Assembly (NCBI GenBank): GCA_963817515.1
Contig: CAWFPJ010000002.1
Span: forward strand, 39,454 to 103,453
Length of the DNA: 64,000 nt
DNA from: Bryobacterales bacterium
Lineage (GTDB): Bacteria; Acidobacteriota; Terriglobia; Bryobacterales; Bryobacteraceae
Reading direction: 5' to 3'
In this document: piece after piece, positions 1 through 64,000 of the stretch
Layout of the letters: every line of letters starts with the position of its first letter
How positions within the stretch are numbered: position 1 is the stretch's first letter
Translations under genes and position numbers: made by a program
Notes under the pieces: generated by a model
Databases searched by the model: none
Told to the model about the DNA's origin: nothing
Seen by the model: only the letters and a program-made list of their open reading frames with translations

Positions 1-392
1 ACGCCATAGGGATGCGGCGCGAAGAATTCAAGCTGACATTCGCCAACATGGGCCACGGAGCCGCGGCGCGCCGCACGCCGCCCAAGTCCGTTATGCTGCC
101 GATCAATTCGAAAGGATCGGTGGTGGGGATCAGCGAATCGTCTTTTGGCTCGCCGCGCGAATTGGGTGCAATTCTGGCGGCGGCGCCGCAATGCCAGGAA
201 TGCATGGTGAAACAGTATTTCCGCTATGCCGCCGGCCGTATGGAAACGCCGGCAGACCGTCCCGCGCTGGACCGCATTTTCCAGGATTTCAAGAATTCAA
301 ATTATCGTTTTCAAGAACTAATCTTGTCGCTGATTCGCTCGCGAGAATTTCCGGGCGAAGATAGGAGTGTACATGTCGCAAGTAATCACTAA
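1..392 (+). CDS. C-terminal fragment of a DUF1585/DUF1588-type protein, the usual upstream partner of DUF1552 proteins. The 5' end lies outside the window.
   Basis: The frame is open from the window edge to TAA at 390-392. The tail [53 protein letters not shown] resembles the DUF1585 C-terminal module. A DUF1552 gene follows and overlaps it. Confidence 0.55.
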
Positions 393-1704
393 GCGCAACA
401 GGGTTTCCCGGCGCCGGTTCCTGCGGGGATTGACTCTATCGGGCTCCGCGATCTCGGTGGGTTTGCCGCCGCTGGTCGCCATGTTCAATTCCACCGGCAC
501 CGCATATGCTTCGCCTGCCGCGACCACAACACCTATCGAAAACCGGTTCGTGATGTGGTTCAACGGCAATGGTATTCCGGAGCGCTACTGGATTCCGGCC
601 GAGGCTGGACGCGATTTCCGCATGACGCCGTGCCTGTCGCCGCTGGCGCAATTCCGCAACGATATCCACGTCCTCAGCGGCTTGGACAATTCGGCGGCTG
701 GGCTTCCGGGCCCGGGCAACGGACACCATAATTCCATGAGCGGCCTGATGACGTGCACACGGTTTACCGGCCGTGGCGCGGGCGGGCCTTCGATCGATCA
801 GGCGATTGCCGCGAATATCGGCGGCGACTCGCGTTTCCGCTCGCTGCAGATCGGGGTCTCACAGGAATCCTTCGGAGAAAGCATTCAGCGCAACATGAGC
901 TGGTCCGGCTATGAGCGCGCGCTTCCGCCGGAGATGCTGCCCGACCGTTTGTTCGACCGCCTCTTCGGCAAGCGCGAAGAAGGATGGATCAATCGCAAAC
1001 GCAGCATTCTAGATACCGTGCGTGAAGATGCAGCGGAGCTCAAGAAAACTCTTCCGAAGGACGACCAGGTGCGAGTGGAAGAGCACCTCTCTTCCGTGCG
1101 CGACGTGGAGCGGGCGGTCACCAGCCTGCCGCCGGAGTATCGCCACATTGATCCGCCGGAATGCGAGGATATGAAGGACTGGCCGCGCATCGCCAAACTG
1201 CAGAGCGATCTGCTGGCTTATGCGCTGATCACGCGGCAGACGCGGGTTGCCTCCTATATGCTGACCAAATGCCAGGGCCTCTCGCGATTCCCCTGGCTCG
1301 GTTACACGGCGGCCCGGCATCACGACTACACGCATGCCGACGGTAAGGCTCCGGGCGCCGATGGCGTAGAGGGGCAGCGCATTCTCCGCGATATCTGCCG
1401 CTGGCACGTGGAAGAGTTTGCTTACTTCCTGAGCAAGCTGAAATCGATTCCCGAAGGCGATGGCACGCTGCTTGATCACTGCTGCATACTTTACGTGCAT
1501 GAGCACGCGGAAGCCAATCCGCACAAGAACATCGGTCATGGCGCGATTGTGGCGGGCCACGCTGGAAAGCTTGCTACCGGTATGCATTCGCAATTGACCG
1601 GCACCATCGGCGACCTGCACCTGACGTTGGCGGATGAAATTATGGGCGCGGGCGTCGGCCAATTTCCGACCGCCAGCCACAAGATTTCCGCGCTACTCGC
1701 CTGA
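373..1704 (+). CDS. DUF1552 domain-containing protein with a Tat-type signal
   Basis: AGGAG at 363-367 sits 5 nt before ATG 373; the ORF track starts at GTG 367. Twin-arginine signal [19 protein letters not shown]. The length and motifs ([22 protein letters not shown]) fit DUF1552 proteins that pair with DUF1585/1588 genes. Confidence 0.75.
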
Positions 1705-1719
1705 CGCTGCGATGGCCTG

Positions 1720-3387
1720 ATGCGCTTGCTGGCCGGTTTCGCAGCATTAGCCTGCGCCGGTAGTCTGCTTGCGTACTTCGCCGCGGTCACGCCGCCGGAG
1801 CCGATCACGTTCGAAGATGTTACGGCGCGTGCGGGGGTCGATTTTGTTTTGCGAAACTCGGCCACGCCGGAGCGGCATCAGATCGAAACCATGGTGGGGG
1901 GCGTGGCGGTTTTCGATTACAATAACGACGGCCGCCCCGATCTCTACTTCGTCAACGGCGCGCGCCAACCGGCACTCGATAAGCCCGACTCCTCCTGGTT
2001 CAACCGGCTGTACCGCAACAATGGCGACGGAACATTTACCGATGTCACGCTGGCAGCCGGTGTGGCCGGTGCGGGTTTCGCGAGCGGCGTAGCGGCCGCC
2101 GATTACGACAACGATGGCTGGGAAGATCTGTTCATAGCGGGCGTCGATCGCAATATCCTGTATCGCAATCGCGGCGACGGAACTTTCGAAGACGTCACCG
2201 CGCGCGCCGGCCTGAATCCCGCGGAAGGCGGGCGCAAGCCCTGGTCGGTCTCGGCGGGCTGGTTCGACTACAACAACGACGGCCTGCTGGATTTGTTGGT
2301 GGTCAATTATTGCGTCTGGTCGCCCGAGCGCGAACCGCCGTGCACCATCGGGAAGGCGCGAACCTACTGCCATCCGAAGTATTACGCGGGCCTTCCGAAC
2401 AGCCTGTATCGCAATAACGGAGACGGCACCTTTACGGATGTCTCGGCCGCGTCCGGCATTGCGGCGCACATCGGCAAGGGGATGAGCGTGGGCTTTCTCG
2501 ACTTCGACGGCGACGGGCGGCTCGACGTGTTCATCGCCAACGACGCCGTGCCCAATTTCCTGTTCCGCAATGAGGGCAACGGGACATTCCGAGAGGTGGC
2601 GACCACCGCCGGGGTGGCGTTCAACGACGATGGCCGGGCCGTCAGTTCGATGGGAGTGGATGCGCGGGATTTGGACAACGACGGCCGTGAAGACCTGTTC
2701 GTGACGGCCAACGAAAGCGAAACCTTTCCGGTCTTCCGCAATCTGGGCAAGGCGCTTTTCGCGGACATCACCTATGCCAGCGGGGCCGGCAGCCAGACCC
2801 TGGCGTCAACCGGCTGGAGCGCGGGAGTCTTCGACTTCAACAACGACGGCGCCAAGGATCTGTTCGCGGCCTGCGGCGCGATCGACGACAATGTGGAGCA
2901 ATTCTCTCACCGGCACTCGCGGCAGCCGAATCTGGTGCTGGCCAATGCCGGCGGGCGGCGATTCGTCGACGTCAGCGCGCAAGCCGGCCGCGATTTTCAA
3001 AAGGCCGCCTGGCATCGCGGCGCGGCTTTTGGCGATCTGGACGGCGACGGGCGCGTGGACGCGGTGGTCAGCCGAATCGGGGAGCGCGCCGCGGTTTTCC
3101 GGAATACATCCACCAACCGGAATCATTACCTGGCGGTGAGACTGCGCGGCCGGCGCAGCAACCGCGACGGCATCGGCGCCATGGTGCACGTGACCGGCGC
3201 TTCGGGGCGCGAACAATGGAACCGCGTCACTACGGCGGTGGGCTACGGCTCATCGAGCGACCGCACGGCGTTCTTCGGGATGGCGCAGGATGCCGTGGGC
3301 TCTGTAGAGGTGATCTGGCCAAGCGGCGTCCGACAGGTGCAAGCCAACGTCAAGTGCGATCGCTATTGGACTCTGGAAGAGCCGTGA
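1720..3387 (+). CDS. CRTAC1 / ASPIC-UnbV family protein with FG-GAP (VCBS) repeats
   Basis: At least five repeats of D(Y/F)(N/D)NDG..DL.....N.LYRN.GDGTF.DV. The C-terminal NHYLAVRLRGRRSNRDGIGAMVHV region is typical of the UnbV_ASPIC domain. Hydrophobic N-terminal signal. Confidence 0.8.
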   Translation: MRLLAGFAALACAGSLLAYFAAVTPPEPITFEDVTARAGVDFVLRNSATPERHQIETMVGGVAVFDYNNDGRPDLYFVNGARQPALDKPDSSWFNRLYRNNGDGTFTDVTLAAGVAGAGFASGVAAADYDNDGWEDLFIAGVDRNILYRNRGDGTFEDVTARAGLNPAEGGRKPWSVSAGWFDYNNDGLLDLLVVNYCVWSPEREPPCTIGKARTYCHPKYYAGLPNSLYRNNGDGTFTDVSAASGIAAHIGKGMSVGFLDFDGDGRLDVFIANDAVPNFLFRNEGNGTFREVATTAGVAFNDDGRAVSSMGVDARDLDNDGREDLFVTANESETFPVFRNLGKALFADITYASGAGSQTLASTGWSAGVFDFNNDGAKDLFAACGAIDDNVEQFSHRHSRQPNLVLANAGGRRFVDVSAQAGRDFQKAAWHRGAAFGDLDGDGRVDAVVSRIGERAAVFRNTSTNRNHYLAVRLRGRRSNRDGIGAMVHVTGASGREQWNRVTTAVGYGSSSDRTAFFGMAQDAVGSVEVIWPSGVRQVQANVKCDRYWTLEEP

Positions 3388-4424
3388 TCATTGGACTCTT
3401 GAAGAATGATCCTTGGCGGCCCAGCCCTCGCGGCCGATGCGCAGCTCGCGTTCGCCTTCTTCGGCGCGTCCCAGCCGAAGGTAGGCTTTGCCGAGCAGCA
3501 TGCGCACGGTCCACGCCGCGGGATCGAGTTCGACCGCCTTTTGGAGCCGCGGAAGGGCGTCCTGCGGGCGGTCGAGATCGAGCAGCGCGCGGCCCAGTTC
3601 GGCATTCGCCTGGGGCGAAGTTGGGAACGCGGCGAGCGCTTGCTGAAGCGGTTCCAGGGCTTCCGCGGCGCGTCCGTGGCGCGCCAGGAAGGCTCCATAA
3701 TCCAGGCGCGGGTCCTCGCGCGAGCGCTCGCGCGGCGTTCGCGATAAGGATAAAGCGAATCGCGGCGCGGAAGTGGCTCTCGGCATCCGCGGCGCTGCCC
3801 AGCCGGTCGAAATTCAGTGCAGCGGCGCGATTGATTTTGGCCTGATCCGCGGCGGGGGCTTTGCGCAGAGCCGTTTCGAGCGGCTTTACGGCTTCGTCAT
3901 AGCGCGCCTGCAGGAAGAGCGCGCGGCCCTGCGAGGTAGCAGGCATCTGGGTCGCCGGATGCCAGTTCGCAGGCTTGCCGAAGGGGCTCAACCGCGGCCG
4001 CGAAATCGTCGAGTCCGAGCAGCACCAGCCCCAGCGCCTTCCACACGTCAGGTTCCGCCGGCGAAAGCGCCGCGGCCCGGTCCAGAAATGGGCGCGCCTC
4101 GCGGAGCCGCTGCTGCCGGAAGTAAGCGAGACCCAGGCTATAGTTGGCGTTCGGATCTTCCGGCGACTGGCGTACGCGCGCTGTCAGGGCCGGAATGTCG
4201 TCAACCGCGGTCTGCTGCCCACTGGCGGATCGGCAGGCCAACGAAAATAAGGCAGAACAAACCAGGGCTGAACAAACCAGGGCCGGAAGATACCGATACA
4301 CCCGCGGAAAGTATCCTCCAGGGAAGGCGTCCATGCGGGAAGTATACTCCGGCGCGGCCGCTGCACCAAGGCCCAGCGGCTCGGCTGTCATCCACCGCAA
4401 TGAGCGCTGCTTACCAAAATACAA
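3388..4424 (-). pseudogene. TPR-repeat protein read in three frames (two apparent frameshifts)
   Basis: The N-terminus (ORF 3897-4424) has a signal-like LVCSALFSLA followed by TPR text (ANYSLGLAYFRQQRLREARPFLDRAAAL). The middle lies in the frame of ORF 3350-3991 (GRALFLQARYDEAVKPLETALRKAP). The C-terminus is ORF 3388-3786 (ELGRALLDLDRPQDALPRLQKAVELDP). Frame changes fall near 3935 and 3750. Confidence 0.6.
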
Positions 4425-4462
4425 AGCAGCCGCTGGAAATCACAAGCAGAAAGAAACGGATG

Positions 4463-4491
4463 TTGCATCTATTTTGCTTTTCATTTACACT
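4463..4491 (+). promoter_or_regulatory. Candidate sigma70-like promoter for the TonB-dependent receptor gene
   Basis: TTGCAT (4463-4468), a 17-nt spacer, then TACACT (4486-4491), in the only AT-rich stretch upstream of the gene. AGGAGG lies 6 nt before ATG 4555. Pattern match only. Confidence 0.25.
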
Positions 4492-4554
4492 ATTGCAAAC
4501 AAATAAAAAGGGGGCGGCCGGATCGCCGGGGCAATTCCGGTATAGGAGGTTAGT

Positions 4555-7500
4555 ATGAATCGTTTCCGGCAAACTGCGCTGCTACTGCTGTGTATGAGCG
4601 CGGCGGCCTGTGCACAATCGAGCACTAGTACGGTCCATGGAAGCGTCCGCGATTCTTCGGATGCCGTAATTCCCGCAGCTTCAGTGACGCTCACCGCTAC
4701 CGCCACCGGGGTTGAGCGCAAAACCGCCGCCAACGAAGCTGGGTACTTTGCATTTCCCGGTGTGACTCCGGGACCTTACCGCATCACCGTCGAGGCGGCG
4801 GGCATGCAGCGCTTCGAAGGCACGTTGACGGTTCAGGTGCAGGTGGATGCCGAGGTCAATGCCGTCCTGAGAGTCGGACAGGCGAACACTACCGTGGAGG
4901 TCAAGGACGTGACTCCCATGGTTCAAACGGATTCGCCCACGCTCGGCCATGTGCTCGAGACGCAGCGCATTCAGGAACTCCCGGTGAACGGGCGCGGCTA
5001 TCAGAATCTGTTGGTCACCGTGCCCGCCGTGACCTGGTCGAGCCAGGGCTTCGGAATCGGCGCGCTGGTTCAGGCATACGGCTTGCGGCCCGGAACCACG
5101 ACTCTGACCTTCGACGGAGCGGCGCAGAACGAAGTGTGGGAGGGATGGGACGTGGCGCGCACGCCGGATCTTGACACCATCCAGGAGATGCAGGTGGAGA
5201 CCAATAACTCCTCGGCCAAGTTCACCCGGCCCACCACCATCGTGATGTCCAGCAAGAGCGGCACCAACCAGCTTCATGGGGGGCTCTTCTACACCAACCG
5301 CAACAGCGGTTATGGCGTAGCCCGCATGCGGCAGGACACATTTCTCAAGCCGCCCTACCTGAACCGCAACGAATGGGGCGAATCGGTGGGCGGCCCGGTC
5401 TACATTCCGAAGGTTTACAACGGCCACAACCGCACGTTCTTTTTCTTCTCCTGGGAAGACATCCGAAGCCTTCAATACACAACGTCACAACAGTCGTTTC
5501 CGACGGTCGCGATGCGGAATGGCGATTTCCGCGGCATCACGGACAGCCTGGGCCGGGCGTACAATTTTTACGATCCGTCCACTACCGGGGCTAACTATTC
5601 CAGGTCGCCTGATCAGTTGCAACGACATCGTCAACACGATTTGCCCGTCGCGGGAGAGTCCGACAGCGAAATATCTCTTCGGCATCACTCCGCTGCCCAA
5701 CCTACCTGCGGTGAATCCGCTGGTCGGGCAGAACTGGGTCGGACAGATTCCGCGCTCACTCAACCAGGAAGTGAAGACCGTCCGCATCGACCACCGGTTC
5801 TCGGGATCGGACCTGTTGTATGGGCGCTATTCCTACGGTCATCATCACGAGTCCTATCAGTCCGGCGGACCGGAAATGCTGAACGGCATTTCCGGCGTGG
5901 ACCAACGGTGGTGGCCGGATCAGAGCGCTGTCGCTGACCGAAGTACACACGTTTTCCCCGACCTTGACGAACGAACTGCTGGTCACCGGCACGCGCGATT
6001 TTCAGCGCCGCGGCTCGGGTGATTTCCAGACCAACTATGCCCAGACCCTACTGGGCCTTCCCAATCCGTTCCAGGCCGCGAACTGGCCCACCATTAATGT
6101 GGCGTCTTCCAGCACGCCGGGCTCAGACCTGACCGGTTACTCGTTTGGCGGCGAATACTTCTACCTGATCACGAATGTCTTCGTCGGCTCCAGGACAACG
6201 CCACCAAGATCAAGGGTAAACACGAATTCCAGTTCGGCTTCCAGTATCGCTATGAACTCGTCCCCAAGAGCGTGCTGCCGACGGCCGGCAGTTATGACTT
6301 CAGTACCCAGGCAACGGCGCTATACGACCCGAGCTCAACGGCCACCAGTCCGCAGGCTCTGCCTCTTACCGGCCTGGGTGTGGCCAATATGTACCTGGGC
6401 TCCATGGATTACGGTGCCACCTTCGCGCGTCCGTGGGTCTATATGACGCGGCAGGAAGATGCGCTCTACTTCCAGGACAACTGGAAGCCGTCACGCAGCG
6501 CCTGACGGTGAATCTGGGTCTGCGTTGGGAGTATCGCACGCCCGATCTCGGACCGCCAAAGCGCGTTGATGGGTTTCGACCTCAGCAAACGCGCCTATGT
6601 ATTGGGAACTTCGCTGGACGCGCTTCGAACAGTTGGGCGACACGCTTCCTTCGCTGGTCACCGCGCTGCAGGATTTCGGCGGCAGCGTGGAAACCAACCA
6701 GGATGTCGGCTTGCCGTCGACCCTGGTCTATCGCAACTTCTCGAATTTCGGACCCAGGCTGGGCTTCGCCTATCGCGCTGGGGACGGCCGCAAAGTCGTT
6801 CGTCCTTCGCGGCGGCTATCGCATCTCGTACTACACCGAGCCACTCGAAGATCGTACTTCAACACCCAGCAGAGCGGCGAACTGGTATCGGCCAACTTCC
6901 AGAACAGCGTGTCGAATACGTCTCTTTCGCCGGACGGTCTGCCGAATTATGGATTACGCAGCGTTCCGCAGTACGTCGCCGGGCCAGAATACGTCCGAGC
7001 TCCATCATCAATCTCAACGACACCCGCCTGATCACTCCCGGTTTCTCCGCGTATTTCCTGGATCCTCACCACGGCCGATCCGCGTGTGCAGGACTGGAAC
7101 TTCACCATCGAGAAAGAGATCATGGCGAATACCATCGTGCGCGCCACTTACCTGGGCAACCATGTGTCGCGCATGCTTCAGCAGATCGATTACAATGATT
7201 CCACTCCGACGTTATATCTGGTACGCGACTCAGAAGCAGCCGCTTCCGACGGGCCTGTACTCGGCGGTCGGGACCACGCCCTGGGGGAATCAGGTCTTCG
7301 GCGGCGTCTACGAGTACAGTCCGATCGGCCATTCCAACTTCAACGGCGTAAACCTTGAGTTCGAGCGCCGGTTCAGCCACGGCCTCGCGTTTCAGACGTT
7401 CTGGTCCCTGGCCAACTCGTTTACCGATGAGACCCAAGGCTCCGGCTCTACCAGTTCGATCCCGACCCTGAACGCCTATCTGCCGGGCGCTGTTCCCACG

Positions 7501-8280
7501 GATCAAGCCGCTCGCGACCAGTTCCTGAACTATCAGCGCTACACCACGGTTCCCCACCAGCAGATGCGGTATAACTTTGTGTGGGAGCTGCCGGTCGGGA
7601 AGGGGAAGGCACTGCTGGGGGGCGCTCATGGGGCTCTGGATAAACTGATCGGAGGATGGCAAGTTGCCGGCACCGGCCAGTGGAGAACCAACTACTTCAC
7701 CTTGCCGACTACGATTTACCCCACCGGAAACCAGATACAAACATACGGCTATCAGTATCCTGTACAGGACTGCCGCAGCGGCGCCTGCTATCCCGCGTAT
7801 CTGTACTTTAACGGCTACATCTCGCCGCCCCAGATCAACGAACACAACGCCGCCGGCCAGTGCATTGGCGTGTGCGGCGTGCCGGCTAACTACAAGCCGG
7901 CAGGCGCCCCGCTGCTGCCCTACGGAGCCACTTCCGCTCCCAATGCACCAGCCGGGACCAACTTGTCGTCTTACTATGACACCAACACCGTCTGGGTTCC
8001 GCTCTCTAACGGCACGGTGCAGCGCACGACTTACAACAATAACCTGTCTCCCTGGCGCAACCAGTATCTTTCCGGACCGAATCAATGGTTCCTGGACGCT
8101 TCGCTGTTCAAGTCTGTCAGGATCCGTGAGAAGGTTACGCTGCGGTTCAACATTGACTTCTTCAATGCGCTGAACAACCCGAACAATCCGATCGCTGTGA
8201 CATCCGACGGGCTGCTAAGTGTGCGCAATTCCGGCAGCCCGGCGCGGGTCACTCAGTTGTCGACGCACCTGAACTGGTAA
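4555..8280 (+). pseudogene. TonB-dependent receptor with an N-terminal carboxypeptidase-regulatory-like domain, broken by about eleven frame changes
   Basis: Signal peptide plus CarboxypepD_reg text (VHGSVRDSSDAVIPAASVTLTATATGVERKTAANEAGYFAFPGVTPGPYRITVEAAGM). Plug region (LGHVLETQRIQELPVNGRGYQNLL). Barrel end ...VTLRFNIDFFNALNN...STHLNW. Receptor-like text hops between ORFs 4555-5937, 5519-6022, 5964-6446, 6272-6505, 6433-, 6566-, 6597-, 7086- and back to 6433-8280. Frame changes fall near 5600, 5915, 6185, 6490, 6540, 6625, 6793, 6855, 6990, 7060 and 7212. Confidence 0.8.
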
Positions 8281-8293
8281 CAAGCCGTAAGTT

Positions 8294-8326
8294 GGCCGGA
8301 GCGCGCCCAGGGTTAGCGCTCCGGCC
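8294..8326 (+). terminator. Hairpin terminator candidate downstream of the receptor gene
   Basis: Perfect 11-bp stem GGCCGGAGCGC (8294-8304) / GCGCTCCGGCC (8316-8326) with an 11-nt loop, 14 nt after the stop codon. A T-run (GGTTTTTGG) appears only about 15 nt further on. Confidence 0.45.
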
Positions 8327-8549
8327 CTCATTGGATTGCGGTTTTTGGCCTTCGCTGCCCGCGCCTCTTTCAGCCGCTGCGCCCGTTCTGCGCGGCGGGA
8401 TAATCCCCTATCCTGACTTTCCCTGCTTTTCATCGGCTCCGGCTTCATATATCATTGGACGGTTTTAAACCTGGGCGAAGGAATCTGTATGGTTCCTATC
8501 GCGGGAAACCATGATCGTATTCCCGTAAAAGACAAGGAGAAACCAAAAG

Positions 8550-9737
8550 ATGAAGTCCAATTCGTTTTCCCGTCGCGGCCTCTTGATAGGAGCCGCCACC
8601 ACTCTTGCCGCCAGCCGTTTGCAAGCGGCTGACCACAGCAGCCAGCATCTGGCTATTACCGAAGATGTCTCGGGAGAAGCCGGGACAGCGCCACCGTATG
8701 CCTATGTCGGCTGCTACACTGGCGGGTCCAACGCACGCGGGATTAGCGTGTTCCACTATGACGCAACTACCAATGCCCTGAACCTGGTCGGTATCGTGGC
8801 GCCGGTCACCAGCCCGTCCTTCATCGCTCTGGACGCGACCAAGAAGTTTCTCTATTCCGGAAATGAGTCCGGCGCGGGCAGCGCATCCGCCTTCAGCGTG
8901 AATCCAAATACCGGCGCATTGCGGTTCCTCAATTCGGTGGGTGCAGGCGGCCAGCCGGCGCATGTAGCCATTCACCCCGGCGGAAAGCATCTGCTGACAG
9001 CCAATTATACCGGCGGGACGGTGGCGGTATTCCCGATTCAGGCGGACGGATCGCTGGGCACCACACCCCAGATCATCTCGCATTTCGGCGAACTCGGGCC
9101 CAACACCGGCCGTCAGGAGGCTCCCCATCCGCACATGGTGTTGCCAGACACGACCGGCAAATATGTCCTGGTTAACGATCTCGGCCTGGATGCGACAATT
9201 GTCTATTCCTTCGATGCCGGGGTGGGAAGATTGACCGAGGTGAGCCGCACCGCGGCGCCAGCCGGTTCCGGCCCCCGGCACCTGGCGTGGCATCCCAACG
9301 GCAGGGTTGTCTACTCGATCAATGAACTCTTGAATACGATCAATGTGTATATGTGGGACGGCAACGGCAACCTGACTCCGCTGCAACTAAGCGTGAGCAC
9401 GCTGCCCAACGGATTCCTGGGCACCAGCGGCGCCGGTGAGATCCTGGTGGACGCGGCTGGCAGGTTCCTGTACGGCTCAAACCGGGGCAACGATAACATT
9501 GTGATCTGCTCAATCGATCCGGGAAATTATCAACTGAGCGTGATCGGCTGGGTTCACACGCAGGGCCGCACGCCGCGGCATTTCAATTTCGATCCAAGCG
9601 GCAACTTCATCCACGTTGCCAACCAGGATTCGGCGAATATCGTAACCTTCAGGGTAGACAAGGGAAGCGGCATGCTGGCGGCGGCGGGACTTTACGCATC
9701 TACTCCAGCGCCAGCCTGCATCCAGTTTACTTCTTAG
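8550..9737 (+). CDS. Lactonase, 7-bladed beta-propeller family (6-phosphogluconolactonase-like), Tat-exported
   Basis: AAGGAGA lies upstream of ATG 8550. Tat signal SRRGLLIGAATTLAASRLQA. Repeated propeller text (YVGCYTGG, PSFIALD, PAHVAIHPGGKHLLTANY, PHPHMVLPD, GPRHLAWHPNG, PRHFNFDPSGNFIHVANQ). Confidence 0.8.
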   Translation: MKSNSFSRRGLLIGAATTLAASRLQAADHSSQHLAITEDVSGEAGTAPPYAYVGCYTGGSNARGISVFHYDATTNALNLVGIVAPVTSPSFIALDATKKFLYSGNESGAGSASAFSVNPNTGALRFLNSVGAGGQPAHVAIHPGGKHLLTANYTGGTVAVFPIQADGSLGTTPQIISHFGELGPNTGRQEAPHPHMVLPDTTGKYVLVNDLGLDATIVYSFDAGVGRLTEVSRTAAPAGSGPRHLAWHPNGRVVYSINELLNTINVYMWDGNGNLTPLQLSVSTLPNGFLGTSGAGEILVDAAGRFLYGSNRGNDNIVICSIDPGNYQLSVIGWVHTQGRTPRHFNFDPSGNFIHVANQDSANIVTFRVDKGSGMLAAAGLYASTPAPACIQFTS

Positions 9738-9747
9738 TTGGAGCCTC

Positions 9748-9781
9748 GGCCGGCGGCGTTGGGATTCCAATGCCGCCGGCC
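9748..9781. terminator. Strong hairpin between convergent genes (bidirectional terminator candidate)
   Basis: GGCCGGCGGC (9748-9757) pairs perfectly with GCCGCCGGCC (9772-9781). The 14-nt loop can extend the stem through TTGG/CCAA. It lies between the stops at 9737 (+) and 9812 (-). Confidence 0.5.
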
Positions 9782-9811
9782 ATTATACGTTTGGCGTTTG
9801 TCCGCGCGAGC

Positions 9812-11233
9812 CTACGCGAGGATTCCTTTGATCACCTCTCCCTGGATTTGGGTGAGGCGTTCTTTGCGGCCCAGGTGCAGGTAGCTGAGAGCGTCCTGGT
9901 TCAAGCCCAACTGGTGCAGAATCGTGGTGTGGAGGTCGCGGAAGTGCACGGGCTTATCAACAGCTTTCATTCCGATTTCGTCGGTGGCGCCGTAGACGAT
10001 ACCGCCTTGAATGCCGCCGCCCGCCATGAGAGTGGTGAACCCCAGATTATGGTGATCCCGGCCCTGGCTGCCCTGGGATTCCGGAGAGCGCCCAAATTCG
10101 GCTCCGATCATGACCAGCGTTGAATCGAGGAGTCCCCGCCGCTTCAGGTCTTTCAACAGCGCCGCCATCGGCTGGTCTGTTTCAGCAGCCTTGCGGAGAT
10201 GGTTTTCTTCGATGTTCTCATGGGCGTCCCACTGCATATTCCCGGGCCCGCCGCCGGAGACCGGGCAGACAAAGCGTACGCCATTTTCGATTAATCGGCG
10301 GGAGAGCAGGCAGCGGCGGCCGTAGTCGTCCGTCGGTTGCTTGCCGATACCGTACATGTCCAGAGTCTCCTGGGACTCGGTGGAGAGGTCGAAGATCGCC
10401 GGCGCCTCGGTTTGCATTTTGAATGCAAGATCGTAGGAAGTGAGCCGCGCCGATAGTTCCGCATCCCCTGGCTTCATGTCCAGTTCGTTCAAAGTTCTCA
10501 AGCTGTCCAGCAGCTTTCGCCGGCTCTCGAGCGTGGTCCCCTTGGGCAGATCCAGGTTCAAGACGGGCCGGCCGCCCGGACGGAACATGGTGGGCTGATA
10601 CACCGATGGCAGGAAGCCGTTCGAGTACATCGGCGCGCCCCCTTCGAGGGCCCCCTTAGGATCGGGCATCACGACGTAGCCCGGCAGCGACTCGGATTCG
10701 GAGCCCAATCCGTAAAGCGTCCATGAGCCCATGCTGGGGAAGCCGGGAATGACCCTGCCGGAAAAGAGCTGGTACTGTGCCGCGGAGTGGACCACCATAT
10801 CGCCATAGCAGGAGCGGATGACCGCGATATCGTCAATGCACTGCGCCAGATTCGGGAACAGGTCGGAGACTTCGATTCCGCTCTTTCCATAGCGCTGGAA
10901 TGTCCGCCGGGTGCCCAATAGCCGCGATTCGGCGTTGACATACTGATACTGTGCGTCGCCGAATGTCGCAGGACGCTTCTGTCCATCAAGCTTGTTCAGC
11001 AGCGGCTTGGGATCGAACGTATCCACCTGGCTGGGACCGCCGGCCAGAAACAGGAATACCATCGACTTCGCCTTGGCCTTCATGTGCGGCGGCTTGGGCG
11101 CCAGCGGATTATAGGAGGCAGCGCGTGCCACCTCCTGCTGCAGCATGGCGCCGAATGCCAGCGCCCCCATACCGCAGCAGGCATCACACAGAAATTCGCG
11201 GCGGTTGCGAGTGATACGAGTATGTTCCGGCAT
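9812..11233 (-). CDS. DUF1501 domain-containing protein (sulfatase-fold, Tat signal)
   Basis: N-terminal NRREFLCDACCGMGALAFG. The C-terminal FGRSPESQGSQGRDHHNLGFTTLMAGGGIQGG is typical of DUF1501. It is preceded in the operon by a DUF1549/DUF1553 gene. Confidence 0.85.
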   Translation of the reverse strand: MPEHTRITRNRREFLCDACCGMGALAFGAMLQQEVARAASYNPLAPKPPHMKAKAKSMVFLFLAGGPSQVDTFDPKPLLNKLDGQKRPATFGDAQYQYVNAESRLLGTRRTFQRYGKSGIEVSDLFPNLAQCIDDIAVIRSCYGDMVVHSAAQYQLFSGRVIPGFPSMGSWTLYGLGSESESLPGYVVMPDPKGALEGGAPMYSNGFLPSVYQPTMFRPGGRPVLNLDLPKGTTLESRRKLLDSLRTLNELDMKPGDAELSARLTSYDLAFKMQTEAPAIFDLSTESQETLDMYGIGKQPTDDYGRRCLLSRRLIENGVRFVCPVSGGGPGNMQWDAHENIEENHLRKAAETDQPMAALLKDLKRRGLLDSTLVMIGAEFGRSPESQGSQGRDHHNLGFTTLMAGGGIQGGIVYGATDEIGMKAVDKPVHFRDLHTTILHQLGLNQDALSYLHLGRKERLTQIQGEVIKGILA

Positions 11234-11245
11234 GATCCACTACTC

Positions 11246-13267
11246 CTAGTTCACGTAAACGAAGGAATTGAGATTCAAGAGCATCAGCGCCAGCCCGCGC
11301 TTCGGCTCGGTTTTCAGGAAGCCCATCGCCACCTGAATTTCTTTGGAATTCGCGGGCCGCCCGGCGACCAACTGGTAGCCAAGGTCGATCTGTTTTCGAA
11401 CATCGGGTCCGGCTTCAACTTCCAGACGTTTGGCAAATGCGTCGGCCTCGGTATTGGTCAGGTCGCCATTCAGCATCTCCAGGGCCTGCGGAGCGTGCGT
11501 GCTGGATTCGCGCCGCGCGCAACTTGTGGAACCGTCCGGAGCGTCGAACACCTGCATGAAAGGCAACTGGAGGTTTCGCTTGACCAGGAGATAGACGCCG
11601 CGCCGGGTATACTCCGAAGCATCTTTTGCCGGGACCCATTGGGAAGGCTTATAGAGTGTGTTCACCAGGCCCTGATCGATGGGAATCATGACGCTGGGCC
11701 CACCGGCCTTGGGATTCAATTGGCCGGATACGGAAAGAATGGCATCGCGCAGTTCCTCTGCCTGCAGCCGCCGCCGGTTGAATCGCCACAACAATTTATT
11801 GTCAGGATCATTGTCGGCGATGAGCGCCTCGCGGGCCTGATCTATGGACGGGGCGGAAGACTGCTGATACGTGCTGCTATTCAAAATCAGCCGGTGTAGC
11901 TGCTTCACGCTGAATCCCCCGGCCACGAATTGGTTCGCGAGATAGTCAAGCAACTCGGGGTGCGTGGGACGGCTGCCCATTCTGCCGAAATCATTGGGCG
12001 TGTCCACGATGCCGCGTCCGAAATGATTCTCCCAGATCCGGTTGACCATGACACGGGCGGTGAGGGGATTGTCGGGATCCACAATCCACCGGGCCAACTC
12101 CGTCCGCGGATTCTTTGTACCCTCCGCCAGTTCGGGCGTACCGGGCGGCAGCAAAACGCCGAGCGGCCGCATGCCCACGCGGTCCAATTTGGCGGTGTAT
12201 TCGCCGCGGCCCAGGATATGAGTCTCGGCCTTTTCATCCTTGTCGATGACCGTGTGGATTGAGGGTATGGGCGGAGGCAGTTTCTCCTGCAATTCCTCGA
12301 GCTGCTTGGTCAATGCCGCTCGTTTATCGGCCGATTCGGGATCTTTACTTCCGCGCAACGCCATCATCTGCGCGCGCAGCGTTTTGATTTCGTTGTTAAT
12401 CGGAGCGGCCTTCTCTTTCCATGCGGCTTCCTCCTCCGGGGTGGCTTTGGCTACGTCGTGTTCGTAGGTCGAGCCGAAGAATGCCTGCAGCCGGTAGTAG
12501 TCGCTTTGGCGAATGGGATCGAATTTGTGGTCGTGACAGCGCGCGCAACCCACCGTTACCCCCAGGAAGGCGGCTCCGACCACGTTGGTCATTTCGGTCA
12601 GGACCTCATTGCGGCTGCTGGCAACTTCCTGATTGCCCGCATTCTTGCGAAGAGGGCCGAGCCGGTTGAACCCGCTCGCGATCAGCGTCTCGTCTTCTTT
12701 GGGTGCGATCTCGTCGCCGGCAATCTGCTCCATAACGAAGCGGTCGTACGGCTTGTCATTGTTGAAGGCGCGGATCACATAGTCGCGATACCGCCAGGCG
12801 TCGCTGCGCATCGTATCGTACTCATAGCCGTCGGTCTCCGCAAAGCGCACAACGTCCAGCCAGTGCTGGCCCCAGCGTTCGCCGTATTGCGGGCTTTTCA
12901 GCAGTCTTTCCACCACCTTCGAAACTGCATCGGGAGATTTGTCGGCGGCGAATTCCGCCACCTCAGACGGCGTAGGCGGCAATCCAACCATGTCGAAATA
13001 AAGCCTGCGCAGCAAGGTTGGCCGGTCAGCCGGCGGCGAAGGTTGCAGCCCTGCCTTCTTCAGCTTATCCAGGATGAATGCGTCGACGGGAGTTTTCACC
13101 CAAGCCTGGTCAACCGGCGCCGTGAACGACGGGACGGCTGGAGCGGACCGCTTCAGAAAGGCCCATTGCTTGCGATCGGTTTCCGAGTAGGTGCCGAGAG
13201 GCGCCACCACATCCGACGCCAAGGCAAACGACACCAGCGCCACCGCGGGCACGAATCGTTTCAGCAT
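11246..13267 (-). CDS. DUF1549/DUF1553 (PSCyt2/PSD1) domain-containing protein
   Basis: Signal peptide, the hallmark CARCHDHKFDPIRQSDYYRLQAFF motif, and a C-terminal DUF1553-like region (FDAPDGSTSCARRESSTHAPQAL). A 12-nt gap separates it from the DUF1501 gene. Confidence 0.85.
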   Translation of the reverse strand: MLKRFVPAVALVSFALASDVVAPLGTYSETDRKQWAFLKRSAPAVPSFTAPVDQAWVKTPVDAFILDKLKKAGLQPSPPADRPTLLRRLYFDMVGLPPTPSEVAEFAADKSPDAVSKVVERLLKSPQYGERWGQHWLDVVRFAETDGYEYDTMRSDAWRYRDYVIRAFNNDKPYDRFVMEQIAGDEIAPKEDETLIASGFNRLGPLRKNAGNQEVASSRNEVLTEMTNVVGAAFLGVTVGCARCHDHKFDPIRQSDYYRLQAFFGSTYEHDVAKATPEEEAAWKEKAAPINNEIKTLRAQMMALRGSKDPESADKRAALTKQLEELQEKLPPPIPSIHTVIDKDEKAETHILGRGEYTAKLDRVGMRPLGVLLPPGTPELAEGTKNPRTELARWIVDPDNPLTARVMVNRIWENHFGRGIVDTPNDFGRMGSRPTHPELLDYLANQFVAGGFSVKQLHRLILNSSTYQQSSAPSIDQAREALIADNDPDNKLLWRFNRRRLQAEELRDAILSVSGQLNPKAGGPSVMIPIDQGLVNTLYKPSQWVPAKDASEYTRRGVYLLVKRNLQLPFMQVFDAPDGSTSCARRESSTHAPQALEMLNGDLTNTEADAFAKRLEVEAGPDVRKQIDLGYQLVAGRPANSKEIQVAMGFLKTEPKRGLALMLLNLNSFVYVN

Positions 13268-13392
13268 TCCCGGCCTCCAGTTTGAATAGCTTCAATATGA
13301 ATTGTACACCTCTGCCATGAGCCACTCAATCGCCGGAAGCCGGCGAGGTCGCGAACGAGCCGGGTGGAAGATCCGTGTAAGATGAAGATCGA

Positions 13393-13902
13393 ATGATGGA
13401 GGCGATCGGGGGAGCTTGCTTGCGGATGGCGACAATCGTTCTGGCTTTGTGTCTGCCTCTGACAGCTCAGGACGAACTGCCGCAAGGCAAGGGAAAAGAA
13501 ACCCTTGAGAATACTTGCACGGAATGCCACGGGTTAGACAAGGTTCTGAGCCAGTTGCGTTCCAGGGAGCGCTGGCGAGCCATCGCCGTCGCGATGAGGT
13601 CCAAGGGAGCCACGATGAGCGATTCGGAGCTCGACATTCTTGTGGGCTACCTGTTCGAGTATTTTGGCACGGTCGAGACCTCCGAAGCGGCACCCAAGGC
13701 CGCCGAAAGGCCGAAGATCAATGTGAACAAAGCGGCGGCGAAGGAGTTGGCCGGTGTGCTGGAGCTCACATCGGGCGAAGCCGCTGCGATTGTTCGTTTT
13801 CGGGAGGCGAACGGACCGTTCAAGGAATGGCGCGACCTTACGAGAGTGGACGGAGTTGATAAGGCCAAGATCGAAGCGAGAAAAGATCAGCTCACGTTCT
13901 AG
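13393..13902 (+). CDS. Secreted c-type cytochrome domain fused to a ComEA-like helix-hairpin-helix domain
   Basis: Signal peptide MATIVLALCLPLTAQ. A single CTECH haem site followed by RSRERWRAIAVAMRSKGATMSDSELDILVGYL. The C-terminal INVNKAAAKELAGVLELTSGEAAAIVRFREANGPFKEWRDLTRVDGVDKAKIE matches the ComEA HhH pattern. Confidence 0.65.
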   Translation: MMEAIGGACLRMATIVLALCLPLTAQDELPQGKGKETLENTCTECHGLDKVLSQLRSRERWRAIAVAMRSKGATMSDSELDILVGYLFEYFGTVETSEAAPKAAERPKINVNKAAAKELAGVLELTSGEAAAIVRFREANGPFKEWRDLTRVDGVDKAKIEARKDQLTF

Positions 13903-13923
13903 CGCGCCCCGTAGGCGAGGACT

Positions 13924-14388
13924 CTACGCCAGCGCCCTGGCTTCGGAAGCACTGACGGCTTCCGGCGCCGCTCCGATCAATTCGTCTACCCTGAGCAGCA
14001 GGTCCAGCGCCGAAAAGGGCTTCATAAGGATTCGTACCGAATTTGAAGGCATTTCGCGAAGCCGGGAGGCGTCCCAAGCGCTCCACTCGGTTAAGGGAGC
14101 GCCCGATATAAAGAGAAGTTTCAGCGTGGGTGCGGCCGCCTGCAGACGGAGGCAGACCTTCACGCCGCTATCGTCCTCAAGTGTGACGTCCGAGATCAAG
14201 AGATCTATGTCACTGCTTTCCTGTTGAAACTGTTCCGCGGCCGACTCAACCGATCGACACTGCAAGACCGTGTAACCGCTGCTTGTCAGATACGTCGTTA
14301 GTCCGCTAAGCTGGCACCGTTCATCGTGCTCATCGTCAAGTATGAGGATTCTGGCGGGATTGTTCTCACTACGGGGCGGCTTCTTCAT
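13924..14388 (-). CDS. Stand-alone response-regulator receiver (CheY-like) protein
   Basis: ILILDDEHDERCQL...DIDLLISDVTLEDDSGVKVCLRL...LKLLFISGAP has the acidic pocket and phospho-acceptor Asp layout. No output domain. Confidence 0.7.
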   Translation of the reverse strand: MKKPPRSENNPARILILDDEHDERCQLSGLTTYLTSSGYTVLQCRSVESAAEQFQQESSDIDLLISDVTLEDDSGVKVCLRLQAAAPTLKLLFISGAPLTEWSAWDASRLREMPSNSVRILMKPFSALDLLLRVDELIGAAPEAVSASEARALA

Positions 14389-14484
14389 GGCGGTATCCTT
14401 TCGACACTAAACTCTCCACTCAGGTCCCTGAGCGGGAAAGAGGTCAAGAAAATGTTTCCGGTCATCGCTGATCCGGCGATCAGT

Positions 14485-14793
14485 TCAGAATCCGGGCTTC
14501 CGCACGAGAAACAGCCCGCCCACGTTCATGTTCTGCCTTTCGGTTCTCTCGTAGACTTCCCGGCGCGCCCGGAATAAATCCTCCTCGGGCGATCCGTTCC
14601 GGAACCTTCTTGCCCGCCAGAACTCAAAGGCCAGTTCGGCGATTTCAATTTGTATCTGCCAGTCTGAAATAACAATAGGAGCGGATCCATTACCCGAGTT
14701 GGAGTCGGACATTCCCGTAATCTTCGTCTTTTGTGTCAGGAACTTGGGCGCGCCAATCATATTCAATCGGTTCCTCTTATAGGCGGCTGCCAT
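14485..14793 (-). CDS. DUF2934-like small protein
   Basis: IEIAELAFEFWRARRFRNGSPEEDLFRARREV resembles the DUF2934 motif. The start is uncertain; ATG 14712 (MSDSNSG...) is an alternative. Confidence 0.45.
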   Translation of the reverse strand: MAAAYKRNRLNMIGAPKFLTQKTKITGMSDSNSGNGSAPIVISDWQIQIEIAELAFEFWRARRFRNGSPEEDLFRARREVYERTERQNMNVGGLFLVRKPGF

Positions 14794-15034
14794 TCAATTG
14801 AGCATCGTGTCTCATCATGATAGTGCGATATGAATTCCCGAACTGCTCAATATTGCTCACATTTAATATTTCTCGCTACGCGTCGATCGTCGCGGACCAA
14901 GGCGGCGGCGCAAGGCGGCGCGGGAACGGCGGGGCGGGCTGGAGCGGTGCCGGGCGAGTATTATTCGACAGTCATAGGCGAAGGGCGATAGGCTAGCATA
15001 GTCTGTATACCAACGAAAAGGAGCATTCCTCAGA

Positions 15035-15802
15035 ATGCGCGTTAATCATACCCGGGAGCGTCTCGCAAAAGGCGAGGTGGTCTACGGTTGCGGATTGCAG
15101 GTTTACCGGTCCAGTGAAATTCCTCGGGCCTTAGCCGCGGCAGGCTTCGACTACGCCTTTATCGATATGGAGCACGGCTCTTACAATCTGGAGACCGTGC
15201 ACGATATGATCATAGCCTCGAACCTGGCCGGGATCACCCCTATTGTGCGAGTGGGGGAAGTGCAGTACACGCTGTGTGCGCGGCTGCTGGACCAGGGAGC
15301 GCAGGGCATCATTCTGCCGCGCGTGGAAGATCCCAGGGTTCTAGAAGAAGCGCTGAGCTGGCTGCGGTTTCCCCCCGCCGGCAAGCGTGGGTTTGGCGTC
15401 AACGCCACCATGATCGATTATGAAACGCGCAGTTTCCCCGAAATCATCGAGCACCAGAACCTCAATACCCTGGGGGTGGTGCAATTTGAATCCGTGACGG
15501 CGCTCGAGCGCGCCGATGAACTGCTCTCGATGAAGGGCGTGGACGTGATTATGGTGGGTCCGGCGGACCTTTCGATTTCTCTGGGCATCCCAGGCCAGTT
15601 CGAACACCCGCTGATGATCGAATCCATCGGCAAGCTGATTGAGAAGTGCAACCAGCATCACGTGGTTCCGGGCATCCAGACGCGCAACGTGGCGATGGCG
15701 AGGCAGTGGGTGGAGCGCGGCATGCGCTTCGTGGGCCTGGCGGCGGAACATGTGCTGCTGCTGGAGAAGGCGCGAGAGACGGTGGCGGCGTTGCGAAAAT
15801 AG
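15035..15802 (+). CDS. HpcH/HpaI family aldolase (2-keto-3-deoxy-sugar-acid aldolase type)
   Basis: AAGGAG lies upstream. GFDYAFIDMEHGSYNLE, IVRVGE, GAQGIILPRVE, VQFESVTALERADELLSMKGVDVIMVGPADLSISLG are typical of the family. Confidence 0.8.
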   Translation: MRVNHTRERLAKGEVVYGCGLQVYRSSEIPRALAAAGFDYAFIDMEHGSYNLETVHDMIIASNLAGITPIVRVGEVQYTLCARLLDQGAQGIILPRVEDPRVLEEALSWLRFPPAGKRGFGVNATMIDYETRSFPEIIEHQNLNTLGVVQFESVTALERADELLSMKGVDVIMVGPADLSISLGIPGQFEHPLMIESIGKLIEKCNQHHVVPGIQTRNVAMARQWVERGMRFVGLAAEHVLLLEKARETVAALRK

Positions 15803-15848
15803 GTAGCGCCGGTGGTCGTGCCACCGGTGTCTTGCGGTAGGAGGACAC

Positions 15849-16856
15849 ATGGATCGGTTCCCTCTCGGGTTCAATACGTATTCGGTTCGGGCCATGCGCT
15901 GGCACGATGTGAAACTGCTGGAGTATGGGGCGAGCCTGAAGCTGGACGCGGTCTATCTGCAGGATTCACTCGACCCGGCGAACAACGATCCGGCCCACTG
16001 GAAGGAACTCAAGGAGACCGCCGCACGGCTCGGGCTTGAGCTGCACGGCGGCGATGCCGGAGCGCTGCCCCGGACTGCGGACGGAATGGACGCGACATTC
16101 AAGCGAATGCGCGACGGAATCCGGCACGCGGTGGGCATCGGGTCCAGGCTGGTGCGCTTCCGCGTGGCTGGCGACCGCGCCAGTATGCCGCCGGGCCCGG
16201 TGGAAAAGACCATGGAAACCATGATTCAGGTGCTGCGCACGGTACGCACCGAAGCCATGGATGCCGGCGTGAAATTTGCGATTGAGAATCATAAGGATTT
16301 GTATTGCTGGCAGACGCGGCAGGTGATCGATGGGGCGGGCAAAGAGTTCGTCGGCTCATATCTCGATACCGGCAATCCGGTCTTCGTGATGGAAGATCCG
16401 CTGGCCACGGTGGAAACGCTGGGGCCGGTGGCGGTGATGCTGCATCTGCGCGATTCGGTGGTTTATGAATCGCACAACGGTATCGCCGTGCAGTGGGTGC
16501 CGCTGGGCGAGGGTGTGGTGGATTTCAAAAAGATCATCGCCAAAGCCAAAGAAGTCTGTCCGCCAATCTCGGTCTACAACAAGCCCATCACCGGCCGCCC
16601 GCCGCAGCTTCTGGCGATTTACGACCCGGAGTTCATGAAGACCTGGAGGGACATGAGGGGCGCGGACCTGGCGCGATTCATAGCTCTGGCGAAGCGGGGG
16701 CACCCTTACGAGAATCACATGGTGATTGAAGATGTGCCGGGGAAGATGGCGGAGCCGATTGCCGCGGCCTTGCAGTACCAGCAGACGGACCACATGGTGC
16801 GCGGGGTGGAGTATGCGCGCCAGGCGCTCGATCTCGGTGTGAAGTGGAGAGCCTGA
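15849..16856 (+). CDS. Sugar phosphate isomerase/epimerase (xylose isomerase-like TIM barrel)
   Basis: FGFNTYSVR..., FAIENHKDL and the LDTGNP... metal-ligand pattern. Co-directional with the aldolase. Confidence 0.65.
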   Translation: MDRFPLGFNTYSVRAMRWHDVKLLEYGASLKLDAVYLQDSLDPANNDPAHWKELKETAARLGLELHGGDAGALPRTADGMDATFKRMRDGIRHAVGIGSRLVRFRVAGDRASMPPGPVEKTMETMIQVLRTVRTEAMDAGVKFAIENHKDLYCWQTRQVIDGAGKEFVGSYLDTGNPVFVMEDPLATVETLGPVAVMLHLRDSVVYESHNGIAVQWVPLGEGVVDFKKIIAKAKEVCPPISVYNKPITGRPPQLLAIYDPEFMKTWRDMRGADLARFIALAKRGHPYENHMVIEDVPGKMAEPIAAALQYQQTDHMVRGVEYARQALDLGVKWRA

Positions 16857-18383
16857 TACCAACTGCCGTGCTGGGTGCCGGCGGGAGCCCGCAGCAGATC
16901 CGCGAGGTGGTTGAGGCATTCATCAAGCAGGCAAAATTACCCGCCCTCCTTGAACCCGGCGAGGAATTGCTGCAACTCACGGAAGATAATTTTTCGCTCG
17001 AAATCCGCGGTTCGCGGCTCACGCTGCAGGCCTGGGACCGCACGCGCAACGTGACGCGGCGCATTTTGGCGGTTCGGGAACCGGCGCTCGCCCGCTTGGA
17101 AATGACGGTGGAGAGATTCGCGCGGCGCGAAGGAAAGCTCTTCCTGCTGGATCTGGCCCGGAGCTCTGGGGCCGAATTGGGGCGGCGGAGCGGACGACTG
17201 ATTTTCCGGGAACGATTCCGGCTGTTTCTGCGGCGCCAGTTTCCCGAATGGAAGCTGGCGGAGATCAGCGCGGAAGCCAATCTGGAATTCAGCCTCTCAC
17301 CGGCCTTCCCACGGGCATTTCTGCGTCATGGGCAGCACGGTTGGGCGGCCATCGCCTGCCCGCCGGAAGGCGATGCGGCGGCAGTCCTGTCCTTCGGCTT
17401 GATCTGGCTTTCTTACGTGCGCACGCGCGAACGGCGTGTGGCGCTGGAGGGCCTGGCGATTTATGTTCCGGCGGGGCGTGAGCGTGCCGCGGCGCTGCGG
17501 CTGCTTTCACTTGACGCCGCCACCGCGCGCTTCGAGCTGTTCACGTACTCCGAGCAGGATCTGGTGGCGCGTATCGATCCGCAAGACCATGGCAACCTGG
17601 ACACGCGCCTGGAGCCCTGCCGGGGCGTGGAGCCCAACCATGCCTTGCCGACCAACCCGGGCGAGTGGTGGCAGAGGCATCCTGCGGCTGCCCGGGGTGG
17701 AGAGCATTCAGAAGAGCGACGGGCGAGCCAGCCTGCGGGTTCACGGAATGGAATTCGGCGTACTGTCGGGCGGGGAACTGCGGTTCGGCCTGGGTGAGCG
17801 GCGGCCGGCGCAGGAGCATCACCGCGGCGAAATCGAACGCCTGGTGGAAGAAATCGAGCGGGCGCGATCTCCCGAAAGCCAGGACCGCGACCACCCGCTT
17901 TACCGCAAATATCCCGAGGCGTGGCTGGAATCGCAGGCGCGATTGCAGATTGAGACGCTCGATGCGTCGCTGGTTTCGGAGCCGGTTTACGGGCAGGTGC
18001 CTGCCTTCGCGGGCGGAGAGCGCGGCATTCTGGACCTGCTGGCCGTGGAGCGCGGCGGCCGGCTGGTGGTCATCGAATTGAAAGCTTCGACGGATCTGCA
18101 CTTGCCGCTGCAGGCCCTGGATTATTGGATTCGTGTGAAATGGCACCTGGACCGCGGCGAGTTCGCGGCCAACGGATACTTTCCGGGCGTGGTTCTGCGG
18201 CCTGAACCGCCGCGCTTGCTGCTGGTCTCGCCCTCGCTCGAGTTTCATTCAACCACCGAGACCGTTCTGAGCTATTTCTCACCGGCGATCGAAGTGGAGC
18301 GCATTGGGCTGGGGGCGGATTGGCGGAAGGGGCTACATGTGATGTTTCGTCTGTCCGGTGCACACGGACCGCGGACGGAGTGA
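16844..18383 (+). pseudogene. Hypothetical protein with a C-terminal PD-(D/E)xK nuclease-like core; one apparent frameshift near 17670
   Basis: The N-terminal half is ORF 16844-17797. The C-terminal half is in the frame of ORF 17436-18383. GILDLLAVERGGRLVVIELKASTDLHLPLQALDYW gives a D...E-x-K layout. GTG start at 16844 overlaps the upstream stop. Confidence 0.5.
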
Positions 18384-18453
18384 ACAAAAATCGGGGCAGC
18401 GAAGAGACCCGGCGGTAAAATAGTGATCAGGGGAATCAGCCCGGCCGACTCTT

Positions 18454-19323
18454 ATGATGCTAAACACTGTGAAACAAGCCCGAGCCGCTTTGGCACTGCT
18501 GAGCCCCGGTGATATTACACACCGTGCCACCCAGCCTGTTCATATCGGTCTGGTTGCCGACGGTAGCGCCGCATACTCGGAAATGGAGGACTTCCTGATA
18601 CCGGCCGGCGTGCCGCATGCGGTGCGCATGCAACTGATGGAGCAAGTGCACAGGTCTAGCGACCCCGGAGTGCCCCAGGATGTGGACCTGGTACTCTACG
18701 AGCCCGGCCTTCCGTGCCCGCGGGATGCTTACACGTTTCGCCGCGACGACCCGGATGCTACGATTTCTGAAATACTGAAGGACAAGGACTCTCTCGCCCT
18801 ACCCCTGGCGCGCCAGTTCCCGGTTTTCCGCAAGGCCGTTCTGGAGGACATCATTCACTCGGTAGCGCGCGAGAATGCCCTATTTGCAGTGACCACGGCT
18901 TTGCCGAATATAGTTCCGAGCCTGATCGAACTGCCGTGGGTCATAGGCGAGTTCGCGTCCGACACCATGTTTCTTACAGCCAACCAGGTTCGTATGGCCT
19001 TTCAGATTGCAGCCGCGTGCGGAAAGGATGTGGGATTCGCGAAGCAGAAGGCCGAAGTCCTTACGATTGCGGCCGGGGCGTTCGGATGGCGGGCATTGGC
19101 TCGGGAGTTGGTGTCGCATATTCCGCTGGGTGGCGGACTGATACCCAAGGGCGCGATTGCGTACGCCGGAACCTTCGTGGCCGGGAAAGGGCTGGAACTC
19201 TTGCACCAAAACAACGGGCTGCATACGCAAGACCAGCGGCGAAACTTGTTCCAGGAAGGCATAAGACGCGGGCGCGAAATTGCGGAATCGTTTCGGTTAC
19301 GCGAAAAAGCAGGCGTAAACTAA
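18454..19323 (+). CDS. Hypothetical protein, DUF697-like C-terminal region
   Basis: ALFAVTTALPNIVPSLIELPWVIGEFASDTMFLTANQVRMAFQIAAACGKDVG...IPKGAIAYAGTFVAGKGLE resembles the DUF697 pattern. Weak call. Confidence 0.35.
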   Translation: MMLNTVKQARAALALLSPGDITHRATQPVHIGLVADGSAAYSEMEDFLIPAGVPHAVRMQLMEQVHRSSDPGVPQDVDLVLYEPGLPCPRDAYTFRRDDPDATISEILKDKDSLALPLARQFPVFRKAVLEDIIHSVARENALFAVTTALPNIVPSLIELPWVIGEFASDTMFLTANQVRMAFQIAAACGKDVGFAKQKAEVLTIAAGAFGWRALARELVSHIPLGGGLIPKGAIAYAGTFVAGKGLELLHQNNGLHTQDQRRNLFQEGIRRGREIAESFRLREKAGVN

Positions 19324-19380
19324 ATCGGTTCGGGATGCGTCGTACAATTAGGGAAGAACTGTTCCCTTAGGTATGAGACT

Positions 19381-20346
19381 ATGCGCCTGATACATTTCGG
19401 AATAGCATTAGCCCTTGCCACGGCTGGATTTGCCGACACCATCGTTTTGAAAAACGGCCGTGTAATCAATGGAACATACTTAGGCGGCTCGCCTCGGCAG
19501 GTGAAGATCGAAGTTGCCGACCAGATCCAAACCTTTGAAATAAGCGACATTGCGCGGATCGATTTCAGCGGCGCGCCTTACATGCCGTCTTCGCGCACAG
19601 ATGACCGGCGCCCCACTTTGCACCGTGCGGACAATTCCGATAGCGGCGACAATCGGCCGACGCTTCACCGTGCGGACAACGCCGATAGCTCAGATAACCG
19701 GCCGACGCTGCGGCGTGCGGACAATGCCGCCCCGGCCGACGATCCAGACCGGCCGGTGCTTCGCCGAAGCGACAACACCGTTACTGAAAGCAACGTGTTC
19801 CGTCCCGATGCCAACCCGGCGCCTGCGGCCCCGCCGCGCGATCCGGTTAAGCTGCCCGCCGGGACTAATCTGGTGGTCCGGATGATCGATCCGGTGGATT
19901 CGGAAACTGCCAAGGTGGGACAAACGTTCGCGGGCAGTCTGGATGAACCGCTGCTGGTGAACGGGCAGTCGATTATTCCGCGCGGAGCCGACGTAACGAT
20001 GAAGCTGGTGGACTCCAAGGATTCGGGCAAACTGACCGGGCGCGCCGAACTCACCCTGGACCTGGTTTCCGTGAGGGTCAACGGGAAGATGGTAGACATC
20101 AACACACAGACCGTGCAGCGCGAGAGCGATTCGCGCGGACAGCGCACCGCTAAAGTTGCGGGCGGCACGGCTGCGGTAGGGGCGGTCATCGGCGCCATTG
20201 CAGGCGGCGGCAAGGGCGCTGCCATCGGCGCTGGAGCCGGAGCCGCGGCGGGTACCGGCGTTCAAGTAGTGACCAAAGGCCAGCGTGTCCAGATTCCGTC
20301 GGAGACGCGGCTGACGTTTACTACAGACACCGACGTACAAATCTGA
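19381..20346 (+). CDS. Secreted repeat protein with a C-terminal glycine-zipper segment
   Basis: Signal peptide [18 protein letters not shown]. Four 15-aa repeats of D(N/D)[12 protein letters not shown]-terminal [33 protein letters not shown]. Confidence 0.6.
19603..19782 (+). repeat. 4 x 45-bp in-frame tandem repeat inside CDS 19381-20346
   Basis: Units at 19603-19647, 19648-19692, 19693-19737 and 19738-19782 encode [45 protein letters not shown] and [15 protein letters not shown]. The last unit is the most diverged. Confidence 0.8.
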
Positions 20347-20360
20347 TCGGTGGCCCTGGC

Positions 20361-21098
20361 TTGCCTAAACCAACTGCTCTTGTCACCGGCGGCAGCCGCG
20401 GAATCGGCCGCGCCATCGCCACCGAACTGGCGCAAACTCACGATCTGATTGCCACGTATCGCGGCCGGCGCGATGCCGCCGAGTCGCTCCGCGACCAGAC
20501 AGGCTGCGAGATTTTCCAGTGCGACGTGGCCAGCCGTGAAGACCGCGCAGCGTTGATAGGCTTCGCGCGCGAGCGGTTTCAGAAGCTGGACGTGCTGGTG
20601 AACAATGCCGGGATGGGCCCGCGCGAGCGGCGCGACCTGCTGGAAACCTCCGAGGAAAGCTTCGACGAACTGATCTCGACCAATCTCAAGGGCCCTCATT
20701 TTCTGACTCAACTTGCCGCGCGCTGGATGGCGGATAGCGGGGACGGCCGCATAGTATTTGTAACGTCCATTTCGTCCTATACGGCTTCGGTGAATCGCGG
20801 CGAATATTGCATCTCAAAGGCAGGGCTGAGCATGTCGGTGGCGCTGTACGCGCAACGGCTCGCCGAAATCGGGGTGAAGGTATTCGAGATCCGCCCCGGA
20901 ATCATCCGCACCGACATGATCGCCAAGGTGGAGAAAATCTACGACGAAAAGATCGCCGCCGGATTGCTGCCGCAGCGCCGTATGGGCGAGGGCAGCGATG
21001 TCGCCAAGGCAGTGCGGGCCATTGCCGATGGATTGTTGGACTACTCCACCGGGCAGGTGCTGAACGTGGATGGCGGGTTCAGTTTGCGGAGTTTGTAG
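20361..21098 (+). CDS. SDR family oxidoreductase (3-oxoacyl-ACP reductase-like)
   Basis: TGGSRGIGRAIA dinucleotide motif, NNAG, and the YCISKAG catalytic Y-x3-K. TTG start as given by the ORF track. Confidence 0.8.
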   Translation: MPKPTALVTGGSRGIGRAIATELAQTHDLIATYRGRRDAAESLRDQTGCEIFQCDVASREDRAALIGFARERFQKLDVLVNNAGMGPRERRDLLETSEESFDELISTNLKGPHFLTQLAARWMADSGDGRIVFVTSISSYTASVNRGEYCISKAGLSMSVALYAQRLAEIGVKVFEIRPGIIRTDMIAKVEKIYDEKIAAGLLPQRRMGEGSDVAKAVRAIADGLLDYSTGQVLNVDGGFSLRSL

Positions 21099-21108
21099 GG
21101 GGGCATCA

Positions 21109-21147
21109 ACGCTCCCTCACGGTCGCGGCTCGGATCAGAGCCGCACG
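21109..21147. repeat. REP-like intergenic repeat, copy A
   Basis: ACGCTCCCTCACGGTCGCGGCTCGGATCAGAGCCGCACG. The core CGCTCCCTCACGGTCGCGGCTCGG recurs at 50834-, 56620- and, inverted, at 56711-56734. It contains the GCGGCTC/GAGCCGC hairpin. It lies between convergent genes. Confidence 0.75.
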
Positions 21148-21152
21148 GGTGG

Positions 21153-22691
21153 CTAGCGGATCACGTACAAATCCAGATCCGAAGCCAGGTCTCCGTGTTC
21201 CTGAATCCCTACCGTCTTCGCCGCGGCCGCATCCATGGCTGCGGCATCCGGCATCAGGTACTCAAAGGTGGCGAGGATTCGGTAACTTCCGGGCGCCAGG
21301 CCCTCGAAACGATACAGGCCGTGCGCATCGGTTCGCGTGACCCGCAGATCCGTGAGCCGCTTGCGCCCGTCCGGGTCGTATCCTTCCAGGTAGACCGGCG
21401 CGCCAAGCACCGGTTCCGCGGAATCTTTAACAGTCCCATGGACCGCCGCCGGGCCGGACGACAGCACGAACCTGACACGATCGAAGCCGCCCCGGATGAT
21501 GGTTTCGTTCCAGCCGTCCGCGCGCACATCCGGACGGCGGGCGTAGAACGGGCCGGAAAATCCGGCGACATAGTACCCTGGCGGCGGCGCTAACAGGAAC
21601 TGCCAGCGGCCTGGAGCCAGCGGGATTCGGTTGTTGACCAGCTTCAGACTGGCTGCGGGGCCTTCGCCTGCCAGATCTTTGCGGCGCGCCATCACCTGCA
21701 TGGACCCCGATGAGAGCGCTTGCGGCGGCGCGCCCTGGAAATCGAACTGCGTGTCGCGCAGGTTCTGCAGAGGCGTGACAAGCCTCTGGTCCCGTGCCAA
21801 CTCCACAGGTACGTAGGCTGCCTGCAGCAGAGCGCCTGAGGCCGGGTCGAAGCCCTGCCCGAACAATTCGTACCCGCCCGGCGTCAGGGAATTGAATTGA
21901 AAACCGCCGCCTTGCGTGGTGTCGCGGCCCATCTCCGAGATCAGAGTCGCGGTGATTCTGATGTTCGGTTCGAGGTCCGACGTGAACGCGCCCGAGAGAC
22001 TCAATAGCTTTCCCGGCAAGGGGCGGACATCGGCGTTCGCGACCTGCCGGTCCAGATCCACGTCCAAAATTCGCGCGTCCTCCACGCTCGCGGCGGCCGG
22101 AGAATAAGTCGGCAAATAGCCGCCCTCTTCGTAGAGCTTGGCCACGGTGCGGACCACATAGGCGCCGGGCTCAAGACCGTAGATACGGTACAAACCGCGC
22201 TCATCGGTGCGGGCGCGTTGGGTAGCCTGCGGCGGCCGGGTGTTACGGTACGCCACCACATCGTGGTCGGGGAGCCCCACCTCGTTATCGTCGAGCACTG
22301 CGCCGGTGATGGCTCCGTATCGCGGCAGGCGGACGTTGAGGAATGCGGATGCGGCCTCATCCAGAGTTACCGGAGTACCCGCGGAATTCCACCGCTTCTG
22401 CCCATACTCCACCGGCAGAAAATATGGCTTCGAAATCTTGACGACATATACGCCGCCGGGAAGCGAACCGAACTCAAAGATGCCGTAGCGATTGGTGAGC
22501 GCCCGCCGCGGAGATCCAGGGGTTCCGGCGACGGGCTGCACCACCACCAGCGCTCGCGAAAGCGCCTTGCTGGTCTGGTGCTCCACCACGTTGCCGCGAA
22601 TCACGGCGGCATCCAGCGTGGTTTGCAACGTACCCAAGGCCAAGGCGAGCATCAACATCAGCAGCAGCCATTTCGCCATAGCCGGCTTCAT
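21153..22691 (-). CDS. Secreted carboxypeptidase-regulatory-like domain protein (paralog 1)
   Basis: Signal peptide WLLLMLMLALALGTL. Repeated CarboxypepD_reg text (IRGNVVEHQTSKALSRALVVV..., VHGTVKDSAEPVLGAPVYLE...HGLYRFEGLAPGSYRI). Ends ...DLDLYVIR. Confidence 0.7.
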   Translation of the reverse strand: MKPAMAKWLLLMLMLALALGTLQTTLDAAVIRGNVVEHQTSKALSRALVVVQPVAGTPGSPRRALTNRYGIFEFGSLPGGVYVVKISKPYFLPVEYGQKRWNSAGTPVTLDEAASAFLNVRLPRYGAITGAVLDDNEVGLPDHDVVAYRNTRPPQATQRARTDERGLYRIYGLEPGAYVVRTVAKLYEEGGYLPTYSPAAASVEDARILDVDLDRQVANADVRPLPGKLLSLSGAFTSDLEPNIRITATLISEMGRDTTQGGGFQFNSLTPGGYELFGQGFDPASGALLQAAYVPVELARDQRLVTPLQNLRDTQFDFQGAPPQALSSGSMQVMARRKDLAGEGPAASLKLVNNRIPLAPGRWQFLLAPPPGYYVAGFSGPFYARRPDVRADGWNETIIRGGFDRVRFVLSSGPAAVHGTVKDSAEPVLGAPVYLEGYDPDGRKRLTDLRVTRTDAHGLYRFEGLAPGSYRILATFEYLMPDAAAMDAAAAKTVGIQEHGDLASDLDLYVIR

Positions 22692-24232
22692 CGGATAACG
22701 TACAGCTCCAGATCGAGGGGCGTGTCGTGGCTTTCTTCGATCTTCACCGTGCGGGGGCCGGCCGACTCCATAGTTGCCGAATCCGGCGCCTGAAATTCGA
22801 ACGTGCTGAGGATGCGGTAATTGCCGGGAGCCACGCCGTAGAACTGGTACTGGCCGTGAATGTCGGTGCGCGCTTCCCTGACGTCGATCAGGCGCTTGCG
22901 CGCGTCCACGTCGTACGCTTCCAGGTACACCGGCGCGCCCGGCACGGCGTCATGGCCGGCAATGGCTACCGTGCCGTGAAGCTGGCCGGGAGTGGACAAA
23001 CGGAAGGTCACCAGATTGGTGCCAACCTGCGTCGAGGGCAGCAGCACTTCGTTCCAGCCATCGGCACGGCTGCGGTCCACGCCGTCCGGCCTGCCGTCTA
23101 CTCCAGGGCCTCTGAACGTTTCGGCGTAATATTTCGGCGTGGGAGCCACCGCCATGTCCCATCGGCCGGGAGCGAGTTGCGTGGCGCCCTTCGAAAGCCG
23201 CAGGGTTTCGGTCTTGCCCTCACCCGAAAGATCCTTACGGCGCGCCAATACCTGCACCGTGCTGGGGTCGATCGGCTGGCCTTGGGTGTCCTGAAATGAG
23301 AACTGCAGCGGCGGATAGGTGCGCAGGCCGATCCGGATGTCGGTGCGGTCGCGCTCGAGTTCCAGCGGCATGTAAGCGCCTAGCGGTCCGCGGCGATCGC
23401 CCGGCGCGGTTGCGTATAACTCATAGCGGCCGGGGGCCGTGGGAGCGAATTTGAAGTTGCCGTCCTGGTCGCTCGAGAAAGTCTCCGACCCGGTATCGGA
23501 AATCAAGGTCAGAAGCGCCGGCTGCGGTGGCGACAAGGGAACCAGGGCCTGTCCGGCCACGATGAATAACTGGCCCGGGTGCGGGCGAACATTCACGTTG
23601 CTGGTCTCACGGTCGATCTCCACTTCCACCTGATACGCCTGGTCCACGGCGGCCACCTCCTTATAAAACGTAGGGAGATAACCGCCCTCTTCATATTCCT
23701 TGCCCACGGTGCGGACCAGATAGCGGCCGGGCTCCAGACCGGCAATGCGATACATGCCGCGATCGTCGGTCTTCACGCGTGTGACCAGTTGCGGCGGACG
23801 GGTGTTGCGATAGATCACGACGTCGTGCTCCGGCAGGCCCACGTCATTTTCATCCAGGATGACGCCGGTAACGGAGCCGAACCGCGGCATGCGGATGTTG
23901 AGAGACGTGGATTGCGCCTCTTCGAGTACTACGGGAATACCCGGAGCTTTCCAACGCTTTTGTCCATAGAGGGCCGGCGCGAAGCTGCGCCTTGACACGC
24001 TGACCAGATAGGCGCCCGCGGGGATTGTGGGCGTCTCAAAAGCGCCGTAGGAATTGGTACGGACGGAAATTGTCGGGCCGGGCGTGCCTTGCACCGGCGT
24101 TACCACCACAAGGGCGCGCGCCAGCACTTTTCCGCTCTGATGCTCCACCACGGTTCCGCGGATGTTGGCGGCCTGGAGAATACCGGCTGTAAGAGCCAAC
24201 AGCAGACATTCCGGCATTAGATATGGGCGCAT
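22688..24232 (-). CDS. Secreted carboxypeptidase-regulatory-like domain protein (paralog 2)
   Basis: Collinear with paralog 1 (IRGTVVEHQSGKVLARALVVV..., LHGTVAIAGHDAVPGAPVYLE...HGQYQFYGVAPGNYRI, ends DLELYVIR). I place the start at ATG 24232 (MRPYLMPECLLLALTAG), not at ORF-track 24541. Its stop overlaps the paralog 1 start (ATGA). Confidence 0.7.
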   Translation of the reverse strand: MRPYLMPECLLLALTAGILQAANIRGTVVEHQSGKVLARALVVVTPVQGTPGPTISVRTNSYGAFETPTIPAGAYLVSVSRRSFAPALYGQKRWKAPGIPVVLEEAQSTSLNIRMPRFGSVTGVILDENDVGLPEHDVVIYRNTRPPQLVTRVKTDDRGMYRIAGLEPGRYLVRTVGKEYEEGGYLPTFYKEVAAVDQAYQVEVEIDRETSNVNVRPHPGQLFIVAGQALVPLSPPQPALLTLISDTGSETFSSDQDGNFKFAPTAPGRYELYATAPGDRRGPLGAYMPLELERDRTDIRIGLRTYPPLQFSFQDTQGQPIDPSTVQVLARRKDLSGEGKTETLRLSKGATQLAPGRWDMAVAPTPKYYAETFRGPGVDGRPDGVDRSRADGWNEVLLPSTQVGTNLVTFRLSTPGQLHGTVAIAGHDAVPGAPVYLEAYDVDARKRLIDVREARTDIHGQYQFYGVAPGNYRILSTFEFQAPDSATMESAGPRTVKIEESHDTPLDLELYVIR

Positions 24233-24350
24233 AAGTTCTGACCGTATGACGGCTTGGGAGGCTGGAGAGTGCAGGGAAATGTTAGACCGTACGTGACCGA
24301 AAGATGTAGCATTGAATCCGTGGTGTTCGGTATATACTAACCAAAATCGA

Positions 24351-26303
24351 ATGATCAAGCCGGTGGCTCTCATCAGTATGCCGACTCTTTCGGCGCGCTT
24401 TCCTTCGTTCCAACTGGCACTGCTGAAACCAACTCTGGAGAAGGCCGGCATCCCCGCCCAGACGTTCTCTATGTTTATGTATTTTGGGCAACAGATCGGT
24501 TGGAGAATCAACGAAGCCATTGCCGACGTCTGGCCCAGCATGGTGGGTGAATGGATCTGGACAAAGGCCGCTTTCGGAGACCAGATACGGCAGGATGACG
24601 ACGCCTATTTCGGGGCTTACGACTATATTTTCAAAGCGATTTGCCGCGCCGCCGGCTGTAGCACCAAACGCTTTCAAAAGATCCGCGACCAGGAAGCTCA
24701 GAAGTTTATAGACTTCTGCCTGGAGGCCATAGACTGGCGGCGCTTCGGAGTAATTGGCTTTTCCGTGGTCTTCCAGCAAACGCTGGCCAGCCTGGCGCTG
24801 GCTAAAGCTCTGAAGAAGCGATACCCGGAGATTCCCATCATTTTCGGAGGAGCGAGTCTGGAAGACGATATCGCCGACGAGATCATGCGGGAGTGTCCTC
24901 AGGTGGATTACCTGCACTGCGGCGACGCCGAAATCTCATTTCCCGAAATGGTGCAGCGGCTGTATCGCGGCCAATCCATGGAGGGCTTGCGCGGCCTGAT
25001 GTGGCGCAACGGGGACAAAGTGGAGTATGCCGGCCGGGCGCCCAATTTCATGGCCATGGATGAGACTCCGCTGCCGGATTTCGACGAGTACTTCTACGCC
25101 CGCAAGGAAGGCGGCTACGAGGATTACGACGAGGCCTGCGAACCGCTGCTTCCGATCGAGACGGCGCGGGGCTGCTGGTGGGGCGAAAAACACCACTGCA
25201 CCTTTTGTGGTTTGAACCGCTCAGGCATGGAGTTTCGCGCCAAGGAGCCGGAGCGCGTCCTCGAGCAACTGGAAGATCTGGCGCGAAAATACGGGGTTCT
25301 GCACTTCAATGCCATCGACAATATTATGGCGCCGGAATACACGGAGAAGCTCTTCCGCCGCCTGGCTGAGGCCAATAGCGACCTGCAGCTCCATTATGAG
25401 ATCCGGCCCAATTTTTCGCGAACCCAACTCGGCCGGATGCGGAAGGGGGGCCTGTATTCGGTTCAACCGGGCGTGGAGAGCCTCTCTACCAACATTCTGA
25501 AAAGCATGCGCAAGAATACCACCGGCATGCGCAATGTCGAGTTGATCAAGTGGTGCACGTACTACGGGATCAATAATATGTACAACATCCTGATGCGCTT
25601 TCCGGGCGAGACCGAGGAAGACTACAGGGTACAGGCAGCGCTGGTCCCCAAGCTGCTCCATTTGCAGCCGCCCTACGGAATCGTCAAGGCGCGGGCTGAC
25701 CGTGGCTCCCCCATGTTTACCGAACCGGAAACGCAATCCATCACGCGCCTCAAACCGGCCGCCTGTTACGACCACATTTTTCCCAAGGGCTTCAATCTGG
25801 AGCGGGTGTCTTACTATTTCGACCACGAGATGGACAACATTGTGGACGAAGAATGCTACGGAGATCTGCTGGACCATGTGGCCCGGTGGCAGGCTAGTTG
25901 GACCGACGCCGGCCACCCGACGCTGCGCTACCGGAAGGCGCTCAAGAGCATCGTCATCGAAGATAGACGGCGCCGGAAACCTAAGACATATTCGTACGTG
26001 GACGGCCCGGCCGCTCTTTATGAATACTGCGCCGATGCGCGAACGCCGCGCGATATATCCGCCAACATAGGATCCGGGCCGGGTTCCGAAACCTGGATAC
26101 AGGAGGCGCTGGATGAATTCGTAAGCAGAGATCTGATGCTCTTTCTGGATGGCCGATATCTCAGCCTGGCGCTGCCCGAGAATCCGGATTTCGAACTGGT
26201 GACGCCGCCGCGTGCGCTCTCTGAAAGCGGCGCCGGCGCGCAAAGCAACTCGGCTGCGGGTTTGGTTTCACTGGCCGGATTGACAGGAGGACATTCCCAT
26301 TAA
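24351..26303 (+). CDS. B12-binding-domain-type radical SAM enzyme, RiPP-maturase-like (candidate TIGR03975-type C-methyltransferase family)
   Basis: ATG 24351 (MIKPVALISMPTLSARFPSFQLALLKP) is preferred over TTG 24312. Cluster motif ETARGCWWGEKHHCTFCGLN with Cys codons at 25173, 25197 and 25206. The N-terminal region is flavodoxin/B12-like, and there is a C-terminal extension of about 250 aa. The family assignment is from memory of the GCWWG..HC.FCGLN signature and needs an HMM search. Confidence 0.75.
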   Translation: MIKPVALISMPTLSARFPSFQLALLKPTLEKAGIPAQTFSMFMYFGQQIGWRINEAIADVWPSMVGEWIWTKAAFGDQIRQDDDAYFGAYDYIFKAICRAAGCSTKRFQKIRDQEAQKFIDFCLEAIDWRRFGVIGFSVVFQQTLASLALAKALKKRYPEIPIIFGGASLEDDIADEIMRECPQVDYLHCGDAEISFPEMVQRLYRGQSMEGLRGLMWRNGDKVEYAGRAPNFMAMDETPLPDFDEYFYARKEGGYEDYDEACEPLLPIETARGCWWGEKHHCTFCGLNRSGMEFRAKEPERVLEQLEDLARKYGVLHFNAIDNIMAPEYTEKLFRRLAEANSDLQLHYEIRPNFSRTQLGRMRKGGLYSVQPGVESLSTNILKSMRKNTTGMRNVELIKWCTYYGINNMYNILMRFPGETEEDYRVQAALVPKLLHLQPPYGIVKARADRGSPMFTEPETQSITRLKPAACYDHIFPKGFNLERVSYYFDHEMDNIVDEECYGDLLDHVARWQASWTDAGHPTLRYRKALKSIVIEDRRRRKPKTYSYVDGPAALYEYCADARTPRDISANIGSGPGSETWIQEALDEFVSRDLMLFLDGRYLSLALPENPDFELVTPPRALSESGAGAQSNSAAGLVSLAGLTGGHSH

Positions 26304-26352
26304 CCACCTGGCATCTCCCCGCATTGCAACCCCGCGCGAGGAGTTGCTGGAC

Positions 26353-29262
26353 ATGCTGCTGCAGCGTGGAATTTTGCGCCGCAACGAAGCTCAGCCGGTG
26401 CTTTCACGCGATGGCAAACCGGCCCGCTGGATGCTGGATTCGCTGGCCGTCACGATGACCAGCAGGGGAGCGGAACTGGCCGGACAGCTTGTGCTGGAGC
26501 GTCTGCGGAATTTCGATGGCCGGCAAATCGCGACCTACGGGCTGACCGCGGTTCCCATCCTGCAATCGGCAATCGTGCAATCGGCAGTTCTGCAGCCGGA
26601 ACGCCCGTATCACGGTCTGCTGGTGCGCAAAGAGCGCAAAGCGTACGGTTCGCAGAAACTGATTGAAGGCTGCATCGATCCGGACGAGCCCACTATACTG
26701 ATCGACGATTCCGTCGCCTCCGGCGTGAGCATGAGTGAGGGCATCGAGAAACTGGAGGCGGCCGGTATTCGCGTTGAGGGATGCGTGGCTCTGGTGCGGT
26801 TCGGTTGGGAAGGCGGATTTTCGATGCTTGCCCAGCGCGGCCTTCACGTGGAGGCGGTCTACGACATCTTTGAAGACTTCATGGCGCGAATGGAGGGCGA
26901 GCCTGGGCCAGACTATAACCCGACAAAGTGCTTTCCGGAATTTCGCTGGAGCACGCGGCGCGCGCCCGAGGGGCTGCATCCGGCACGTCTTGCCAGAGAG
27001 GTGATGCAGGAGTATTTCGCCAGCGGCGAGTTGCTGAGGCCACCGGACCGCCTGGATCGCGATGACTACGATTCCAGGGGAGGGGCCTGGGTGAGCCTGC
27101 GGTCACGGGACGATATGTTCGAGCGTTACGCGCGCGACGGCTTCTGGCATTTTCCCCAGGAGGGATCCTGGGGAGCGGCCGAGGATATCGTCCGCGCGGC
27201 GTTCCGCACTGCCCTCGAAATGTCCGCGGGCGGCAAGGGCATCAGTCTGCTGGGAGACAGCCATGCCGCTGTGACGTTGTTTTCGAGGCTCGAACGCGCG
27301 GCCATCGGGGAACTGGACAACCAACGCTACGGCATAATCGTAGCCAGTGCGGAGCGGCCGGAAATCATGGGCGGCGCTCTGCCCGGTATGCCGGGAATCC
27401 GTGACGAATGGCAACAGTTCCGCCACGCCCGGTATAACAATGCCGCGCTGTACCCTCACGAACCTTACACGGTCTACCGCCATGAAGTTCGAAAGTTCAT
27501 CGAACCGGGAGCGCCGTGGCCGCCGGGAGGAGTGGGGGACTCGAAGACGCCGGGCGATTTCGGCGCCTGGGCCGTGCGCGCCCGTGAAGTCGTCACCCGT
27601 GAAATAAGCCGGGGCTGCGAACCCTTCACACCGCTGGCGGCGGTCCACCTTCCGGAGAACGCCAGACTCATGTTCGTGACGCTCTATATCGACGGGCGGG
27701 TGCGCGGCTGCATGGGCTCGGAAATCGGCGATGCCGAAGAGGATCTCCGTGAACTGGCGCAGTCGGCCCTTACCGACGAGCGGTTCGAAGCCGCGCCGAT
27801 CGAGGAAGATTCTACCGTGGCGGTGAGCGTCTCGGTGCTCTACAACGAATTGGTTATGGGAGATTTCTCGCGTGAGGAGGTCCGCTTCCGCTATCGGCAT
27901 GGACAGCAGGCGTTGATGCTCGACCAGAAGGGCCGCGAGGGACTGCTGCTGCCATGCGTGGCAACGTGGCTCAGCCTTGACGCCGAGGATTTCGTCGATG
28001 AAGTGATTGACAAGGCGGGCGTCACGCGTCCGCCGTATAACTGGCGGCGCTTTGATTGCGATACCTGGCTGGCGGACGAAGACGGGGTTGCGCGGCTCGA
28101 TGGCGCTTTCAAGGTTGCTGCTTATCATCACACGGCCGATCTTTATAGGGCCGATCTTTCCCTCGCCAAAATCGCTCGCCTGCACGCGGACTATTTGCTG
28201 CGCAACCAGCGCCCGGATGGATCGCTCTACTTCGGCCACTACGCATTTGAGAACACACTCTACCAGGGCATTGACGCGGCTCACCTGGCGCACGCAGGCT
28301 GGATTCTGGCGCGGGCAGGTTTGGCCGACGCCTCAAACGCGGCTCTGGAACGAGCGGCAAATCTATCCGGGGACGAGCCGCTCAGGCTTTCGCGCGACGC
28401 GTTTTTCCTGCTCGCGAAGTGCGAACCGGCCCTGGCCGAGGGTGACCTGCCGGCGGCTGCGGAAATCGCGGCCAGACTGTGGACGTCAATAGACCGTCAT
28501 GGTCGCGTGACCACCTGGAGTCCGCCTGCGGCCGTGGAATCTGATGATGAGGATTCCGCCGATGCCCCCGAGGCTGACACCGGCGTGAGCGAGACCATTG
28601 ACGCTGAGGACCTTCAGAACTATGCTCCTGGCCATGTCCTGCTGGCCCTTGCCGCGGCCGCACGCGCAGGCAATTTTCCCTGCGACGAGCGGAAACTCAA
28701 CCGCGCGTTTCTGTATTACCGGCATCGTTTCCGCTACAAACGGGATTTCGGACAGGTTTCCTGGATGGCGCTGGCCTGGAGCGCCTGGTGGCGGCTGCGG
28801 AATGAACCGGAGTTTGCAGATTTCGTTTTCGAGATCGCCGACTGGATTCTGCAATTTCAGCACACCGGCACCGGAGCTTTTCTTACCGATCACCAACCGG
28901 ATACTCCCGGGTACACTACCGCGGTTTATCTGGAAGGCATCGCTGCCGCGGCGGTGACGGCACTCGCGCGCGGCGACACCACGCGGTACCAGCGATATTC
29001 GGACGCACATCGCCGCGGCTTCGCATTTCTTGACCGGTTGATCATTCAGGATCGCGATAGCTCTGTGCTTCCCAATCCCGGATACGCTCTAGGCGGTCTT
29101 CGCGAAAACCTATACAGCAGTCACATCCGAATCGATTTCGTGGCCCACTCGCTGGCCGCGATTCTCGAACTTTATCCCCAAGCTCTAATTCCAGTAGCAA
29201 ATACAAGAGGAGAATCAGAATGGCAGGCAAGAAGAAACCAAAGAAGCCAGGACCAATTATAG
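26353..29262 (+). CDS. Multidomain fusion protein: type I phosphoribosyltransferase domain + AMMECR1 domain + C-terminal helical-repeat (alpha/alpha-toroid-like) domain
   Basis: GAGGAG (26338-26343) lies 9 nt before ATG 26353; the ORF track starts at TTG 26344. OPRT-like N-terminus with the PRPP loop TILIDDSVASGVSM (about 26692-26735). AMMECR1 signature MFVTLYIDGRVRGCMGS ... GQQALMLDQKGREGLLLPCVA (about 27670-27960). The C-terminal 350 aa or so carry W/Y-rich helical repeats (LLRNQRPDGSLYFGHY, VSWMALAWSAWWRL, AVYLEGIAAAAV). Confidence 0.7.
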   Translation: MLLQRGILRRNEAQPVLSRDGKPARWMLDSLAVTMTSRGAELAGQLVLERLRNFDGRQIATYGLTAVPILQSAIVQSAVLQPERPYHGLLVRKERKAYGSQKLIEGCIDPDEPTILIDDSVASGVSMSEGIEKLEAAGIRVEGCVALVRFGWEGGFSMLAQRGLHVEAVYDIFEDFMARMEGEPGPDYNPTKCFPEFRWSTRRAPEGLHPARLAREVMQEYFASGELLRPPDRLDRDDYDSRGGAWVSLRSRDDMFERYARDGFWHFPQEGSWGAAEDIVRAAFRTALEMSAGGKGISLLGDSHAAVTLFSRLERAAIGELDNQRYGIIVASAERPEIMGGALPGMPGIRDEWQQFRHARYNNAALYPHEPYTVYRHEVRKFIEPGAPWPPGGVGDSKTPGDFGAWAVRAREVVTREISRGCEPFTPLAAVHLPENARLMFVTLYIDGRVRGCMGSEIGDAEEDLRELAQSALTDERFEAAPIEEDSTVAVSVSVLYNELVMGDFSREEVRFRYRHGQQALMLDQKGREGLLLPCVATWLSLDAEDFVDEVIDKAGVTRPPYNWRRFDCDTWLADEDGVARLDGAFKVAAYHHTADLYRADLSLAKIARLHADYLLRNQRPDGSLYFGHYAFENTLYQGIDAAHLAHAGWILARAGLADASNAALERAANLSGDEPLRLSRDAFFLLAKCEPALAEGDLPAAAEIAARLWTSIDRHGRVTTWSPPAAVESDDEDSADAPEADTGVSETIDAEDLQNYAPGHVLLALAAAARAGNFPCDERKLNRAFLYYRHRFRYKRDFGQVSWMALAWSAWWRLRNEPEFADFVFEIADWILQFQHTGTGAFLTDHQPDTPGYTTAVYLEGIAAAAVTALARGDTTRYQRYSDAHRRGFAFLDRLIIQDRDSSVLPNPGYALGGLRENLYSSHIRIDFVAHSLAAILELYPQALIPVANTRGESEWQARRNQRSQDQL

Positions 29263-29664
29263 AAGTGGCCCCGCCCGTGAAGAAGGGCTATGGAGGAATC
29301 ATCGAAGTGGCTCCGCCAACCGGCAAGCGTCGGGTCACCAAGCCGGTGATCGAAATAGCGCCGCCGGTCAAAGGCAAACGGCCCGGTGACGTGATTGTCG
29401 AAGTGGCTCCGGACATCAAGAAAAAGGCCGGTGGTGTGATGGAAATAGCGCCCGCCGTTCAACGGAAGAGCAAACCCCCCGGGGGGCCCATAAAGGAGAT
29501 AGCACCGGCGGTGAAGCCAAAGCCTTCCAAGCCCTGTGGGGCCGATTAAGGAAGTGGCCCCACCTACCAAGCCAAAGCCGAAGCCCATAGTGGAAATCGC
29601 GCCCCCTAAGAAGAAGTACAAGGGGCCGATTGTCGAAGTGGCTCCTCCGACTAAGAAGAAGTAG
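29220..29664 (+). CDS. Lys/Pro-rich repeat peptide (nine IEVAPP-type repeats). The reading frame is interrupted once, at the G4 run 29538-29541.
   Basis: GAGGAG (29207-29212) lies 7 nt before ATG 29220, and the start is 43 nt inside the end of the upstream gene. ORF 29220-29549 encodes six repeats and stops at TAA 29547. The +1 frame continues with three more repeats (GPIKEVAPPTKPKPKPIVEIAPPKKKYKGPIVEVAPPTKKK) to TAG 29662-29664. Removing one G joins them into a 147-aa product. Differences between repeats are mostly synonymous in this strand and frame. Confidence 0.65.
29256..29649 (+). repeat. Nine degenerate in-frame coding repeats (period 39-51 nt) encoding [IVMP][IVMK]E[VI]AP[PAD]
   Basis: Cores: IIEVAPP, IIEVAPP, VIEIAPP, IVEVAPD, VMEIAPA, IKEIAPA, IKEVAPP, IVEIAPP, IVEVAPP. 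They are separated by K/R/G/P-rich linkers. Confidence 0.85.
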
Positions 29665-29696
29665 CAGATAGCGCCGGCGGCTTAGAAAACCGGCGG

Positions 29697-29729
29697 CAAA
29701 AAACACCGGCGGCGGAGACCGCCGGCGCT
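29697..29729 (-). terminator. Rho-independent terminator for the minus-strand respiratory operon, shared with the convergent peptide gene
   Basis: On the minus strand: CCGGCGG-tctccg-CCGCCGG hairpin (plus-strand coordinates 29706-29725) followed by TGTTTTTTG (plus-strand A-run 29698-29703). It lies 55 nt downstream of the DUF420 stop. Confidence 0.65.
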
Positions 29730-29783
29730 ACCGGCGACAGATACTCCGGTGCTACAGGCTGCCGAGGCCGTCGGCGCTGCTGC

Positions 29784-30194
29784 TCAGAAGTGGTAGAGCA
29801 TCACGTACACCACCACGCCGGTCACGCTCACGTAAAGCCAGATGGGCAGCGTCCAGCGCGCAATTTTCCGGTGTTTGTCGTAACGGGCAGCCAGGCCGCG
29901 GCGCAGCGTGATAGTCGCCAGCACCGGAACCGTCGCGGCCAGCACTGTGTGGGTGAACAGGATGGTGAAATAGACAGTGCGGATGGCGCCGGTATGCTGA
30001 AACTTCACCGAGCCCACCTGCAGGTGATATATCACGTAGCAGACCAGAAATAAACACGAAGTCGCGAACGCGGTTTTCATGACCCGGCGGTGCTGGTCGA
30101 TGCGTTTGCGGCGAATCAGGATGAAGCCCCACACCAGCAGCACGGCGGCCGTGGCGTTGAGCGTGGCATTTACGGTGGGCAGTATTGCGATCAT
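29784..30194 (-). CDS. DUF420 domain-containing membrane protein (CtaM-like oxidase-associated factor)
   Basis: Four predicted TM helices. The NATLNATAAVLLVWGFILIRRKRIDQHRRVM and HTVLAATVPVLATITLRRG pattern is typical of DUF420. Confidence 0.7.
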   Translation of the reverse strand: MIAILPTVNATLNATAAVLLVWGFILIRRKRIDQHRRVMKTAFATSCLFLVCYVIYHLQVGSVKFQHTGAIRTVYFTILFTHTVLAATVPVLATITLRRGLAARYDKHRKIARWTLPIWLYVSVTGVVVYVMLYHF

Positions 30195-30790
30195 GATCGC
30201 TCGCGCTGTAACTGGTGGAGGTCGTGGAGCAGGCGCGCCTTGAAGTCGTCGTCGGAGGTCAGATAGAAGCCGCGAATGCGCCGCCGGCCATCCACCAAGG
30301 CGAACCGCGTGCTGTGACTCAGGCTGCCGTCTACGCCGGTGAGCTTGAAACCCTTGAGCCCGAGTTCGTTGAGGCGCGCCATATCGCCGGTCAGGAAATA
30401 CCAGCGCGCCAGGTCGGCTTTGAAGAATTGCGCGTACTTGGCGAGCACCGGCGGGGTGTCGTGCGCCGGGTCCACCGTGAAGGAAACCAGCTTGACGTCA
30501 GGCGTCGATTCGGTGGAACTTTGCAGTCCGCGCATCTGGTGGCTCATCATGGGGCAGGGGCCGTCGCAAGTTGTGTAAATGAAATCGGCGATCCAGATGT
30601 GGCCATCGAGAGTCTTGCTGTCGAAGGGCTGGCCGGTCTGGAGGATGAGGTCGAACTGTGGAACCTCGCCCAGCACCGGCAGCGGCTTGGTGGTGACGCA
30701 TGAGGCTAGAAGGGATAACAGGAGGCATGCCGTGCCGGTTTGAAAGCCGGCGTGGCACGCACGAGTGCCTGCTCCACGGCGGGTGCTCAT
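30191..30790 (-). CDS. SCO1/SenC family copper chaperone (thioredoxin fold)
   Basis: I place the start at ATG 30790 (MSTRRGAG...LLLSLLASC); ORF-track 31486 is a spurious extension. CDGPC copper motif in IADFIYTTCDGPCPMM and the downstream SHSTRF histidine. Its stop overlaps the DUF420 start. Confidence 0.85.
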   Translation of the reverse strand: MSTRRGAGTRACHAGFQTGTACLLLSLLASCVTTKPLPVLGEVPQFDLILQTGQPFDSKTLDGHIWIADFIYTTCDGPCPMMSHQMRGLQSSTESTPDVKLVSFTVDPAHDTPPVLAKYAQFFKADLARWYFLTGDMARLNELGLKGFKLTGVDGSLSHSTRFALVDGRRRIRGFYLTSDDDFKARLLHDLHQLQRERS

Positions 30791-31518
30791 GTGGTTGACT
30801 TCTGCGCCGCCAACATGCCGGAGGCCAGTAGAAGCGCCAGTCCGAAGGCCGCGGTGATGGCGAGGCTTTCGGCCGGCCCGGGGACGGCGTTGGGCAACCC
30901 GAGCATATAGTTCAGCAGGGAGATTGAATAGGTGAGCGGGTTGATCCACATGAGGGCCCTTACCCATCCGTGCGCCGTGGCCATGGGGAAGAGGGCGCCT
31001 GACACCATCCACATGGGCACCAGCAGCAACATCATGATGCCGTGAAATGCCGCGGTGGAATCCATTTTCCATGCGATCGCAAACCCGAGACCGGTGAGCG
31101 TGAACGAAATTAGAAACATCGCGGCCACAACCCACAACACATCTATCAGCCCGATGCTCACCCCGGCCAGCGGGGCGAAGACCAGCAGCATCAGGCCCTG
31201 GATCCAGCCCAACGTGGCGGCGCCCAGAATCTTGCCCAGCACCAGGCTGGTGCGCGGCGCGGGCGAAACCAGCATGGAAAGCAGAAAACCCTCCCTGCGG
31301 TCTTCGATGATCGAAATGGTGGAAAAGATGGCGGAAAACATCACCGTCAGCACCAGAGTTCCCGAATAGTATCGCGCCAGGTCGCCCGAACCGTAACCGA
31401 TCAGCAGCCAGAAAACCAGCGGCGAAGCCACCACGCTCATCACGCGGCTTTTCTGGCGCCAGAAGCGCAGCATTTCGCGCTGCCACAAGGTTGCTGCGGG
31501 CAAGAAGAAGCTACTCAA
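30787..31518 (-). CDS. ABC-2 type transporter permease
   Basis: Six hydrophobic segments. TLWQREMLRFWRQKSRV is the typical ABC-2 N-terminus. The start is uncertain: TTG 31518 overlapping the ATPase stop, or ATG 31473. ATGA overlap with the SCO gene. Confidence 0.7.
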   Translation of the reverse strand: MSSFFLPAATLWQREMLRFWRQKSRVMSVVASPLVFWLLIGYGSGDLARYYSGTLVLTVMFSAIFSTISIIEDRREGFLLSMLVSPAPRTSLVLGKILGAATLGWIQGLMLLVFAPLAGVSIGLIDVLWVVAAMFLISFTLTGLGFAIAWKMDSTAAFHGIMMLLLVPMWMVSGALFPMATAHGWVRALMWINPLTYSISLLNYMLGLPNAVPGPAESLAITAAFGLALLLASGMLAAQKSTT

Positions 31519-32420
31519 GCGCCGCTCCCGTTTCGCGTATGAACACGTCTTCGAGCGTAGGTTTATGCAGGCCGACGGATTCCACCGCGCCCGGAAACGC
31601 CTCCACCACTTCGGCAATGAAGCGGTGGCCGTTCTGCATTTCCACGCGCACCTGGCCGTCCCGGGTTACAGGGTGCAGGCCGAAGCGCTGCTCAATCTTG
31701 GCCGCCAGCGATTTGCTGTCCGCCGTTTCCAGAAGCACCACATCGCCGCCGATACGCGCGCGCAATTCGCTGGAACTGCCCTGCGCCACGATGCTTCCCC
31801 TCGTGCAACAGGGCCAGCCGGTCGCAACGGTCGGCTTCATCCAGAATGTGGGTGGTCAGCAGGATGGTGACGCCCTCGTGTTCGCGCAGGCTCTCGACGT
31901 GCCGCGAAAGGTCGCGCCGCGCAGCCGGGTCGAGGCCGGTCGAAGCCTCATCCATCAACAGCACCTTGGGCTGATGCAGCAGCGCCTTGGCGATCTCCAC
32001 GCGCCGGCGCAATCCGCCGGAAAGCGCTTCCACCAGATCTTTGCGCCGATCCGTCAAGCCCAGGCGCTCCATGGCGCGGGCCATTCGCTCGCGCAGCAGC
32101 ACGCCGCTGAGACCGTGCAGGTGGCCCTGCGCGCGCAGGTTCTCTTCCACCGTAAGGGCCTTGTCCAGGCTTTGCGTCTGGAAGACCACGCCTACTTCGC
32201 GGCGCACGGCGGCGGGCTCGCGCTCCACATCATGGCCCGCGATGATTGCGCGGCCTTCGGTGGGCGACATCATGGTGGAGAGAATACGGAAGAGCGTGGA
32301 TTTTCCACCGCCGTTGGGCCCGAGAAGGCCGAAGATTTCACCTTTCTTCACGTCGAAGCTGACGCTCGAAAGCGCAACCCGGTCACCGTAGCGATGGGTA
32401 AGGTTTTGAACTTGGATCAC
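31511..32420 (-). pseudogene. ABC transporter ATP-binding protein with one apparent 1-nt insertion near 31792
   Basis: GTG 32420 start (VIQVQNLTHRYG) overlaps the haem O synthase stop (GTGA). Walker A GPNGGGKST, signature LSGGLRRRV, Walker B LLMDEAS. The frame of ORF 31692-32972 gives ...LALLHEGKHRGAG. The frame of ORF 31511-31840 gives SIVAQGSSSELRARIGG.... Deleting one base restores LHEGKIVAQG. Confidence 0.8.
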
Positions 32421-33295
32421 AGACCGGGCCTGTCTAGGAGCATGAGCCCGTAGATAAGCGGCAGGTATATCACGGACGTAATCAGGACATTGCGCGCGCG
32501 CACCAGGCTTCGCTCCAGCGCTACCCGCACACCTGAATATAAAAACCAAAGACCGAGCAGCAGAGCCCCGACAAGATAGATGCGTCCCGACATTCCCAGG
32601 AGACCCGGCACCAGGCTGACCGGAATCAGCGCCAGACCATACAGCACGATCTGCCGCGCCGTGGACCGGCCGTCCGGCTCCACTACGGGCAGCATCAGGA
32701 TGCCGGCGCGCGCGTAGTCTTCCCGATACATCCAGGCGATCGAATAGAAATGCGGGAACTGCCATAGGAAAAGGATCGCGAACAGAACCCACGATTCGCG
32801 CGTGATGCCGCCGGCCGCCGCAGCGTAACCGATCATAGGCGGCATGGCCCCCGGAATCGCGCCGACTGTAGTGGACCACCATGTCCGCTGCTTCATGGGG
32901 GTGTAGAGGAACAGATAACTGACCAGCGTAAAGGCGCCGATCAAGGCCGAAAGCAGATTCACCCCCAGCCACAACTCGAGAAAACCGGCGGTTGAAAGCA
33001 CTGTGCCAAAGGCCAGCGCGCGACCGGCGGACAGCCTGCCCGAAGGTAGCGGCCGGTCCGCCGTGCGGTGCATCTTGCGATCGGCTACGCGCTCATACCA
33101 CTGGTTCAGCGCCGCCGTGCCGGAGGCTATGAGCGCGGTCCCGAAGATGGTGTGCAAGAGCGAGAGAAGATTGATGTGGGTGAGGAAGTCCCACCAGGTG
33201 GCAGCACGGGGCAGCCCGAAGAAATACCCGATCCCTGTGCTCATGAGGATCAGCCAGGTGATTCGCGGTTTCGTCAATTCGATGTAATCGCGCAT
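32417..33295 (-). CDS. ctaB: Protohaem IX farnesyltransferase (haem O synthase)
   Basis: UbiA-family text: YIELTKPRITWLILMSTGIGY, NQWYERVADRKMHRTADRPLPSGRL, FLWQFPHFYSIAWMYREDYARAG. Confidence 0.9.
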   Translation of the reverse strand: MRDYIELTKPRITWLILMSTGIGYFFGLPRAATWWDFLTHINLLSLLHTIFGTALIASGTAALNQWYERVADRKMHRTADRPLPSGRLSAGRALAFGTVLSTAGFLELWLGVNLLSALIGAFTLVSYLFLYTPMKQRTWWSTTVGAIPGAMPPMIGYAAAAGGITRESWVLFAILFLWQFPHFYSIAWMYREDYARAGILMLPVVEPDGRSTARQIVLYGLALIPVSLVPGLLGMSGRIYLVGALLLGLWFLYSGVRVALERSLVRARNVLITSVIYLPLIYGLMLLDRPGL

Positions 33296-33373
33296 TCAGC
33301 GTGGAGTGGACCTCCTGACCTGCTTAGTGCCACCAGCTTAGTGCCACCAGCAGGCCAGGAGGCCTACCCTACT

Positions 33374-34161
33374 TTACCCTTTGATGGTAAAATCCACAGT
33401 CTTGCTTTCCTTGGCACCGACAGTCACGGTCTGTTCCTGCGCGGGATACTTCTCATGCCGCACTTCAATCGTGTATGTCCCGGGCGGCAATCCTTTTAGT
33501 GTAAACGTTCCGTCGTCGCCCGTCACGGCGAAGAACGGGTGCGCCACTACATTGATGTAGGAACGCATCCACGGGTGCACATTGCACTTCACCGGAATCA
33601 TGATTTCCTGGCGGGCGAACGCCTTCGTTTTGTCTTCGCTGCCCGGTGACTGCGACTCGTTCCATTCCTGGTTTACGGCCGGCTGCGGGTGAATGTTGTG
33701 ATTGGTGGGGTCGCTGGTCTTGATGTCAATGTTCTGCCCAGTCATCACTCCGATCATGTGCGGCTTGTACATGCAGCCGTTCTGGTCGAGCAGGACTGCC
33801 GTGGTGGGCACGGCCCAGTTCTTATCCGGCAGGCCGGACTTGACCCACACGAAAGCATACTTCACCGTACCGTTGTCGTTCACCACTACTTCCTCGGACT
33901 TTTGGGGGGCGCCCTTATGCTTCGCCTCGCAGGCCGGGGTTGCCGACATATCCATGGTTGCCATCTTAGGCTTGTCACCCGTGAATACGACTTTGCCGGT
34001 TACCGTGCCGCCATTAGCTTCGTCGGGCATTGCAGCGGCGCCGCCGCCGCGGCTGCCGGCGCCGCGGTATCCGTCTTAGCCGTCTCTGGCGGCTTGTCGC
34101 CCCCGCATCCAACCAACGTCAGGGCGGCTGCCAGCCCAATTCCCATCCAAATCTTCTTCAT
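33374..34161 (-). pseudogene. Lipoprotein with a cupredoxin-type copper site and a CarboxypepD_reg-like tail; one apparent frameshift in a GC-rich Ala tract
   Basis: The lipobox start MKKIWMGIGLAAALTLVGCGG (ATG 34161) is in the frame of ORF 34000-34218. The body is ORF 33374-34030. KCNVHPWM gives a C-x2-H-x2-M ligand spacing with upstream His residues. The frame change lies between about 34025 and 34070, inside the (GCG/GCC)n Ala tract. Confidence 0.55.
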
Positions 34162-34198
34162 ACTTAATAAGCCTCCTTGGCTTAAACTTATACGGCCA

Positions 34199-37100
34199 TC
34201 AATTACTTGTTCCCGCACTGGCGCGCATTTTGCTCAGTTCCTCGGGAGTGAATGAGAACATGTACCGCACCAGCAAATCCGCGTGGTCCTTCTCATATCC
34301 GTTAAAGCTGGCGGGCACCGGGCCGGCAAAAACCATCCGGTCGCCTTCGCGCCGGAACAGGCCCGAGGGCATCGCCGTGCCCGGACTCATCAGGGCAGGA
34401 TCCAGCATCCAGCGGCGCGTCCAACCCGGCTTCAGCCTTTCCTTGGCTACCGTGAAATTCGGCGCGGTGGCTCTGGAATCATGCTTCGGATCGCCCGTCA
34501 TGTGGCACTTCAGGCAAGGCGCGCCTTCACTGGTGAACAACTGCCGCGCCATGGTCCGCTCCTGGTCTGTCAGGGGATCCAGCTTTTCCGCGATGAATGG
34601 CTGGGCCTGCGACGACATGGCTTCGAAGAACCGGACCAGCTTGCGGATCTCACCATCGGAGAAGCTGAAGGTCGGCATCCGCGCTTTCAGATACTGGCGA
34701 ACTCCATCGCGATTGGTGTCGGTTTCGCTAAGCGCCGGATTGTTGAGGAACCGCATCAGCCAATCCGGATTCACGCGCGCGCCTTCGCCGATCAACGTGG
34801 GCGGCTTCTGGTCTTTCCAGTCCGGATCCTGATACTTGGTCATGGTGTCGAATATGCTGTTCTGCCCCACATGCACTTTGTGGCAGCCCATGCAGTTGTA
34901 CTTGCGCACCACCCACCAGCCGTCGATGATGTCCTGGCGCTGGTCGGTGGGAGTGTAGAAATACCGGGAAGGCACGCTGGCATCCACCGAACCTTCCAGC
35001 AGCGTCGTCACGGCGTCGATCTCCGGCTTTGAGAAGTTGAAGTTCGGCATCTTCAGCCGGTCCTGCTTGGCCTTCTCCTTGCCCGTGTCATACACCGCCG
35101 GGTTCTCGAGTTTGTGTTCGAAGAAGCCCTTGTGCGTATACCAGCCTTCCTCTTCGGCCTTGTGCCCGAGCAGCGCGAAATCCAGGCGCTCCGTCGGTTT
35201 GGAACCTTCCTTCGTCAGTTCCGTCCCGATGCGCTGTTCTTCTTCCAGGCCCGCGATCTCATGGCATCCGGCGCAACCATAATTGCGAACCAGCGACAGG
35301 CCCTGGTTCTTCAGATTCGGGTCGTCCATGTAGTCCGTGTTCGCGTACGCAGCATCGCCGTGTTTGCGGGTCATCAGGTAACTGGCAACGTCCCGGGCTT
35401 CGTCTTCCGTCAGACGCAGGCTGGGCATTGGAGTCATCTGCTGCACCTGCAGTTCATGGCCGTCATTAGGGCACTTGGAGTGTTCCAGGTCGAAGACGTA
35501 CGGCAGGTTGTGACGCTGATAGTCTTCCGCAGTCAGGTCCTTCTTTTCGAAGGAGCAGTACGGCGCCGAGCGCTGGCGCGGATTGTGCACCCACCGCACC
35601 AGGTAATCGTAGTTAGCCTTTTCGCCCTCGCGGCTCAGATTAGCTGCGAACGTGCCGCCCTGCTTCTGGCCGCCCTCGCCCATGGAGTGGCAGGCCATGC
35701 AGCCGCGCGTTTCAAAAGCCTCCTGGCCCTTGGCCGGGTCGCCCGGCTTCTGCGCCGGCGGCGCGGCATTGACGCCCGATTGCCAGATGAAGGCTGAAAT
35801 CGCGCGGATCTCATTGTCATCCAGGCGGAAGGTCGGCATCTTGGTGCCTTCGCGCCAGACGTGCGGGTCTTTCAACCAGACCGGAATCCATTGCTTCTTC
35901 AGCTTGGCGCGAACTTCCTTGAGACTTGGCCCCACCTTCTTGACTTCGCGAATCAGACTGCGCGAGCGCATATCGAACTGCTCGATCTTGGCATCCAGGC
36001 CGCTGGTTCGCACTTTCAAATCGTTGGAGTGCTGGAAGAGCTGCTTGGCCTCGGTATCGCTGGTTCGCGGGTTGTTGGCCTTCTCATCGCTGAATCCGAT
36101 CTCGCGCTTCCACTCAGCCTTCTGCTGCTCCAACTGGCGGATCTGCTGGTTCACCGATGAAATTTCGTCGGCCTCGCGGTCGAAGCCTTCATACCGATGG
36201 CAGCCCATGCACCCGCGAAGACGGAAGATTTCGCGCCCCTGGTTGAGCGTGTCCGCCATCTCAGTGACAATCTCACGCACATGGCATTGCTGGCACCCGG
36301 CGTCGATGTTCTCTTTGTGGTGCATCGGCCAAAGCCAGAACTTGTTATATCCGTGCGCCTTCTCGATACTGGAAAGCGCCGCCCCATTGCCCCCGTGGCA
36401 GGGTGTGCAACCGAACTTGTCGGGGTCGTGGATCTTCAGCAGCTCCTTATTCGGGTGGCTGGTGAAGACTTCCTCACCGCCCATGGCGGCCTTGGTCAGC
36501 ACGATCGGCTCGCGCGTTCCCAGGTGGCAGGATTCGCAGCGGTCCACCAGGTCCACGTCCTTGACATGGATCTGGCGAATTTTAATGTCGAACTTTTCAA
36601 GCGAGGACTGCACCGCCGAAATGGTCCCCGTGCTGGCAGCGGCGATTCGGTCCGACAGGTATTGGTCGCGCTTGGCGCGAAGCTCCGTGGCCGTCTTCAT
36701 CAGGTCCACACGCTGCTGCAATAGCTTGGCCTTCTCGTCTTTCATTGCCTGAAGCTGGTCGGCCATCTGCTGGAAAGTCATCTCGTTGGCCTTCTCGTCG
36801 CCCGGCAGCTTCACGCTTTTCGTTTCGGCTTTCAACTCCACAATCTGCTTGCGCAAGGAGTCCTTACTGCTCTCGCTCTTCGTCACCTCAATCTCATAGG
36901 TGAGCGCGCCGATGTGGCTGCGCACTTCCTGGAAAGGATCGTTCAGCGCCAGGATCTTGGGTACGAGTTCCTGATTGATTTTCTTATCGATGGTGGACGC
37001 GCCCGGCATGGCAGCTTGTTCGGCTGCTGCCATTTCGCGGTCTAACCGCTGGTAATCCGGCGAAGTCCTGATCTGTTTCTCGACGTCGGCTTCTCCGCCG

Positions 37101-37285
37101 GAAAGGGTTTTCAGATATCGCGAATATAGCTTTACGAACCGCGCCTCGTAGCCCTTCCACGGACGAATACCGTACATCTCGTCGTACAGGCCCCACACCA
37201 TCGAAATCACCAGCAGGACCGATGAAATGAACAGGGGCTTGCTCAGCGATGAATGGACTACCGGATCCTTCTCTTGATCGCTCAT
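34199..37285 (-). CDS. Membrane-anchored octahaem c-type cytochrome (cytochrome c subunit of the Rieske/cyt b complex cluster)
   Basis: N-terminal TM helix (LFISSVLLVISMVWGLY) and a coiled-coil-like region. Eight CxxCH sites: CESCH, CTPCH, CQQCH, CMGCH, CMACH, CAGCH, CMGCH, CLKCH. Confidence 0.85.
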   Translation of the reverse strand: MSDQEKDPVVHSSLSKPLFISSVLLVISMVWGLYDEMYGIRPWKGYEARFVKLYSRYLKTLSGGEADVEKQIRTSPDYQRLDREMAAAEQAAMPGASTIDKKINQELVPKILALNDPFQEVRSHIGALTYEIEVTKSESSKDSLRKQIVELKAETKSVKLPGDEKANEMTFQQMADQLQAMKDEKAKLLQQRVDLMKTATELRAKRDQYLSDRIAAASTGTISAVQSSLEKFDIKIRQIHVKDVDLVDRCESCHLGTREPIVLTKAAMGGEEVFTSHPNKELLKIHDPDKFGCTPCHGGNGAALSSIEKAHGYNKFWLWPMHHKENIDAGCQQCHVREIVTEMADTLNQGREIFRLRGCMGCHRYEGFDREADEISSVNQQIRQLEQQKAEWKREIGFSDEKANNPRTSDTEAKQLFQHSNDLKVRTSGLDAKIEQFDMRSRSLIREVKKVGPSLKEVRAKLKKQWIPVWLKDPHVWREGTKMPTFRLDDNEIRAISAFIWQSGVNAAPPAQKPGDPAKGQEAFETRGCMACHSMGEGGQKQGGTFAANLSREGEKANYDYLVRWVHNPRQRSAPYCSFEKKDLTAEDYQRHNLPYVFDLEHSKCPNDGHELQVQQMTPMPSLRLTEDEARDVASYLMTRKHGDAAYANTDYMDDPNLKNQGLSLVRNYGCAGCHEIAGLEEEQRIGTELTKEGSKPTERLDFALLGHKAEEEGWYTHKGFFEHKLENPAVYDTGKEKAKQDRLKMPNFNFSKPEIDAVTTLLEGSVDASVPSRYFYTPTDQRQDIIDGWWVVRKYNCMGCHKVHVGQNSIFDTMTKYQDPDWKDQKPPTLIGEGARVNPDWLMRFLNNPALSETDTNRDGVRQYLKARMPTFSFSDGEIRKLVRFFEAMSSQAQPFIAEKLDPLTDQERTMARQLFTSEGAPCLKCHMTGDPKHDSRATAPNFTVAKERLKPGWTRRWMLDPALMSPGTAMPSGLFRREGDRMVFAGPVPASFNGYEKDHADLLVRYMFSFTPEELSKMRASAGTSN

Positions 37286-37324
37286 ATGGTCGTCGCTAAA
37301 TATTTGTCGCCTGTATATTGGCTT

Positions 37325-38260
37325 CTATATGTTGAACCAGGGCGTGACCCAAATGTACTTGATGCGGAACATCAGCCGGAACAAAATCTTCAACGGCAGC
37401 GCCAGCATGATGATCAAAAAGACCTGCATCGTGGCATATTGCAGAACGCTCATGCGCGCGTAAATCTTGCGGTTGAACGCGGTCCGGGTAATCAGCTTGT
37501 GCATGCCGATTCCGGCCGCCACGAAATACAGGCCGATCACAATCGCGCCGAAGATGATCTTTGGCACGCGCGTGTGGATACCGAAAATATCCGGCAAATC
37601 CCGGTTGATTTCAAAGATCAGCCGGTTGTGATCCCACGTCGTACCGGGCCAAAACCACATCCAGCCAGGCCCGCGTATCAACGTACCGATCACGATCATA
37701 GTTACCCACAGCACGATGAAACCGAAAATAAAAGTCAGAATGGCGGACTTGCGCTGCTTGAGCGTGTAGTACCCGTTGCCCAGCGGGTTGGTGTCGATAT
37801 AAGGAATCACCATCAGCCCCACAATAATCAGCGAGGGCATGATGACGCCCGCGATCCACGGATCGAAGTAGACCAGCATTTCCTGTAGCCCCAGGAAATA
37901 CCACGGCGCCTTCGACGGGTTCATCGTCAGGGTGGGATTGGAAGGCTCTTCGAGAGGCGCATTCAGCGTGATGGACCAGACCATCAGGATGATGGTGACG
38001 ATGATGGTGGCCAGAAGTTCAATGCGCAACAAATACGGCCAGACGTGGACGTCGCGCGCCCATCCCGGCCGCCAGGGCTGGACCTTGCGGTGGTGTGTCT
38101 TGGCCAGTTCGGGATTGGCTTCCAGTTGCTCGATCAACCGGTCATTGGCGAATGCCTGGCGCATTCCGTACCACGTATAGAACGGCACCACAAAGAGCAG
38201 CAGCACGATCGGCACGTTGTCCGGCAGGCTTACAATTGTCCAAAGCTGATGAAGATCCAT
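37325..38260 (-). CDS. Cytochrome b C-terminal module (subunit IV-like) of a split cytochrome b
   Basis: NPSKAPWYFLGLQEMLVYFDPW is the PEWY-type Qo motif region. Several TM helices. It starts 2 nt after the upstream gene's stop. Confidence 0.75.
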   Translation of the reverse strand: MDLHQLWTIVSLPDNVPIVLLLFVVPFYTWYGMRQAFANDRLIEQLEANPELAKTHHRKVQPWRPGWARDVHVWPYLLRIELLATIIVTIILMVWSITLNAPLEEPSNPTLTMNPSKAPWYFLGLQEMLVYFDPWIAGVIMPSLIIVGLMVIPYIDTNPLGNGYYTLKQRKSAILTFIFGFIVLWVTMIVIGTLIRGPGWMWFWPGTTWDHNRLIFEINRDLPDIFGIHTRVPKIIFGAIVIGLYFVAAGIGMHKLITRTAFNRKIYARMSVLQYATMQVFLIIMLALPLKILFRLMFRIKYIWVTPWFNI

Positions 38261-38262
38261 AA

Positions 38263-39192
38263 TTACACCTTCTTTGGCTCCTTAATTTCGCTCTCCAGCA
38301 CGATCGGCGCCGGGCCCGAAATCCCGCCATCTTTCCTCACGCGCCAGAAATGCACGATCATGAAGAGCGACGCGATAATCGGAATCGCCACGCAGTGCCA
38401 GATATAGGCGCGCAGCAGAGCGTTTGAATCCACAATCGATCCGCCCAGCAGCCCGAAACGCACATCGTTGAACGGCGTCATGCCAAACTGAGCGCCAAAC
38501 GGTCCGTCATGGCCCAGCAGCGGCGTGGCGCGAGCCATGTTGGTTCCCACGGTCACAGCCCAGAATCCAAGCTGATCGTCGGGCAGCAGGTATCCGGTGA
38601 AGCTGAGCAGCAGGGTCAATACCAGCAGCAGCACCCCCACCACCCAATTAAACTCGCGCGGCTTTTTATACGACCCCGTCAGGAACACGCGGAACATGTG
38701 GAGTTCCACCATGATCACCATCAGGTGCGCGCCCCAGCGGTGCATGTTGCGCAGCAGTTTGCCGAACGGCACGTCGCTTTCGAGGTAGAGAATGTCGCGG
38801 AACGCCACCACCTTCGAAGGATGGTAATAAAACATCAGCAGCGTGCCCGTGAACACCAGCGTGATGTACACGTAAAACGTCATGCCGCCCATGCCCCAGG
38901 TATAGTTGTAGGCCACTGCGTCGCGATTAATCTTGGCGGGGTGCAGGTGCAGAAAGACGTTGCTCAGAACACCCAGGGCGCGGCTGCGCGGTGTTTCATC
39001 GTGCTTAACGCGCAGTACGGATTTCCAGACGTCGGTCTTTTCCGGCGCCTTGATGGTCTCTGCAAGTTCCCCTGTGGCGCGCGCTTTTACTTCCTTGGCG
39101 CCCGCCAGGACCGCGGCCAGTTTCCCGCCGCCATTCCCCTCCGGGCCCGCAGCTCCACTGCCGTTTCCAGGACTTCCGTTGGTTTCAGCCAT
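38263..39192 (-). CDS. Cytochrome b N-terminal module (b6-like, bis-haem four-helix bundle)
   Basis: [70 protein letters not shown] carries the conserved His pairs. I prefer ATG 39192 (MAETNGS), just after the Rieske stop, over ORF-track 39222. Confidence 0.85.
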
Positions 39193-39202
39193 GATTAAGA
39201 CC

Positions 39203-39799
39203 TCATCCCCGGAGGATGGCACCCGGGTCGTTAAATTGAGAAGGCTCGCCCTTGGGCCAACGGTAGACGTGGCTCAGGTCGACTAAAATCTGGCCCTCGG
39301 GATCCAGTTCCACGTGCGCGCGATCCATCGGACGCGGCGCCGGACCTTCGAAATTGATGCCTTCGGGGTCGTAGCCGCTGCCGTGGCACGGGCACTTGAA
39401 CTTGTTCTCGCTGGGTTTCCAGTCGGGCGTGCAGCCCAGGTGAGTGCAGATCGCCGAGATCACGAAAATTCCCTCGGTGTTGCGAACTACCCAAATCCGG
39501 TATTGGTTCTGAAACTTGGTATCCACGCCGAAACCGAAGTCCGACGGGTATCCGATACGGAACTTCGTTTTCGGCTCATACAGGGCGCGCGGGAAGAAGA
39601 AGCGCAAAAACATCAGCAGGTTCACGCTCAGCGTGCCCAGCACGGCGGCCATCACAAACTTGCGGCGGCGGGCTATCGTTTTAGCTTCGTCGGCGTCTCC
39701 GGTCTTGGAGAAAATTTTTTGCAGCGCCTGCGCCAGGGTCGGCTTAGACTTCGGCGGCGGCGCCGCGGATTCAGCGGGCTCTATCGTTGGATTCGCCAT
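39203..39799 (-). CDS. Rieske [2Fe-2S] protein
   Basis: [10 protein letters not shown]...CPCHGSGYD cluster-binding boxes and an N-terminal TM anchor. First gene of the minus-strand operon. Confidence 0.9.
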
Positions 39800-40079
39800 C
39801 TTGTCCCCATGCCGGATTGCCCGGCCGTATTCCCTCTGAGTTCATGGATAGCAGGCGTAGGAACACTACCGCAGAGCGTCGGACTGGGCAAGATACATAA
39901 AATGAGTGGCCGTTGGAAAAAATGTACCGCTAAAGAGCCTAACCGCTCGCCGCGTCTTTCGCTAAGAAGAAGCATCCCTCAAACTGTCATTATCCAGCAG
40001 ACCATCTTACACCCGACGCTTGAGGTTTTGCAAAAGTGACGAGAAAATTGAAAGGGCCGCCGCCGGCATAGAATAGGTT

Positions 40080-41873
40080 TTGCGCGATTTCCTGCTGCGA
40101 GCTCTCGTCGCCTTCGGCGCAGTCACCGCGCTCCTCACTGAGGGCCTGAGCCCTTTCCACTGGCTGCGCCGGACGCCGCTTGCAATTGCGTGGATCGCAA
40201 TCGCGCTGGCGGCAGGTGGCCTCATCTATAAGCGGCGGCTGCCGGCGCTGCCGAAAATTGTGTTTCGCCCTCTTGAAACCGCCGTCGCACTCGCTATCGC
40301 GGCCATCGCTGCTATCGTCGGCTTCACCGCCATCCTCAGCCCGCCCAACAGCGCCGATGCCATGGCGTACCACCTGCCGCGCGTCGTGTACTGGGCGCAA
40401 TCCGGCAGCGTGGCATTTTTTCCAACCCCGTACTTGAACCAGATCATGCTCCAGCCTCTGGCGGAGTACATCATGCTGCACACTTACGTATTCTCCGGCG
40501 GCGACCATTTCATCAATCTGGTCGCCTGGGCTGCATTTCTTGGGTGCATTGTGGGCGTCTCCGCCGTCGCCGCCGCGCTCGGTCTTGGGTCCCGCGGCCA
40601 GGCCTTCGCCGCGCTCTTCTGCGCCACGCTGCCAAACGCCATCCTGCAGGCCTCCGGAGCCAAGAACGATATGCTGCTGGCCTTCTGGATGGTGTGCGTG
40701 GTCTACTTCGCCATCCGCCGCCGCGCCGGATTCGCCGCCCTCTCCATGGGCCTCGCGCTGGCCACCAAGGCCACCGCTTACTTGTTCCTGCCCGGTGTCT
40801 CTGGTGTGCTGTGGGGCAGGATGGTATCCTGCGCGCCGATTGGCAATCGGCGCAAAACTCGCGGGCATCTTCTTGACCGGCATTCTGGTAATCAATGCGC
40901 CCGCAATATGTCCGCAATCTCCGCCTCAGCGGTTCGCCGCTCGGCTTCGATTCCGCGCAAGGCAACGGCTTCTTCCGCTGGCGCAACGAACACTTCGGAT
41001 GGAAACCAACCGTATCGAATGCCCTGCGCCACGCGTCCGAACAACTCGGCGCGCGCAGCCCCCGCTGGAACCAAACCGTGTACAACGCCGCGATCGCCAT
41101 TCACCGCACCCTGGGAATCGATCCGCAGGACCAGGAGACCACGTGGCGCGGGGCCCTGTTATGAGCCGCCCGTCAACGCCAATCACGAAGCCAATGCCAA
41201 CAACCGCTGGCACCTGTTGCTGATCGCAGTGGCCGCGCTGTATGCCGCCGCCACTCGCAACCGCGCCTGGACCCTATACGCCGCCGGCCTCCTGCTGGCA
41301 TTCTTGCTTTTCTGCGCTTACCTGAAATGGCAGCCATTCCTGGCCCGGCTGGAGCTGCCCCTGTTCATTCTGGCCGCGCCATTGGCAGCGTTCCTGCTCC
41401 AGTCGATCCGCTTTGTGGTAGCGCCAATCGCCATCTGCCTCTTCCTGGCAAGCGGTGCTCGCCCAGCACTTTTCGAAAACTGGACTCGTCCACTCAAGGG
41501 CCCGCACAGTCTCCTGGTCACGGCGCGCGCCGACAACTATTTCTCGGACATGGTGCAGTGGAACAACCGGGCGTCCTATCTGGAGTCTGTAGACCGCACC
41601 GCCCGTTCCCGCTGCACCACGGTGGGTATCGACATCAGCGAGAACCAGCTTGAGTACCCGTTCCAGGCCCTGCTGCGCGAGCGCAATCCCGAGGTGAAAT
41701 TCGTACACACCGGCGTGGAGAATGCCACCACGCGATACGCACCGCCAAACGCCCCGGAACCCTGCGCCGTGCTCTGCCCGGACTGCATCGGCAATCAGAA
41801 GAAACTCGCGCTGTACGGTTGGATCGGCCCGCCCGTCACGATCGGCCGCTTCCTGCTGTTCCTGCCGAAATGA
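40080..41873 (+). pseudogene. Polytopic membrane protein, GT-C fold glycosyltransferase-like (GT39/ArnT-like); its central part reads better in two other frames
   Basis: N-terminal TM-rich text (ADAMAYHLPRVVYWAQSG..., NDMLLAFWMVCVVYFAIRR). Between about 40805 and 41160 the listed frame turns into R/S/P-rich nonsense. Sensible text appears in the frames of ORF 40540-41223 ([27 protein letters not shown]) and ORF 40895-41164 ([49 protein letters not shown]). TTG start is uncertain. Confidence 0.45.
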
Positions 41874-41881
41874 CCCGCCCG

Positions 41882-43606
41882 TTACTGGAGCTTATCGTAA
41901 ACCACCTTGCCGCCCACTACGGTGCGTAGAGCTTCGATGTCCTTGATTTCATCTTCCGGGCAGTTCGCGTAGTCCTTGGAGATGACCGCCAGATCGGCGA
42001 GTTTGCCCGGCTCGATGGAGCCTTTCTCTTTTTCCGCGAACATGAGCCAGGCGCCGTTCCAGGTCCACATCTTCAGGGCCTCCATGCGCGAAATGCGCTG
42101 CTCCGGATTGAGAACGTTGCCGTCCACCATCTTTCGCGTGGTTGCGATCCACATGCCGAGGAACGGATGATACGGATTGGTGGCTTCGCGCGGATCGAAG
42201 CGGATCATGTGATCCGATCCGCCGCCCACCACGATTCCGGCGTCAAATAAAGCGCGCAGCGGCTGGAAGTACTTCATGCGTTCGGGCCCGAAGATGCCCT
42301 TGATAGCGGGGCCGTCCAGGTAGAGCCAAAAAGGCTGGAGGTCGAAGGCCACGCCGAGTTTTCGTGCGCGCTCGATGGCGGATGGGTTGGGAAAGTTGCC
42401 GTGGGTCACGGTGAAGCGGCGGCCATTGATGGGCTTGACGCGGTCCGCGGCCTCGTAGGCATCGAGCAGCAGATCGGTAGCGCCGCCGCCGGTAGTATGC
42501 GCGGTCATTTGCCAGCCTAGCTGGTCGGCTACCTTCGCCATCTCGAACAGGTTCTCACGCGGCACGGAGAGCACGCCCTTGTAATCGGGATCAGCGAAGC
42601 CGTAGATCTGCGTGTGCGGCCCATAGGGCTCGCGAAGTAAAGCCGTGCCGATCAGAATCCCGCCGTCCACCACGGCTTTCAGCGTTCCCACGCGCAGCCA
42701 GTTATCGCCCCATCCGGTGACGAAGGGAATGTGCTCGATCTCCTGGCGCACCTGCGCCGGCGTGCCCTCGGCGCGGATGATGTAAGTCACCGTGCTGCGG
42801 GCCGTCAGTTCGCCCGCCTGATACAGAGCCTGATAGGCGCGGAATCCTTCGGGACCTTCAGAGCGATCGTAGATGCTGGTGATCCCAACCGAGTTGTAGC
42901 GCTGGAGCATGTTCTTGAGCGCCCACAGCCGGTCCTGGTCGCTGGCGGGGTGCGAGCCGCGCAGCTTTTGCACCAGTTGCGGAGCGCCTAAAATCAGGCC
43001 CGTGGGTTCGCCCTTCTGGTCCTTCTCGATGCGCCCGTTGGCCGGCTGCGGCGTGTCGCGCGTGATGCCGAGCTTCTTCAACAGGACCGAATTGAGCACC
43101 GACGCGTAGCCGTTATCGAGCATCGCCTCGCGGTTGGGCGCGACCTCGTCAAGTTCGTAGCGGGTGGGATAGCGCAGCTCCTTCAGGCGGGTGGAATAAA
43201 CCTTGGGCACAAAAATCAGGCGATCCGGCGGCAGCTTCCGGGCCTGTTCGCGGATGTAGCCCTGGATCTCGCCGACAGTGTGCAGCAGCGGAACCGGCCC
43301 ATCGATTTCGCTCAAAGCCGCGCCGATCGGATGAACATGCGATTCGATAATTCCCGGCACGACAGACTTGCCGGCAAGGTCGATCTTGCGGGTCTGCGGC
43401 CCCGCGGTCTTGAGCACCTCGTCGTTGCCGCCGACCGCGACGAACCGGTCCCCGCGAATCGCCAGCGCCTCGGCCGTGGGGCGTGCAGGCGCCATGGTAA
43501 TCACCTTGGCGTTGTAATAGATGATATCCGGGGCCTGGGCATTTACCATCACAACCGACCAGGCGCCAGCAAGAAAGAGCGGTATTAGTCTGGACACAGA
43601 GCACAT
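41882..43606 (-). CDS. Amidohydrolase family (Amidohydro_3) metal-dependent hydrolase, secreted
   Basis: Signal peptide LIPLFLAGAWSVVMVNAQA. The GIIESHVHPIGAA HxH motif, MTAHTTGGGA, and the GGGSDHM C-terminal Asp region. Confidence 0.75.
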   Translation of the reverse strand: MCSVSRLIPLFLAGAWSVVMVNAQAPDIIYYNAKVITMAPARPTAEALAIRGDRFVAVGGNDEVLKTAGPQTRKIDLAGKSVVPGIIESHVHPIGAALSEIDGPVPLLHTVGEIQGYIREQARKLPPDRLIFVPKVYSTRLKELRYPTRYELDEVAPNREAMLDNGYASVLNSVLLKKLGITRDTPQPANGRIEKDQKGEPTGLILGAPQLVQKLRGSHPASDQDRLWALKNMLQRYNSVGITSIYDRSEGPEGFRAYQALYQAGELTARSTVTYIIRAEGTPAQVRQEIEHIPFVTGWGDNWLRVGTLKAVVDGGILIGTALLREPYGPHTQIYGFADPDYKGVLSVPRENLFEMAKVADQLGWQMTAHTTGGGATDLLLDAYEAADRVKPINGRRFTVTHGNFPNPSAIERARKLGVAFDLQPFWLYLDGPAIKGIFGPERMKYFQPLRALFDAGIVVGGGSDHMIRFDPREATNPYHPFLGMWIATTRKMVDGNVLNPEQRISRMEALKMWTWNGAWLMFAEKEKGSIEPGKLADLAVISKDYANCPEDEIKDIEALRTVVGGKVVYDKLQ

Positions 43607-43645
43607 TATACTGTCAACCAGAATGATGGAAGGAAGGCGTTCGCG

Positions 43646-44873
43646 TCACTGGCATTTTTCAACCACCACGAAGGTGATGTCATCGGTTTGCGGCATGCCC
43701 TGGGTGAATTCCTCAATCGACGCTCAGGAATCTTCGTTCCAGCTCGTGACTTCCCGAGGGAGCCTCCTGCCGAATAATTTCCAGCAGCCGTTCCTCTCCG
43801 AACATTTCTTGCTGCTGGTTTTGCGCGTCTGTAAGGCCGTCGGAATACACCACCAGAATGTCTCCCTTATCGAGACGGAGCGTGCGGGATTGATAAGAGG
43901 CGAAATCGAACAATCCCCAGAACATAGCGCGTCGGAGGCCAGCTCTTCGATTTTTCCCGTGGCGGAGCGGAACAAATAGGCCGGATTGTGTCCCGCGCTG
44001 ATGAATTGCCCCATGCCATCCGGGCTCAGCAGAAAGAGAAAGAGCGTGACGAACTGGAAGGGAAGAGATTTTTCGCAAAGCAGCTGGTTAACCCGGTTCA
44101 AGACCTCCTGCGGTTGGGTCCCGGAGCGAAATTCCATGCTGAGAGCGCCCAGCACCATCGAACTTAACAGGGCCGCGGACATTCCCTTGCCGGAGACATC
44201 CGCCAGAACCCCCATCCATTCCCCTGAGCTCAGTTGCAGGAAATCGTAGAAATCTCCTCCCACATAGCGTGTGGGATTGTTGAACGCATGGATGTGAAAA
44301 TTCTCAAACTGGGGCAGGGAACGCGGCAGCAGGCTTTCCTGAGTTTCCTGCGCCAGGGCTAATTCCTGCTCGCTCCTCTTTTGCTCCTCCAGGGTTTTGA
44401 GGCGAATCACCTCGCGGCTGGCTTCCAGTTCCCGTACCGTCTCCTCCAGCACCTTGCTGTAGTTCTTGGCTTCCAGGTGCAGCAGGCGCACTTCCAGAAT
44501 GTTGTGAACGCGCGCGCGCAGCTCGGCCAGATCGAACGGTTTGCTGACGAAATCCTTGGCGCCGGCTTCGAGCGCGCGCAGCTTGTGATCCGGCTGCGCG
44601 GTGATCACCAGGACCGGAAGATAGCCGTCCTCTTCGATTTCCTTCAGGCCTTCCATCACCTGGAATCCGTCCATGCCGGGCATCTGGAGATCGAGCAGGA
44701 TCAGGCCGTAGCGGTTCTTGCGGTGAAGTTCGCAGACCTGGTTCGGATCCGTCGTGGACTCGACGCGAAGTATAGCCGGCGACGCGCAGCATGCCCTCGA
44801 GCAGACGGACATTGGCTTCCTTATCGTCGACCACCAGGATTCTGGCGTTCAGAATGTCGGCTGAGCTGACCAT
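43646..44873 (-). pseudogene. Response regulator receiver + PP2C/SpoIIE phosphatase (RsbU-like), three apparent frameshifts
   Basis: Receiver: ARILVVDDKEANVRLLEGML...LILLDLQMPGMDGF...VLVITAQ. PP2C: GGDFYDF...GVLADVSGKGMSAALL...FISAGHNPAYL...GDILVVYSDGLTDAQN...MPQTDDITFVVVEKCQ. The text moves between four frames near 44775, 43930 and 43720. Confidence 0.75.
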
Positions 44874-46990
44874 GACCTTCGCCCGGATTCATTTGGCCTG
44901 GCCGGCTGCTTGTCGCCGCGAATTCCAGTGCCACGTCCAGCGTCTCCATGAACTCATTGACCTTGATCGGTTTGGTGAGATAGCGGAAGAATCCGGCCTG
45001 CAGGCCCTTCTCGATGTCGCGCGGCATGGCATTGGCGCTGAGGGCGACCACGGGAATGTGCGCCGTTGCCGGGTCTTCGCGAAGGATTTTCAGGGCTTCG
45101 ATGCCGCTGATGCCGGGCAGATTGATGTCCATCAGGATCACCTCCGGCTGGTTGGCGCGCGCAAGCTGGATGCCCAGATTTCCGTCTCTCGCGCTCAGCA
45201 GGCGCATATCCGGGCGGCGCGCGATGAGTTGCTCGATCAGCTTCAGGTTGGCCGGGTTGTCCTCCACATAGAGCAGCGTGCGCAGCGGCGCGCCGTGCTG
45301 AACCTGCGCTTGCGCGATCTGCCGCGGGTTCGGCCGTGTCAACCGCAAGCTGTGGCGCAGCAGCCGAGTTCAGTTCGAACCAGAACACGCTTCCCGACCC
45401 GACCGTGCTTTCCACGCCGATCTCGCCTCCCATCAGTTCAACCAGCCGCTTGCTCATCACCAGGCCGATGCCCGTGCCTTCCTCCGCGCTCCTCTCCTGT
45501 CCGAGACGGTTGAACGGCTGAAAAAGCTGCATCAGCATGTCCGGAGGCAACCCCGCGCCGGTGTCCCTGACGCTGACGCGAATGCGTTCCGGGGTGGTTC
45601 GCGGCGCAGTTCGCATCCACGACGACCGTTCCATTCGCCTGGTTGTACTTGATCGCGTTGGAAAGAAGGTTGATGAGAACCTGCTTCAACCGGGTCCGAT
45701 CGGCATCGACAAAGCAAGGGACGTCGAACTGGGGAAAGGTCATTTTGATGCCGCGCTTTTGCCCCTGCGGCTCGATCATGGCCTGGCATTCGAACATGAC
45801 TTCGGCCAGCGACGTCGGTTCCAGCGACAGCGCCAGCTTTCCGGACTCGATCTGCGCGAGATCGAGGATTTCGTTGATCAGCTCCAGCAGATACCATCCC
45901 GCGTGGAGAATCTGATCGATGCTTGCCGTCTGCGAGGGCGTCGGCGGCGGGGAGTCGGAATTGATGAGCTGGGCGAAGCCGAGGATCGCATTGAGCGGCG
46001 AGCGAAGCTCATGGCTCATGCTGGAAAGGAAATCCGATTTCGCCAGGTTGGCTTTCTCCGCCGCGGCCCTGGCTCTCTCCAGCTCGACGTTCTTCTCCTG
46101 CAGCGCCTGGTCGAGACGTTTGCGCTCGGTGACGTCGCGCGCCGCGGCGAATACGCCTTGCAGCTTCCGGTCGCGGTCGTGGAAGGTGGTCGCGTTGTAG
46201 GACACCACGGTTTCTTGCCGTCCCGGGCGCGCGCGGTGAGTTCGTAGTTGGTGACCTTCTTCTCGCGCAGCACCAGCTTGATGCCCGCCTCGGCCCGCTC
46301 CGGATCGGTGAAATAGTTCTTGAACGGCGCGCCGATCAGCTCATCGCGGGTGCAGCCGGTGAGCGCCTCCATCTGCTTGTTGACGTCGGTGATGATGCCG
46401 GCCGGATCGGTGGTCATCAGCGCGTCGATGTTGGATTCGATCAGAGAGCGCGTGTAGAACTGCTGATCGCGCAGGCGCTGATCGAGCTTCATCTGCTCGG
46501 CTTCCACCTGCTTGCGCGCGGAATTATCGGTGCCGATCAACAGGTAGCCGATGATTGCGCCTTGATCGTCGCGCAGCGCCGTGACCGACACGATCGCCGG
46601 AAAGCGGCTGCCATCCTTGCGGATGTAGGTCAGTTCGTAAATGTCCTCGATGCCGCGCGAGGCCTTGAAGACCAGTGCCTGGAAGCCCGGCGTAATCGGG
46701 GTTGCGAGCTCGGCGCTCAATGCCACGGCGCGCGCGATCACTTCCAGCGGATCGGAGATGTCGGCTGGGGTGATCTTGTTCACCACGTCGGCGGCCGCGT
46801 AGCCCAGCATACGCTCGGCGCCGACGTTGAATATTTGAATGACGCCTTTCTCGTCGGTGGCGATGCTCGAGAAGTTGGCGCTGTTGAAAATAGCGTTCTG
46901 CAGGGCCCCCGTTTTAAGCAGGGCCTCTTCGCGGCGGACCTCGGTGGTGACATCTACCGTTCGAACGGCATCGTCGGAAACGTCGGTCAT
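44821..46990 (-). pseudogene. Hybrid sensor histidine kinase (PAS-PAS-HisKA-HATPase-receiver), three apparent frameshifts
   Basis: ATG 46990 (MTDVSDD). Two PAS-like modules. H-box SDFLSSMSHELRSPLNAI. N/G boxes [22 protein letters not shown]. Receiver [11 protein letters not shown]...[12 protein letters not shown]...ALSANA. Frame changes fall near 46210, 45600 and 45330. The exact 3' end is uncertain because it overlaps the downstream gene's start. Confidence 0.75.
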
Positions 46991-47121
46991 TGGAGCCGCC
47001 TCTATTGTTAAGGAAAATACAAGAGTGCCACGCCGATAGGGATTTCGTCTGTTCACTATTGCTCATCAGATTTGGGAAATCCAAATCCCATTGTCTTCGG
47101 ATTCATAATAGACTCAACCTG

Positions 47122-49791
47122 ATGGGAAAAACCGCCGGCTCAGACAGAAGGACTTTCTTCCAGCAGGCGGCCGCCGCCGTGGGCGCATCGCAGATCTCCA
47201 TCGCCCAGACGCGCGCAGGGGCCGCTGCCGATTACCCACGCGTCTTCTCCGGCGAAAAATTGAAGATGATCGCTTTCCCGCTCGGCGGCGTGGGCGCGGG
47301 CAGCATCAGCCTTGGCGGCAGGGGTCAACTTCGCGATTGGGAAATATTCAACAAGCCAAACAAAGGCTTTTCTCCCGCCTATGCCTTCCCCGCCATTTGG
47401 GCGCGGACGGGGAGCGCCAAGCCGGTGACGCGCGTTCTGGAAGCCCACATCCTTCCCCCTTATGAAGGGCAAAACGGACTCGGCTCCAACAACGCTCCCG
47501 GGCTCTCCCGGCTCGAATCCGCCAGGTTCACCGGCGAATATCCGCTGGCCCGAGTCGATTTCGAGGACCGGTCGCTGCCTGTCAGAGTCTCGCTCGAAGC
47601 CTTTTCGCCGTTTATCCCGCACGAAGCCGATGAATCCGGCCTCCCGGTCGCCGTGATGCGATATCGCGTAACGAACCCAAATTTGGCCAAAGCCGTCGTC
47701 TCGATCGCTTTTTCGATTGATAACCCTATGAAAGGGAACGATCCAAAGGCAAACAACCAGCCGCTGGACAGCAGCACGCTCTCGGGCCTGGTCATGCACA
47801 GCCCGGACTTGCCGCCCGAGGACCCCATGCTGGGCGAATTCGTTCTGTGCTCGCCCAAAGCCGCCGGGGCCAGCGTAGATCTGTGGCGCGGCTGGCCGCA
47901 GGGCCGCTGGTGGAACTCGCCGATGCTGTTCTGGGATGATTTCTCGGATGACGGCCGGCTGTCGGCCGAGCCCGATCCGCGTAACGGCGTTGGCGTGCTC
48001 TCGCTCCAGCGCACCATCCCAGCGGGCGGCTCGGCCGAATTCAGCTTCATTCTCGCCTGGCGCTTCCCCAACCGCACGCCGGATTGGTGCGGCTGGAAAG
48101 CACCCAAAGGTCACGAGAAAACCATCATCGGGAATCACTACTGCACCCGGTTTCCCACGGCGCTGGCGGCTGCCGAATACGCCTCCGCCAATCTGAAGCG
48201 CCTTGAAAGCCAGACCCGCCTGTTCGCCCGGGCCATGCGCGAAAGCACGCTCCCGGGCGTGGTGAAGGAGGCGGCCGGCGCCAATCTCTCGACGCTTGCC
48301 AGCACCACTTGCTTCCGGACCGCGGACGGCGAATTTCACGGATTCGAAGGCGTCAACGACCATAACGGCTGCTGCTTCGGGAACTGCACCCACGTCTGGA
48401 ATTACGAAAGCGCCACGCCGCATCTGTTCCCATCGCTTGCCCGGTCGCTGCGCGCCGCGGCTTTCGGTTATTGCATGGATGACGCAGGCGCCATGCACTT
48501 CCGCCAGTTGCTGCCCGACGGTGTGGAGCGCTCAGGTTTCGCCGCCACAGACGGCCAGATGGGGCAGATCGTGCACGCCTACCTGGATTGGTCGCTCTCC
48601 GGAGACACTGAGTGGCTCCGCCGCATGTGGCCCCGCATCAAGAAGGGCCTGGAATTTGCCTGGGTGCCGGGCGGCTGGGATGCCGATAAAGACGGAGTAC
48701 TGGAAGGCGTCCAGCACAACACCTATGATGTCGAGTTCTACGGACCCAACCCTATGTGCGGCATCTACTATCTGGCCGCACTGCGGGCCGGTGAAGAAAT
48801 GGCGCAAGCTGTCCAGGACGGTAACTCGGCTGCCGAATATCGCCGGCTCTTCGAATCGGGAAGTAAGTGGATTGACGCCAACTTATTCAACGGCGAATTC
48901 TACATACAGAAAATTCAGGGCTTCTCGAAAGAGAAAATCGCGCTTTCGCTGCGCAGTAACATGGGCTCGGAAGATACCGAACACCCGCAATACCAGGTGG
49001 GCGAAGGCTGCCTGGTGGATCAGCTTGTGGGCCAATACCTGGCGGAGGTCGCGGGCCTGGGACCATTAGTCTCGCGGGACAAAGTCAGAAAGACGCTGGC
49101 TTCGATCTACCGCTATAACCACAAGCGTTCACTTGCGAATCACGATACCGTGCAACGGACTTTCGCTCTGAACAACGAAGCCGCCATGGTCATCTGTGAC
49201 TATGGAAAGGCCGAGCGTCCACGAATTCCTTTCCCATATTATGCGGAAGTAATGACGGGTTTTGAGTACTCCACCGCGGCCCATATGCTGTACGCCGGCC
49301 TGCTGCGCGAAGGCGTGGAGTGTATCGGTAACATACGCGCACGCTACGACGGGGAGAAACGCAATCCGTGGGACGAGGCGGAATGCGGCCACCACTATGC
49401 CCGCGCCATGGCCGCCTGGTCCGCGGTGCTGGCCCTCAGCGGCTTCCGCTACCACGGCCCTAAAGCTGCGGTGACGGCTGTGCCGCGGGTTCCGGTGGAT
49501 CGCTTCACCTGCTTCTGGTCTACCGCCACGGGCTGGGGCGTTTTCTCGACCGGCCCCGGCCTCGAAATCAAGGTGCTGCACGGGAGCCTGCCTTGCCAGT
49601 CCTGCGAGTTCCCGCGGCCTGCCATCGAAAAAGACGCTGGTACCACAAGCGCGGCCACGCTCGATGGAAAAGCCCTTGACCATCGCATCGAACGGTCTGG
49701 TTCGCGCGCCGTGTTCCGTTTTGCGGAGCCGCTCATGCTAGTGGAGGGCAGCGTTCTGAGGCTTGGCGTTCATGCATCGGGACACGCATGA
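47122..49791 (+). CDS. Glycoside hydrolase family 116 (GBA2-type beta-glucosidase / glucosylceramidase-like), Tat signal
   Basis: I place the start at ATG 47122 (MGKTAGSDRRTFFQQAAAAVGAS). FPLGGVGAGSISLGGRGQLRDWEIFNKPNKG is the GH116 N-domain signature. C-terminal six-hairpin catalytic region (CCFGNCTHVWNYE, YDVEFYGPNPMCG). Confidence 0.8.
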   Translation: MGKTAGSDRRTFFQQAAAAVGASQISIAQTRAGAAADYPRVFSGEKLKMIAFPLGGVGAGSISLGGRGQLRDWEIFNKPNKGFSPAYAFPAIWARTGSAKPVTRVLEAHILPPYEGQNGLGSNNAPGLSRLESARFTGEYPLARVDFEDRSLPVRVSLEAFSPFIPHEADESGLPVAVMRYRVTNPNLAKAVVSIAFSIDNPMKGNDPKANNQPLDSSTLSGLVMHSPDLPPEDPMLGEFVLCSPKAAGASVDLWRGWPQGRWWNSPMLFWDDFSDDGRLSAEPDPRNGVGVLSLQRTIPAGGSAEFSFILAWRFPNRTPDWCGWKAPKGHEKTIIGNHYCTRFPTALAAAEYASANLKRLESQTRLFARAMRESTLPGVVKEAAGANLSTLASTTCFRTADGEFHGFEGVNDHNGCCFGNCTHVWNYESATPHLFPSLARSLRAAAFGYCMDDAGAMHFRQLLPDGVERSGFAATDGQMGQIVHAYLDWSLSGDTEWLRRMWPRIKKGLEFAWVPGGWDADKDGVLEGVQHNTYDVEFYGPNPMCGIYYLAALRAGEEMAQAVQDGNSAAEYRRLFESGSKWIDANLFNGEFYIQKIQGFSKEKIALSLRSNMGSEDTEHPQYQVGEGCLVDQLVGQYLAEVAGLGPLVSRDKVRKTLASIYRYNHKRSLANHDTVQRTFALNNEAAMVICDYGKAERPRIPFPYYAEVMTGFEYSTAAHMLYAGLLREGVECIGNIRARYDGEKRNPWDEAECGHHYARAMAAWSAVLALSGFRYHGPKAAVTAVPRVPVDRFTCFWSTATGWGVFSTGPGLEIKVLHGSLPCQSCEFPRPAIEKDAGTTSAATLDGKALDHRIERSGSRAVFRFAEPLMLVEGSVLRLGVHASGHA

Positions 49792-50833
49792 ACGGCGTCC
49801 ACACCTGGTGGTGGTCGGCGGTTTCCTGGGCGCGGGAAAAACCAGCCTCATCCTGGCGGCCGCGCGCGTGCTTGGGGACCGAGGTCTGAGCAGCGCTATC
49901 ATCCTGAACGATCAGGGCGAATCCCTGGTGGATACTGAAGTGGCGCGATCGAACGGATTGCATGCGGGGGAGGTAACCGGGGGCTGCTTCTGCTGCCGCT
50001 TCTCGGAACTCATTGAGGTCGCCGGGCAACTCAGTGCACACTCGCCCGATGTCATTTTCGCCGAGCCTGTCGGCAGTTGCACAGATCTCTCGGCCACTAT
50101 TTTGCAACCCATTCAAGATGCCTACCGCAAAATGTTTCGGCTGGCGCCCCTGACCTTGCTGGTCGACCCGGGCCGCGTTCAACAGCTGCAGAACCCGGAC
50201 ATCGCGTTCCTATTCGGAAAGCAATTGGAAGAGGCCGACTTGGTCTGTTTCACGAAGTCCGACCTTTATCCCGATCCGCCGCGCCTGGCTGGAACTAGTA
50301 CCCGCCAACTCAGCGCCCGCACCGGTCAGGGCGTGGCTGCATGGCTGGATGAAATCATGACCGGCAAGCTGGGGCTGGGCGGCACCATTCTGGACATCGA
50401 CTACCAACGCTATGCGCAGGCGGAGGCGGCGCTCGCGTGGCTCAATGCCGAAGCCGATCTTGAGAGCGACCCGCCGCTTTCACCAGCTATGCTCCTGGGC
50501 CCTTTTCTGGATCAGTTGGACCGCGAACTCAGCGAGGCCGCAATCCCCATCGTGCACATGAAGGCGTTTGATCATGCGCCTACAGGATGGCTCAAAGCGG
50601 CTCTTTGCGCCAACGGTGAAGAGCCTTCGGTGGAAGGCGCGCTGGATGCTTCCCCCGCCGCCAACCATCACTTGCTGCTCAACCTGCGTGCGGCCGCTGC
50701 GCCGAAGCCTGTTCGGGTGATCGTGGAACGCGCCTTCGCAAGCCTGCCCGGCCGTCTTTCGGGTTTCGAGCTTAGTTGCTTTAGCCCGGCGGCGCCGAAA
50801 CCGGAGCGCCGGACGACAAAGCGGGCGCTGTGA
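49772..50833 (+). CDS. CobW/HypB/UreG-family (G3E) GTPase
   Basis: P-loop VVVGGFLGAGKTSL, the GCFCC motif, and IFAEPVGSCTDL. Its start (ATG 49772, or 49763 in the ORF track) overlaps the GH116 3' end. Confidence 0.7.
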   Translation: MHRDTHERRPHLVVVGGFLGAGKTSLILAAARVLGDRGLSSAIILNDQGESLVDTEVARSNGLHAGEVTGGCFCCRFSELIEVAGQLSAHSPDVIFAEPVGSCTDLSATILQPIQDAYRKMFRLAPLTLLVDPGRVQQLQNPDIAFLFGKQLEEADLVCFTKSDLYPDPPRLAGTSTRQLSARTGQGVAAWLDEIMTGKLGLGGTILDIDYQRYAQAEAALAWLNAEADLESDPPLSPAMLLGPFLDQLDRELSEAAIPIVHMKAFDHAPTGWLKAALCANGEEPSVEGALDASPAANHHLLLNLRAAAAPKPVRVIVERAFASLPGRLSGFELSCFSPAAPKPERRTTKRAL

Positions 50834-50859
50834 CGCTCCCTCACGGTCGCGGCTCGGAT
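50833..50859. repeat. REP-like intergenic repeat, copy B
   Basis: ACGCTCCCTCACGGTCGCGGCTCGGAT is identical over 27 nt to copy A. It starts at the last base of the upstream stop codon and lies between convergent genes. Confidence 0.75.
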
Positions 50860-50871
50860 GGCGAAACCGCC

Positions 50872-51840
50872 TTATTTCTTGACGCCGGGAACAAAACCGC
50901 GGACTTTCGTCTTCATCCGGTAAATCGATGTCCGCGATGAGAAGTAAATCGTGCTGTAGTCGGCATCTCCCCAATTGAAATTGGCAGTGGATTCCGGCAG
51001 CATGATGGTACCCAGGTGATTGCCTTCGGGGTCCCAGACCCAGACGCCGCCCGGACCGGTGCAATAGACATTGCCCTTCATGTCGACGCGCATTCCATCG
51101 GGAGCGCCTCCGCGCCCTTCTTCTTTGCCGAATAGCCTTCCGTTCTGCAACTCCATTTTGGAGTCCACGTCGTAAACGCGAATCTCGTGCTGCCTGGTGT
51201 CATTGACGTAGAGGCGCTTGCCATCGGGCGAGAAGGTCAAGCCGTTCGGGGTTGGAAGATCCTTGGTCAACAGGCGCACTGATCCGTCTTGCCCCAGGCG
51301 GAAAACTCCTTGAAAATCCAACTCCTGCTTTTCGCCCTTGACCAGATCGAGCGTGGGATCGGTGAAGTAGAGCGCTCCGTCCGGACCCAGCACGATGTCG
51401 TTCGGGCTGTTGAACTTTTTTCCTTCGAACTTATCGGCCAGCACTTTGTACTTGCCGTCGGGATCCACCTGAATGATGGCGCGCAGCACGCTCGCGGTAG
51501 TGACCAGATGGCCTTGGGCGTCGAGCGTGCTTCCATCAGGGTCGCCGATTTCAAGCAGCGTCTCCACGCGGCCGTCCGGGTAAACGCGCGAGAGCTTGTT
51601 TTTTTCTTCATCGCTGACGTAGAGAAACCCATGCGGGTCCCAGACCGGACCTTCGGTAAATCCGAAGCCGGTGGCGATCTTTTCCAGCTGGGCGCCTTGC
51701 GTGAAGAGGTCCCAGAATTTGGGTGATTCCGCTTTGAGTTCAAACTGGCGCGGAGGACCGCCCTTGGCCTGGAAAGCGACGGCATAGGAACTGAATAGCG
51801 CGAGTATGCCAATGGCAGACGCGACCATACCTAATTTCAT
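50872..51840 (-). CDS. SMP-30/gluconolactonase/LRE family protein, secreted
   Basis: I place the start at ATG 51840 (MKLGMVASAIGILALFSSYAVA). FTEGPVWDPHGFLYVSD, NSPNDIVLGPDGALYFTDP, PNGLTFSPDGKRLYV, PDGMRVDMKGNVY. Confidence 0.8.
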   Translation of the reverse strand: MKLGMVASAIGILALFSSYAVAFQAKGGPPRQFELKAESPKFWDLFTQGAQLEKIATGFGFTEGPVWDPHGFLYVSDEEKNKLSRVYPDGRVETLLEIGDPDGSTLDAQGHLVTTASVLRAIIQVDPDGKYKVLADKFEGKKFNSPNDIVLGPDGALYFTDPTLDLVKGEKQELDFQGVFRLGQDGSVRLLTKDLPTPNGLTFSPDGKRLYVNDTRQHEIRVYDVDSKMELQNGRLFGKEEGRGGAPDGMRVDMKGNVYCTGPGGVWVWDPEGNHLGTIMLPESTANFNWGDADYSTIYFSSRTSIYRMKTKVRGFVPGVKK

Positions 51841-51893
51841 TGCGCGTGCGAGTCTCAATTTTCTTTTGTCCTGCACTTCAGAATTTCCTTTCC

Positions 51894-54266
51894 TTATCGC
51901 AAACTGAAGGCGAGAATGGTTGAGCCCGCCGCCACGGCAATGTACTGGTTGCCCTCCACTGCGTATGTCATCGGACCCGCCTTCCAGCTCTGGCCCGTGT
52001 TGAAGTGCCACAACGGCTTGCCGTTTTTCACGTCGGCCGCAATGAAGGCGCCGTTGCCGTCTCCATAGAAAAGAAGTCCGCCGGCTGTGGACATCAGGCC
52101 GCTTGCCAGAATCCCGCCGCCGATATCCGGAATTTCCCAAGCCGTCTTGCCCGTCTGGATGTCAATGGCTTTCAGAAATTTCCCCGAGACTATGTCGCTG
52201 GGGGGCCGGCGTGTGCCGCCGCCATAGAACGATTTGCCGGCCTCCCACCACTGGTCGTTCTTGCTGTAGACGTTGCAGGATTCTTCCGCGAACATATAGT
52301 ACAAGCCGGTGGCCGGGTTAAATGAGTTGGACGTCCAGTTCGCCGCTCCGGCCACAGCCGGGCAGGTCAACTGGCCCTCCACCGTGGGCTCGTTCCCCGG
52401 CAGCAGCTTAGGCCGGCCGTCGGGGCCGATGCCGCTGGCCCAGGTTACTTTTTTGACAAACGGTTCGGCCACCAGAACCTTGCCGGTGATGCGGTCCAGC
52501 ACGTAGAAAAATCCGTTGCGGTTCCCCTGGAGCATCAGCTTGCGCGGCTGGCCGTGGAACTGCGTATCCACCAACACCGGAGTTTCAGTGGCGTCCCAAT
52601 CGTGGAGGTCGTGCGGGGTGAATTGGTAATACCATTTGAGTTTGCCCACGGCGGGGTCCAGTGCCAGCACGGAAGCGCTATACAGATTGTCTCCCTTGCG
52701 TTCGTCGCCGTTATAGTCGGGGCAGGGATTGCCGGTGGGCCAGTAAAGCAGCCTGGTCTCGGGATCGTATGTGCCGGTGAGCCACGTGGCGCCGCACCCA
52801 TGCTCAATCGCGCGGCCGACCCAAGTTTCAGAGCCTGGCTCACCCGGCGCCGGAATAGTCCAGAAACGCCATACGCGCTCGCCGGTGGAGGCTTTGTAGG
52901 CATCAAGGAAACCGCGGACCCCTTCGTCTCCGCCAGAGACGCCGATGATCACCAGGTCATTCACCACCAGCGGCGCGCCGGTGGAACCGTAGTTCTGGCG
53001 CGAATCGGCCATCTCCACATCCCAGAGAAGCTGGCCGGTGAAGCGATGCAGCGCGAACACGTGAGCGTTGTCGCTGACCATGAACACCCGGTCGCCCAGC
53101 ACCGCTACGCCGCGGTTAATGCCGCTGGCCGCGTCGCCTGCCAGGCCTTGCGAACGCGGCCGGCTGTAGTGCCAGATCTCGCGCCCGCTGCGGGCATCGA
53201 GCGCGTACGCCTCATTCACCGCCGTTACGTACATCACGCCATCCACCACCACCGGCGTGCCTTCAAGCGCGCGCGGGGATCCAGGAATGGCGAACATCCA
53301 CTTGGGCGCCAGGCGTTCGACGTTGCTGATATCGATCTGCTTGAGCGGGCTGAAACGGTTGCCGCTCTGGTTGCCATCGTAGGTGGGCCAGGTGCCGGGC
53401 TTGGGATAGGCCACGTCATCGAATACCACTCCAGGCCCCATTTGACCGGTTGCCAGCGTCGCCTTAGCATTAGGATCGGGGCTGAGCCGGCTGAGGTAAG
53501 CCACTAAATCGCGCATCTGGGCGGCGCTGGCTTCGACCTTCGGCATGAGGGTTTTCTCGCGCACCACTTCGGCCACCTGATCCTTCGAGAGCAGGTGCAG
53601 CTTGCCGTCCATGCCCAGCAGTTGCAGGTCGAAGGCGCTTTCGTTCTTGGCGATGCCGCGAATTGATTGGCCGTCGCGCAAGCGTACAGTCACGGCGTGG
53701 TAGGGTTGCGGGCCGCCGCGTCCACCGCGTCCGCCACGGCCCGTCGCGGCAGCGGGTGCGGCTCCTGGATCACGCAGGGCCTGTTCGATTTGGGCCGGCC
53801 TGCGATCACGGCCGATGGTGGAAAGATCGGGGCCCAGCACGCCGCCGCGCCCCTGCACCATATGGCAACTGGTGCAGTTGCCCTGGCCGGAAAAGAAGTG
53901 CTCGCCTGCTACCGGATCACCCGGCGCGGCCCCGGCGTTAGCTGTCGCCGCACCGGCGCCGGCCGGCGACTTCAACGTCATCACAAACGCTGCGATAGCA
54001 TCGGCCTCAGCCGTGGGAATCTGGAAGGCCGGCATGCCTCCATCGGGAATGCCCTTGAGGATCAAATCGCGCACGGCATCTTTCGAGGTGGCGCGAGGCC
54101 GGCGGACGTCCACAATGTTGGGGCCATGTCCGCCGCCGCTTCCGTCTTCGCCATGGCAGCCAACGCAGCGCGCCTGGTACGGCCGCCGGCCTGCCTCAGC
54201 CGTTTGAGCGCTGGCCTGGTTCCAGAAAAGCGCCACGCAAATTGCCAGGGTAGAGATTCGAATCAT
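51894..54266 (-). CDS. PQQ-dependent dehydrogenase (8-bladed propeller) with two N-terminal c-type haem sites
   Basis: Signal peptide. CVGCH and CTSCH sites lie in the first 150 aa or so. Then comes PQQ-propeller text (WPTYDGNQSGNRFSPL, GTPVVVDGVMYV, ALDARSGREIWHY, W-motif repeats). Confidence 0.8.
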   Translation of the reverse strand: MIRISTLAICVALFWNQASAQTAEAGRRPYQARCVGCHGEDGSGGGHGPNIVDVRRPRATSKDAVRDLILKGIPDGGMPAFQIPTAEADAIAAFVMTLKSPAGAGAATANAGAAPGDPVAGEHFFSGQGNCTSCHMVQGRGGVLGPDLSTIGRDRRPAQIEQALRDPGAAPAAATGRGGRGGRGGPQPYHAVTVRLRDGQSIRGIAKNESAFDLQLLGMDGKLHLLSKDQVAEVVREKTLMPKVEASAAQMRDLVAYLSRLSPDPNAKATLATGQMGPGVVFDDVAYPKPGTWPTYDGNQSGNRFSPLKQIDISNVERLAPKWMFAIPGSPRALEGTPVVVDGVMYVTAVNEAYALDARSGREIWHYSRPRSQGLAGDAASGINRGVAVLGDRVFMVSDNAHVFALHRFTGQLLWDVEMADSRQNYGSTGAPLVVNDLVIIGVSGGDEGVRGFLDAYKASTGERVWRFWTIPAPGEPGSETWVGRAIEHGCGATWLTGTYDPETRLLYWPTGNPCPDYNGDERKGDNLYSASVLALDPAVGKLKWYYQFTPHDLHDWDATETPVLVDTQFHGQPRKLMLQGNRNGFFYVLDRITGKVLVAEPFVKKVTWASGIGPDGRPKLLPGNEPTVEGQLTCPAVAGAANWTSNSFNPATGLYYMFAEESCNVYSKNDQWWEAGKSFYGGGTRRPPSDIVSGKFLKAIDIQTGKTAWEIPDIGGGILASGLMSTAGGLLFYGDGNGAFIAADVKNGKPLWHFNTGQSWKAGPMTYAVEGNQYIAVAAGSTILAFSLR

Positions 54267-54483
54267 GTGTTAAACACCTCCTGCCGCGCTCAATTCATGC
54301 TCCCGAGTGTTGTTAGTTTATACAATAACGCGAACCTTTGCCATTCCCGGAATCGCGCACGATTGCCAAATCGTAATCTCCGCGCTATTCCGGCCCGAGC
54401 GGCCGGCCGAATTCGGAGGTATCATTTCAAGAATCGCTTCCGAGACCGTTCGAGGTTTTGCGAGTAATGAGGAGAAGGCTGCC

Positions 54484-55482
54484 ATGACAAGAAGAATGGA
54501 AACGGCGCTGGGCCTGGCTGTGATGGTTCAGGCGCTGGGCATTGGTTTGTCGGTTCCGGTTTGCGCCCGGGCGCAGTGGACGCTCACAAAGGAACAGATG
54601 ACCGCTTATACCGCCATGAATCCCTACGAGCGTTTTCCCGACGGGCGGCCCAAGGTGCCGGACGCCCTTCTGGAGAAAGTGAAGGGGCTGGTGATTGAAG
54701 AGGCGTGGGGCGCCGTGCGCCAGGGATGCAGCGCCGGGCGCGGCGGCGGAGGGAATGCCGGCGGAAATGCGGGCCGTGGTGGGCGCGGAGCCGCTGCGGC
54801 GGCGGGCGGGGGTGGATGCTTTCCCAACCAGTACGCCGGCGACTGGAAAATTCTGAATCCCGGGAAGAGATTGGTGGGACGCGCTTTCACGGTGCAGTTT
54901 ATGCCCACCAGGCCGGACGTGGCCGGAGCCATGCAGGCGGAGGCAGAGAGCAAAGGCCTGGGGCGTCTGCGCAACCAGACGGTCATCGACATGCTTCAAC
55001 CGGGCGACGTAATCGTGGTGGATCTGTTCGGCAAGATTGACAGCGGCACATTCGTTGGCGACAAGCTGGCCTACTATATCTGGAAAACCACGGGAACGGG
55101 CATGGTGGTGGATGGGGCAATGTTCTGGCTGGGAAAGATCATCCCGACGGGCATGCCGGCGTACTACCGCGGAACCTCTCCGGATTCGTTGGGCAACGTG
55201 ATGCTGACCGGCATCAACATACCGATCCGTATCGGCACCGCCACCGTCATGCCCGGCGACGTGGTGCTGGGTGATGAAGAGGGCCTGTTGTTCATCCCTC
55301 CGCACCTGGTGCAGGCCTCGATTGATGCTGCCGACAGCACCAAGGCTCGCGATGAATGGATCAAGCAGAAGATGGACCTGCGGAAGTACAAATCGAGCGA
55401 ACTGTATGGAAGGCCGAGCGACCCGGCGCTTCAGAAAGAGATGGACGAGTACATCAAGACGCACCAGCCACCCAAACAGTAG
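54484..55482 (+). CDS. RraA-fold (RraA / HMG-aldolase-like) protein with a signal peptide and a Gly-rich insert
   Basis: GAGGAGA lies upstream of ATG 54484. Signal LGLAVMVQALGIGLSVPVCARA. GRAFTVQFMP, PGDVIVVDLFGKIDSGTFVGDKLA, GMVVDGA, and GDVVLGDEEGLLFIPPHL fit the RraA fold. The low-complexity stretch GRGGGGNAGGNAGRGGRGAAAAAGGGG lies at about 54727-54818. Confidence 0.55.
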   Translation: MTRRMETALGLAVMVQALGIGLSVPVCARAQWTLTKEQMTAYTAMNPYERFPDGRPKVPDALLEKVKGLVIEEAWGAVRQGCSAGRGGGGNAGGNAGRGGRGAAAAAGGGGCFPNQYAGDWKILNPGKRLVGRAFTVQFMPTRPDVAGAMQAEAESKGLGRLRNQTVIDMLQPGDVIVVDLFGKIDSGTFVGDKLAYYIWKTTGTGMVVDGAMFWLGKIIPTGMPAYYRGTSPDSLGNVMLTGINIPIRIGTATVMPGDVVLGDEEGLLFIPPHLVQASIDAADSTKARDEWIKQKMDLRKYKSSELYGRPSDPALQKEMDEYIKTHQPPKQ

Positions 55483-55526
55483 CGCCACCGAAGTATCGAA
55501 TGGCCGAACTGGTTCACCTTACCTAA

Positions 55527-56576
55527 ATGCGGCTACCGGCATTTCTCTGGATGATGACCGTATCGGCGGCATGCTGCGCTACGGCTGCCGCCCGCGCCAT
55601 CCCCGTCAAAGTGGTGGTGGTGACGATGTTCGAGCGCGGCGCGGACACGGGGGACGAGCCCGGAGAGTTTCAGTTTTGGGTGGAGCGCAACAAACTGGAT
55701 CGCGTGATTTCGTTTCCGCAGGGCTACCACGACCTGCGGATGAACCGTGATGGCGTGCTCGGGATCCTGACGGGCGTCGGTACCGCGAAGGCGGCGGCCA
55801 GTATTATGGCGCTTGGCCTGGACCCGCGTTTCGACTTACGCAAAGCTTATTGGCTGGTGGCCGGAATTGCGGGTATCGATCCTGCCGACGGCTCCCTGGG
55901 ATCGGCGGCATGGGCGGAATGGGTGGTGGAAGGCGACCTGGGCCACGAGATCGACGCCCGCGAAATCCCCGCGGATTGGAAGACCGGATACGTGCCGCTG
56001 CGCAAGTCAGTGCCTTACGAAAAACCCCGGTTGGAGGTGGATGGAATGACCTACCATCTGAACGCCGGGCTGACGGACTGGGCTTTTAACCTGACGCGCA
56101 ACGTGGTGCTGATGGATAGCCAACCGATGCAGCAGGAGCGCCGGCAGTTTGCATCCGCCAATGCTCAGCGGCCTCCGTTCGTGCTGAAGGGCGATACGCT
56201 TTCGGGCTCGACCTTCTGGCACGGAAAGCTGCTCAGCCAATGGGCCAACGATTGGGTCAGCTACCATACCGATGGAAAGGCCAATTATGTGACCACGGCG
56301 ATGGAGGACACTGGTACGCTGCAGTCGTTGACTTTTTTGGCGAAGGCCGGCCGTGTTGATTTGAACCGCGTGCTGGTTCTGCGGACGGCCAGTGATTTCG
56401 ATCAACAAAGGCCCGGCATGAGTGCGGCCGAAAGCCTGGCGCAAAACAAGATCGGGAAATACACGGGATACCTGCCGGCCCTGGAAGCCGCGTGGAGAGT
56501 GGGAAATGCGGTGGTGGCGGAGTTGGTGAAAGACTGGGGGCGGTATCGCGAACAGATTCCGGGAGTTAAGCGGTAA
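55527..56576 (+). CDS. Purine nucleoside permease (NUP family)
   Basis: KVVVVTMFERGADTGDEPGEFQFWVER, GILTGVGTAKAAASIMALGLDPRFDLRKAYWLVAGIAGIDP, and TAMEDTGTLQSL are typical of the family. Confidence 0.7.
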   Translation: MRLPAFLWMMTVSAACCATAAARAIPVKVVVVTMFERGADTGDEPGEFQFWVERNKLDRVISFPQGYHDLRMNRDGVLGILTGVGTAKAAASIMALGLDPRFDLRKAYWLVAGIAGIDPADGSLGSAAWAEWVVEGDLGHEIDAREIPADWKTGYVPLRKSVPYEKPRLEVDGMTYHLNAGLTDWAFNLTRNVVLMDSQPMQQERRQFASANAQRPPFVLKGDTLSGSTFWHGKLLSQWANDWVSYHTDGKANYVTTAMEDTGTLQSLTFLAKAGRVDLNRVLVLRTASDFDQQRPGMSAAESLAQNKIGKYTGYLPALEAAWRVGNAVVAELVKDWGRYREQIPGVKR

Positions 56577-56618
56577 TGTATTTGAGGTCAGGATGAGCTC
56601 CGCGAGACGTGAGCATGA

Positions 56619-56735
56619 TCGCTCCCTCACGGTCGCGGCTCCGATCAGAGCCGCGCACGTCGGCACGTGAGGATGATCCTTCAGCTCACTACGACGGATA
56701 TAAGTCGGAACCGAGGCGCGACCGTGAGGGAGCGC
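56619..56735. repeat. REP-like repeat, copies C1 (direct) and C2 (inverted), forming a composite inverted pair
   Basis: C1 at 56619-56659: TCGCTCCCTCACGGTCGCGGCTCCGATCAGAGCCGCGCACG. The reverse complement of C2 (56711-56734) is CGCTCCCTCACGGTCGCGCCTCGG. A flanking ACGTGAG(C/G)ATGATC motif occurs twice, at about 56608 and 56666. Confidence 0.7.
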
Positions 56736-56762
56736 TACTATCACTAACGCTACACTGTCTGA

Positions 56763-57551
56763 ATGGATTTAGGACTGAAAGGGAAGGTCGCCATGGTGGC
56801 GGCTGCGAGCCAGGGTTTGGGGTTTGCCATCGCCAGGACCCTGGCTTCGGAAGGCGCGCTTGTCTCCATCGCGGCACGAAAACAGGAGATCATAAACGCC
56901 GCGGCCAGCCGCATCGAAGAAGCCACTGGCGCGCAGGTGATGGCCACGGCTGCCGACGTCAATTCGGTAGCCGCCATTGAAGCCTGGCATCGGAACACAG
57001 TAGAAAAATTCGGCGGCGTAGACATTCTGGTGACCAACTCGGGCGGCCCGCCTCCCGGTGCGGCTTCGGGGTTCGACGATGCCGCGTGGCAGGCCGCGTT
57101 CGAACTACTATTGATGTCCGTGGTGCGGACGGTCCGGGTGGTGCTGCCGTCGCTGGCGGCACGCGGAGGCGGGAGCATCCTCATGCTCACGTCTTCATCC
57201 GTGAAGAATCAGATCCCGAATCTGGGTTTGTCGAATGTGATCCGGCCGGCGGTGGCGGCGCTGGCTAAAGCATATGCAGACGAGTTCGCAGGCAAGGGAA
57301 TTCGTGTGAACCAGTTGGTGCCGGGGCGCATTTCCACCGAGCGGCTCAGAAATCTGGATGCAGCCAACGCCAACCGGCAGGGCATTTCGGCGGAGGAGCA
57401 GCGCCAGCGTTCTGTGGCCACAATTCCCATGGGCCGCTACGGAGAGCCGGAGGAATTTGCGCGGGCGGCAGCCTTTCTGGTGTCGGACGCTGCGTCGTAT
57501 ATTACGGGCGCGACGTTGCAGGTGGATGGCGGAGCCATGCGCAGCGTCTGA
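56763..57551 (+). CDS. SDR family oxidoreductase
   Basis: AAASQGLGFAIA dinucleotide motif, NSGG, and an S...Y/K-type catalytic region. C-terminal ITGATLQVDGG. Confidence 0.75.
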   Translation: MDLGLKGKVAMVAAASQGLGFAIARTLASEGALVSIAARKQEIINAAASRIEEATGAQVMATAADVNSVAAIEAWHRNTVEKFGGVDILVTNSGGPPPGAASGFDDAAWQAAFELLLMSVVRTVRVVLPSLAARGGGSILMLTSSSVKNQIPNLGLSNVIRPAVAALAKAYADEFAGKGIRVNQLVPGRISTERLRNLDAANANRQGISAEEQRQRSVATIPMGRYGEPEEFARAAAFLVSDAASYITGATLQVDGGAMRSV

Positions 57552-57599
57552 TGCTCGAGTGCAACCGCTGGCTGGTGGCGCGGCTAGATCAAACGCAGT

Positions 57600-58895
57600 C
57601 TAAATATTGGGCTCGCCATGAACCTCAATTTCCTCCGGTTCCACACCCTCCATGGCGGGCTCGGGCAATCGGCCGGTCAGGTTGGCCCAGCCCCAGAATA
57701 TGGCCGTGGTGGAACTGAGCGCACCGGCAATGGCCCCGATGGTCCGCGGATCCCAGCGCTGCGAAGCCACTCCGGCCAGCGTCATCGAGACCATCATTAC
57801 GGACCACTGCATCGATTCCATAGTGGAAAATACCCGCCCGCGATATTCGTCCGCAACGTGGCGCAGCAACTGGCTCATGTTCAGCACCGAGCTTACGCCA
57901 ACTGCCGCGCGCGAAACGGCGATGAAGACCAGCGCCCACCCGAAGCTGCGCATCTGGCTGAACACGATGTATGATCCGCCGTGGCAGATGTAGCAGATGG
58001 AAATGGCGCGCTTGTAATTCTGAAAGCTGATCCGCCGCCCCATCCAGTGGGCGATGGCGCCGCCGCACAGCAGTCCGATTCCGGCACAGCCCCAGATGGT
58101 CCCGATACCGGCCGGTCCTCGCTTGAACACCAGCTCTCCGAAGATGCTGAACAGGATTTGCGCCGCGCCGCCGCCCGTGGCCCATCCTACGGCCACCAGC
58201 GCGATGGCGAAGATCAGCGAATGGCCGCGCATGTACCGCAGCCCCTCCATATACTCGTGCCACGGCCGTACCACTTCGGCCTCGGTGAGCGCGCGGCGGG
58301 CGGCGCGAAAGCCGCGGCCCGCCAGGCTCAGTCGCGAGATGCAGAGCGCCGACACCAGGAACGAAAGCGAATTGAAGGAAAAGGCCCACGTGTATCCGAA
58401 CTGCGTGACGCTGGCGCCGCCCAGAAACGCGCCGACGCTGAGCGTGGTCCACTGCGTGGTCTGGGTCAGCGAGTTGGCCGTGTGTAATTCCTCTTTGGTG
58501 GCAATGGCGGGCAGAATGGCAGCGCGCCCGGCGCTGAAGAATGGCGACGCCAGCATCAACAGCCCGCTCAGTACGTAGACCAGCCACGTGTCCGGCCGGT
58601 TGACCGTGAAAATGAAACCCAGGGCCACGACGGCGCGCAGCAGGTCGCTCAAAATCATCACTCGCTTGCGGTCCAGGCGGTCCAGCACCACCCCGGCCAG
58701 CGGCCCGGCCAGCATCGCGGGTACGGCCCGCGAGAGCATCACGCCGGCCACCACCATCCCGGAACCGGTATGGGCCAGCACCAGACCGAAGACGGCGATG
58801 TTGTTGAAGTGGTCGCCGATCTCGCTCACCACCTGTCCGATCCACGTGTTGCGATAGTTGCGGTTGTGGCGGAGCAGTGAGACGAACGAATTCAT
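57600..58895 (-). CDS. MFS transporter
   Basis: I place the start at ATG 58895 (MNSFVSLLRHNRNYRNTWIGQVVSEIGD). About 12 hydrophobic segments. The GPLAGVVLDRLDRKRVM loop motif. ORF-track 59180 is a spurious extension. Confidence 0.8.
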   Translation of the reverse strand: MNSFVSLLRHNRNYRNTWIGQVVSEIGDHFNNIAVFGLVLAHTGSGMVVAGVMLSRAVPAMLAGPLAGVVLDRLDRKRVMILSDLLRAVVALGFIFTVNRPDTWLVYVLSGLLMLASPFFSAGRAAILPAIATKEELHTANSLTQTTQWTTLSVGAFLGGASVTQFGYTWAFSFNSLSFLVSALCISRLSLAGRGFRAARRALTEAEVVRPWHEYMEGLRYMRGHSLIFAIALVAVGWATGGGAAQILFSIFGELVFKRGPAGIGTIWGCAGIGLLCGGAIAHWMGRRISFQNYKRAISICYICHGGSYIVFSQMRSFGWALVFIAVSRAAVGVSSVLNMSQLLRHVADEYRGRVFSTMESMQWSVMMVSMTLAGVASQRWDPRTIGAIAGALSSTTAIFWGWANLTGRLPEPAMEGVEPEEIEVHGEPNI

Positions 58896-58902
58896 CCGCG
58901 CC

Positions 58903-60018
58903 TCAACCGATGGACTCCTCGCGCACCGTGATGCTGCGGATGTAATCGGTATCGAGGGCGTAGCCCAAGCCCGGCTCGTCGCGAACCACGATGGTGCCGC
59001 GCGGCGTTGTTTCCACCGCGGGCTGGATGATGTCCTGCTTCCAGTACCGCCGGCTGGCCGAGACGTCGCCCGGCAGCACGAAATTGGGCAGCGTGGCCAG
59101 CGCCACATTGTGCGCGCGCCCAATGCCGGCCTCCAGCATGCCGCCGCACCAGACGGGAATTCCGGCTGCCTGCGCCACATCGTGTACGCGCCGGGCTTCG
59201 CGGAAGCCGCCTACGCGCCCCAGTTTGATGTTGATAATGCCGCAGGCGCGCATTTTGATGGCTTGCTCGGCGTGATGCGCGGAGCGAATGCACTCATCCA
59301 GGCAAATGGGCGTTTGCAGTTTTGACTGCAGCTCGGCGTGGTCTATGATGTCGTCGTGGCTGAGCGGCTGCTCAATCATCATCAGGTAGAAATCATCCAG
59401 TTTGCGCAGGTGGTCCGTATCGGCCAGCGTGTAGGCCGAGTTGGCGTCGGCCATGAGTTTGATGGCGGGAAACCGCTCGCGCACCTGACGCACGACATCT
59501 ACATCCCAACCCGGCTTGATCTTCATTTTGATGCGCTGGTAGCCATCGGCCAGTTCGTGCTCGATCTTGTCGATCAGTTGTTCCACCGAATCCTGAATGC
59601 CGATCGACACGCCGCATGGGATCTCATGCCGCGCGCCTCCGCCAATTTGCTTCCACAAGGGAACGCCCGCGCGCCGGGCTTCCAGCTCCCAGACGGCGGC
59701 CTCCAGTCCCCCACGCGCCATGTTGTGGCCGCGGATGTGGGCGGTCAGCGGGTAGACGTCTTCGGCCGATTGCAGCGGCTTGCCCAGCACGCGCGGCGCA
59801 ACATAATCGCGCAAAATCATCCACGCCGAGCCGGTCCACTCTTCGTTGTAGAAGGGATTCTCACCGGCCGTAACTTCGCCCCACCCGGAGATGCCTTCGC
59901 ACAGCACTTCCACCAGGATGATGTCGCGGCTGTAGGTGCGGGAGAAACTGGTCTCGAAGAAATGCACCAGCGGCATGCGGATCTGGCGCAGCGTGATTCG
60001 CTCGAGTTTCAATGCCAT
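58903..60018 (-). CDS. Enolase-superfamily o-succinylbenzoate synthase / N-succinylamino acid racemase-type enzyme
   Basis: MALKLERITLRQIRMPLVHFFETSFSRT...GWGEVTAGENPFYNEEW. The KxK region IKMKIKPGWD. Metal ligands MADANSAY, MIEQPL, DECI. Confidence 0.75.
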   Translation of the reverse strand: MALKLERITLRQIRMPLVHFFETSFSRTYSRDIILVEVLCEGISGWGEVTAGENPFYNEEWTGSAWMILRDYVAPRVLGKPLQSAEDVYPLTAHIRGHNMARGGLEAAVWELEARRAGVPLWKQIGGGARHEIPCGVSIGIQDSVEQLIDKIEHELADGYQRIKMKIKPGWDVDVVRQVRERFPAIKLMADANSAYTLADTDHLRKLDDFYLMMIEQPLSHDDIIDHAELQSKLQTPICLDECIRSAHHAEQAIKMRACGIINIKLGRVGGFREARRVHDVAQAAGIPVWCGGMLEAGIGRAHNVALATLPNFVLPGDVSASRRYWKQDIIQPAVETTPRGTIVVRDEPGLGYALDTDYIRSITVREESIG

Positions 60019-60794
60019 GCCTCCAGAAGGTAGGTTCCCTCAGTGTCGCTGCGCTCAAAACCCGTCACTGCCAGACCGCTTTCAAACGCGCGCAGAAACC
60101 GGTCCGCGTTGGCGGCTTGAATTTCGCGGGCGCGCACGCTGTCCACGGTGCGAATGTGCGCGATATCGGCCGGATACGAAATGTTTTCCTGTGGGTTTCG
60201 CACCACGAACGCGCCCGCCAGAATCGAGCGCACTCGCGGCGTGTCGATCCACCATTCGGCGATGCAACGGTCCGTCGGCAGGCCGCCGTGCAGCGGGCTG
60301 GAAGTGGTGCCGTACTGGTTGGGATAGTAGTGTCGTACAATCGCGCCCAGCCTTTCGATGTTCAGGAATGCGTTCTTGAGCTCCAGCGGATCGAATGTCC
60401 ACTCGATCAGCTCAATGCCGCGCGAGAGTGCTTCTTCGCGCTGCCGCAGCTTCAGCCGCCGCCCGATTCCGGCATTGTGATACCCGGGCAGAACGCCCAG
60501 CATGTGGCTGTGCAGGTAGGGCAGGCCGACTGTTTTGATGCCGGGTTTAACACCGTCTGTCTTTACACCGTCTGTCTTTATACCGGGAATGGCAAAACAG
60601 AAGCCCACCATTTCCGCGCCGTCGTATGCGCCGAACACGTGCCCGCCTATTTTGCTGGCCACTACCAGAAAACGTACGGGAAGCAATTCGACCTCGGCAA
60701 AGCCCCAGATGACCTGCTGCAGGCGCAGCACATCCGAGAATTCATCGAGGCGGGACAATTGGCGAATTTCAATCACCTTTTCGCTTCCTGCCAT
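60009..60794 (-). CDS. GNAT-superfamily acyltransferase paired with the NSAR/OSBS gene
   Basis: GYHNAGIGRRLKLRQREEALSRGIELIEWTFDP is the acyl-CoA binding region. A 10-nt overlap links it to the downstream enolase-superfamily gene. It contains an internal 2 x 15-bp duplication. Confidence 0.6.
   Translation of the reverse strand: MAGSEKVIEIRQLSRLDEFSDVLRLQQVIWGFAEVELLPVRFLVVASKIGGHVFGAYDGAEMVGFCFAIPGIKTDGVKTDGVKPGIKTVGLPYLHSHMLGVLPGYHNAGIGRRLKLRQREEALSRGIELIEWTFDPLELKNAFLNIERLGAIVRHYYPNQYGTTSSPLHGGLPTDRCIAEWWIDTPRVRSILAGAFVVRNPQENISYPADIAHIRTVDSVRAREIQAANADRFLRAFESGLAVTGFERSDTEGTYLLEAWH
60550..60579. repeat. Perfect 2 x 15-bp tandem duplication inside the GNAT CDS
   Basis: ACACCGTCTGTCTTT at 60550-60564 and again at 60565-60579. 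On the coding strand this gives PGIKTDGVKTDGVKPGIKTVG and stays in frame. Confidence 0.9.
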
Positions 60795-61558
60795 AGCGCC
60801 TCCATTTCCTGGATGTTGGAATCTTCCAGCTTCTTTCCGCGCTCCGCCAGGGTGCGTTCAATGAAGCCGAAGCGCTTCCGGAACTTGGCGTTGGTCTTTC
60901 GCAGGGCTTGCTCGGGGTCTACTTTTACAAACCGCGCCAGGTTGACCAGGACGAACAGCAGGTCGCCCATTTCGTCTTCCAGTTCATCCTGGGCCGCGCT
61001 GCGGCGGGCCTCATCCAGTTCCGCCAGTTCTTCATGAAGCTTCTCGATCACCTGCTCGGGATTCTCCCAATCGAATCCCACGTGCGCCGCTCGCGACGCA
61101 ATCTGCTGCGCCTCCACCAGCGCCGGAAGCGCGCGCGGCACCGAATGCAAGAGGCCTTCCTCCGCCTTTCCCTGGCCGCGTTTCTCAGCCGCCTTGGCTT
61201 CGCCCCAGATTTTCTTTACGTCGTCCGCGGACTGCGCCGTTTCATCCCCAAACACGTGCGGGTGCCTCCGGGTCAGCTTCTGGTTGATGGCATCCAGCGC
61301 GTCTTCGATGCGGAACAGGTCCTGCTCGGAGGCCATCTGGGCGTAGAAAACGGCCTGTAACAGGAGGTCGCCAAGCTCTTCGGCCAGATCTTTCCAATTG
61401 CGCCGGTCGATGGCGTCCAGCACCTCATACGTCTCTTCCAGCGTGAAGGGCTTGATGCTGTCGAAAGTCTGCTCGCGATCCCAAGGGCAGCCGCCCGGCG
61501 CGCGCAGGCGTGCCATGATCCCGACCAGTTGTTGAAACTTTTCGCCAGCGGTTTTCAT
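60773..61558 (-). CDS. mazG: Nucleoside triphosphate pyrophosphohydrolase MazG
   Basis: LRAPGGCPWDREQTFDSIKPFTLEETYEVLDAI plus a second EELGDLLF-type EExxD/E repeat (DEMGDLLFVLVNLAR). Confidence 0.9.
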   Translation of the reverse strand: MKTAGEKFQQLVGIMARLRAPGGCPWDREQTFDSIKPFTLEETYEVLDAIDRRNWKDLAEELGDLLLQAVFYAQMASEQDLFRIEDALDAINQKLTRRHPHVFGDETAQSADDVKKIWGEAKAAEKRGQGKAEEGLLHSVPRALPALVEAQQIASRAAHVGFDWENPEQVIEKLHEELAELDEARRSAAQDELEDEMGDLLFVLVNLARFVKVDPEQALRKTNAKFRKRFGFIERTLAERGKKLEDSNIQEMEALWQEAKR

Positions 61559-61669
61559 TTGGGAGGGGTTTCCCCCAATTTAACATACGCGTCGCCAGCC
61601 GCCTCACCGTGACACAAACGTGACAGATCCCGAACCGTATTCGGAATCGCTGCGTGTACAATCGTGGGT

Positions 61670-63605
61670 ATGATGACGCCACTGAAGGAGTGGCTCAAGC
61701 CGCCCCGCAGTCTGCTCATCATACTCTTCCTGCTTACCCTCGTCTCCGTGTCTGCGTTGGGCTGGTTCGGGTGGAAACTGCTGGAGCAGGAACGCGTGGT
61801 CGAAGCGCAGCGGGCACAGGACCGCGTGGAACAGGCCGCGGACCGGATCGCCGCCACCATGCGCGGGACGCTGGCCGAGACCGGAGAACGCCTGGGCGCG
61901 TGGGCGGCATCCCCGCCGTCGGACGGCAAGCCGGATGAGGGTTTGCTGCTGATCCTCACCGAAAGCAGCCTGGCCGCATTTCCGCCGGAGCGGCTGCTCT
62001 ACCGGCCCTTTCCTTCGCCTGAGCCAGAAGCCGCCCCAGACCTCTTTGCCGAGGGTGAAGTGCTCGAATTCCAACAATCTCAGCCCGTCAGAGCGCTCGA
62101 ATGGTATCGGAATCTGGCCCAGTCGAAGGACCCAGCGGTTCGGGCAGGCGCACTCATGCGCATGGGCCGCGTGTTACGGAAAACGGCGCCCGGCGAACCA
62201 ACGCGCAAGGTTTATGCGCAGTTGGCGGCAATCCACGGCGTGAGGGTTGCGGGCGCGCCGGCGGAGCTTGTGGGTTGGCACGCGCTCTGCGAGTTGCCAG
62301 GCCGGCCCGGGGACACGGAAGCTTTGAAGGCCGGCCTGCTTGGCGCGCGCTGGCATCTGACCAGGGGACAGTTCGAATATTACTGGTCGGAGGCTTCCCG
62401 CATGTCGGGAAGAGAAGCATCGCCGCCGGCGGAGCCAGTAGCGCTGGCCGAAGCCGCGTCGCTGGCATGGGGACAACGCATGCGTGAGCCGAACGCTCGC
62501 GGGCAGGGCATTGTCCTGGTAGACGGCCGGCCGTTCTTCCTGATCTGGCGCGGCAGCACGGGACGGCGGGCGGTGCTGGTGACCAGGCCCGATTCGATGA
62601 TGAAGCCCGCGCTGGCCGGCAACCAATTCTTCGTGGCCGCCGTGGATAGCGATGGGCGGGCCCTGGCAGGGCAATACCCGCGGCCCTCCGGCTCTCACCG
62701 GACCGATCTGGAGGGCCGCGGGTACGCGGTGCGAACGGCTGCCGAAAGCCAGCTTCCGTGGACGCTCTACGTCACCGGCTCGCAAAGCGCTTTGGATGGG
62801 GGCATGCTGACGCGCCAGCGCTTCCTTCTTCTCGGCATTTCCGTGATGGTCCTGTTCCTGATTGCCGGCACGTATTTTATCGCGCGCGCCATCCGCCGGG
62901 AAATGGAAGTATCTCGTATGCAATCGGATTTCGTCTCGGCGGTCTCGCACGAGTTCCGCTCGCCGCTCACTTCCATTCGGCAACTGTCGGAGATCCTGAT
63001 GCTCGGCAGAGTGCCCAATGAGGAGCGCCGCCATATCTATTACGAGACCCTGGTGCGGGAAACCGCGCGGCTGCAGCGGCTGGTGGAATCGCTGCTCAAC
63101 TTCGGTCACATGGAGGCGGGCGCGCGCCAATACCGCTTCGAAGAACTGGAGGCGGCCACGCTGGTGGAGCGCGTGGTGGGGGAGTTCGCGCCGCAAATCG
63201 CCGGCGCCGGCCGCCAGATCGAAGTGCATGGGGCCGGGCTATCGATGCCAGCTCGAAGCCGACCCAGAGGCGCTCTCCGTGGCTCTTCGAAACCTGGTGG
63301 ACAATGCGCTCAAGTACTCGCCGAATTGCCCCACTGTATGGGTGGAATGGGAGGCTCAAAACGAATATGTGGCGATCCGCGTGCGCGATCAAGGAGCGGG
63401 CATTCCAGTTTGGGAACGCAAAGCCATCTTCCGGAAGTTCGTACGCGGAACCGCGTCCGTGGCGGGGAATGTGAAAGGCTCCGGAGTTGGCCTGGCCATG
63501 GTGCGCCATATCGTGGCGGCCCATGGGGGCATGATCAAAGTGGCCAGCGAACCAGGCCAGGGGAGCACGTTTACCATGCTGCTGCCCGCGGTGGAGCGGC
63601 CATGA
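61670..63605 (+). pseudogene. Sensor histidine kinase (periplasmic sensor, HisKA, HATPase_c), one apparent frameshift near 63235
   Basis: ATG 61670 opens a frame that never closes inside the window, so it is missing from the ORF track. Two TM segments. H-box SDFVSAVSHEFRSPLTSI. After ...QIEVHGAG the kinase text continues in the frame of ORF 63018-63605 (YRCQLEADPEALSVALRNLVDNALKYSP, DQGAGIP, GSGVGLAMV). The break is in a G/C run at about 63231-63240. Confidence 0.8.
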
Positions 63606-64000
63606 CGCGCATTCTGGTGGTGGAAGACGAGCCCGGAATCGCTCTTGGGTTGGAAGACGACCTGAAGATGGAGGGCTATGAAGTGGAGACCGTGGGAGAC
63701 GGAGTGGCGGCCACACGTAGAGCGCGCGAGACGGCGTTCGATTTGATCCTGCTGGATGTCATGCTGCCCGGCAAAGACGGCTTCGAAGTGTGCCGTGAGT
63801 TGCGCCATGCCGGGCTGCGTACTCCGATCCTGATGCTGACGGCGAAGACCCAGGAAGCCGAGAAGGTGATGGGCCTGGAATTGGGCGCCGATGATTACGT
63901 GACTAAGCCCTTCGGCACGCGCGAACTCCGCGCCCGTATCAAGGCCCTGCTGCGGCGCGGAAACGGCGAGCAGGAACTGGAGCGCTGCCGCTTCGGAGAC
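63602..64000 (+). CDS. OmpR-family response regulator, 3' end outside the window
   Basis: ATGA overlap with the kinase stop. MTRILVVEDEPGIALGLEDDL...FDLILLDVMLPGKDGFEVCREL...ILMLTAK...GADDYVTKPF. Confidence 0.85.
   Translation, partial: MTRILVVEDEPGIALGLEDDLKMEGYEVETVGDGVAATRRARETAFDLILLDVMLPGKDGFEVCRELRHAGLRTPILMLTAKTQEAEKVMGLELGADDYVTKPFGTRELRARIKALLRRGNGEQELERCRFGD

What the first reader, a model, noticed from the sequence alone, without database searches (positions are those of the whole stretch)
24351..29664. Three-gene cassette: B12-type radical SAM enzyme + PRTase-AMMECR1-helical fusion + nine-repeat IEVAPP peptide (candidate undescribed peptide-modification system)
Three co-directional genes are packed between a divergent promoter region (24233-24350) and a convergent terminator (29697-29729).
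(i) 24351-26303 encodes a B12-binding-type radical SAM enzyme with GCWWGEKHHCTFCGLN. I remember this signature from the RiPP-maturation rSAM C-methyltransferase family (TIGR03975).
(ii) 26353-29262 encodes a 969-aa fusion of a type I phosphoribosyltransferase domain, an AMMECR1 domain and a helical-repeat C-terminal domain.
(iii) 29220-29664 encodes a Lys/Pro-rich peptide of nine [IVM]xE[VI]AP[PAD] repeats. Its ATG has its own GAGGAG and lies 43 nt inside the end of gene ii, which suggests translational coupling.
AMMECR1 is the A component of the AmmeMemoRadiSam trio (AMMECR1 + Memo + radical SAM), whose substrate is still unknown. Here AMMECR1 again sits beside a radical SAM enzyme. Four things differ from that trio: Memo is absent, the rSAM is of the B12/RiPP-maturase type, a PRPP-using domain is fused on, and a plausible repetitive peptide substrate is encoded in cis. 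I know of no described RiPP or protein-modification pathway with this composition.
Basis: partly seen in the sequence, partly recalled or inferred. Interest (0 to 1): 0.9.

Follow-up and report, generated by a model that had tools for sequence, protein, structure and literature searches.

The report
Conserved repeat-peptide modification gene cassette
A vitamin-B12 radical enzyme, a large four-part fusion enzyme containing the unexplained AMMECR1 domain, and a small protein made of repeated Glu-Val/Ile-x-Pro units always travel together in soil bacteria. This looks like an undescribed peptide-modification pathway, and it could give the AMMECR1 domain its first testable substrate.

Summary
The cassette is real and strongly conserved. 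Gene i (24351-26303) is a full-length TIGR03975 B12 radical SAM "RiPP C-methyltransferase" (563 bits, cutoff 282). Gene ii (26353-29262) is a confidently modelled fusion (pLDDT 89.7). It has an OPRT-like phosphoribosyltransferase with intact PRPP and catalytic loops, an unassigned middle domain, AMMECR1, and an (alpha/alpha)6 barrel.

The repeat peptide exists, but here a +1 frameshift splits it (29220-29549 and 29536-29664). Removing one base restores a 147-aa, nine-repeat protein like those of intact relatives.

Relatives of the fusion occur in 158 species-level genomes, mostly Acidobacteriota, plus Actinomycetota and Myxococcota. In 42 of 42 loci with enough flank, both the rSAM and a repeat peptide lie beside it, in three different gene orders. 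The shared unit is (P)-E-[I/V]-x-P, 4-58 copies, with no Cys and no recognisable leader.

Two-domain AMMECR1-barrel relatives sit in lasso-like RiPP operons next to short precursor genes.

Most likely the repeat protein is C-methylated by the rSAM and further modified by the fusion enzyme, possibly using PRPP. The chemistry is inferred, not shown. I found no description in the searchable literature. It is not AmmeMemoRadiSam.

The parts
24233..24350 (.). 118-bp divergent intergenic region between the upstream minus-strand gene (start at 24232) and gene i
   Evidence: The minus-strand start was placed by comparison with its tandem paralogue. No sigma-70 consensus match was found here.
24351..26303 (+). 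Gene i: B12-binding radical SAM enzyme, TIGR03975 family (RiPP maturation C-methyltransferase), 650 aa
   Evidence: TIGR03975 563.1 bits against cutoff 281.85. The next best family scores 67 bits. PF04055 scores 53.8 bits. PF02310 scores 29.6 bits, just under its cutoff. C275, C283 and C286 (Cx7CxxC) are conserved in at least 97% of 70 homologues. The only PDB sequence relative is TokK.
26353..29262 (+). Gene ii: 969-aa four-domain fusion enzyme
   Evidence: AF2 model with pLDDT 89.7 and pTM 0.90. There are 719 homologues in the protein database, and those listed are mostly full length. 158 species genomes encode a relative.
26401..26880 (+). Domain 1 (residues ~17-176): orotate-phosphoribosyltransferase-like type I PRTase
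   Evidence: Foldseek to M. tuberculosis OPRT 5hki gives TM 0.75 and rmsd 2.4-2.8. phmmer to human and bacterial OPRTs gives E = 5e-11. The catalytic loop RKERKxYGS and the PRPP loop IDDSVASG align to OPRT, and R92, K96, D119, S120, S123 and G124 are invariant in 96 sequences. The pyrE HMM scores 59 bits, below its cutoff of 107.
26935..27507 (+). Domain 2 (residues ~195-385): conserved domain of unknown family; possibly a cysteine-less AMMECR1-like duplicate
   Evidence: No Pfam hit even at E <= 10. hhalign against the AMMECR1 domain is negative. Its secondary-structure order and its motif pairs parallel the AMMECR1 domain: RYGIVV...MGGALPxMPG against RHGQQAL...GLLLPxVA. This is inference only.
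27562..28101 (+). Domain 3 (residues ~404-583): AMMECR1 domain with RGCMG, DERF, HG and LLP motifs
   Evidence: PF01871 69.8 bits against cutoff 25. Foldseek and phmmer match 1zq7, 1vaj and 1wsc. G452, C453, G455, D475, R477, F478, L533 and P534 are invariant. TIGR04335 scores 76 bits, below its cutoff of 99.
28162..29172 (+). Domain 4 (residues ~604-940): (alpha/alpha)6 barrel with many invariant polar residues
   Evidence: The domain-only model has pLDDT 91.4. The best PDB matches reach only TM 0.5-0.6: small class II terpene cyclases 8pak and 6sbg, GH88 3wiw, GH76 and AprG. No Pfam hit. An archaeal relative, P0300, passes the C5-epimerase, GH88 and GH127 cutoffs. The domain has 1009 relatives in 1.84 billion representative proteins.
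29207..29212 (+). GAGGAG ribosome-binding site, 7 nt upstream of the peptide ATG
   Evidence: read directly from the sequence.
29220..29549 (+). Repeat-peptide ORF A: 109 aa, six [IV]xE[VI]AP units. Its start overlaps the end of gene ii by 43 nt.
   Evidence: Orthologous intact genes hold the same position in L006-L013 and L017.
29525..29544 (+). Frameshift zone. One extra base, probably in the CCC/GGGG runs, splits the peptide gene.
   Evidence: Deleting any one base here restores a 147-aa, nine-repeat ORF ending ...VEVAPPTKKK. Relatives are intact at 122-185 aa.
29536..29664 (+). Repeat-peptide ORF B: 42 aa in the +1 frame, holding repeats 7-9
29694..29724 (-). GC-rich hairpins followed by a T-run on the minus strand. 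This is the terminator of the convergent gene (29784-30194) and may act in both directions.
   Evidence: The number of terminator-like sites found does not exceed the shuffle expectation.

Best explanation
This is a self-contained three-gene post-translational modification cassette of the RiPP type. Its substrate is the small, leaderless, intrinsically disordered protein built from 4-58 copies of the unit (P)-E-[I/V]-x-P. In this window the units read [IV]xE[VI]APP and are separated by Lys/Arg/Pro linkers.

Step 1 (inferred from family membership and from characterised analogues). The TIGR03975 B12-radical SAM enzyme repeatedly methylates unactivated carbons in each unit. The most likely targets are the beta-carbons of the Val/Ile next to the invariant Glu, and possibly Pro. 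This is what PoyC does in polytheonamide biosynthesis and what MpcB/C do in clavusporin biosynthesis.

Step 2 (inferred from domain content). The fusion enzyme binds the same repeat units through its AMMECR1-(alpha/alpha)6 half. It carries out a second modification that uses PRPP through its OPRT-like domain. My best guess is transfer of ribose-5-phosphate onto the conserved Glu, or onto a group made from it, followed by processing of that adduct by the AMMECR1 and barrel domains.

Shown: the three genes form an obligate, horizontally mobile module. The repeat unit is under protein-level selection. The PRPP-binding and catalytic loops, the AMMECR1 motifs and the Fe-S cysteines are conserved.

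Not shown: any chemistry, the modified residue, the fate of the product, or expression.

In this window the peptide gene carries a one-base frameshift. This is either an assembly error or a recent truncation that leaves six repeats.
For: 1. Obligate linkage. In 42 of 42 loci with at least 3 kb on both flanks, fusion, rSAM and repeat peptide are all present. All 17 loci lacking one element are cut by a contig end.
2. Three different gene orders: rSAM-fusion-peptide, peptide-rSAM-fusion and peptide-fusion-rSAM. All are on the same strand. This argues for functional linkage rather than inherited synteny.
3. The only element conserved in the peptide across phyla is the unit. After Glu, I/V occurs in 74% of cases, P at +3 in 69%, and P at -1 in 62% (1740 Glu residues in 69 peptides). 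Length, net charge (-0.24 to +0.26 per residue) and linkers all vary.
4. Selection acts at the protein level. There are 65 synonymous against 20 V<->I codon differences in the cores, and no DNA tandem repeat.
5. The rSAM is a full-length TIGR03975 member, as are the extra paralogues that follow the peptide in the Angelobacter clade (628 and 605 bits) and the Mycobacterium copy (516 bits).
6. The PRTase domain keeps OPRT's catalytic and PRPP loops as invariant residues and has the OPRT fold (TM 0.75).
7. Two-domain AMMECR1-barrel relatives lie in four independent lasso-like RiPP operons, directly upstream of 39-43-aa precursor genes. This module is therefore linked to peptide substrates in a second context.
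8. A characterised precedent exists. A B12-rSAM with an obligate partner protein iteratively beta-methylates Pro, Val, Ile and Thr in a Lys/Arg/Pro/Val/Ile-rich core (PMC10849626).
Against: 1. There is no biochemical or expression evidence.
2. No leader peptide, RRE, protease or exporter is conserved with the cassette. Some products would also be unusually large for a RiPP (up to 430 aa).
3. No PRTase is known to use a peptide carboxylate or a peptide at all (my knowledge). The PRTase domain could instead be a ligand-binding or regulatory module.
4. The pyrE and AmmeMemoSam_A HMMs score below their cutoffs.
5. The (alpha/alpha)6 barrel has no close structural relative (TM <= 0.6), so its role is open.
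6. The window's own peptide gene is interrupted.
7. The peptide-rich lasso-like context of the two-domain relatives lacks both a PRTase and a rSAM. It therefore supports peptide handling by AMMECR1-barrel proteins but says nothing about PRPP chemistry.
Confidence: 0.5

Rival explanations
1. This is a methylation-only system. The rSAM hyper-C-methylates the repeat protein. The fusion protein is its obligate non-catalytic or scaffolding partner, as MpcC (DUF5825) is proposed to be for MpcB. The OPRT-like domain serves only as a binding or regulatory module, for example sensing PRPP or nucleotides.
For: In the clavusporin system, a B12-rSAM needs a second protein of unrelated sequence for any activity, and that protein is proposed to act as a scaffold or RRE (PMC10849626). 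No leader or RRE is detectable here, so some protein must confer recognition. PRTase folds are used as regulators elsewhere, for example PyrR and PurR (my knowledge). The pyrE HMM scores below its cutoff.
Against: The catalytic flexible-loop residues (R92, K96) and the PRPP loop (D119, S120, S123, G124) are invariant across 96 sequences from several phyla. The AMMECR1 Cys motif and about 30 polar residues of the barrel are also invariant. That is more conservation than a scaffold would need.
Confidence: 0.22
2. The enzymes make or modify a small molecule, such as a nucleotide-like cofactor or a modified base, and the repeat protein is not their substrate. It could be a structural or regulatory partner, a disordered PEVK- or TonB-spacer-like protein. 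Alternatively it is a multi-copy precursor from which a Glu-Val/Ile-derived small molecule is excised and then phosphoribosylated.
For: Three domains of the fusion belong to folds that typically bind sugar phosphates, nucleotides or carbohydrates: OPRT, AMMECR1, and six-hairpin. The AMMECR1 assignment to the RAGNYA fold is from my knowledge. No protease or exporter is conserved. PQQ and mycofactocin are precedents for peptide-derived cofactors (my knowledge). High copy numbers of a four-residue unit, up to ~40 perfect PEIR units in L076 and L082, would suit stoichiometric excision.
Against: The rSAM belongs to a family defined on peptide maturation. The motif is conserved at the amino-acid level in every locus and always on the same strand. 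The two-domain relatives sit beside classical short precursor peptides.
Confidence: 0.15
3. In this particular genome the cassette is decaying. The frameshift is real, and the peptide gene is a truncated pseudogene.
For: Two overlapping ORFs in different frames sit where all nine close relatives have one ORF.
Against: Both enzyme genes are intact and full length. The shift lies at short CCC/GGGG runs, typical of assembly or basecalling errors. ORF A still holds six units, a start codon and an RBS, which is more than the minimum of four units seen elsewhere. The repeats after the shift are still perfect, so any mutation is very recent.
Confidence: 0.3

Closest known systems
Clavusporin (mpc) system of Streptomyces: precursor MpcA + B12-rSAM MpcB + DUF5825 partner MpcC (PMC10849626)
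   Same: A B12-radical SAM enzyme is genetically locked to a second large protein of unknown fold and to a gene-encoded peptide rich in Pro, Val, Ile and Lys/Arg. Methylation there is iterative, on unactivated beta-carbons of Pro, Val, Ile and Thr, and needs both proteins.
   Different: The partner here is a PRTase-AMMECR1-(alpha/alpha)6 fusion, and no DUF5825 is detected. The substrate is a leaderless multi-repeat protein with an invariant Glu, not a 39-mer with leader, core and follower. No S9 peptidase or MFS transporter is conserved. The host range is mainly Acidobacteriota.
Proteusin / polytheonamide B12-rSAM C-methyltransferases (PoyB, PoyC; TIGR03975 family)
   Same: Gene i passes the TIGR03975 cutoff by a wide margin. 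The family methylates Val and other residues at the beta-carbon in ribosomal peptides (my knowledge).
   Different: There is no NHLP or Nif11 leader on the peptide, and NCBIfam gives no family hit. There is no epimerase, dehydratase or N-methyltransferase. The precursor consists of short tandem units.
AmmeMemoRadiSam trio (AMMECR1 + Memo + PflA-like rSAM; TIGR04335/04336/04337)
   Same: An AMMECR1 domain with the RGC(I/M)G motif is encoded next to a radical SAM enzyme.
   Different: TIGR04335 scores 76 bits, below its cutoff of 99. The rSAM is a class B, B12-type enzyme of a different family. No Memo gene appears among the neighbours annotated, and no fourth gene is conserved. AMMECR1 is fused to three other domains.
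Orotate phosphoribosyltransferase (PyrE, type I PRTase)
   Same: The fold matches (TM 0.75). The PRPP-binding loop and the Lys/Arg-rich catalytic loop align residue for residue.
   Different: The pyrE HMM scores below its cutoff (59 against 107 bits). The domain is fused into a 969-aa protein. Its acceptor substrate is unknown and is unlikely to be orotate.
Multi-core RiPP precursors (cyanobactins, and fungal dikaritins such as ustiloxin with KR-flanked repeats)
   Same: One gene encodes many copies of a short core. In the window's clade, each core is flanked by Lys/Arg clusters (the comparison itself is from my knowledge).
   Different: There is no signal or leader sequence. No dedicated protease is present. 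In many clades the units abut with no linker at all, for example the (PEIR)n proteins.
Two-domain AMMECR1-(alpha/alpha)6 proteins in lasso-like operons
   Same: They are homologous to the C-terminal half of gene ii (31-33% identity in the barrel). They are encoded immediately beside peptide precursor genes.
   Different: They have no PRTase or middle domain and no rSAM. Their partners are PqqD, an HPr-kinase-like protein, Transglut_core3 and NTP_transf_5. Their precursors are classical leader-core peptides of 39-43 aa.

Membership tests
TIGR03975 (RiPP maturation radical SAM C-methyltransferase) | Full-length HMM score at or above the curated cutoff | tested here: met
   563.1 bits against 281.85, with profile positions 1-606 of 606 aligned.
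TIGR03975 (RiPP maturation radical SAM C-methyltransferase) | Radical SAM Fe-S cysteine triad and N-terminal B12-binding domain | tested here: met
   C275, C283 and C286 are conserved in at least 97% of 70 homologues. PF04055 scores 53.8 bits. PF02310 scores 29.6 bits, slightly under its 32.1 cutoff, but is covered by the full-length TIGR03975 alignment.
TIGR03975 (RiPP maturation radical SAM C-methyltransferase) | Adjacent ribosomal precursor peptide of the NHLP/Nif11 (proteusin) type | tested here: not met
   A peptide is adjacent, but it matches no precursor family in NCBIfam or Pfam and has no leader.
TIGR03975 (RiPP maturation radical SAM C-methyltransferase) | C-methyltransferase activity on a peptide | not testable with these tools
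   Needs co-expression and MS.
AmmeMemoRadiSam system | AMMECR1 protein passing TIGR04335 | tested here: not met
   76.1 bits against a cutoff of 99.
AmmeMemoRadiSam system | Memo-family partner gene | tested here: not met
   No Memo Pfam family appears among the annotated neighbours in L001, L002 and L004. No fourth gene cluster is shared across the 81 regions compared (80 loci plus the window); the next most frequent is a 2OG oxygenase in 22.
AmmeMemoRadiSam system | PflA-like rSAM of TIGR04337 type | tested here: not met
   The rSAM is of the TIGR03975 class B type. TIGR04337 is not among its 21 hits.
AMMECR1 domain family (PF01871) | Pfam gathering score, AMMECR1 fold and the conserved RGCxG motif | tested here: met
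   69.8 bits against 25. Foldseek to 1zq7 and 1vaj gives E = 3e-9 and 1e-7. G452, C453 and G455 are invariant.
Orotate phosphoribosyltransferase (TIGR00336 pyrE) | HMM score at or above cutoff | tested here: not met
   59.4 bits against 106.8.
Type I phosphoribosyltransferase fold | PRT fold with an acidic PRPP-binding loop and a flexible catalytic loop | tested here: met
   TM 0.75 to 5hki. IDDSVASG aligns to IEDVVTSG, and RKERKAYGSQKLIEG aligns to RKETKDYGTKRLVEG of human OPRT. These residues are invariant.
RiPP biosynthetic gene cluster (general definition) | Gene-encoded precursor adjacent to its modifying enzymes | tested here: met
   42 of 42 complete loci.
RiPP biosynthetic gene cluster (general definition) | Leader/follower or RRE-based recognition, and a processing protease or exporter | tested here: not met
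   No leader family, PqqD-like RRE, protease or transporter is conserved with the cassette.
Clavusporin (Mpc) cluster | DUF5825 partner, S9 peptidase and MFS transporter | tested here: not met
   Pfam finds only AMMECR1 in the fusion. No such neighbours are conserved.
Six-hairpin glycosidase / class II terpene cyclase / LanC-like (alpha/alpha)6 families | Sequence membership in any one family | tested here: not met
   The window's C-terminal domain has no Pfam hit at E <= 10. The similarity is at fold level only (TM 0.5-0.6). A distant archaeal relative does pass the C5-epim_C, GH88 and GH127 cutoffs.

The most novel reading that the evidence does not exclude
The AMMECR1-(alpha/alpha)6 module is a peptide-modifying enzyme. 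In this cassette it works with a fused OPRT-like domain to install a PRPP-derived group, such as phosphoribosyl, on the conserved Glu of each E[I/V]xP unit. That post-translational modification has no precedent. The system would give the AMMECR1 family, including the human disease gene, its first defined substrate and reaction.
Probability: 0.25. Interest if true: 0.92.

Novelty: new variant of a known kind. Interest (0 to 1): 0.8.

Why it matters
AMMECR1 is conserved from archaea to humans and is implicated in an X-linked syndrome (my knowledge). No paper in the searchable library assigns it a reaction or substrate.

Here the domain is genetically locked to a simple candidate substrate that is encoded in cis, in 42 of 42 complete loci. 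Its two-domain relatives sit next to short precursor peptides in a second kind of RiPP operon. This turns an open question into a three-plasmid co-expression and mass-spectrometry experiment.

The cassette would also add to RiPP biology in three ways:
- a leaderless, multi-repeat substrate recognised through its own repeating unit;
- a possible first use of PRPP in peptide modification;
- a new partner type for B12-radical SAM methyltransferases.

It is widespread in Acidobacteriota, a dominant soil phylum with few experimentally confirmed metabolites (abstract of bioRxiv 10.1101/2025.10.02.680145). One cultured isolate, Mycobacterium sp. OAS707, carries it.

Tried and rejected
1. Homology search with the window peptide in the 5.8-billion-protein database. 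Only 19 candidates came back and none was significant. The sequence is low-complexity, so this says nothing about distribution. Regex scans of fetched loci were used instead.
2. Middle domain as an AMMECR1 duplicate. The hhalign profile-profile comparison was negative (probability 0.1%), and Pfam found nothing at E <= 10. The idea survives only as a resemblance in secondary-structure order and motifs.
3. Look-up of the window's own contig through P0001. It is not on record, so the source and sequencing platform are unknown, and the frameshift cannot be classed as error or mutation.
4. Programmed frameshifting. Rejected as unnecessary, because all nine close relatives have a single uninterrupted ORF.
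5. DNA-level tandem repeat or regulatory array as an explanation for the peptide region. Rejected. TRF finds no array in 29220-29664, and variation is concentrated at third codon positions.
6. Riboswitch or other RNA upstream of the rSAM. No Rfam hit at gathering thresholds and no tRNA anywhere in the window.
7. Close structural homologue for the C-terminal barrel. None was found. The best TM is ~0.6, spread over terpene cyclases, GH88, GH76 and AprG. I do not infer a reaction from it.
8. Literature searches combining AMMECR1 with RiPP, lasso peptide, 'ribosomally synthesized' or phosphoribosyltransferase; searches for TIGR03975 and AmmeMemoRadiSam; and PRTase combined with RiPP. Nothing relevant was found. 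The ScmC search returned only unrelated acronyms. Subscription-only papers were not searched, so prior description cannot be fully excluded.
9. The sigma-70 promoter scan found nothing in the 24233-24350 gap, and overall counts did not exceed shuffles.

Full report
OBSERVATION

The three co-directional genes are present as described, with one important exception.

Gene i (24351-26303, 650 aa) contains GCWWGEKHHCTFCGLN at residues 274-289. Gene ii (26353-29262, 969 aa) follows after 49 nt. The peptide ATG at 29220 lies 43 nt inside the end of gene ii, and GAGGAG sits 7 nt upstream of it.

The region 29220-29664 is not a single ORF. The frame that opens at 29220 stops at 29547-29549 after 109 aa and six repeats. 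Repeats 7-9 are in the +1 frame (29536-29664). Removing any one base between 29525 and 29544 gives a 147-aa protein with nine repeats ending ...VEVAPPTKKK. That is the architecture of the uninterrupted orthologues in nine related loci (122-185 aa where complete). I could not retrieve the source contig, so I cannot say whether the extra base is an assembly error or a recent mutation.

The hairpins at 29694-29724 have their T-run on the minus strand and formally terminate the convergent gene.

The repeats are maintained at the protein level. In the nine cores, the first two codon positions of Glu, Ala and Pro never vary, while third positions use all four bases. Counted over pairs, there are 65 synonymous against 20 V<->I codon differences. 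Tandem Repeats Finder sees no DNA array there.

THE TWO ENZYMES

Gene i scores 563 bits on TIGR03975, 'RiPP maturation radical SAM C-methyltransferase', against a cutoff of 282. The alignment is end to end. Every lipid, tetrapyrrole, phosphonate or cofactor B12-rSAM family scores 67 bits or less. The Cx7CxxC cysteines are conserved in 70 homologues.

Gene ii was modelled from a 96-sequence alignment, with pLDDT 89.7 and pTM 0.90. It has four domains.

1. Residues ~17-176 are an orotate-phosphoribosyltransferase-like type I PRTase. TM is 0.75 to M. tuberculosis OPRT. The PRPP loop (IDDSVASG) and the flexible catalytic loop (RKERKAYGSQKLIEG) align residue for residue with human and bacterial OPRT. 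R92, K96, D119, S120, S123 and G124 are invariant. The pyrE HMM is below its cutoff, so this is not an OPRT orthologue.
2. Residues ~195-385 are strongly conserved but match nothing. Their secondary-structure order and motif pairs resemble the following AMMECR1 domain, but hhalign does not support homology.
3. Residues ~404-583 are a bona fide AMMECR1 domain. PF01871 scores 69.8 against a cutoff of 25, and the domain matches 1zq7 and 1vaj. The RGCMG, DERF, HG and LLP motifs are invariant.
4. Residues ~604-940 form an (alpha/alpha)6 barrel (domain model pLDDT 91.4). Similarity is at fold level only, TM 0.5-0.6, to small class II terpene cyclases, GH88, GH76 and AprG. An archaeal relative passes the C5-epimerase, GH88 and GH127 Pfam cutoffs, which places the domain in the six-hairpin clan.

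CONSERVATION AND LINKAGE

The fusion has at least 719 homologues in the protein database, and those listed are mostly full length. Relatives occur in 158 of 185,579 species-representative genomes. Most are Acidobacteriota: Bryobacterales, Blastocatellia, Pyrinomonadaceae and Ca. Angelobacter. Others are Myxococcales, several Actinomycetota and one cultured isolate, Mycobacterium sp. OAS707 (L084).

Of the 80 loci fetched, 42 have at least 3 kb on both sides. All 42 carry an adjacent TIGR03975-type rSAM and a repeat-peptide ORF. In each of the 17 loci that lack one or the other, a contig end lies where the missing gene would be.

The peptide detector is specific. It gives one hit in the 64-kb window, at the finding, and 72 hits in 1.26 Mb of loci, essentially all beside the fusion.

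The genes occur in three orders, always on one strand:
- rSAM-fusion-peptide (Bryobacterales, including this window, and Angelobacter);
- peptide-rSAM-fusion (Blastocatellia and Pyrinomonadaceae);
- peptide-fusion-rSAM (Actinomycetota, Myxococcales and others).

No fourth gene is shared across clades. Clade-specific accessories exist:
- A 2OG-Fe(II) oxygenase lies directly upstream of the peptide in 22 loci, often with a carbamoyltransferase and a SPASM rSAM.
- One or two extra TIGR03975 paralogues follow the peptide in the Angelobacter clade.

THE PEPTIDE

The 69 peptides range from 44 to 430 aa (median 171; the shortest are cut by contig ends). They are composed mainly of P, E, V, A, I, R and K. 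They have no Cys and almost no aromatic residues. Net charge ranges from -0.24 to +0.26 per residue. None has a hydrophobic N-terminus or a recognisable leader.

What is conserved is a short unit around Glu: I/V at +1 (74%), Pro at +3 (69%), Pro at -1 (62%) and Glu again at +/-4 (about 51%). Examples:
- IIEVAPP in the window;
- RPEVITEVAPE in Blastocatellia;
- PIPEVAPEIRP in Pyrinomonadaceae;
- RPIVEVVAE in Angelobacter;
- about 40 perfect PEIR or PEIK tetrapeptides in L076 and L082.

The number of E[VIM] sites runs from 4 to 58.

A SECOND PEPTIDE CONTEXT FOR THE AMMECR1-BARREL MODULE

A search with the barrel domain against 1.84 billion representative proteins found 1009 relatives. Most are ~930-1000-aa fusions. 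There are also ~575-620-aa proteins consisting only of AMMECR1 plus barrel.

Four independent contigs carrying such two-domain genes show the same compact operon:
- PqqD;
- an HPr-kinase-like protein;
- Transglut_core3;
- NTP_transf_5 (in some);
- the AMMECR1-barrel gene;
- one to three 39-43-aa peptides (MQE.REEFVEPEIIKHEEKLADVT...).

These are the accessory genes of lasso-peptide clusters, but no Asn-synthetase-like cyclase is called in any of the four contigs. This result is independent of the rSAM. It shows that AMMECR1-barrel proteins are repeatedly encoded next to ribosomal peptide precursors.

HOW IT MOST LIKELY WORKS

I take the repeat protein to be the common substrate.

The rSAM most probably performs iterative C-methylation at unactivated carbons of the Val/Ile, and perhaps Pro, in each unit. 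This is inferred from family membership and from two precedents:
- PoyC-type valine beta-methylation (my knowledge);
- the clavusporin MpcB/MpcC pair, in which a B12-rSAM needs an unrelated partner protein and beta-methylates Pro, Val, Ile and Thr in a Lys/Arg/Pro/Val/Ile-rich core (PMC10849626).

The fusion enzyme probably recognises the units through its AMMECR1-barrel half and carries out a second, PRPP-dependent step. The invariant Glu is the obvious candidate acceptor, or the precursor of one. The conservation of OPRT's catalytic loop, the AMMECR1 cysteine and some thirty polar barrel residues argues for catalysis rather than scaffolding. No step has been shown. A peptide acceptor for a type I PRTase would be unprecedented (my knowledge).

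I give about 0.5 to 'shared peptide substrate, methylation plus a second PRPP-linked modification'. The other readings rate as follows:
- methylation only, with the fusion as an obligate partner: about 0.22;
- small-molecule readings, including excision of a Glu-Val/Ile-derived unit from a multi-copy precursor: about 0.15.

Separately, I give about 0.3 to the window's frameshift being a real truncation.

COMPARISON WITH KNOWN SYSTEMS

- It is a member of TIGR03975 for gene i and of the AMMECR1 Pfam family for one domain of gene ii.
- It is not AmmeMemoRadiSam. TIGR04335 is below its cutoff, there is no Memo gene, and the rSAM is of a different class.
- It is not a proteusin cluster, because there is no NHLP or Nif11 leader.
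- It is not an mpc cluster, because there is no DUF5825, peptidase or transporter.
- It follows RiPP logic, with a gene-encoded substrate beside its modifying enzymes. It lacks the usual leader, RRE, protease and exporter.

I found no paper linking AMMECR1 or a PRTase to RiPPs in 8 million searchable full texts. Subscription literature was not covered.

VERDICT

The finding is real and much broader than one window. I class it as a new variant of a known kind, a new RiPP-like class. There is a substantial chance that the fusion's chemistry is categorically new. Interest is 0.8.

Noticed in passing
L086 1906-4487; L088 5252-8955; L091 4919-10339; L092 6235-9980: Two-domain AMMECR1-(alpha/alpha)6 proteins sit in lasso-like operons with PqqD, an HPr-kinase-like ScmC, Transglut_core3 and sometimes NTP_transf_5. 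They lie directly upstream of 39-43-aa peptides (MQE.REEFVEPEIIKHEEKLADVT...). No Asn-synthetase-type lasso cyclase is called in any of the four contigs. The AMMECR1-barrel protein may take over that role or add a new step. The leader's F-x-x-P-x-I resembles the lasso YxxPxL motif, and it also contains 'PEI', like the repeat units of the window system.
   Followed up: partly
L020-L074 (e.g. L027 967-1557; L023 3456-7248; L029 3457-7156): In about 22 Pyrinomonadaceae/Blastocatellia-type loci, a 2OG-Fe(II) oxygenase (PF13640, prolyl-hydroxylase-like) lies directly upstream of the repeat-peptide gene. It is often preceded by a carbamoyltransferase and a SPASM radical SAM gene. The cassette may therefore be extended by hydroxylation or carbamoylation in that clade.
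   Followed up: partly
L043 13728-15611; L053 14157-17666; L056 6181-10025; also L041, L044, L048, L062: In the Ca. Angelobacter clade, one or two additional TIGR03975 B12-rSAM paralogues (628 and 605 bits) follow the peptide gene. The repeat unit there is RPIVEVVAE / RPIVEVSPN rather than E[IV]AP. This suggests several distinct methylation sites.
   Followed up: partly
L076 3934-4611; L082 12872-13534; L052 12828-13070; L059 18982-19818: Some peptides are almost pure tetrapeptide arrays of about 40 consecutive PEIR, PEIK or PEIG units. They resemble titin PEVK or TonB spacer sequences. L059 carries a second peptide gene about 6 kb from the cassette.
   Followed up: no
L004/L013 3829-5886 (L004 coordinates): Immediately upstream of the cassette in this MAG are three tandem 59-60-aa DUF1843 genes followed by a SPASM radical SAM gene. 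This is apparently a separate RiPP-type cluster. A serine recombinase and a DDE transposase are nearby.
   Followed up: no
L084 9393-14550 (Mycobacterium sp. OAS707, NZ_JADBDS010000004.1): A cultured isolate carries the complete cassette in the order peptide-fusion-rSAM. Its peptide is acidic (HPE[VI]APE[IV]SETEPQ repeats). This is the most practical organism for genetics.
   Followed up: partly
window 21153-24232 (-): Two tandem paralogous ~510-aa genes lie upstream on the opposite strand. Both have signal-peptide-like N-termini, and by eye they look like carboxypeptidase-regulatory-like repeat proteins. They are not conserved with the cassette in other genomes.
   Followed up: no
window 29784-32972 (-): The convergent downstream genes look, by eye only, like a small membrane protein, a thioredoxin-fold protein with a CxxxC motif (SCO1/SenC-like) and an ABC transporter pair. 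They are unrelated to the cassette in other loci.
   Followed up: no

What the first reader, a model, noticed from the sequence alone, without database searches (positions are those of the whole stretch)
24351..29664. Three-gene cassette: B12-type radical SAM enzyme + PRTase-AMMECR1-helical fusion + nine-repeat IEVAPP peptide (candidate undescribed peptide-modification system)
Three co-directional genes are packed between a divergent promoter region (24233-24350) and a convergent terminator (29697-29729).
(i) 24351-26303 encodes a B12-binding-type radical SAM enzyme with GCWWGEKHHCTFCGLN. I remember this signature from the RiPP-maturation rSAM C-methyltransferase family (TIGR03975).
(ii) 26353-29262 encodes a 969-aa fusion of a type I phosphoribosyltransferase domain, an AMMECR1 domain and a helical-repeat C-terminal domain.
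(iii) 29220-29664 encodes a Lys/Pro-rich peptide of nine [IVM]xE[VI]AP[PAD] repeats. Its ATG has its own GAGGAG and lies 43 nt inside the end of gene ii, which suggests translational coupling.
AMMECR1 is the A component of the AmmeMemoRadiSam trio (AMMECR1 + Memo + radical SAM), whose substrate is still unknown. Here AMMECR1 again sits beside a radical SAM enzyme. Four things differ from that trio: Memo is absent, the rSAM is of the B12/RiPP-maturase type, a PRPP-using domain is fused on, and a plausible repetitive peptide substrate is encoded in cis. I know of no described RiPP or protein-modification pathway with this composition.
Basis: partly seen in the sequence, partly recalled or inferred. 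Interest (0 to 1): 0.9.

Follow-up and report, generated by a model that had tools for sequence, protein, structure and literature searches.

The report
Conserved peptide-modifying gene trio (rSAM, PRTase–AMMECR1)
This soil bacterium carries three genes that travel together across several bacterial phyla: a vitamin-B12-dependent radical enzyme of the kind that methylates peptides, a large enzyme that joins a sugar-phosphate transferase to the still unexplained AMMECR1 domain, and a small repetitive peptide. Together they look like the machinery for an undescribed modified-peptide natural product, and they give a route to working out what AMMECR1 does.

Summary
Mostly confirmed, with some corrections. 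Gene i (24351-26303, +) is a full-length member of TIGR03975, the RiPP maturation B12-radical-SAM C-methyltransferase family (563 bits). It has the same Cx7Cx2C cluster motif as PoyC. Gene ii (26353-29262, +, 969 aa) is a fusion of four parts: an orotate-PRTase-like type I phosphoribosyltransferase with its PRPP motifs intact, a middle region of about 220 aa that matches nothing known, an AMMECR1 domain with its predicted active-site Cys, and a C-terminal α/α6 toroid. Gene iii starts at 29220, overlaps gene ii by 43 nt and has its own GAGGAG. Its ORF ends at 29549 with six [VI]xE[VI]AP repeats. Three more repeats lie in the +1 frame up to 29664, behind an extra G in a GGGG run. The trio stays together in Acidobacteriota, Methylomirabilota, Verrucomicrobiota, Omnitrophota and one Clostridia MAG. 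The gene order is reshuffled in some genomes. The peptides keep a G-P-I-V-E-V-A-P core inside variable Lys/Arg-rich linkers. One relative has a ~50-aa leader. Best reading: a RiPP-like pathway. The B12-rSAM probably C-methylates Val/Ile in the repeats. The PRPP-dependent PRTase–AMMECR1 protein probably adds a second, unknown modification. Nothing like this is described in the literature I could search.

The parts
24351..26303 (+). Gene i: B12-binding radical SAM enzyme, TIGR03975 (RiPP maturation rSAM C-methyltransferase), 650 aa (P0001)
   Evidence: NCBIfam TIGR03975 563 bits over res 5-608; Pfam Radical_SAM + B12-binding; orthologs 67-84% id adjacent to the fusion in all loci
25173..25208 (+). 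Cx7Cx2C [4Fe-4S] motif (GCWWGEKHHCTFCG), the same spacing reported for PoyC
   Evidence: sequence; PoyC motif from review PMC11285071
26353..29262 (+). Gene ii: PRTase–(unassigned)–AMMECR1–α/α6-toroid fusion, 969 aa (P0002)
   Evidence: 719+ homologs
26419..26877 (+). Type I phosphoribosyltransferase (OPRTase-like) core, res ~23-175
   Evidence: VIA Z 15-17 vs OPRTases 2WNS/5HKI/2P1Z; TIGR00336 59 bits; HMMER alignment to human OPRTase
26623..26649 (+). PRTase flexible-loop motif VRKERKAYG (R92/K96 invariant), matching OPRTase RRKETKDYG
26695..26724 (+). PRPP-binding loop ILIDDSVASG (D118-D119, S123, G124 invariant)
26880..27540 (+). Middle region res ~176-395, mixed α/β, no known fold assigned
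   Evidence: not covered by PRTase or AMMECR1 structure matches; conserved across homologs
27547..28107 (+). AMMECR1 (RAGNYA-duplication) domain, res ~399-585
   Evidence: PF01871; TIGR04335 76 bits, below cutoff; VIA Z 17.4 vs 1VAJ
27697..27717 (+). AMMECR1 predicted active-site motif RGChG (RVRGCMG) with invariant Cys453
   Evidence: motif from PMC2034487; invariance across 121 homologs; position
27775..27786 (+). AMMECR1 DxRa motif (DERF, invariant)
28150..29262 (+). C-terminal α/α6 toroid (six-hairpin) domain, res ~600-969
   Evidence: AlphaFold model pLDDT 86.5; Foldseek SHC/AprG/GH76, TM ~0.5; Atlas neighbours GH127/C5-epimerase six-hairpin
29211..29216 (+). GAGGAG ribosome-binding site of gene iii
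   Evidence: sequence
29220..29549 (+). Gene iii: Lys/Pro-rich repeat peptide ORF, 109 aa, six G-P-I-V-E-V-A-P-type cores (P0003)
   Evidence: homologous peptides beside the fusion/rSAM in 15 loci
29538..29541 (+). GGGG run where a +1 frameshift ends the peptide ORF; read-through would give nine repeats
   Evidence: sequence; +1-frame ORF 29536-29664 with 3 further repeats
29536..29664 (+). +1-frame continuation carrying three more repeat cores (GPIKEVAP, KPIVEIAP, GPIVEVAP)
29694..29724 (-). G+C-rich hairpins/terminator-like sites between the cassette and the convergent DUF420 gene

Best explanation
A RiPP-like biosynthetic cassette. The repetitive peptide is the substrate, most likely a multi-core precursor: a variable number of G-P-I-V-E-V-A-P cores separated by Lys/Arg-rich linkers, sometimes behind a short leader. 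Two enzymes modify it. (1) The B12-dependent radical SAM enzyme of family TIGR03975 transfers methyl groups from methylcobalamin to unactivated carbons. By analogy with PoyC and the bottromycin methyltransferases, the likely targets are the Cβ of the conserved Ile/Val (perhaps Pro) in each core. (2) The PRTase–AMMECR1–toroid protein uses PRPP through its intact type I PRTase site to make a second modification. Most likely it transfers ribose-5-phosphate to a nucleophile of the peptide (the invariant Glu carboxylate, the N-terminus or a Lys amine), or it builds a PRPP-derived group that is then installed. The AMMECR1 domain, with its conserved active-site Cys, does a further step. The toroid domain probably binds the peptide. 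Shown: the genes, domains, conserved catalytic motifs, co-localisation and peptide-core conservation. Inferred: the substrate role of the peptide, the methylation targets and the PRPP-dependent chemistry.
For: The rSAM is a full-length TIGR03975 'RiPP maturation rSAM C-methyltransferase' (563 bits). It has the Cx7Cx2C spacing reported for PoyC, a Cβ-methylase of Ile/Val in polytheonamide (PMC11285071). The rSAM, the fusion and the peptide stay together across phyla: the rSAM is adjacent in all 18 fusion loci examined and the peptide in 15. The order is reshuffled (rSAM-fusion-peptide; peptide-fusion-rSAM in G216; peptide upstream in a Clostridia MAG), which points to functional linkage rather than a single inherited operon. 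The peptide core G-P-I-V-E-V-A-P is conserved while the linkers and repeat number (5-10) vary. Distant lineages keep a P-I-[VA]-E-[VI] core. One relative's peptide has a ~50-aa leader, as RiPP precursors do. The repeats are under protein-level selection: 0/20000 shuffles reach them, and DNA identity between cores is only 69%. The PRPP-binding and flexible-loop motifs of the PRTase are intact and invariant. So are the AMMECR1 RGChG-Cys and DxRa motifs. The only gene-neighbourhood conservation is this trio.
Against: No chemistry has been observed. The window's own peptide lacks a leader, and its ORF is cut by a frameshift. No protease or transporter is conserved in the cassette, so how a mature product would be released or exported is unexplained. 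The PRTase could have an acceptor other than the peptide. No RiPP is known to use a PRTase, so the second step rests on domain identity alone. In two genomes (L014, G075) I could not find a peptide next to the fusion and rSAM. This may be due to contig ends or sequence divergence.
Confidence: 0.55

Rival explanations
1. Cofactor or small-molecule pathway using the peptide as a scaffold, like PqqA/PQQ or MftA/mycofactocin. The enzymes build a metabolite from a conserved residue (e.g. the invariant Glu or Val/Ile) and then release it. PRPP supplies a ribose-phosphate moiety, as in many cofactors.
For: The PRTase (a nucleotide/cofactor-type enzyme) and an rSAM sit beside a short peptide with an invariant Glu. 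AMMECR1 was predicted to act in a nucleotide/RNA modification pathway (PMC2034487).
Against: Cofactor precursor peptides usually have a single core. Here the cores repeat 5-10 times and the number varies between strains, which fits a multi-core natural product better. The cassette is rare (6/301 Acidobacteriota genomes), unlike a housekeeping cofactor.
Confidence: 0.2
2. Post-translational modification of a Lys-rich disordered protein (for example one that binds nucleic acids or the envelope) for a cellular role, not for a secreted natural product.
For: The peptide is very basic and Pro-rich and has no clear leader in the window genome. The cassette sits among ordinary cell-envelope/respiration genes.
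Against: A leader is present in one relative. The modifying enzymes belong to RiPP-maturation families.
Confidence: 0.15
3. The PRTase and AMMECR1 domains have lost catalysis, and the fusion only serves as a scaffold or chaperone for the rSAM and peptide (like an RRE or MftB).
For: No activity is shown. Function-wise, the toroid domain could simply bind the peptide.
Against: The PRPP-loop Asp pair, the flexible-loop Arg/Lys, and the AMMECR1 Cys and DxRF are invariant across about 120 homologs. Catalytic motifs would be expected to decay in a non-catalytic scaffold.
Confidence: 0.1

Closest known systems
Polytheonamide/proteusin B12-rSAM C-methyltransferases PoyB/PoyC (and bottromycin BotRMT1-3)
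   Same: Same kind of enzyme: a cobalamin-dependent radical SAM C-methyltransferase acting on a ribosomal peptide rich in Val/Ile. PoyC also has the unusual Cx7Cx2C spacing (PMC11285071).
   Different: This cluster has no nitrile-hydratase-like leader, no epimerase, and no N-methyltransferase or dehydratase. Its partner is a PRTase–AMMECR1–toroid enzyme found in no known RiPP pathway. Whether P0001 is a PoyB/C ortholog was not tested: the only solved-structure relative is TokK.
AmmeMemoRadiSam system (AMMECR1 + Memo + radical SAM AmrS; TIGR04335-04337)
   Same: An AMMECR1 domain next to a radical SAM enzyme.
   Different: Here the rSAM is a B12-binding RiPP methyltransferase, not AmrS. There is no Memo in the cassette; this genome's only Memo is on another contig with no AMMECR1 nearby. 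AMMECR1 is fused to a PRTase and a toroid. The AMMECR1 domain scores below the TIGR04335 cutoff (76 vs 99 bits). A peptide gene is present.
Orotate phosphoribosyltransferase (PyrE, type I PRTase)
   Same: Same fold and PRPP-binding motifs (Z 15-17; RKExK and DD..SG loops).
   Different: Fused inside a 969-aa multidomain protein in a peptide cluster. The acceptor is unknown and probably not orotate; the genome presumably has its own PyrE (not checked).
LanC-like cyclases / α/α6-toroid peptide-binding domains
   Same: Toroid domains are used in RiPP enzymes (LanC) to bind peptides.
   Different: Foldseek's top hits were terpene cyclases, AprG and glycosidases, with no LanC. Any peptide-binding role is inferred only.

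Membership tests
TIGR03975 RiPP maturation radical SAM C-methyltransferase | Full-length match to the TIGR03975 HMM above the curated cutoff | tested here: met
   563.1 bits vs cutoff 281.85, res 5-608
TIGR03975 RiPP maturation radical SAM C-methyltransferase | N-terminal cobalamin-binding domain | tested here: inconclusive
   PF02310 at 29.6 bits, just under its 32.1 cutoff, res 95-199. Many close homologs carry PF02310 in the precomputed annotation.
TIGR03975 RiPP maturation radical SAM C-methyltransferase | Encoded next to a precursor peptide | tested here: met
   Repeat peptide adjacent in the window and in 15 related loci
Proteusin (polytheonamide-type) RiPP | Precursor with a nitrile-hydratase-like (NHLP) leader | tested here: not met
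   P0003 has no leader and no Pfam hit. The G216 leader is ~50 aa and unrelated by eye.
Proteusin (polytheonamide-type) RiPP | PoyB/PoyC-type B12-rSAM with Cx7Cx2C | tested here: inconclusive
   Cx7Cx2C present; PoyC sequence not available to compare
AmmeMemoRadiSam system | AMMECR1 protein of subtype TIGR04335 | tested here: not met
   76.1 bits vs cutoff 99; PF01871 domain present
AmmeMemoRadiSam system | Memo (PF01875) encoded with AMMECR1 | tested here: not met
   No Memo in the cassette or its conserved neighbourhood. The genome's Memo is on contig C10, far away, with no AMMECR1 there.
AmmeMemoRadiSam system | AmrS-type radical SAM (TIGR04337) | tested here: not met
   The adjacent rSAM's best models are TIGR03975 and other B12-rSAM families; no AmmeMemoSam rSAM model among the 17 hits
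Type I phosphoribosyltransferase (PRTase) | PRTase fold with the PRPP-binding loop and the flexible-loop Lys/Arg | tested here: met
   VIA Z 15-17 vs OPRTases. ILIDDSVASG and VRKERKAYG align with human OPRTase motifs; invariant in homologs.
AMMECR1 enzyme | RGChG motif with the exposed Cys, and the DxRa motif | tested here: met
   RVRGCMG (C453) and DERF invariant; motifs as defined in PMC2034487
RiPP (general) | Ribosomal precursor processed into a modified mature product | not testable with these tools
   No expression or mass-spec data. One metatranscriptome contig from a related soil strain covers the peptide region, which is a weak hint only.

The most novel reading that the evidence does not exclude
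The cassette makes a new class of RiPP: multi-core Val/Ile-rich peptides that are C-methylated by the B12-rSAM and carry a ribose-5-phosphate/ribosyl group from PRPP on the invariant Glu (or on amines), put on by the PRTase–AMMECR1 enzyme. This would be the first biochemical function assigned to AMMECR1, a domain conserved from archaea to humans.
Probability: 0.2. Interest if true: 0.85.

Novelty: new variant of a known kind. Interest (0 to 1): 0.66.

Why it matters
AMMECR1 is conserved in archaea, eukaryotes and many bacteria, and its reaction is still unknown, even in the AmmeMemoRadiSam context. Here AMMECR1 sits in a defined cassette with an intact PRPP-utilising PRTase domain, a RiPP-class B12 methyltransferase and a candidate peptide substrate. 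That makes a direct test possible: co-express the three genes and look for the chemistry. If true, PRPP-derived modification of a RiPP would be a new route in natural-product chemistry. The repetitive precursor could also be used to produce many methylated peptide units from one gene.

Tried and rejected
- **Pfam, NCBIfam and PADLOC on the peptide:** no family found. PADLOC on all three proteins found nothing, so a defence-system reading is not supported.
- **Tandem Repeats Finder:** it does not see the peptide repeats at the DNA level; they are protein-level only (69% DNA identity between cores).
- **σ70 promoter scan:** This is not evidence that no promoter is there.
- **Literature:** searches found no description of the PRTase–AMMECR1 fusion or of this cassette. 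Only a methyltransferase review and Aravind's RAGNYA analysis were relevant.
- **Foldseek on the toroid domain:** only generic α/α6-toroid hits (squalene-hopene cyclase, AprG, GH76, TM ~0.5) and no LanC among the top 50. No specific function can be assigned.
- **The middle region (res ~180-395):** it matched nothing on VIA. It stays unassigned.
- **Solved structures:** the only relative of the rSAM is TokK, too distant to name the target residue.
- **The GGGG frameshift:** sequencing-run search found only related soil strains (≤0.39 of words). They differ at this site (a GT insertion plus substitutions in one run), so they cannot show whether the extra G in this genome is real or an assembly error.
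- **Second AmmeMemoRadiSam-like system:** I looked for a canonical trio in the genome. The genome's Memo has no AMMECR1 next to it.
- **Complex prediction:** not sent. Binding is not a claim of this report, and a negative result would not count as evidence.
Full report

- Gene i (24351-26303, +; a TTG at 24312 is possible) encodes a 650-aa B12-binding radical SAM enzyme.
  - NCBIfam places it firmly in TIGR03975, 'RiPP maturation radical SAM C-methyltransferase': 563 bits over residues 5-608, against the next best family at 67 bits.
  - It carries GCWWGEKHHCTFCG at nt 25173-25208, a Cx7Cx2C cluster motif. A 2024 review of RiPP methyltransferases notes this spacing as unusual in PoyC, the B12-rSAM that Cβ-methylates Ile and Val in polytheonamide (PMC11285071).
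- Gene ii (26353-29262, +) encodes a 969-aa fusion.
  - AlphaFold models of its two halves and VIA/Foldseek searches show four parts: an OPRTase-like type I PRTase (res ~23-175, Z 15-17); a ~220-aa α/β middle region matching no known fold; an AMMECR1 domain (res ~399-585, Z 17.4 vs PH0010); and an α/α6 toroid (res ~600-969, top hits terpene cyclases/AprG/GH76, TM ~0.5).
  - PRTase catalytic motifs are intact and invariant in about 120 homologs: the PRPP loop ILIDDSVASG and the flexible-loop VRKERKAYG, aligned with human OPRTase IIEDVVTSG / RRKETKDYG.
  - The AMMECR1 active-site signatures defined by Aravind and colleagues (PMC2034487) are also intact: RGChG with the exposed Cys (RVRGCMG, C453) and DxRa (DERF).
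- Gene iii starts at an ATG at 29220, with GAGGAG at 29211-29216, 43 nt inside the end of gene ii.
  - Its ORF ends at 29549 (109 aa) with six repeats.
- Three more repeats follow in the +1 frame (29536-29664), after an extra G in the GGGG run at 29538-29541.
  - The repeats are far above chance: 0 of 20000 shuffles give 6. Cores are 69% identical at the DNA level, so selection acts on the encoded peptide.
- The promoter scan found no σ70 consensus in 24233-24350. G+C-rich hairpins do lie at 29694-29724 on the − strand.

**Context and conservation.**
- The only gene neighbourhood conserved across related loci is this trio. The flanking genes are ordinary: CarboxypepD_reg proteins upstream, DUF420 and SCO1/SenC downstream.
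- Homologs of the fusion are widespread but uncommon: 719 hits. They occur in only 6 of 301 Acidobacteriota genomes sampled.
- In 18 loci from GTDB genomes the rSAM ortholog (67-84% identical to P0001 in the Acidobacteriota/Rokubacteria loci) is adjacent every time there is enough flank.
- A repeat peptide is adjacent in 15 loci. These span Acidobacteriota (Bryobacteraceae, Terriglobia), Methylomirabilota, Verrucomicrobiota (Angelobacter), Omnitrophota and a Clostridia MAG.
- Gene order varies:
  - rSAM–fusion–peptide in most Acidobacteria;
  - peptide upstream of rSAM–fusion in the Clostridia MAG;
  - peptide (with a ~50-aa leader)–fusion–rSAM in G216;
  - fusion–rSAM in G075 and in the Omnitrophota locus L014.
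  A functional unit kept together through rearrangement is a stronger sign of linkage than one inherited operon.
- The peptides share a core, G-P-I-V-E-V-A-P, inside variable Lys/Arg/Pro/Gly linkers, with 5-10 cores per peptide. Angelobacter loci keep the P-I-[VA]-E-[VI] part in different repeats and carry a second, 31%-identical rSAM.
- More distant B12-rSAM paralogs (30-35%) in other Acidobacteria lie next to unrelated repeat peptides and have no AMMECR1. So this rSAM lineage seems to be generally tied to repetitive precursors, and the PRTase–AMMECR1 partner is specific to this cassette.
- A second TIGR03975 rSAM in the window's own genome (contig C32) lies in a different context.

**Mechanism.** Best-supported reading (about 0.55):
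- A RiPP-like pathway in which the repetitive peptide is a multi-core substrate.
- The B12-rSAM transfers methyl groups to the Cβ of conserved Ile/Val, as PoyC and the bottromycin methyltransferases do. This target assignment is inferred by family analogy, not shown.
- The PRTase–AMMECR1–toroid enzyme uses PRPP for a second modification, and the AMMECR1 Cys takes part in a later step. The toroid probably holds the peptide. Both are inferred from the conserved motifs and the cassette context.
- No protease or transporter is conserved, so processing and export, if any, rely on host functions.

Rivals:
- the peptide is a scaffold for a cofactor-like small molecule (0.2);
- modification of a basic disordered cellular protein (0.15);
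- the PRTase/AMMECR1 parts are non-catalytic scaffolds (0.1), which the invariant catalytic motifs argue against.

**Comparison with known systems.**
- What it works like: B12-rSAM methylation of Val/Ile-rich ribosomal peptides (PoyB/C, BotRMTs). Membership in the proteusin family fails: there is no NHLP leader, and the other Poy enzymes are absent.
- The AmmeMemoRadiSam system is only loosely related. The AMMECR1 domain is below the TIGR04335 cutoff, there is no Memo, and the rSAM is not AmrS.
- No described RiPP or protein-modification pathway joins a PRPP-dependent PRTase to AMMECR1 in this way. Literature searches found none.

**Verdict.** It is best classed as a new variant of a known kind: a RiPP-like cluster with a known methyltransferase family and an unprecedented second enzyme. 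Its main value is that it makes the function of AMMECR1 testable by a direct co-expression experiment.

Noticed in passing
window 29538-29541 (G000:C2 ~68991-68994): An extra G in a GGGG run shifts the peptide ORF by +1 after six repeats. Homologs have continuous ORFs. Related soil strains in metagenome runs carry a different allele at this site.
   Followed up: partly
G000:C32:21579-23375 (-) (outside window): A second TIGR03975 B12-rSAM in the same genome (670 bits, 35% identical to P0001). It sits beside a SPASM-type rSAM (C32 ~23384-24406) and a 1036-aa protein, with no AMMECR1: probably a separate RiPP locus.
   Followed up: partly
G000:C10:313037-313921 (+) (outside window): A standalone Memo (PF01875, 105.6 bits) with no detectable AMMECR1 nearby. 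The genome's only AMMECR1 is the fused one in the cassette.
   Followed up: partly
window 22688-24541 (-) and 21153-22691 (-): Two CarboxypepD_reg/SdrD-like outer-membrane-type proteins divergent to the cassette. The longer ORF's called N-terminus overlaps the rSAM start on the opposite strand, so its true start is probably further downstream.
   Followed up: no
window 29784-30194 (-), 30191-31486 (-): A DUF420 membrane protein and an SCO1/SenC protein convergent to the cassette (cytochrome-oxidase assembly region).
   Followed up: no
L011 (Clostridia MAG, CAZTUB010000007): The full cassette (peptide upstream, 250 aa, 10 cores) in a MAG labelled Clostridia. This is either horizontal transfer or a binning error.
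   Followed up: no
L017, G216 (L037), G166: In several genomes the fusion gene is split into two ORFs (frameshift or stop near residue 480 or 656). These may be more frameshifts or assembly errors in GC-rich sequence, or real pseudogenes.
   Followed up: no
L032 (G142:C61), L033 (G075:C20): Distant B12-rSAM paralogs (30-35%) sit beside other repetitive peptide-like ORFs (GPYVRELASEKAG repeats; ATRWAGG repeats). This suggests a wider family of repeat-peptide-modifying B12-rSAMs.
   Followed up: partly

What the first reader, a model, noticed from the sequence alone, without database searches (positions are those of the whole stretch)
24351..29664. Three-gene cassette: B12-type radical SAM enzyme + PRTase-AMMECR1-helical fusion + nine-repeat IEVAPP peptide (candidate undescribed peptide-modification system)
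Three co-directional genes are packed between a divergent promoter region (24233-24350) and a convergent terminator (29697-29729).
(i) 24351-26303 encodes a B12-binding-type radical SAM enzyme with GCWWGEKHHCTFCGLN. I remember this signature from the RiPP-maturation rSAM C-methyltransferase family (TIGR03975).
(ii) 26353-29262 encodes a 969-aa fusion of a type I phosphoribosyltransferase domain, an AMMECR1 domain and a helical-repeat C-terminal domain.
(iii) 29220-29664 encodes a Lys/Pro-rich peptide of nine [IVM]xE[VI]AP[PAD] repeats. Its ATG has its own GAGGAG and lies 43 nt inside the end of gene ii, which suggests translational coupling.
AMMECR1 is the A component of the AmmeMemoRadiSam trio (AMMECR1 + Memo + radical SAM), whose substrate is still unknown. 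Here AMMECR1 again sits beside a radical SAM enzyme. Four things differ from that trio: Memo is absent, the rSAM is of the B12/RiPP-maturase type, a PRPP-using domain is fused on, and a plausible repetitive peptide substrate is encoded in cis. I know of no described RiPP or protein-modification pathway with this composition.
Basis: partly seen in the sequence, partly recalled or inferred. Interest (0 to 1): 0.9.

Follow-up and report, generated by a model that had tools for sequence, protein, structure and literature searches.

The report
Repeat-peptide modification cassette with AMMECR1 enzyme
Three adjacent genes, a B12-type radical SAM methyltransferase, a four-domain PRPP-transferase/AMMECR1/helical-barrel protein and a small protein built of E-V/I-A-P repeats, travel together in several bacterial phyla, so they probably form an undescribed protein-modification system that gives the mysterious AMMECR1 domain a candidate substrate.

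Summary
The cassette is real and its co-occurrence is far from chance.

- **Gene i** (24351-26303) is a full-length TIGR03975 B12/radical SAM enzyme (563 bits, cut-off 282).
- **Gene iii** does not run as one ORF from 29220 to 29664. It stops at TAA 29547-29549 after six repeats. Three more repeats follow in the +1 frame. Related soil contigs carry two extra bases there and read through.

Across 73 loci holding gene ii homologues, at least 54 carry all three genes, in three gene orders. They come from Acidobacteriota, Actinomycetota and Pseudomonadota. Thiothrix and a 32%-identity clade lack the rSAM but still pair the fusion with an E-φ-(x)-P repeat protein. Some sublineages add a prolyl-hydroxylase-like oxygenase, a carbamoyltransferase or a second rSAM.

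My best reading is a leaderless repeat protein modified in place. The rSAM would C-methylate the EVAP units. The fusion would carry out PRPP-dependent chemistry, possibly on the invariant Glu. The chemistry is inferred, not shown. I found no literature on this combination.

The parts
24233..24350 (.). Divergent intergenic region upstream of gene i; presumed promoter region
   Evidence: The upstream minus-strand gene starts at ATG 24232 and gene i at ATG 24351. There is no Rfam hit, so no cobalamin riboswitch. The simple scan found no sigma-70-like site here.
24351..26303 (+). Gene i: B12-binding-type radical SAM enzyme, TIGR03975 family (650 aa)
   Evidence: TIGR03975 563.1 bits against a cut-off of 281.85, matching model positions 1-606 of 606. 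PF04055 53.8 bits. PF02310 29.6 bits, just under its gathering score of 32.1. The Cys motif C-x7-C-x2-C is visible in the sequence. The nearest solved structure is TokK, E 3e-9.
26353..29262 (+). Gene ii: four-domain fusion protein (969 aa from ATG 26353; the true start may lie between 26299 and 26344)
   Evidence: Homologues extend about 16 aa further at the N-terminus, and the conserved REELLDMLL is encoded upstream of the ATG. The frame is open from 26284, and AGGAGG sits at 26285-26290.
26353..26910 (+). Gene ii domain 1: type I phosphoribosyltransferase, OPRT-like (residues 1-186)
   Evidence: TIGR00336 59 bits, below its cut-off. Profile hits to human and mycobacterial OPRT, E 6e-15 to 2e-11, with the RKERKxHG catalytic loop and the DDSxSSG PRPP loop aligned. 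These residues are invariant in 20 homologues. VIA Z is about 8. Model confidence is low here.
26920..27522 (+). Gene ii domain 2: divergent AMMECR1-like domain without the RGCxG cysteine (residues ~190-390)
   Evidence: pLDDT is above 90. Weak PF01871 hits in 4 of 20 homologues, best E 2.5e-4. Residues 206-261 align in register with PH0010 residues 14-68, and RDGFWHF replaces LRGCIGF. The top Atlas feature hits are AMMECR1 at 0.78, a lead only. hhalign against domain 3 was not significant.
27547..28107 (+). Gene ii domain 3: canonical AMMECR1 domain (residues 399-585)
   Evidence: PF01871 69.8 bits against a cut-off of 25. VIA Z 16.8, rmsd 3.1 Å over 178 residues, to PH0010 (1vaj). G452-C453-G455 and L533-P534 are invariant.
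28138..29184 (+). Gene ii domain 4: (α/α)6 six-hairpin barrel (residues ~596-944)
   Evidence: Model pLDDT 82. VIA Z is 20-23 to GH76, GH88 and GH105 glycosidases, sugar 2-epimerases and class II terpene cyclases, in a flat list. Best Foldseek E is 3e-6. Many Arg and aromatic residues are invariant and there is no Cys.
29207..29212 (+). GAGGAG Shine-Dalgarno sequence of gene iii, inside the 3' end of gene ii
   Evidence: Read directly from the sequence; 7 nt upstream of ATG 29220.
29220..29549 (+). Gene iii as it stands: 109-aa Lys/Pro-rich ORF with six E-[VI]-A-P repeats, ending at TAA 29547-29549
   Evidence: It overlaps gene ii by 43 nt. No Pfam or NCBIfam family matches.
29535..29541 (+). 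Frameshift site: a 2-nt deletion relative to related strains
   Evidence: Two contigs of run X1 carry GT after 29538 and T29535G, which restores a single frame.
29539..29664 (+). Continuation of gene iii in the +1 frame: three more E-[VI]-A-P repeats, ending at TAG 29662-29664
29694..29724 (-). GC-rich hairpins with the T-tract on the minus strand, between the cassette and the convergent DUF420 gene
   Evidence: They mark the 3' boundary of the cassette.

Best explanation
This is a self-contained post-translational modification cassette. Its substrate is the small, intrinsically disordered repeat protein encoded in cis.

The substrate has no leader peptide in this clade. Each copy of the short unit [P/V]-[I/V]-x-E-[V/I]-A-P is itself the recognition and modification site, so one protein is modified 6-23 times.

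The four-domain protein is the core enzyme. Its OPRT-like domain binds PRPP. I infer that it transfers 5-phosphoribosyl to the unit. The most economical acceptor is the invariant Glu carboxylate, the only reactive side chain kept in every lineage. The AMMECR1 and (α/α)6 domains would hold the peptide or process the ribosyl adduct.

The TIGR03975 B12/radical SAM enzyme is an add-on. It would C-methylate an unactivated carbon in the Ala-containing (EVAP-type) units. Other lineages add hydroxylation, carbamoylation or a second rSAM.

What is shown: domain identities, conservation of the catalytic motifs, the motif itself, and co-occurrence.

What is inferred: that the repeat protein is the substrate, which residue is modified, and the chemistry.

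In this genome the substrate gene carries a frameshift after repeat 6.
For: **Family assignments.** Gene i is TIGR03975 at 563 bits. In gene ii the PRTase loop and PRPP motif, AMMECR1 and the six-hairpin fold are supported.

**Co-occurrence.**
- Full-length fusion homologues number more than 120 at 50-72% identity.
- In 73 genome loci, 52 show all three genes by automatic scan. The orders are P-R-F 30, R-F-P 15 and P-F-R 7 (P = repeat peptide, R = rSAM, F = fusion).
- Two more loci carry a variant motif seen by eye.
- Most of the rest are cut by contig ends.
- Hosts include Acidobacteriota, Mycobacterium sp. (two copies), Acidimicrobiaceae and alphaproteobacterial MAGs.
- Identity of the fusion and of the rSAM to the window's proteins co-varies across 48 loci, r = 0.92.

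**The motif is the conserved feature.** In 476 units from 48 loci, E, A and P are fixed. Position +1 is V/I in 95%. Position -2 is I/V in 86%. Linkers and net charge vary freely. Codon third positions vary, which shows protein-level selection.

**Fusion and repeat protein are the primary pair.**
- Thiothrix loci have (E-[IV]-[KR]-P)n proteins directly upstream of the fusion and no rSAM within 8 kb.
- The 32%-identity clade has E-[FLV]-P proteins.
- None of five such genomes has a TIGR03975 hit over the cut-off.
- The PRTase motifs are retained even in that clade.

**Tailoring genes typical of peptide pathways.** A PF13640 prolyl-hydroxylase-like oxygenase sits next to the peptide in 16 loci. 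A carbamoyltransferase occurs in 8 loci. A second B12-rSAM occurs in the 'Angelobacter' group.

**Joint decay.** In L073 the fusion is frameshifted and the downstream peptide has lost its motif.

**Operon structure.** Gene iii starts 43 nt inside gene ii. The overlap is also present in L013 (31 nt) and L015 (8 nt).
Against: - There is no direct evidence of any modification and no expression data.
- No leader peptide, protease or exporter is conserved. This departs from classical RiPP logic.
- I know of no PRTase that uses a peptide carboxylate as acceptor, so that step is speculation.
- The PRTase domain was modelled with low confidence.
- The (α/α)6 domain resembles carbohydrate- and terpene-active enzymes as much as anything else.
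- The link between rSAM presence and Ala in the motif rests on one or two independent rSAM-less lineages.
- The substrate gene is frameshifted here, so the system may be impaired in this genome.
- The cassette is rare: 5 of 400 sampled species of the phylum, and not found in the same-genus genome searched.
Confidence: 0.6

Rival explanations
1. This is a peptide-derived small-molecule or cofactor pathway, following the logic of PQQ, mycofactocin or pearlin-type systems. The repeat protein would be a sacrificial multi-copy scaffold. A unit (Glu plus neighbours) is converted by the rSAM and the AMMECR1/barrel domains into a heterocycle or acid. That product is excised, and the OPRT-like domain ribosylates it with PRPP to give a nucleotide-like product.
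For: OPRT-type PRTases normally act on small carboxylated heterocycles, and the catalytic loop and PRPP motif are intact. The many identical core units and the missing leader fit a yield-maximising scaffold. A carbamoyltransferase occurs in some clusters.
Against: No peptidase is conserved in or near the cassette. The PRTase is covalently fused to domains that co-vary with the repeat protein. Rival and main hypotheses share most of their evidence and differ only in the fate of the peptide.
Confidence: 0.15
2. The enzymes act on a non-peptide substrate such as a nucleotide, sugar or isoprenoid. The repeat protein is a structural, regulatory or scaffold partner (a PEVK/TonB-like extended proline-rich protein), not a substrate.
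For: The AMMECR1 function is unknown. The barrel resembles terpene cyclases and glycosidases. Short AMMECR1-barrel proteins of about 600 aa exist without obvious peptide neighbours in the three contexts examined.
Against: Gene i belongs to a family curated as a RiPP maturase, at 563 bits. A strictly conserved 4-residue motif inside an otherwise hypervariable protein is what enzyme recognition sites look like. A prolyl-hydroxylase-like oxygenase lies beside the peptide in 16 loci. Fusion and peptide decay together in L073.
Confidence: 0.15
3. In this particular genome the cassette is a decaying remnant. The frameshift in gene iii is real, and the system is non-functional or reduced to a six-repeat substrate.
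For: A stop falls at 29547-29549 after six repeats, while related contigs are in frame. The distribution is rare and patchy. L073 gives a precedent for decay.
Against: Genes i and ii are intact and full length. The truncated ORF keeps its SD, ATG and six units. A 2-nt indel next to a G-run may be an assembly error. This rival concerns the state of this copy, not what the system is.
Confidence: 0.3

Closest known systems
Proteusin-type RiPP clusters with TIGR03975 B12-radical SAM C-methyltransferases (polytheonamide PoyB/PoyC type; recalled from my own knowledge, with the family name from NCBIfam)
   Same: Gene i is a full-length member of the same curated family. It is encoded next to a small protein rich in Val, Ile and Ala that could take iterative C-methylation. 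antiSMASH flags such loci as RiPP-like through a TIGR03975 rule (PMC9426513).
   Different: The precursor has no NHLP or Nif11 leader (no NCBIfam hit). No epimerase, dehydratase, protease or exporter is present. The substrate is a tandem array of one 4-residue motif. The conserved partner enzyme is a PRTase-AMMECR1-barrel protein that is not known from any proteusin pathway.
AmmeMemoRadiSam system (AMMECR1 + Memo + PflA-like radical SAM; TIGR04335/04336/04337)
   Same: An AMMECR1 domain with the RGCxG and LLLP motifs is again genetically coupled to a radical SAM enzyme.
   Different: TIGR04335 is below its cut-off (76 against 99 bits). The rSAM is the B12 type, not the PflA-like type. The only Memo gene of the genome lies on another contig beside accB/accC. 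AMMECR1 is duplicated and fused to a PRTase and an (α/α)6 barrel. A candidate substrate is encoded in cis. In some lineages there is no rSAM at all.
Multi-core or scaffold peptide pathways (cyanobactins; PQQ and mycofactocin precursors; recalled from my own knowledge)
   Same: Many copies of a short core lie in one translation product, with the modifying enzymes encoded alongside.
   Different: Here there are no recognition sequences, no flanking protease sites and no peptidase gene, and there are up to 23 copies. The enzymes share no family with those pathways.
Orotate phosphoribosyltransferase (PyrE)
   Same: The fold, the flexible catalytic loop RKExKxHG and the PRPP loop DDxxxSG are shared.
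   Different: The score is well below the equivalog cut-off (59 against 107 bits). The domain is fused into a 969-aa protein, and relatives searched encode separate, stand-alone PyrE-sized PRTases. The acceptor is unknown.
PEVK / TonB-type Pro-Glu-Val-Lys rich disordered repeats (resemblance recalled from my own knowledge)
   Same: The composition and the E-V-x-P periodicity are similar, and the conformation is probably extended.
   Different: These are small cytosolic-looking proteins with no signal peptide, no anchoring domain and no membrane domain. They are always encoded beside the fusion enzyme.

Membership tests
TIGR03975 (RiPP maturation radical SAM C-methyltransferase) | HMM score above the curated cut-off over the full model | tested here: met
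   563.1 bits against 281.85, model positions 1-606 of 606. The next best family scores 67 bits.
TIGR03975 (RiPP maturation radical SAM C-methyltransferase) | Radical SAM core with a three-Cys cluster motif | tested here: met
   PF04055 53.8 bits. C-x7-C-x2-C is visible within GCWWGEKHHCTFCG.
TIGR03975 (RiPP maturation radical SAM C-methyltransferase) | N-terminal cobalamin-binding domain | tested here: inconclusive
   PF02310 scores 29.6 bits, E 6.9e-7, just under the gathering score of 32.1.
TIGR03975 (RiPP maturation radical SAM C-methyltransferase) | C-methyl transfer to a peptide | not testable with these tools
   Needs an enzymatic assay or mass spectrometry.
Proteusin / NHLP-Nif11 RiPP cluster | Precursor with an NHLP or Nif11-type leader | tested here: not met
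   Neither part of gene iii hits any Pfam or NCBIfam family. The repeats begin 13 residues after the start Met.
AmmeMemoRadiSam system | Family A protein (TIGR04335) above its cut-off | tested here: not met
   76.1 bits against a cut-off of 99.
AmmeMemoRadiSam system | Memo-family partner encoded alongside | tested here: not met
   The only PF01875 match in the genome is on contig C10, flanked by accB/accC-like genes.
AmmeMemoRadiSam system | PflA-like radical SAM partner (TIGR04337) | tested here: not met
   TIGR04337 is not among the 21 NCBIfam families matched by gene i at E <= 0.01. TIGR03975 is the best match.
AMMECR1 domain (PF01871) | Pfam score above the gathering threshold and the AMMECR1 fold | tested here: met
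   69.8 bits against 25. VIA Z 16.8 to 1vaj over residues 399-584. The RGCxG Cys is invariant in 20 homologues.
Type I phosphoribosyltransferase | PRPP-binding loop and, for the OPRT subgroup, the flexible catalytic loop | tested here: met
   DDSxSSG and RKERKxHG align with human, M. tuberculosis and C. diphtheriae enzymes. They are invariant in the family.
Orotate phosphoribosyltransferase proper (TIGR00336) | Equivalog score above the cut-off | tested here: not met
   59.4 bits against 106.8.
Six-hairpin (α/α)6 barrel enzymes | The fold | tested here: met
   VIA Z 20-23, rmsd 3.1-3.7 Å over 270-305 residues. Which family within the fold is inconclusive, because the list is flat: GH76, GH88, GH105, epimerases and class II terpene cyclases.
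RiPP pathway in general | Gene-encoded precursor next to its modifying enzymes | tested here: met
   At least 54 of 73 loci.
RiPP pathway in general | Leader or follower peptide plus a protease or exporter | tested here: not met
   There is no leader in the Bryobacterales-type peptides. No protease or transporter cluster is shared by 8 or more loci.
RiPP pathway in general | Covalent modification of the peptide | not testable with these tools
   Needs mass spectrometry.

The most novel reading that the evidence does not exclude
The PRTase-AMMECR1-AMMECR1-(α/α)6 protein catalyses a previously unknown protein modification. This would be PRPP-dependent (phospho)ribosylation, or ribose-derived rearrangement, at the Glu of iterated E-φ-(x)-P units. 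That would give the first substrate and biochemical role for an AMMECR1 domain. Together with B12-rSAM methylation it would define a new class of leaderless, poly-modified repeat proteins.
Probability: 0.2. Interest if true: 0.9.

Novelty: new variant of a known kind. Interest (0 to 1): 0.78.

Why it matters
AMMECR1 is conserved from archaea to humans and is linked to a human contiguous-gene deletion syndrome. Yet I found no paper that assigns it a catalysed reaction or a substrate.

Here an AMMECR1 protein is tied by comparative genomics to a specific four-residue peptide motif. That turns an open question into an experiment.

The cassette also points to several further things:
- a RiPP-like pathway with an enzyme composition I could not find described;
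- a possible use of PRPP in peptide chemistry;
- a leaderless, motif-by-motif mode of substrate recognition.

It occurs in a cultured isolate, Mycobacterium sp. OAS707, in two copies. It is small enough (about 5.3 kb) for heterologous expression.

Tried and rejected
- **Complex prediction.** Complex prediction with the whole fusion and a 31-residue two-repeat piece of the peptide gave no answer (score 0.00). This is no evidence either way.
- **Expression.** No RNA holder was listed for the stretch, so expression is untested.
- **Peptide homologue search.** The search for homologous proteins with the intact 124-aa peptide P0122 returned nothing, probably because of its low complexity. Motif scans of loci were used instead.
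- **Domain duplication test.** hhalign of the middle domain against the AMMECR1 domain was not significant. The duplication claim rests on weaker evidence.
- **Short-form relatives.** The contexts of three short AMMECR1-barrel proteins were uninformative.
- **Clean-insertion test.** In four relatives the flanking genes lie on different contigs, so I could not show that the cassette is a clean insertion.
- **Programmed frameshift.** I considered programmed +1 frameshifting at 29535-29549 and rejected it. There is no slippery or prfB-like site, and relatives simply carry two more bases.
- **Riboswitch.** No cobalamin riboswitch or other Rfam RNA was found in 22000-31000.
- **LanC-like reading of the barrel.** No conserved Cys or His metal site appears among the invariant residues. 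No LanC chain appeared among the listed structural neighbours, which does not exclude one.
- **Literature.** The Burroughs et al. 2019 paper on Memo-AMMECR1 systems is not held.


Full report
**What is in the window**

Three co-directional ORFs on the plus strand lie between two unrelated blocks. Upstream are two divergently transcribed CarboxypepD_reg-domain proteins. Downstream is a convergent block of cytochrome-oxidase assembly genes: DUF420, SCO1/SenC, an ABC ATPase and a UbiA-family prenyltransferase. The cassette has a slightly lower G+C content (0.56-0.62) than its flanks (0.62-0.65).

**Gene i (24351-26303, 650 aa)**

- It is a full-length member of NCBIfam TIGR03975, 'RiPP maturation radical SAM C-methyltransferase': 563.1 bits against a cut-off of 281.85.
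- The next B12-rSAM families (ApyD, P-methylases, BchE, HpnJ and others) score 67 bits or less.
- Pfam sees the radical SAM core. It also sees a B12-binding domain just under threshold.
- The nearest solved structure by sequence is TokK.

**Gene ii (26353-29262, 969 aa) has four domains, not three**

- *Residues 1-186: a type I PRTase of the orotate-PRTase kind.* A profile of 20 homologues hits human, mycobacterial and corynebacterial enzymes at E 6e-15 to 2e-11. The flexible catalytic loop (RKERKxHG) and the PRPP loop (DDSxSSG) both align and are invariant in the family. It scores far below the PyrE equivalog cut-off, and the model is of low confidence there.
- *Residues ~190-390: a confidently folded domain (pLDDT above 90).* I read it as a degenerate AMMECR1 duplicate, on three weak lines of evidence.
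  - There are weak PF01871 hits in 4 of 20 homologues.
  - Its N-terminal half aligns in register with PH0010, with RDGFWHF in place of LRGCIGF.
  - AMMECR1 clusters are its nearest language-model neighbours.
  - Against this, a profile-profile comparison with the next domain was not significant.
- *Residues 399-585: a canonical AMMECR1 domain.* Pfam gives 69.8 bits. VIA gives Z 16.8 to 1vaj.
- *Residues ~596-944: an (α/α)6 barrel.* Z is 20-23 to a flat list of six-hairpin glycosidases, sugar epimerases and class II terpene cyclases. It has many invariant Arg and aromatic residues and no conserved Cys.
- *Start codon.* Homologues extend about 16 residues further at the N-terminus, and that conserved stretch is encoded upstream of ATG 26353. 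The real start is therefore probably TTG 26344 or a non-canonical codon near 26299-26308, behind AGGAGG at 26285-26290.

**Gene iii is only partly as described**

- The ATG at 29220 has GAGGAG 7 nt upstream and lies 43 nt inside gene ii.
- The ORF ends at TAA 29547-29549 after six E-[VI]-A-P units. Three further units follow in the +1 frame, up to TAG 29662-29664.
- Two contigs from a soil metagenome, about 92-93% identical, have GT inserted after 29538 and read straight through.
- The ancestral gene therefore had nine units. This genome carries a 2-nt deletion or an assembly error.
- The repeats are not chance and not merely repeated DNA.
  - The motif frequency genome-wide is 3.8e-5 per six-frame residue.
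  - No other ORF in the genome has four or more copies.
  - The nine copies agree at 93% of first and second codon positions, but at only 41% of third positions.

**Comparative genomics carries the argument**

- The fusion has more than 120 full-length homologues at 50-72% identity in public data, mostly annotated only as 'AMMECR1 domain-containing protein' or 'orotate phosphoribosyltransferase'.
- It is rare. No full-length homologue was found in 40 relatives, including a same-genus genome. It was found in 5 of 400 sampled species of the phylum.
- A scan of species-representative genomes gave 73 loci.
  - In 52 of them an automatic scan finds the fusion, a TIGR03975-like rSAM (52-84% identical to gene i) and a same-strand ORF with 3-23 E-[VIML]-A-P units.
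  - Three arrangements occur: rSAM-fusion-peptide as here (Bryobacterales), peptide-rSAM-fusion (Blastocatellia, Pyrinomonadaceae), and peptide-fusion-rSAM (Mycobacterium sp. OAS707 twice, Acidimicrobiaceae and others).
  - The 'Angelobacter' group has a variant unit (RPIVEV[VS][AP][ED]) and a second rSAM paralogue.
  - Most remaining loci are cut by contig ends on the side where the missing gene is expected.
- Identity of the fusion and of the rSAM to the window's proteins co-varies across 48 loci, r = 0.92. The loci are related, so this is descriptive only.
- In L073 the fusion is frameshifted and the downstream peptide has lost its motif, which suggests joint decay.

**What stays constant in the peptide**

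- Over 476 units from 48 loci, E, A and P are fixed.
- The residue between E and A is V or I in 95%. Position -2 is I or V in 86%.
- Everything else varies, including net charge. Linkers are basic in Bryobacterales and acidic in Mycobacterium.
- Bryobacterales-type proteins start their repeats 8-13 residues after the initiator Met, so they have no leader.

**The fusion and a repeat protein form the primary pair**

- Four Thiothrix-group loci have no rSAM within 8 kb.
- In the three with upstream sequence, the gene directly upstream of the fusion encodes (E-[IV]-[KR]-P)n, with up to 33 units and no Ala.
- A clade at 32% identity is preceded by a protein of about 170 aa with five or six E-[FLV]-P motifs.
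- None of five such genomes contains a TIGR03975 member over the cut-off.
- The PRTase motifs persist even in that distant clade.
- The common denominator of the fusion's partner is therefore E-hydrophobic-(x)-P.
- EVAP-type units appear only where the rSAM is present. That correlation rests on very few independent rSAM-less lineages.

**Accessory genes fit a peptide-tailoring pathway**

- A PF13640 (prolyl-4-hydroxylase-like) 2OG oxygenase lies directly upstream of the peptide in 16 loci.
- A NodU/CmcH-type carbamoyltransferase is present in 8 loci.
- No protease or transporter is shared.

**Mechanism**

What is shown: the domain families, the intact catalytic motifs, the motif, and the linkage.

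What is inferred:
- The repeat protein is the substrate and is modified unit by unit.
- The rSAM C-methylates an unactivated carbon of the EVAP units, by analogy with its family.
- The fusion uses PRPP. The invariant Glu is the only reactive side chain retained in all lineages, so phosphoribosylation of Glu is the most economical guess.
- The AMMECR1 domains and the barrel would bind the peptide or process the adduct. Most of the barrel's structural neighbours act on sugars.

I put about 0.6 on the general statement and about 0.2 on the specific Glu-phosphoribosyl chemistry.

The main rivals are:
- a sacrificial-scaffold route to a small nucleotide-like molecule;
- enzymes acting on a non-peptide substrate, with the repeat protein as a partner;
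- for this genome only, a decaying copy.

**Comparison with known systems**

- *Proteusin RiPP clusters.* The cassette shares the rSAM family. It lacks their leader, their other enzymes and their export genes.
- *AmmeMemoRadiSam.* It shares only the AMMECR1-rSAM theme and fails all three membership features. The sole AMMECR1 domain of this genome is in gene ii. The sole Memo gene stands alone elsewhere.
- *Broader family.* The AMMECR1-barrel pair also exists as stand-alone proteins of about 600 aa in other bacteria. The window's protein is thus an elaborated member of a broader uncharacterised family.
- *Literature.* Full-text searches found no paper that combines AMMECR1 with RiPPs, PRTases or this rSAM, and none that assigns AMMECR1 a reaction. 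antiSMASH flags TIGR03975 loci generically as RiPP-like.

**Verdict**

The system is an undescribed variant of gene-encoded peptide or protein modification, with an unprecedented core enzyme. It is directly testable, including in a cultured Mycobacterium.

Noticed in passing
G000 contig C32:21579-23387 (outside the window): A second TIGR03975-like B12-rSAM, 35% identical to gene i over its full length, lies elsewhere in the same genome. It may belong to another RiPP-like locus.
   Followed up: no
L015:1829-3886 (same record as L023): Directly upstream of the cassette in an Acidobacteriaceae MAG lie three tandem 60-aa DUF1843 genes and a radical SAM/SPASM enzyme. This looks like a separate RiPP cluster. 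rSAM-SPASM genes recur near the cassette in 16 loci, at varying positions and on varying strands.
   Followed up: partly
L052:12561-13166 (Mycobacterium sp. OAS707): A Macro-domain protein (PF01661, an ADP-ribose-binding domain family) is encoded convergently right after the cassette's rSAM. This is suggestive for ribosyl chemistry, but it is a single locus. An L-lysine ε-oxidase-like gene and FAD enzymes lie upstream.
   Followed up: no
G000 contig C10:313037-313921 (L097:1165-2403): The genome's only Memo-family gene stands alone beside accB/accC-like genes. It has no AMMECR1 or radical SAM neighbour, so this genome has no canonical AmmeMemoRadiSam cluster.
   Followed up: yes
window 26284-26353: The annotated ATG of gene ii probably truncates the protein. 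Conserved N-terminal residues are encoded upstream, with only TTG 26344 or the non-canonical ATT 26299 / CTG 26308 as possible starts. AGGAGG at 26285-26290 overlaps the end of gene i.
   Followed up: partly
L073:7716-11231: In a Terriglobia MAG the fusion gene is split by a frameshift, and the downstream small ORF retains only relics of the motif (IEYAP, GDTAPP). The cassette appears to be decaying as a unit. This could also reflect long-read assembly errors.
   Followed up: partly
L046, L077, L085 (rSAM region about 6080-7925): The rSAM matches are split into two pieces in different frames in three MAGs. These are either frameshifts or homopolymer errors of long-read assemblies.
   Followed up: no
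window 21156-24232 (- strand): Two tandem paralogous proteins are built of CarboxypepD_reg, SdrD_B and prealbumin-like β-sandwich domains. They appear unrelated to the cassette.
   Followed up: no
window 29787-33295 (- strand): A cytochrome-oxidase assembly block (DUF420, a 431-aa SCO1/SenC protein, an ABC ATPase and a UbiA-family prenyltransferase, presumably heme O synthase) converges on the cassette.
   Followed up: no
ESM Atlas cluster, row 3: A cyanobacterial family of about 819 aa fuses an Asp/Asn β-hydroxylase domain (PF05118) to a barrel with the same shape as the gene ii C-terminal domain (TM 0.77). This hints that such barrels may accompany peptide-modifying catalytic domains.
   Followed up: no
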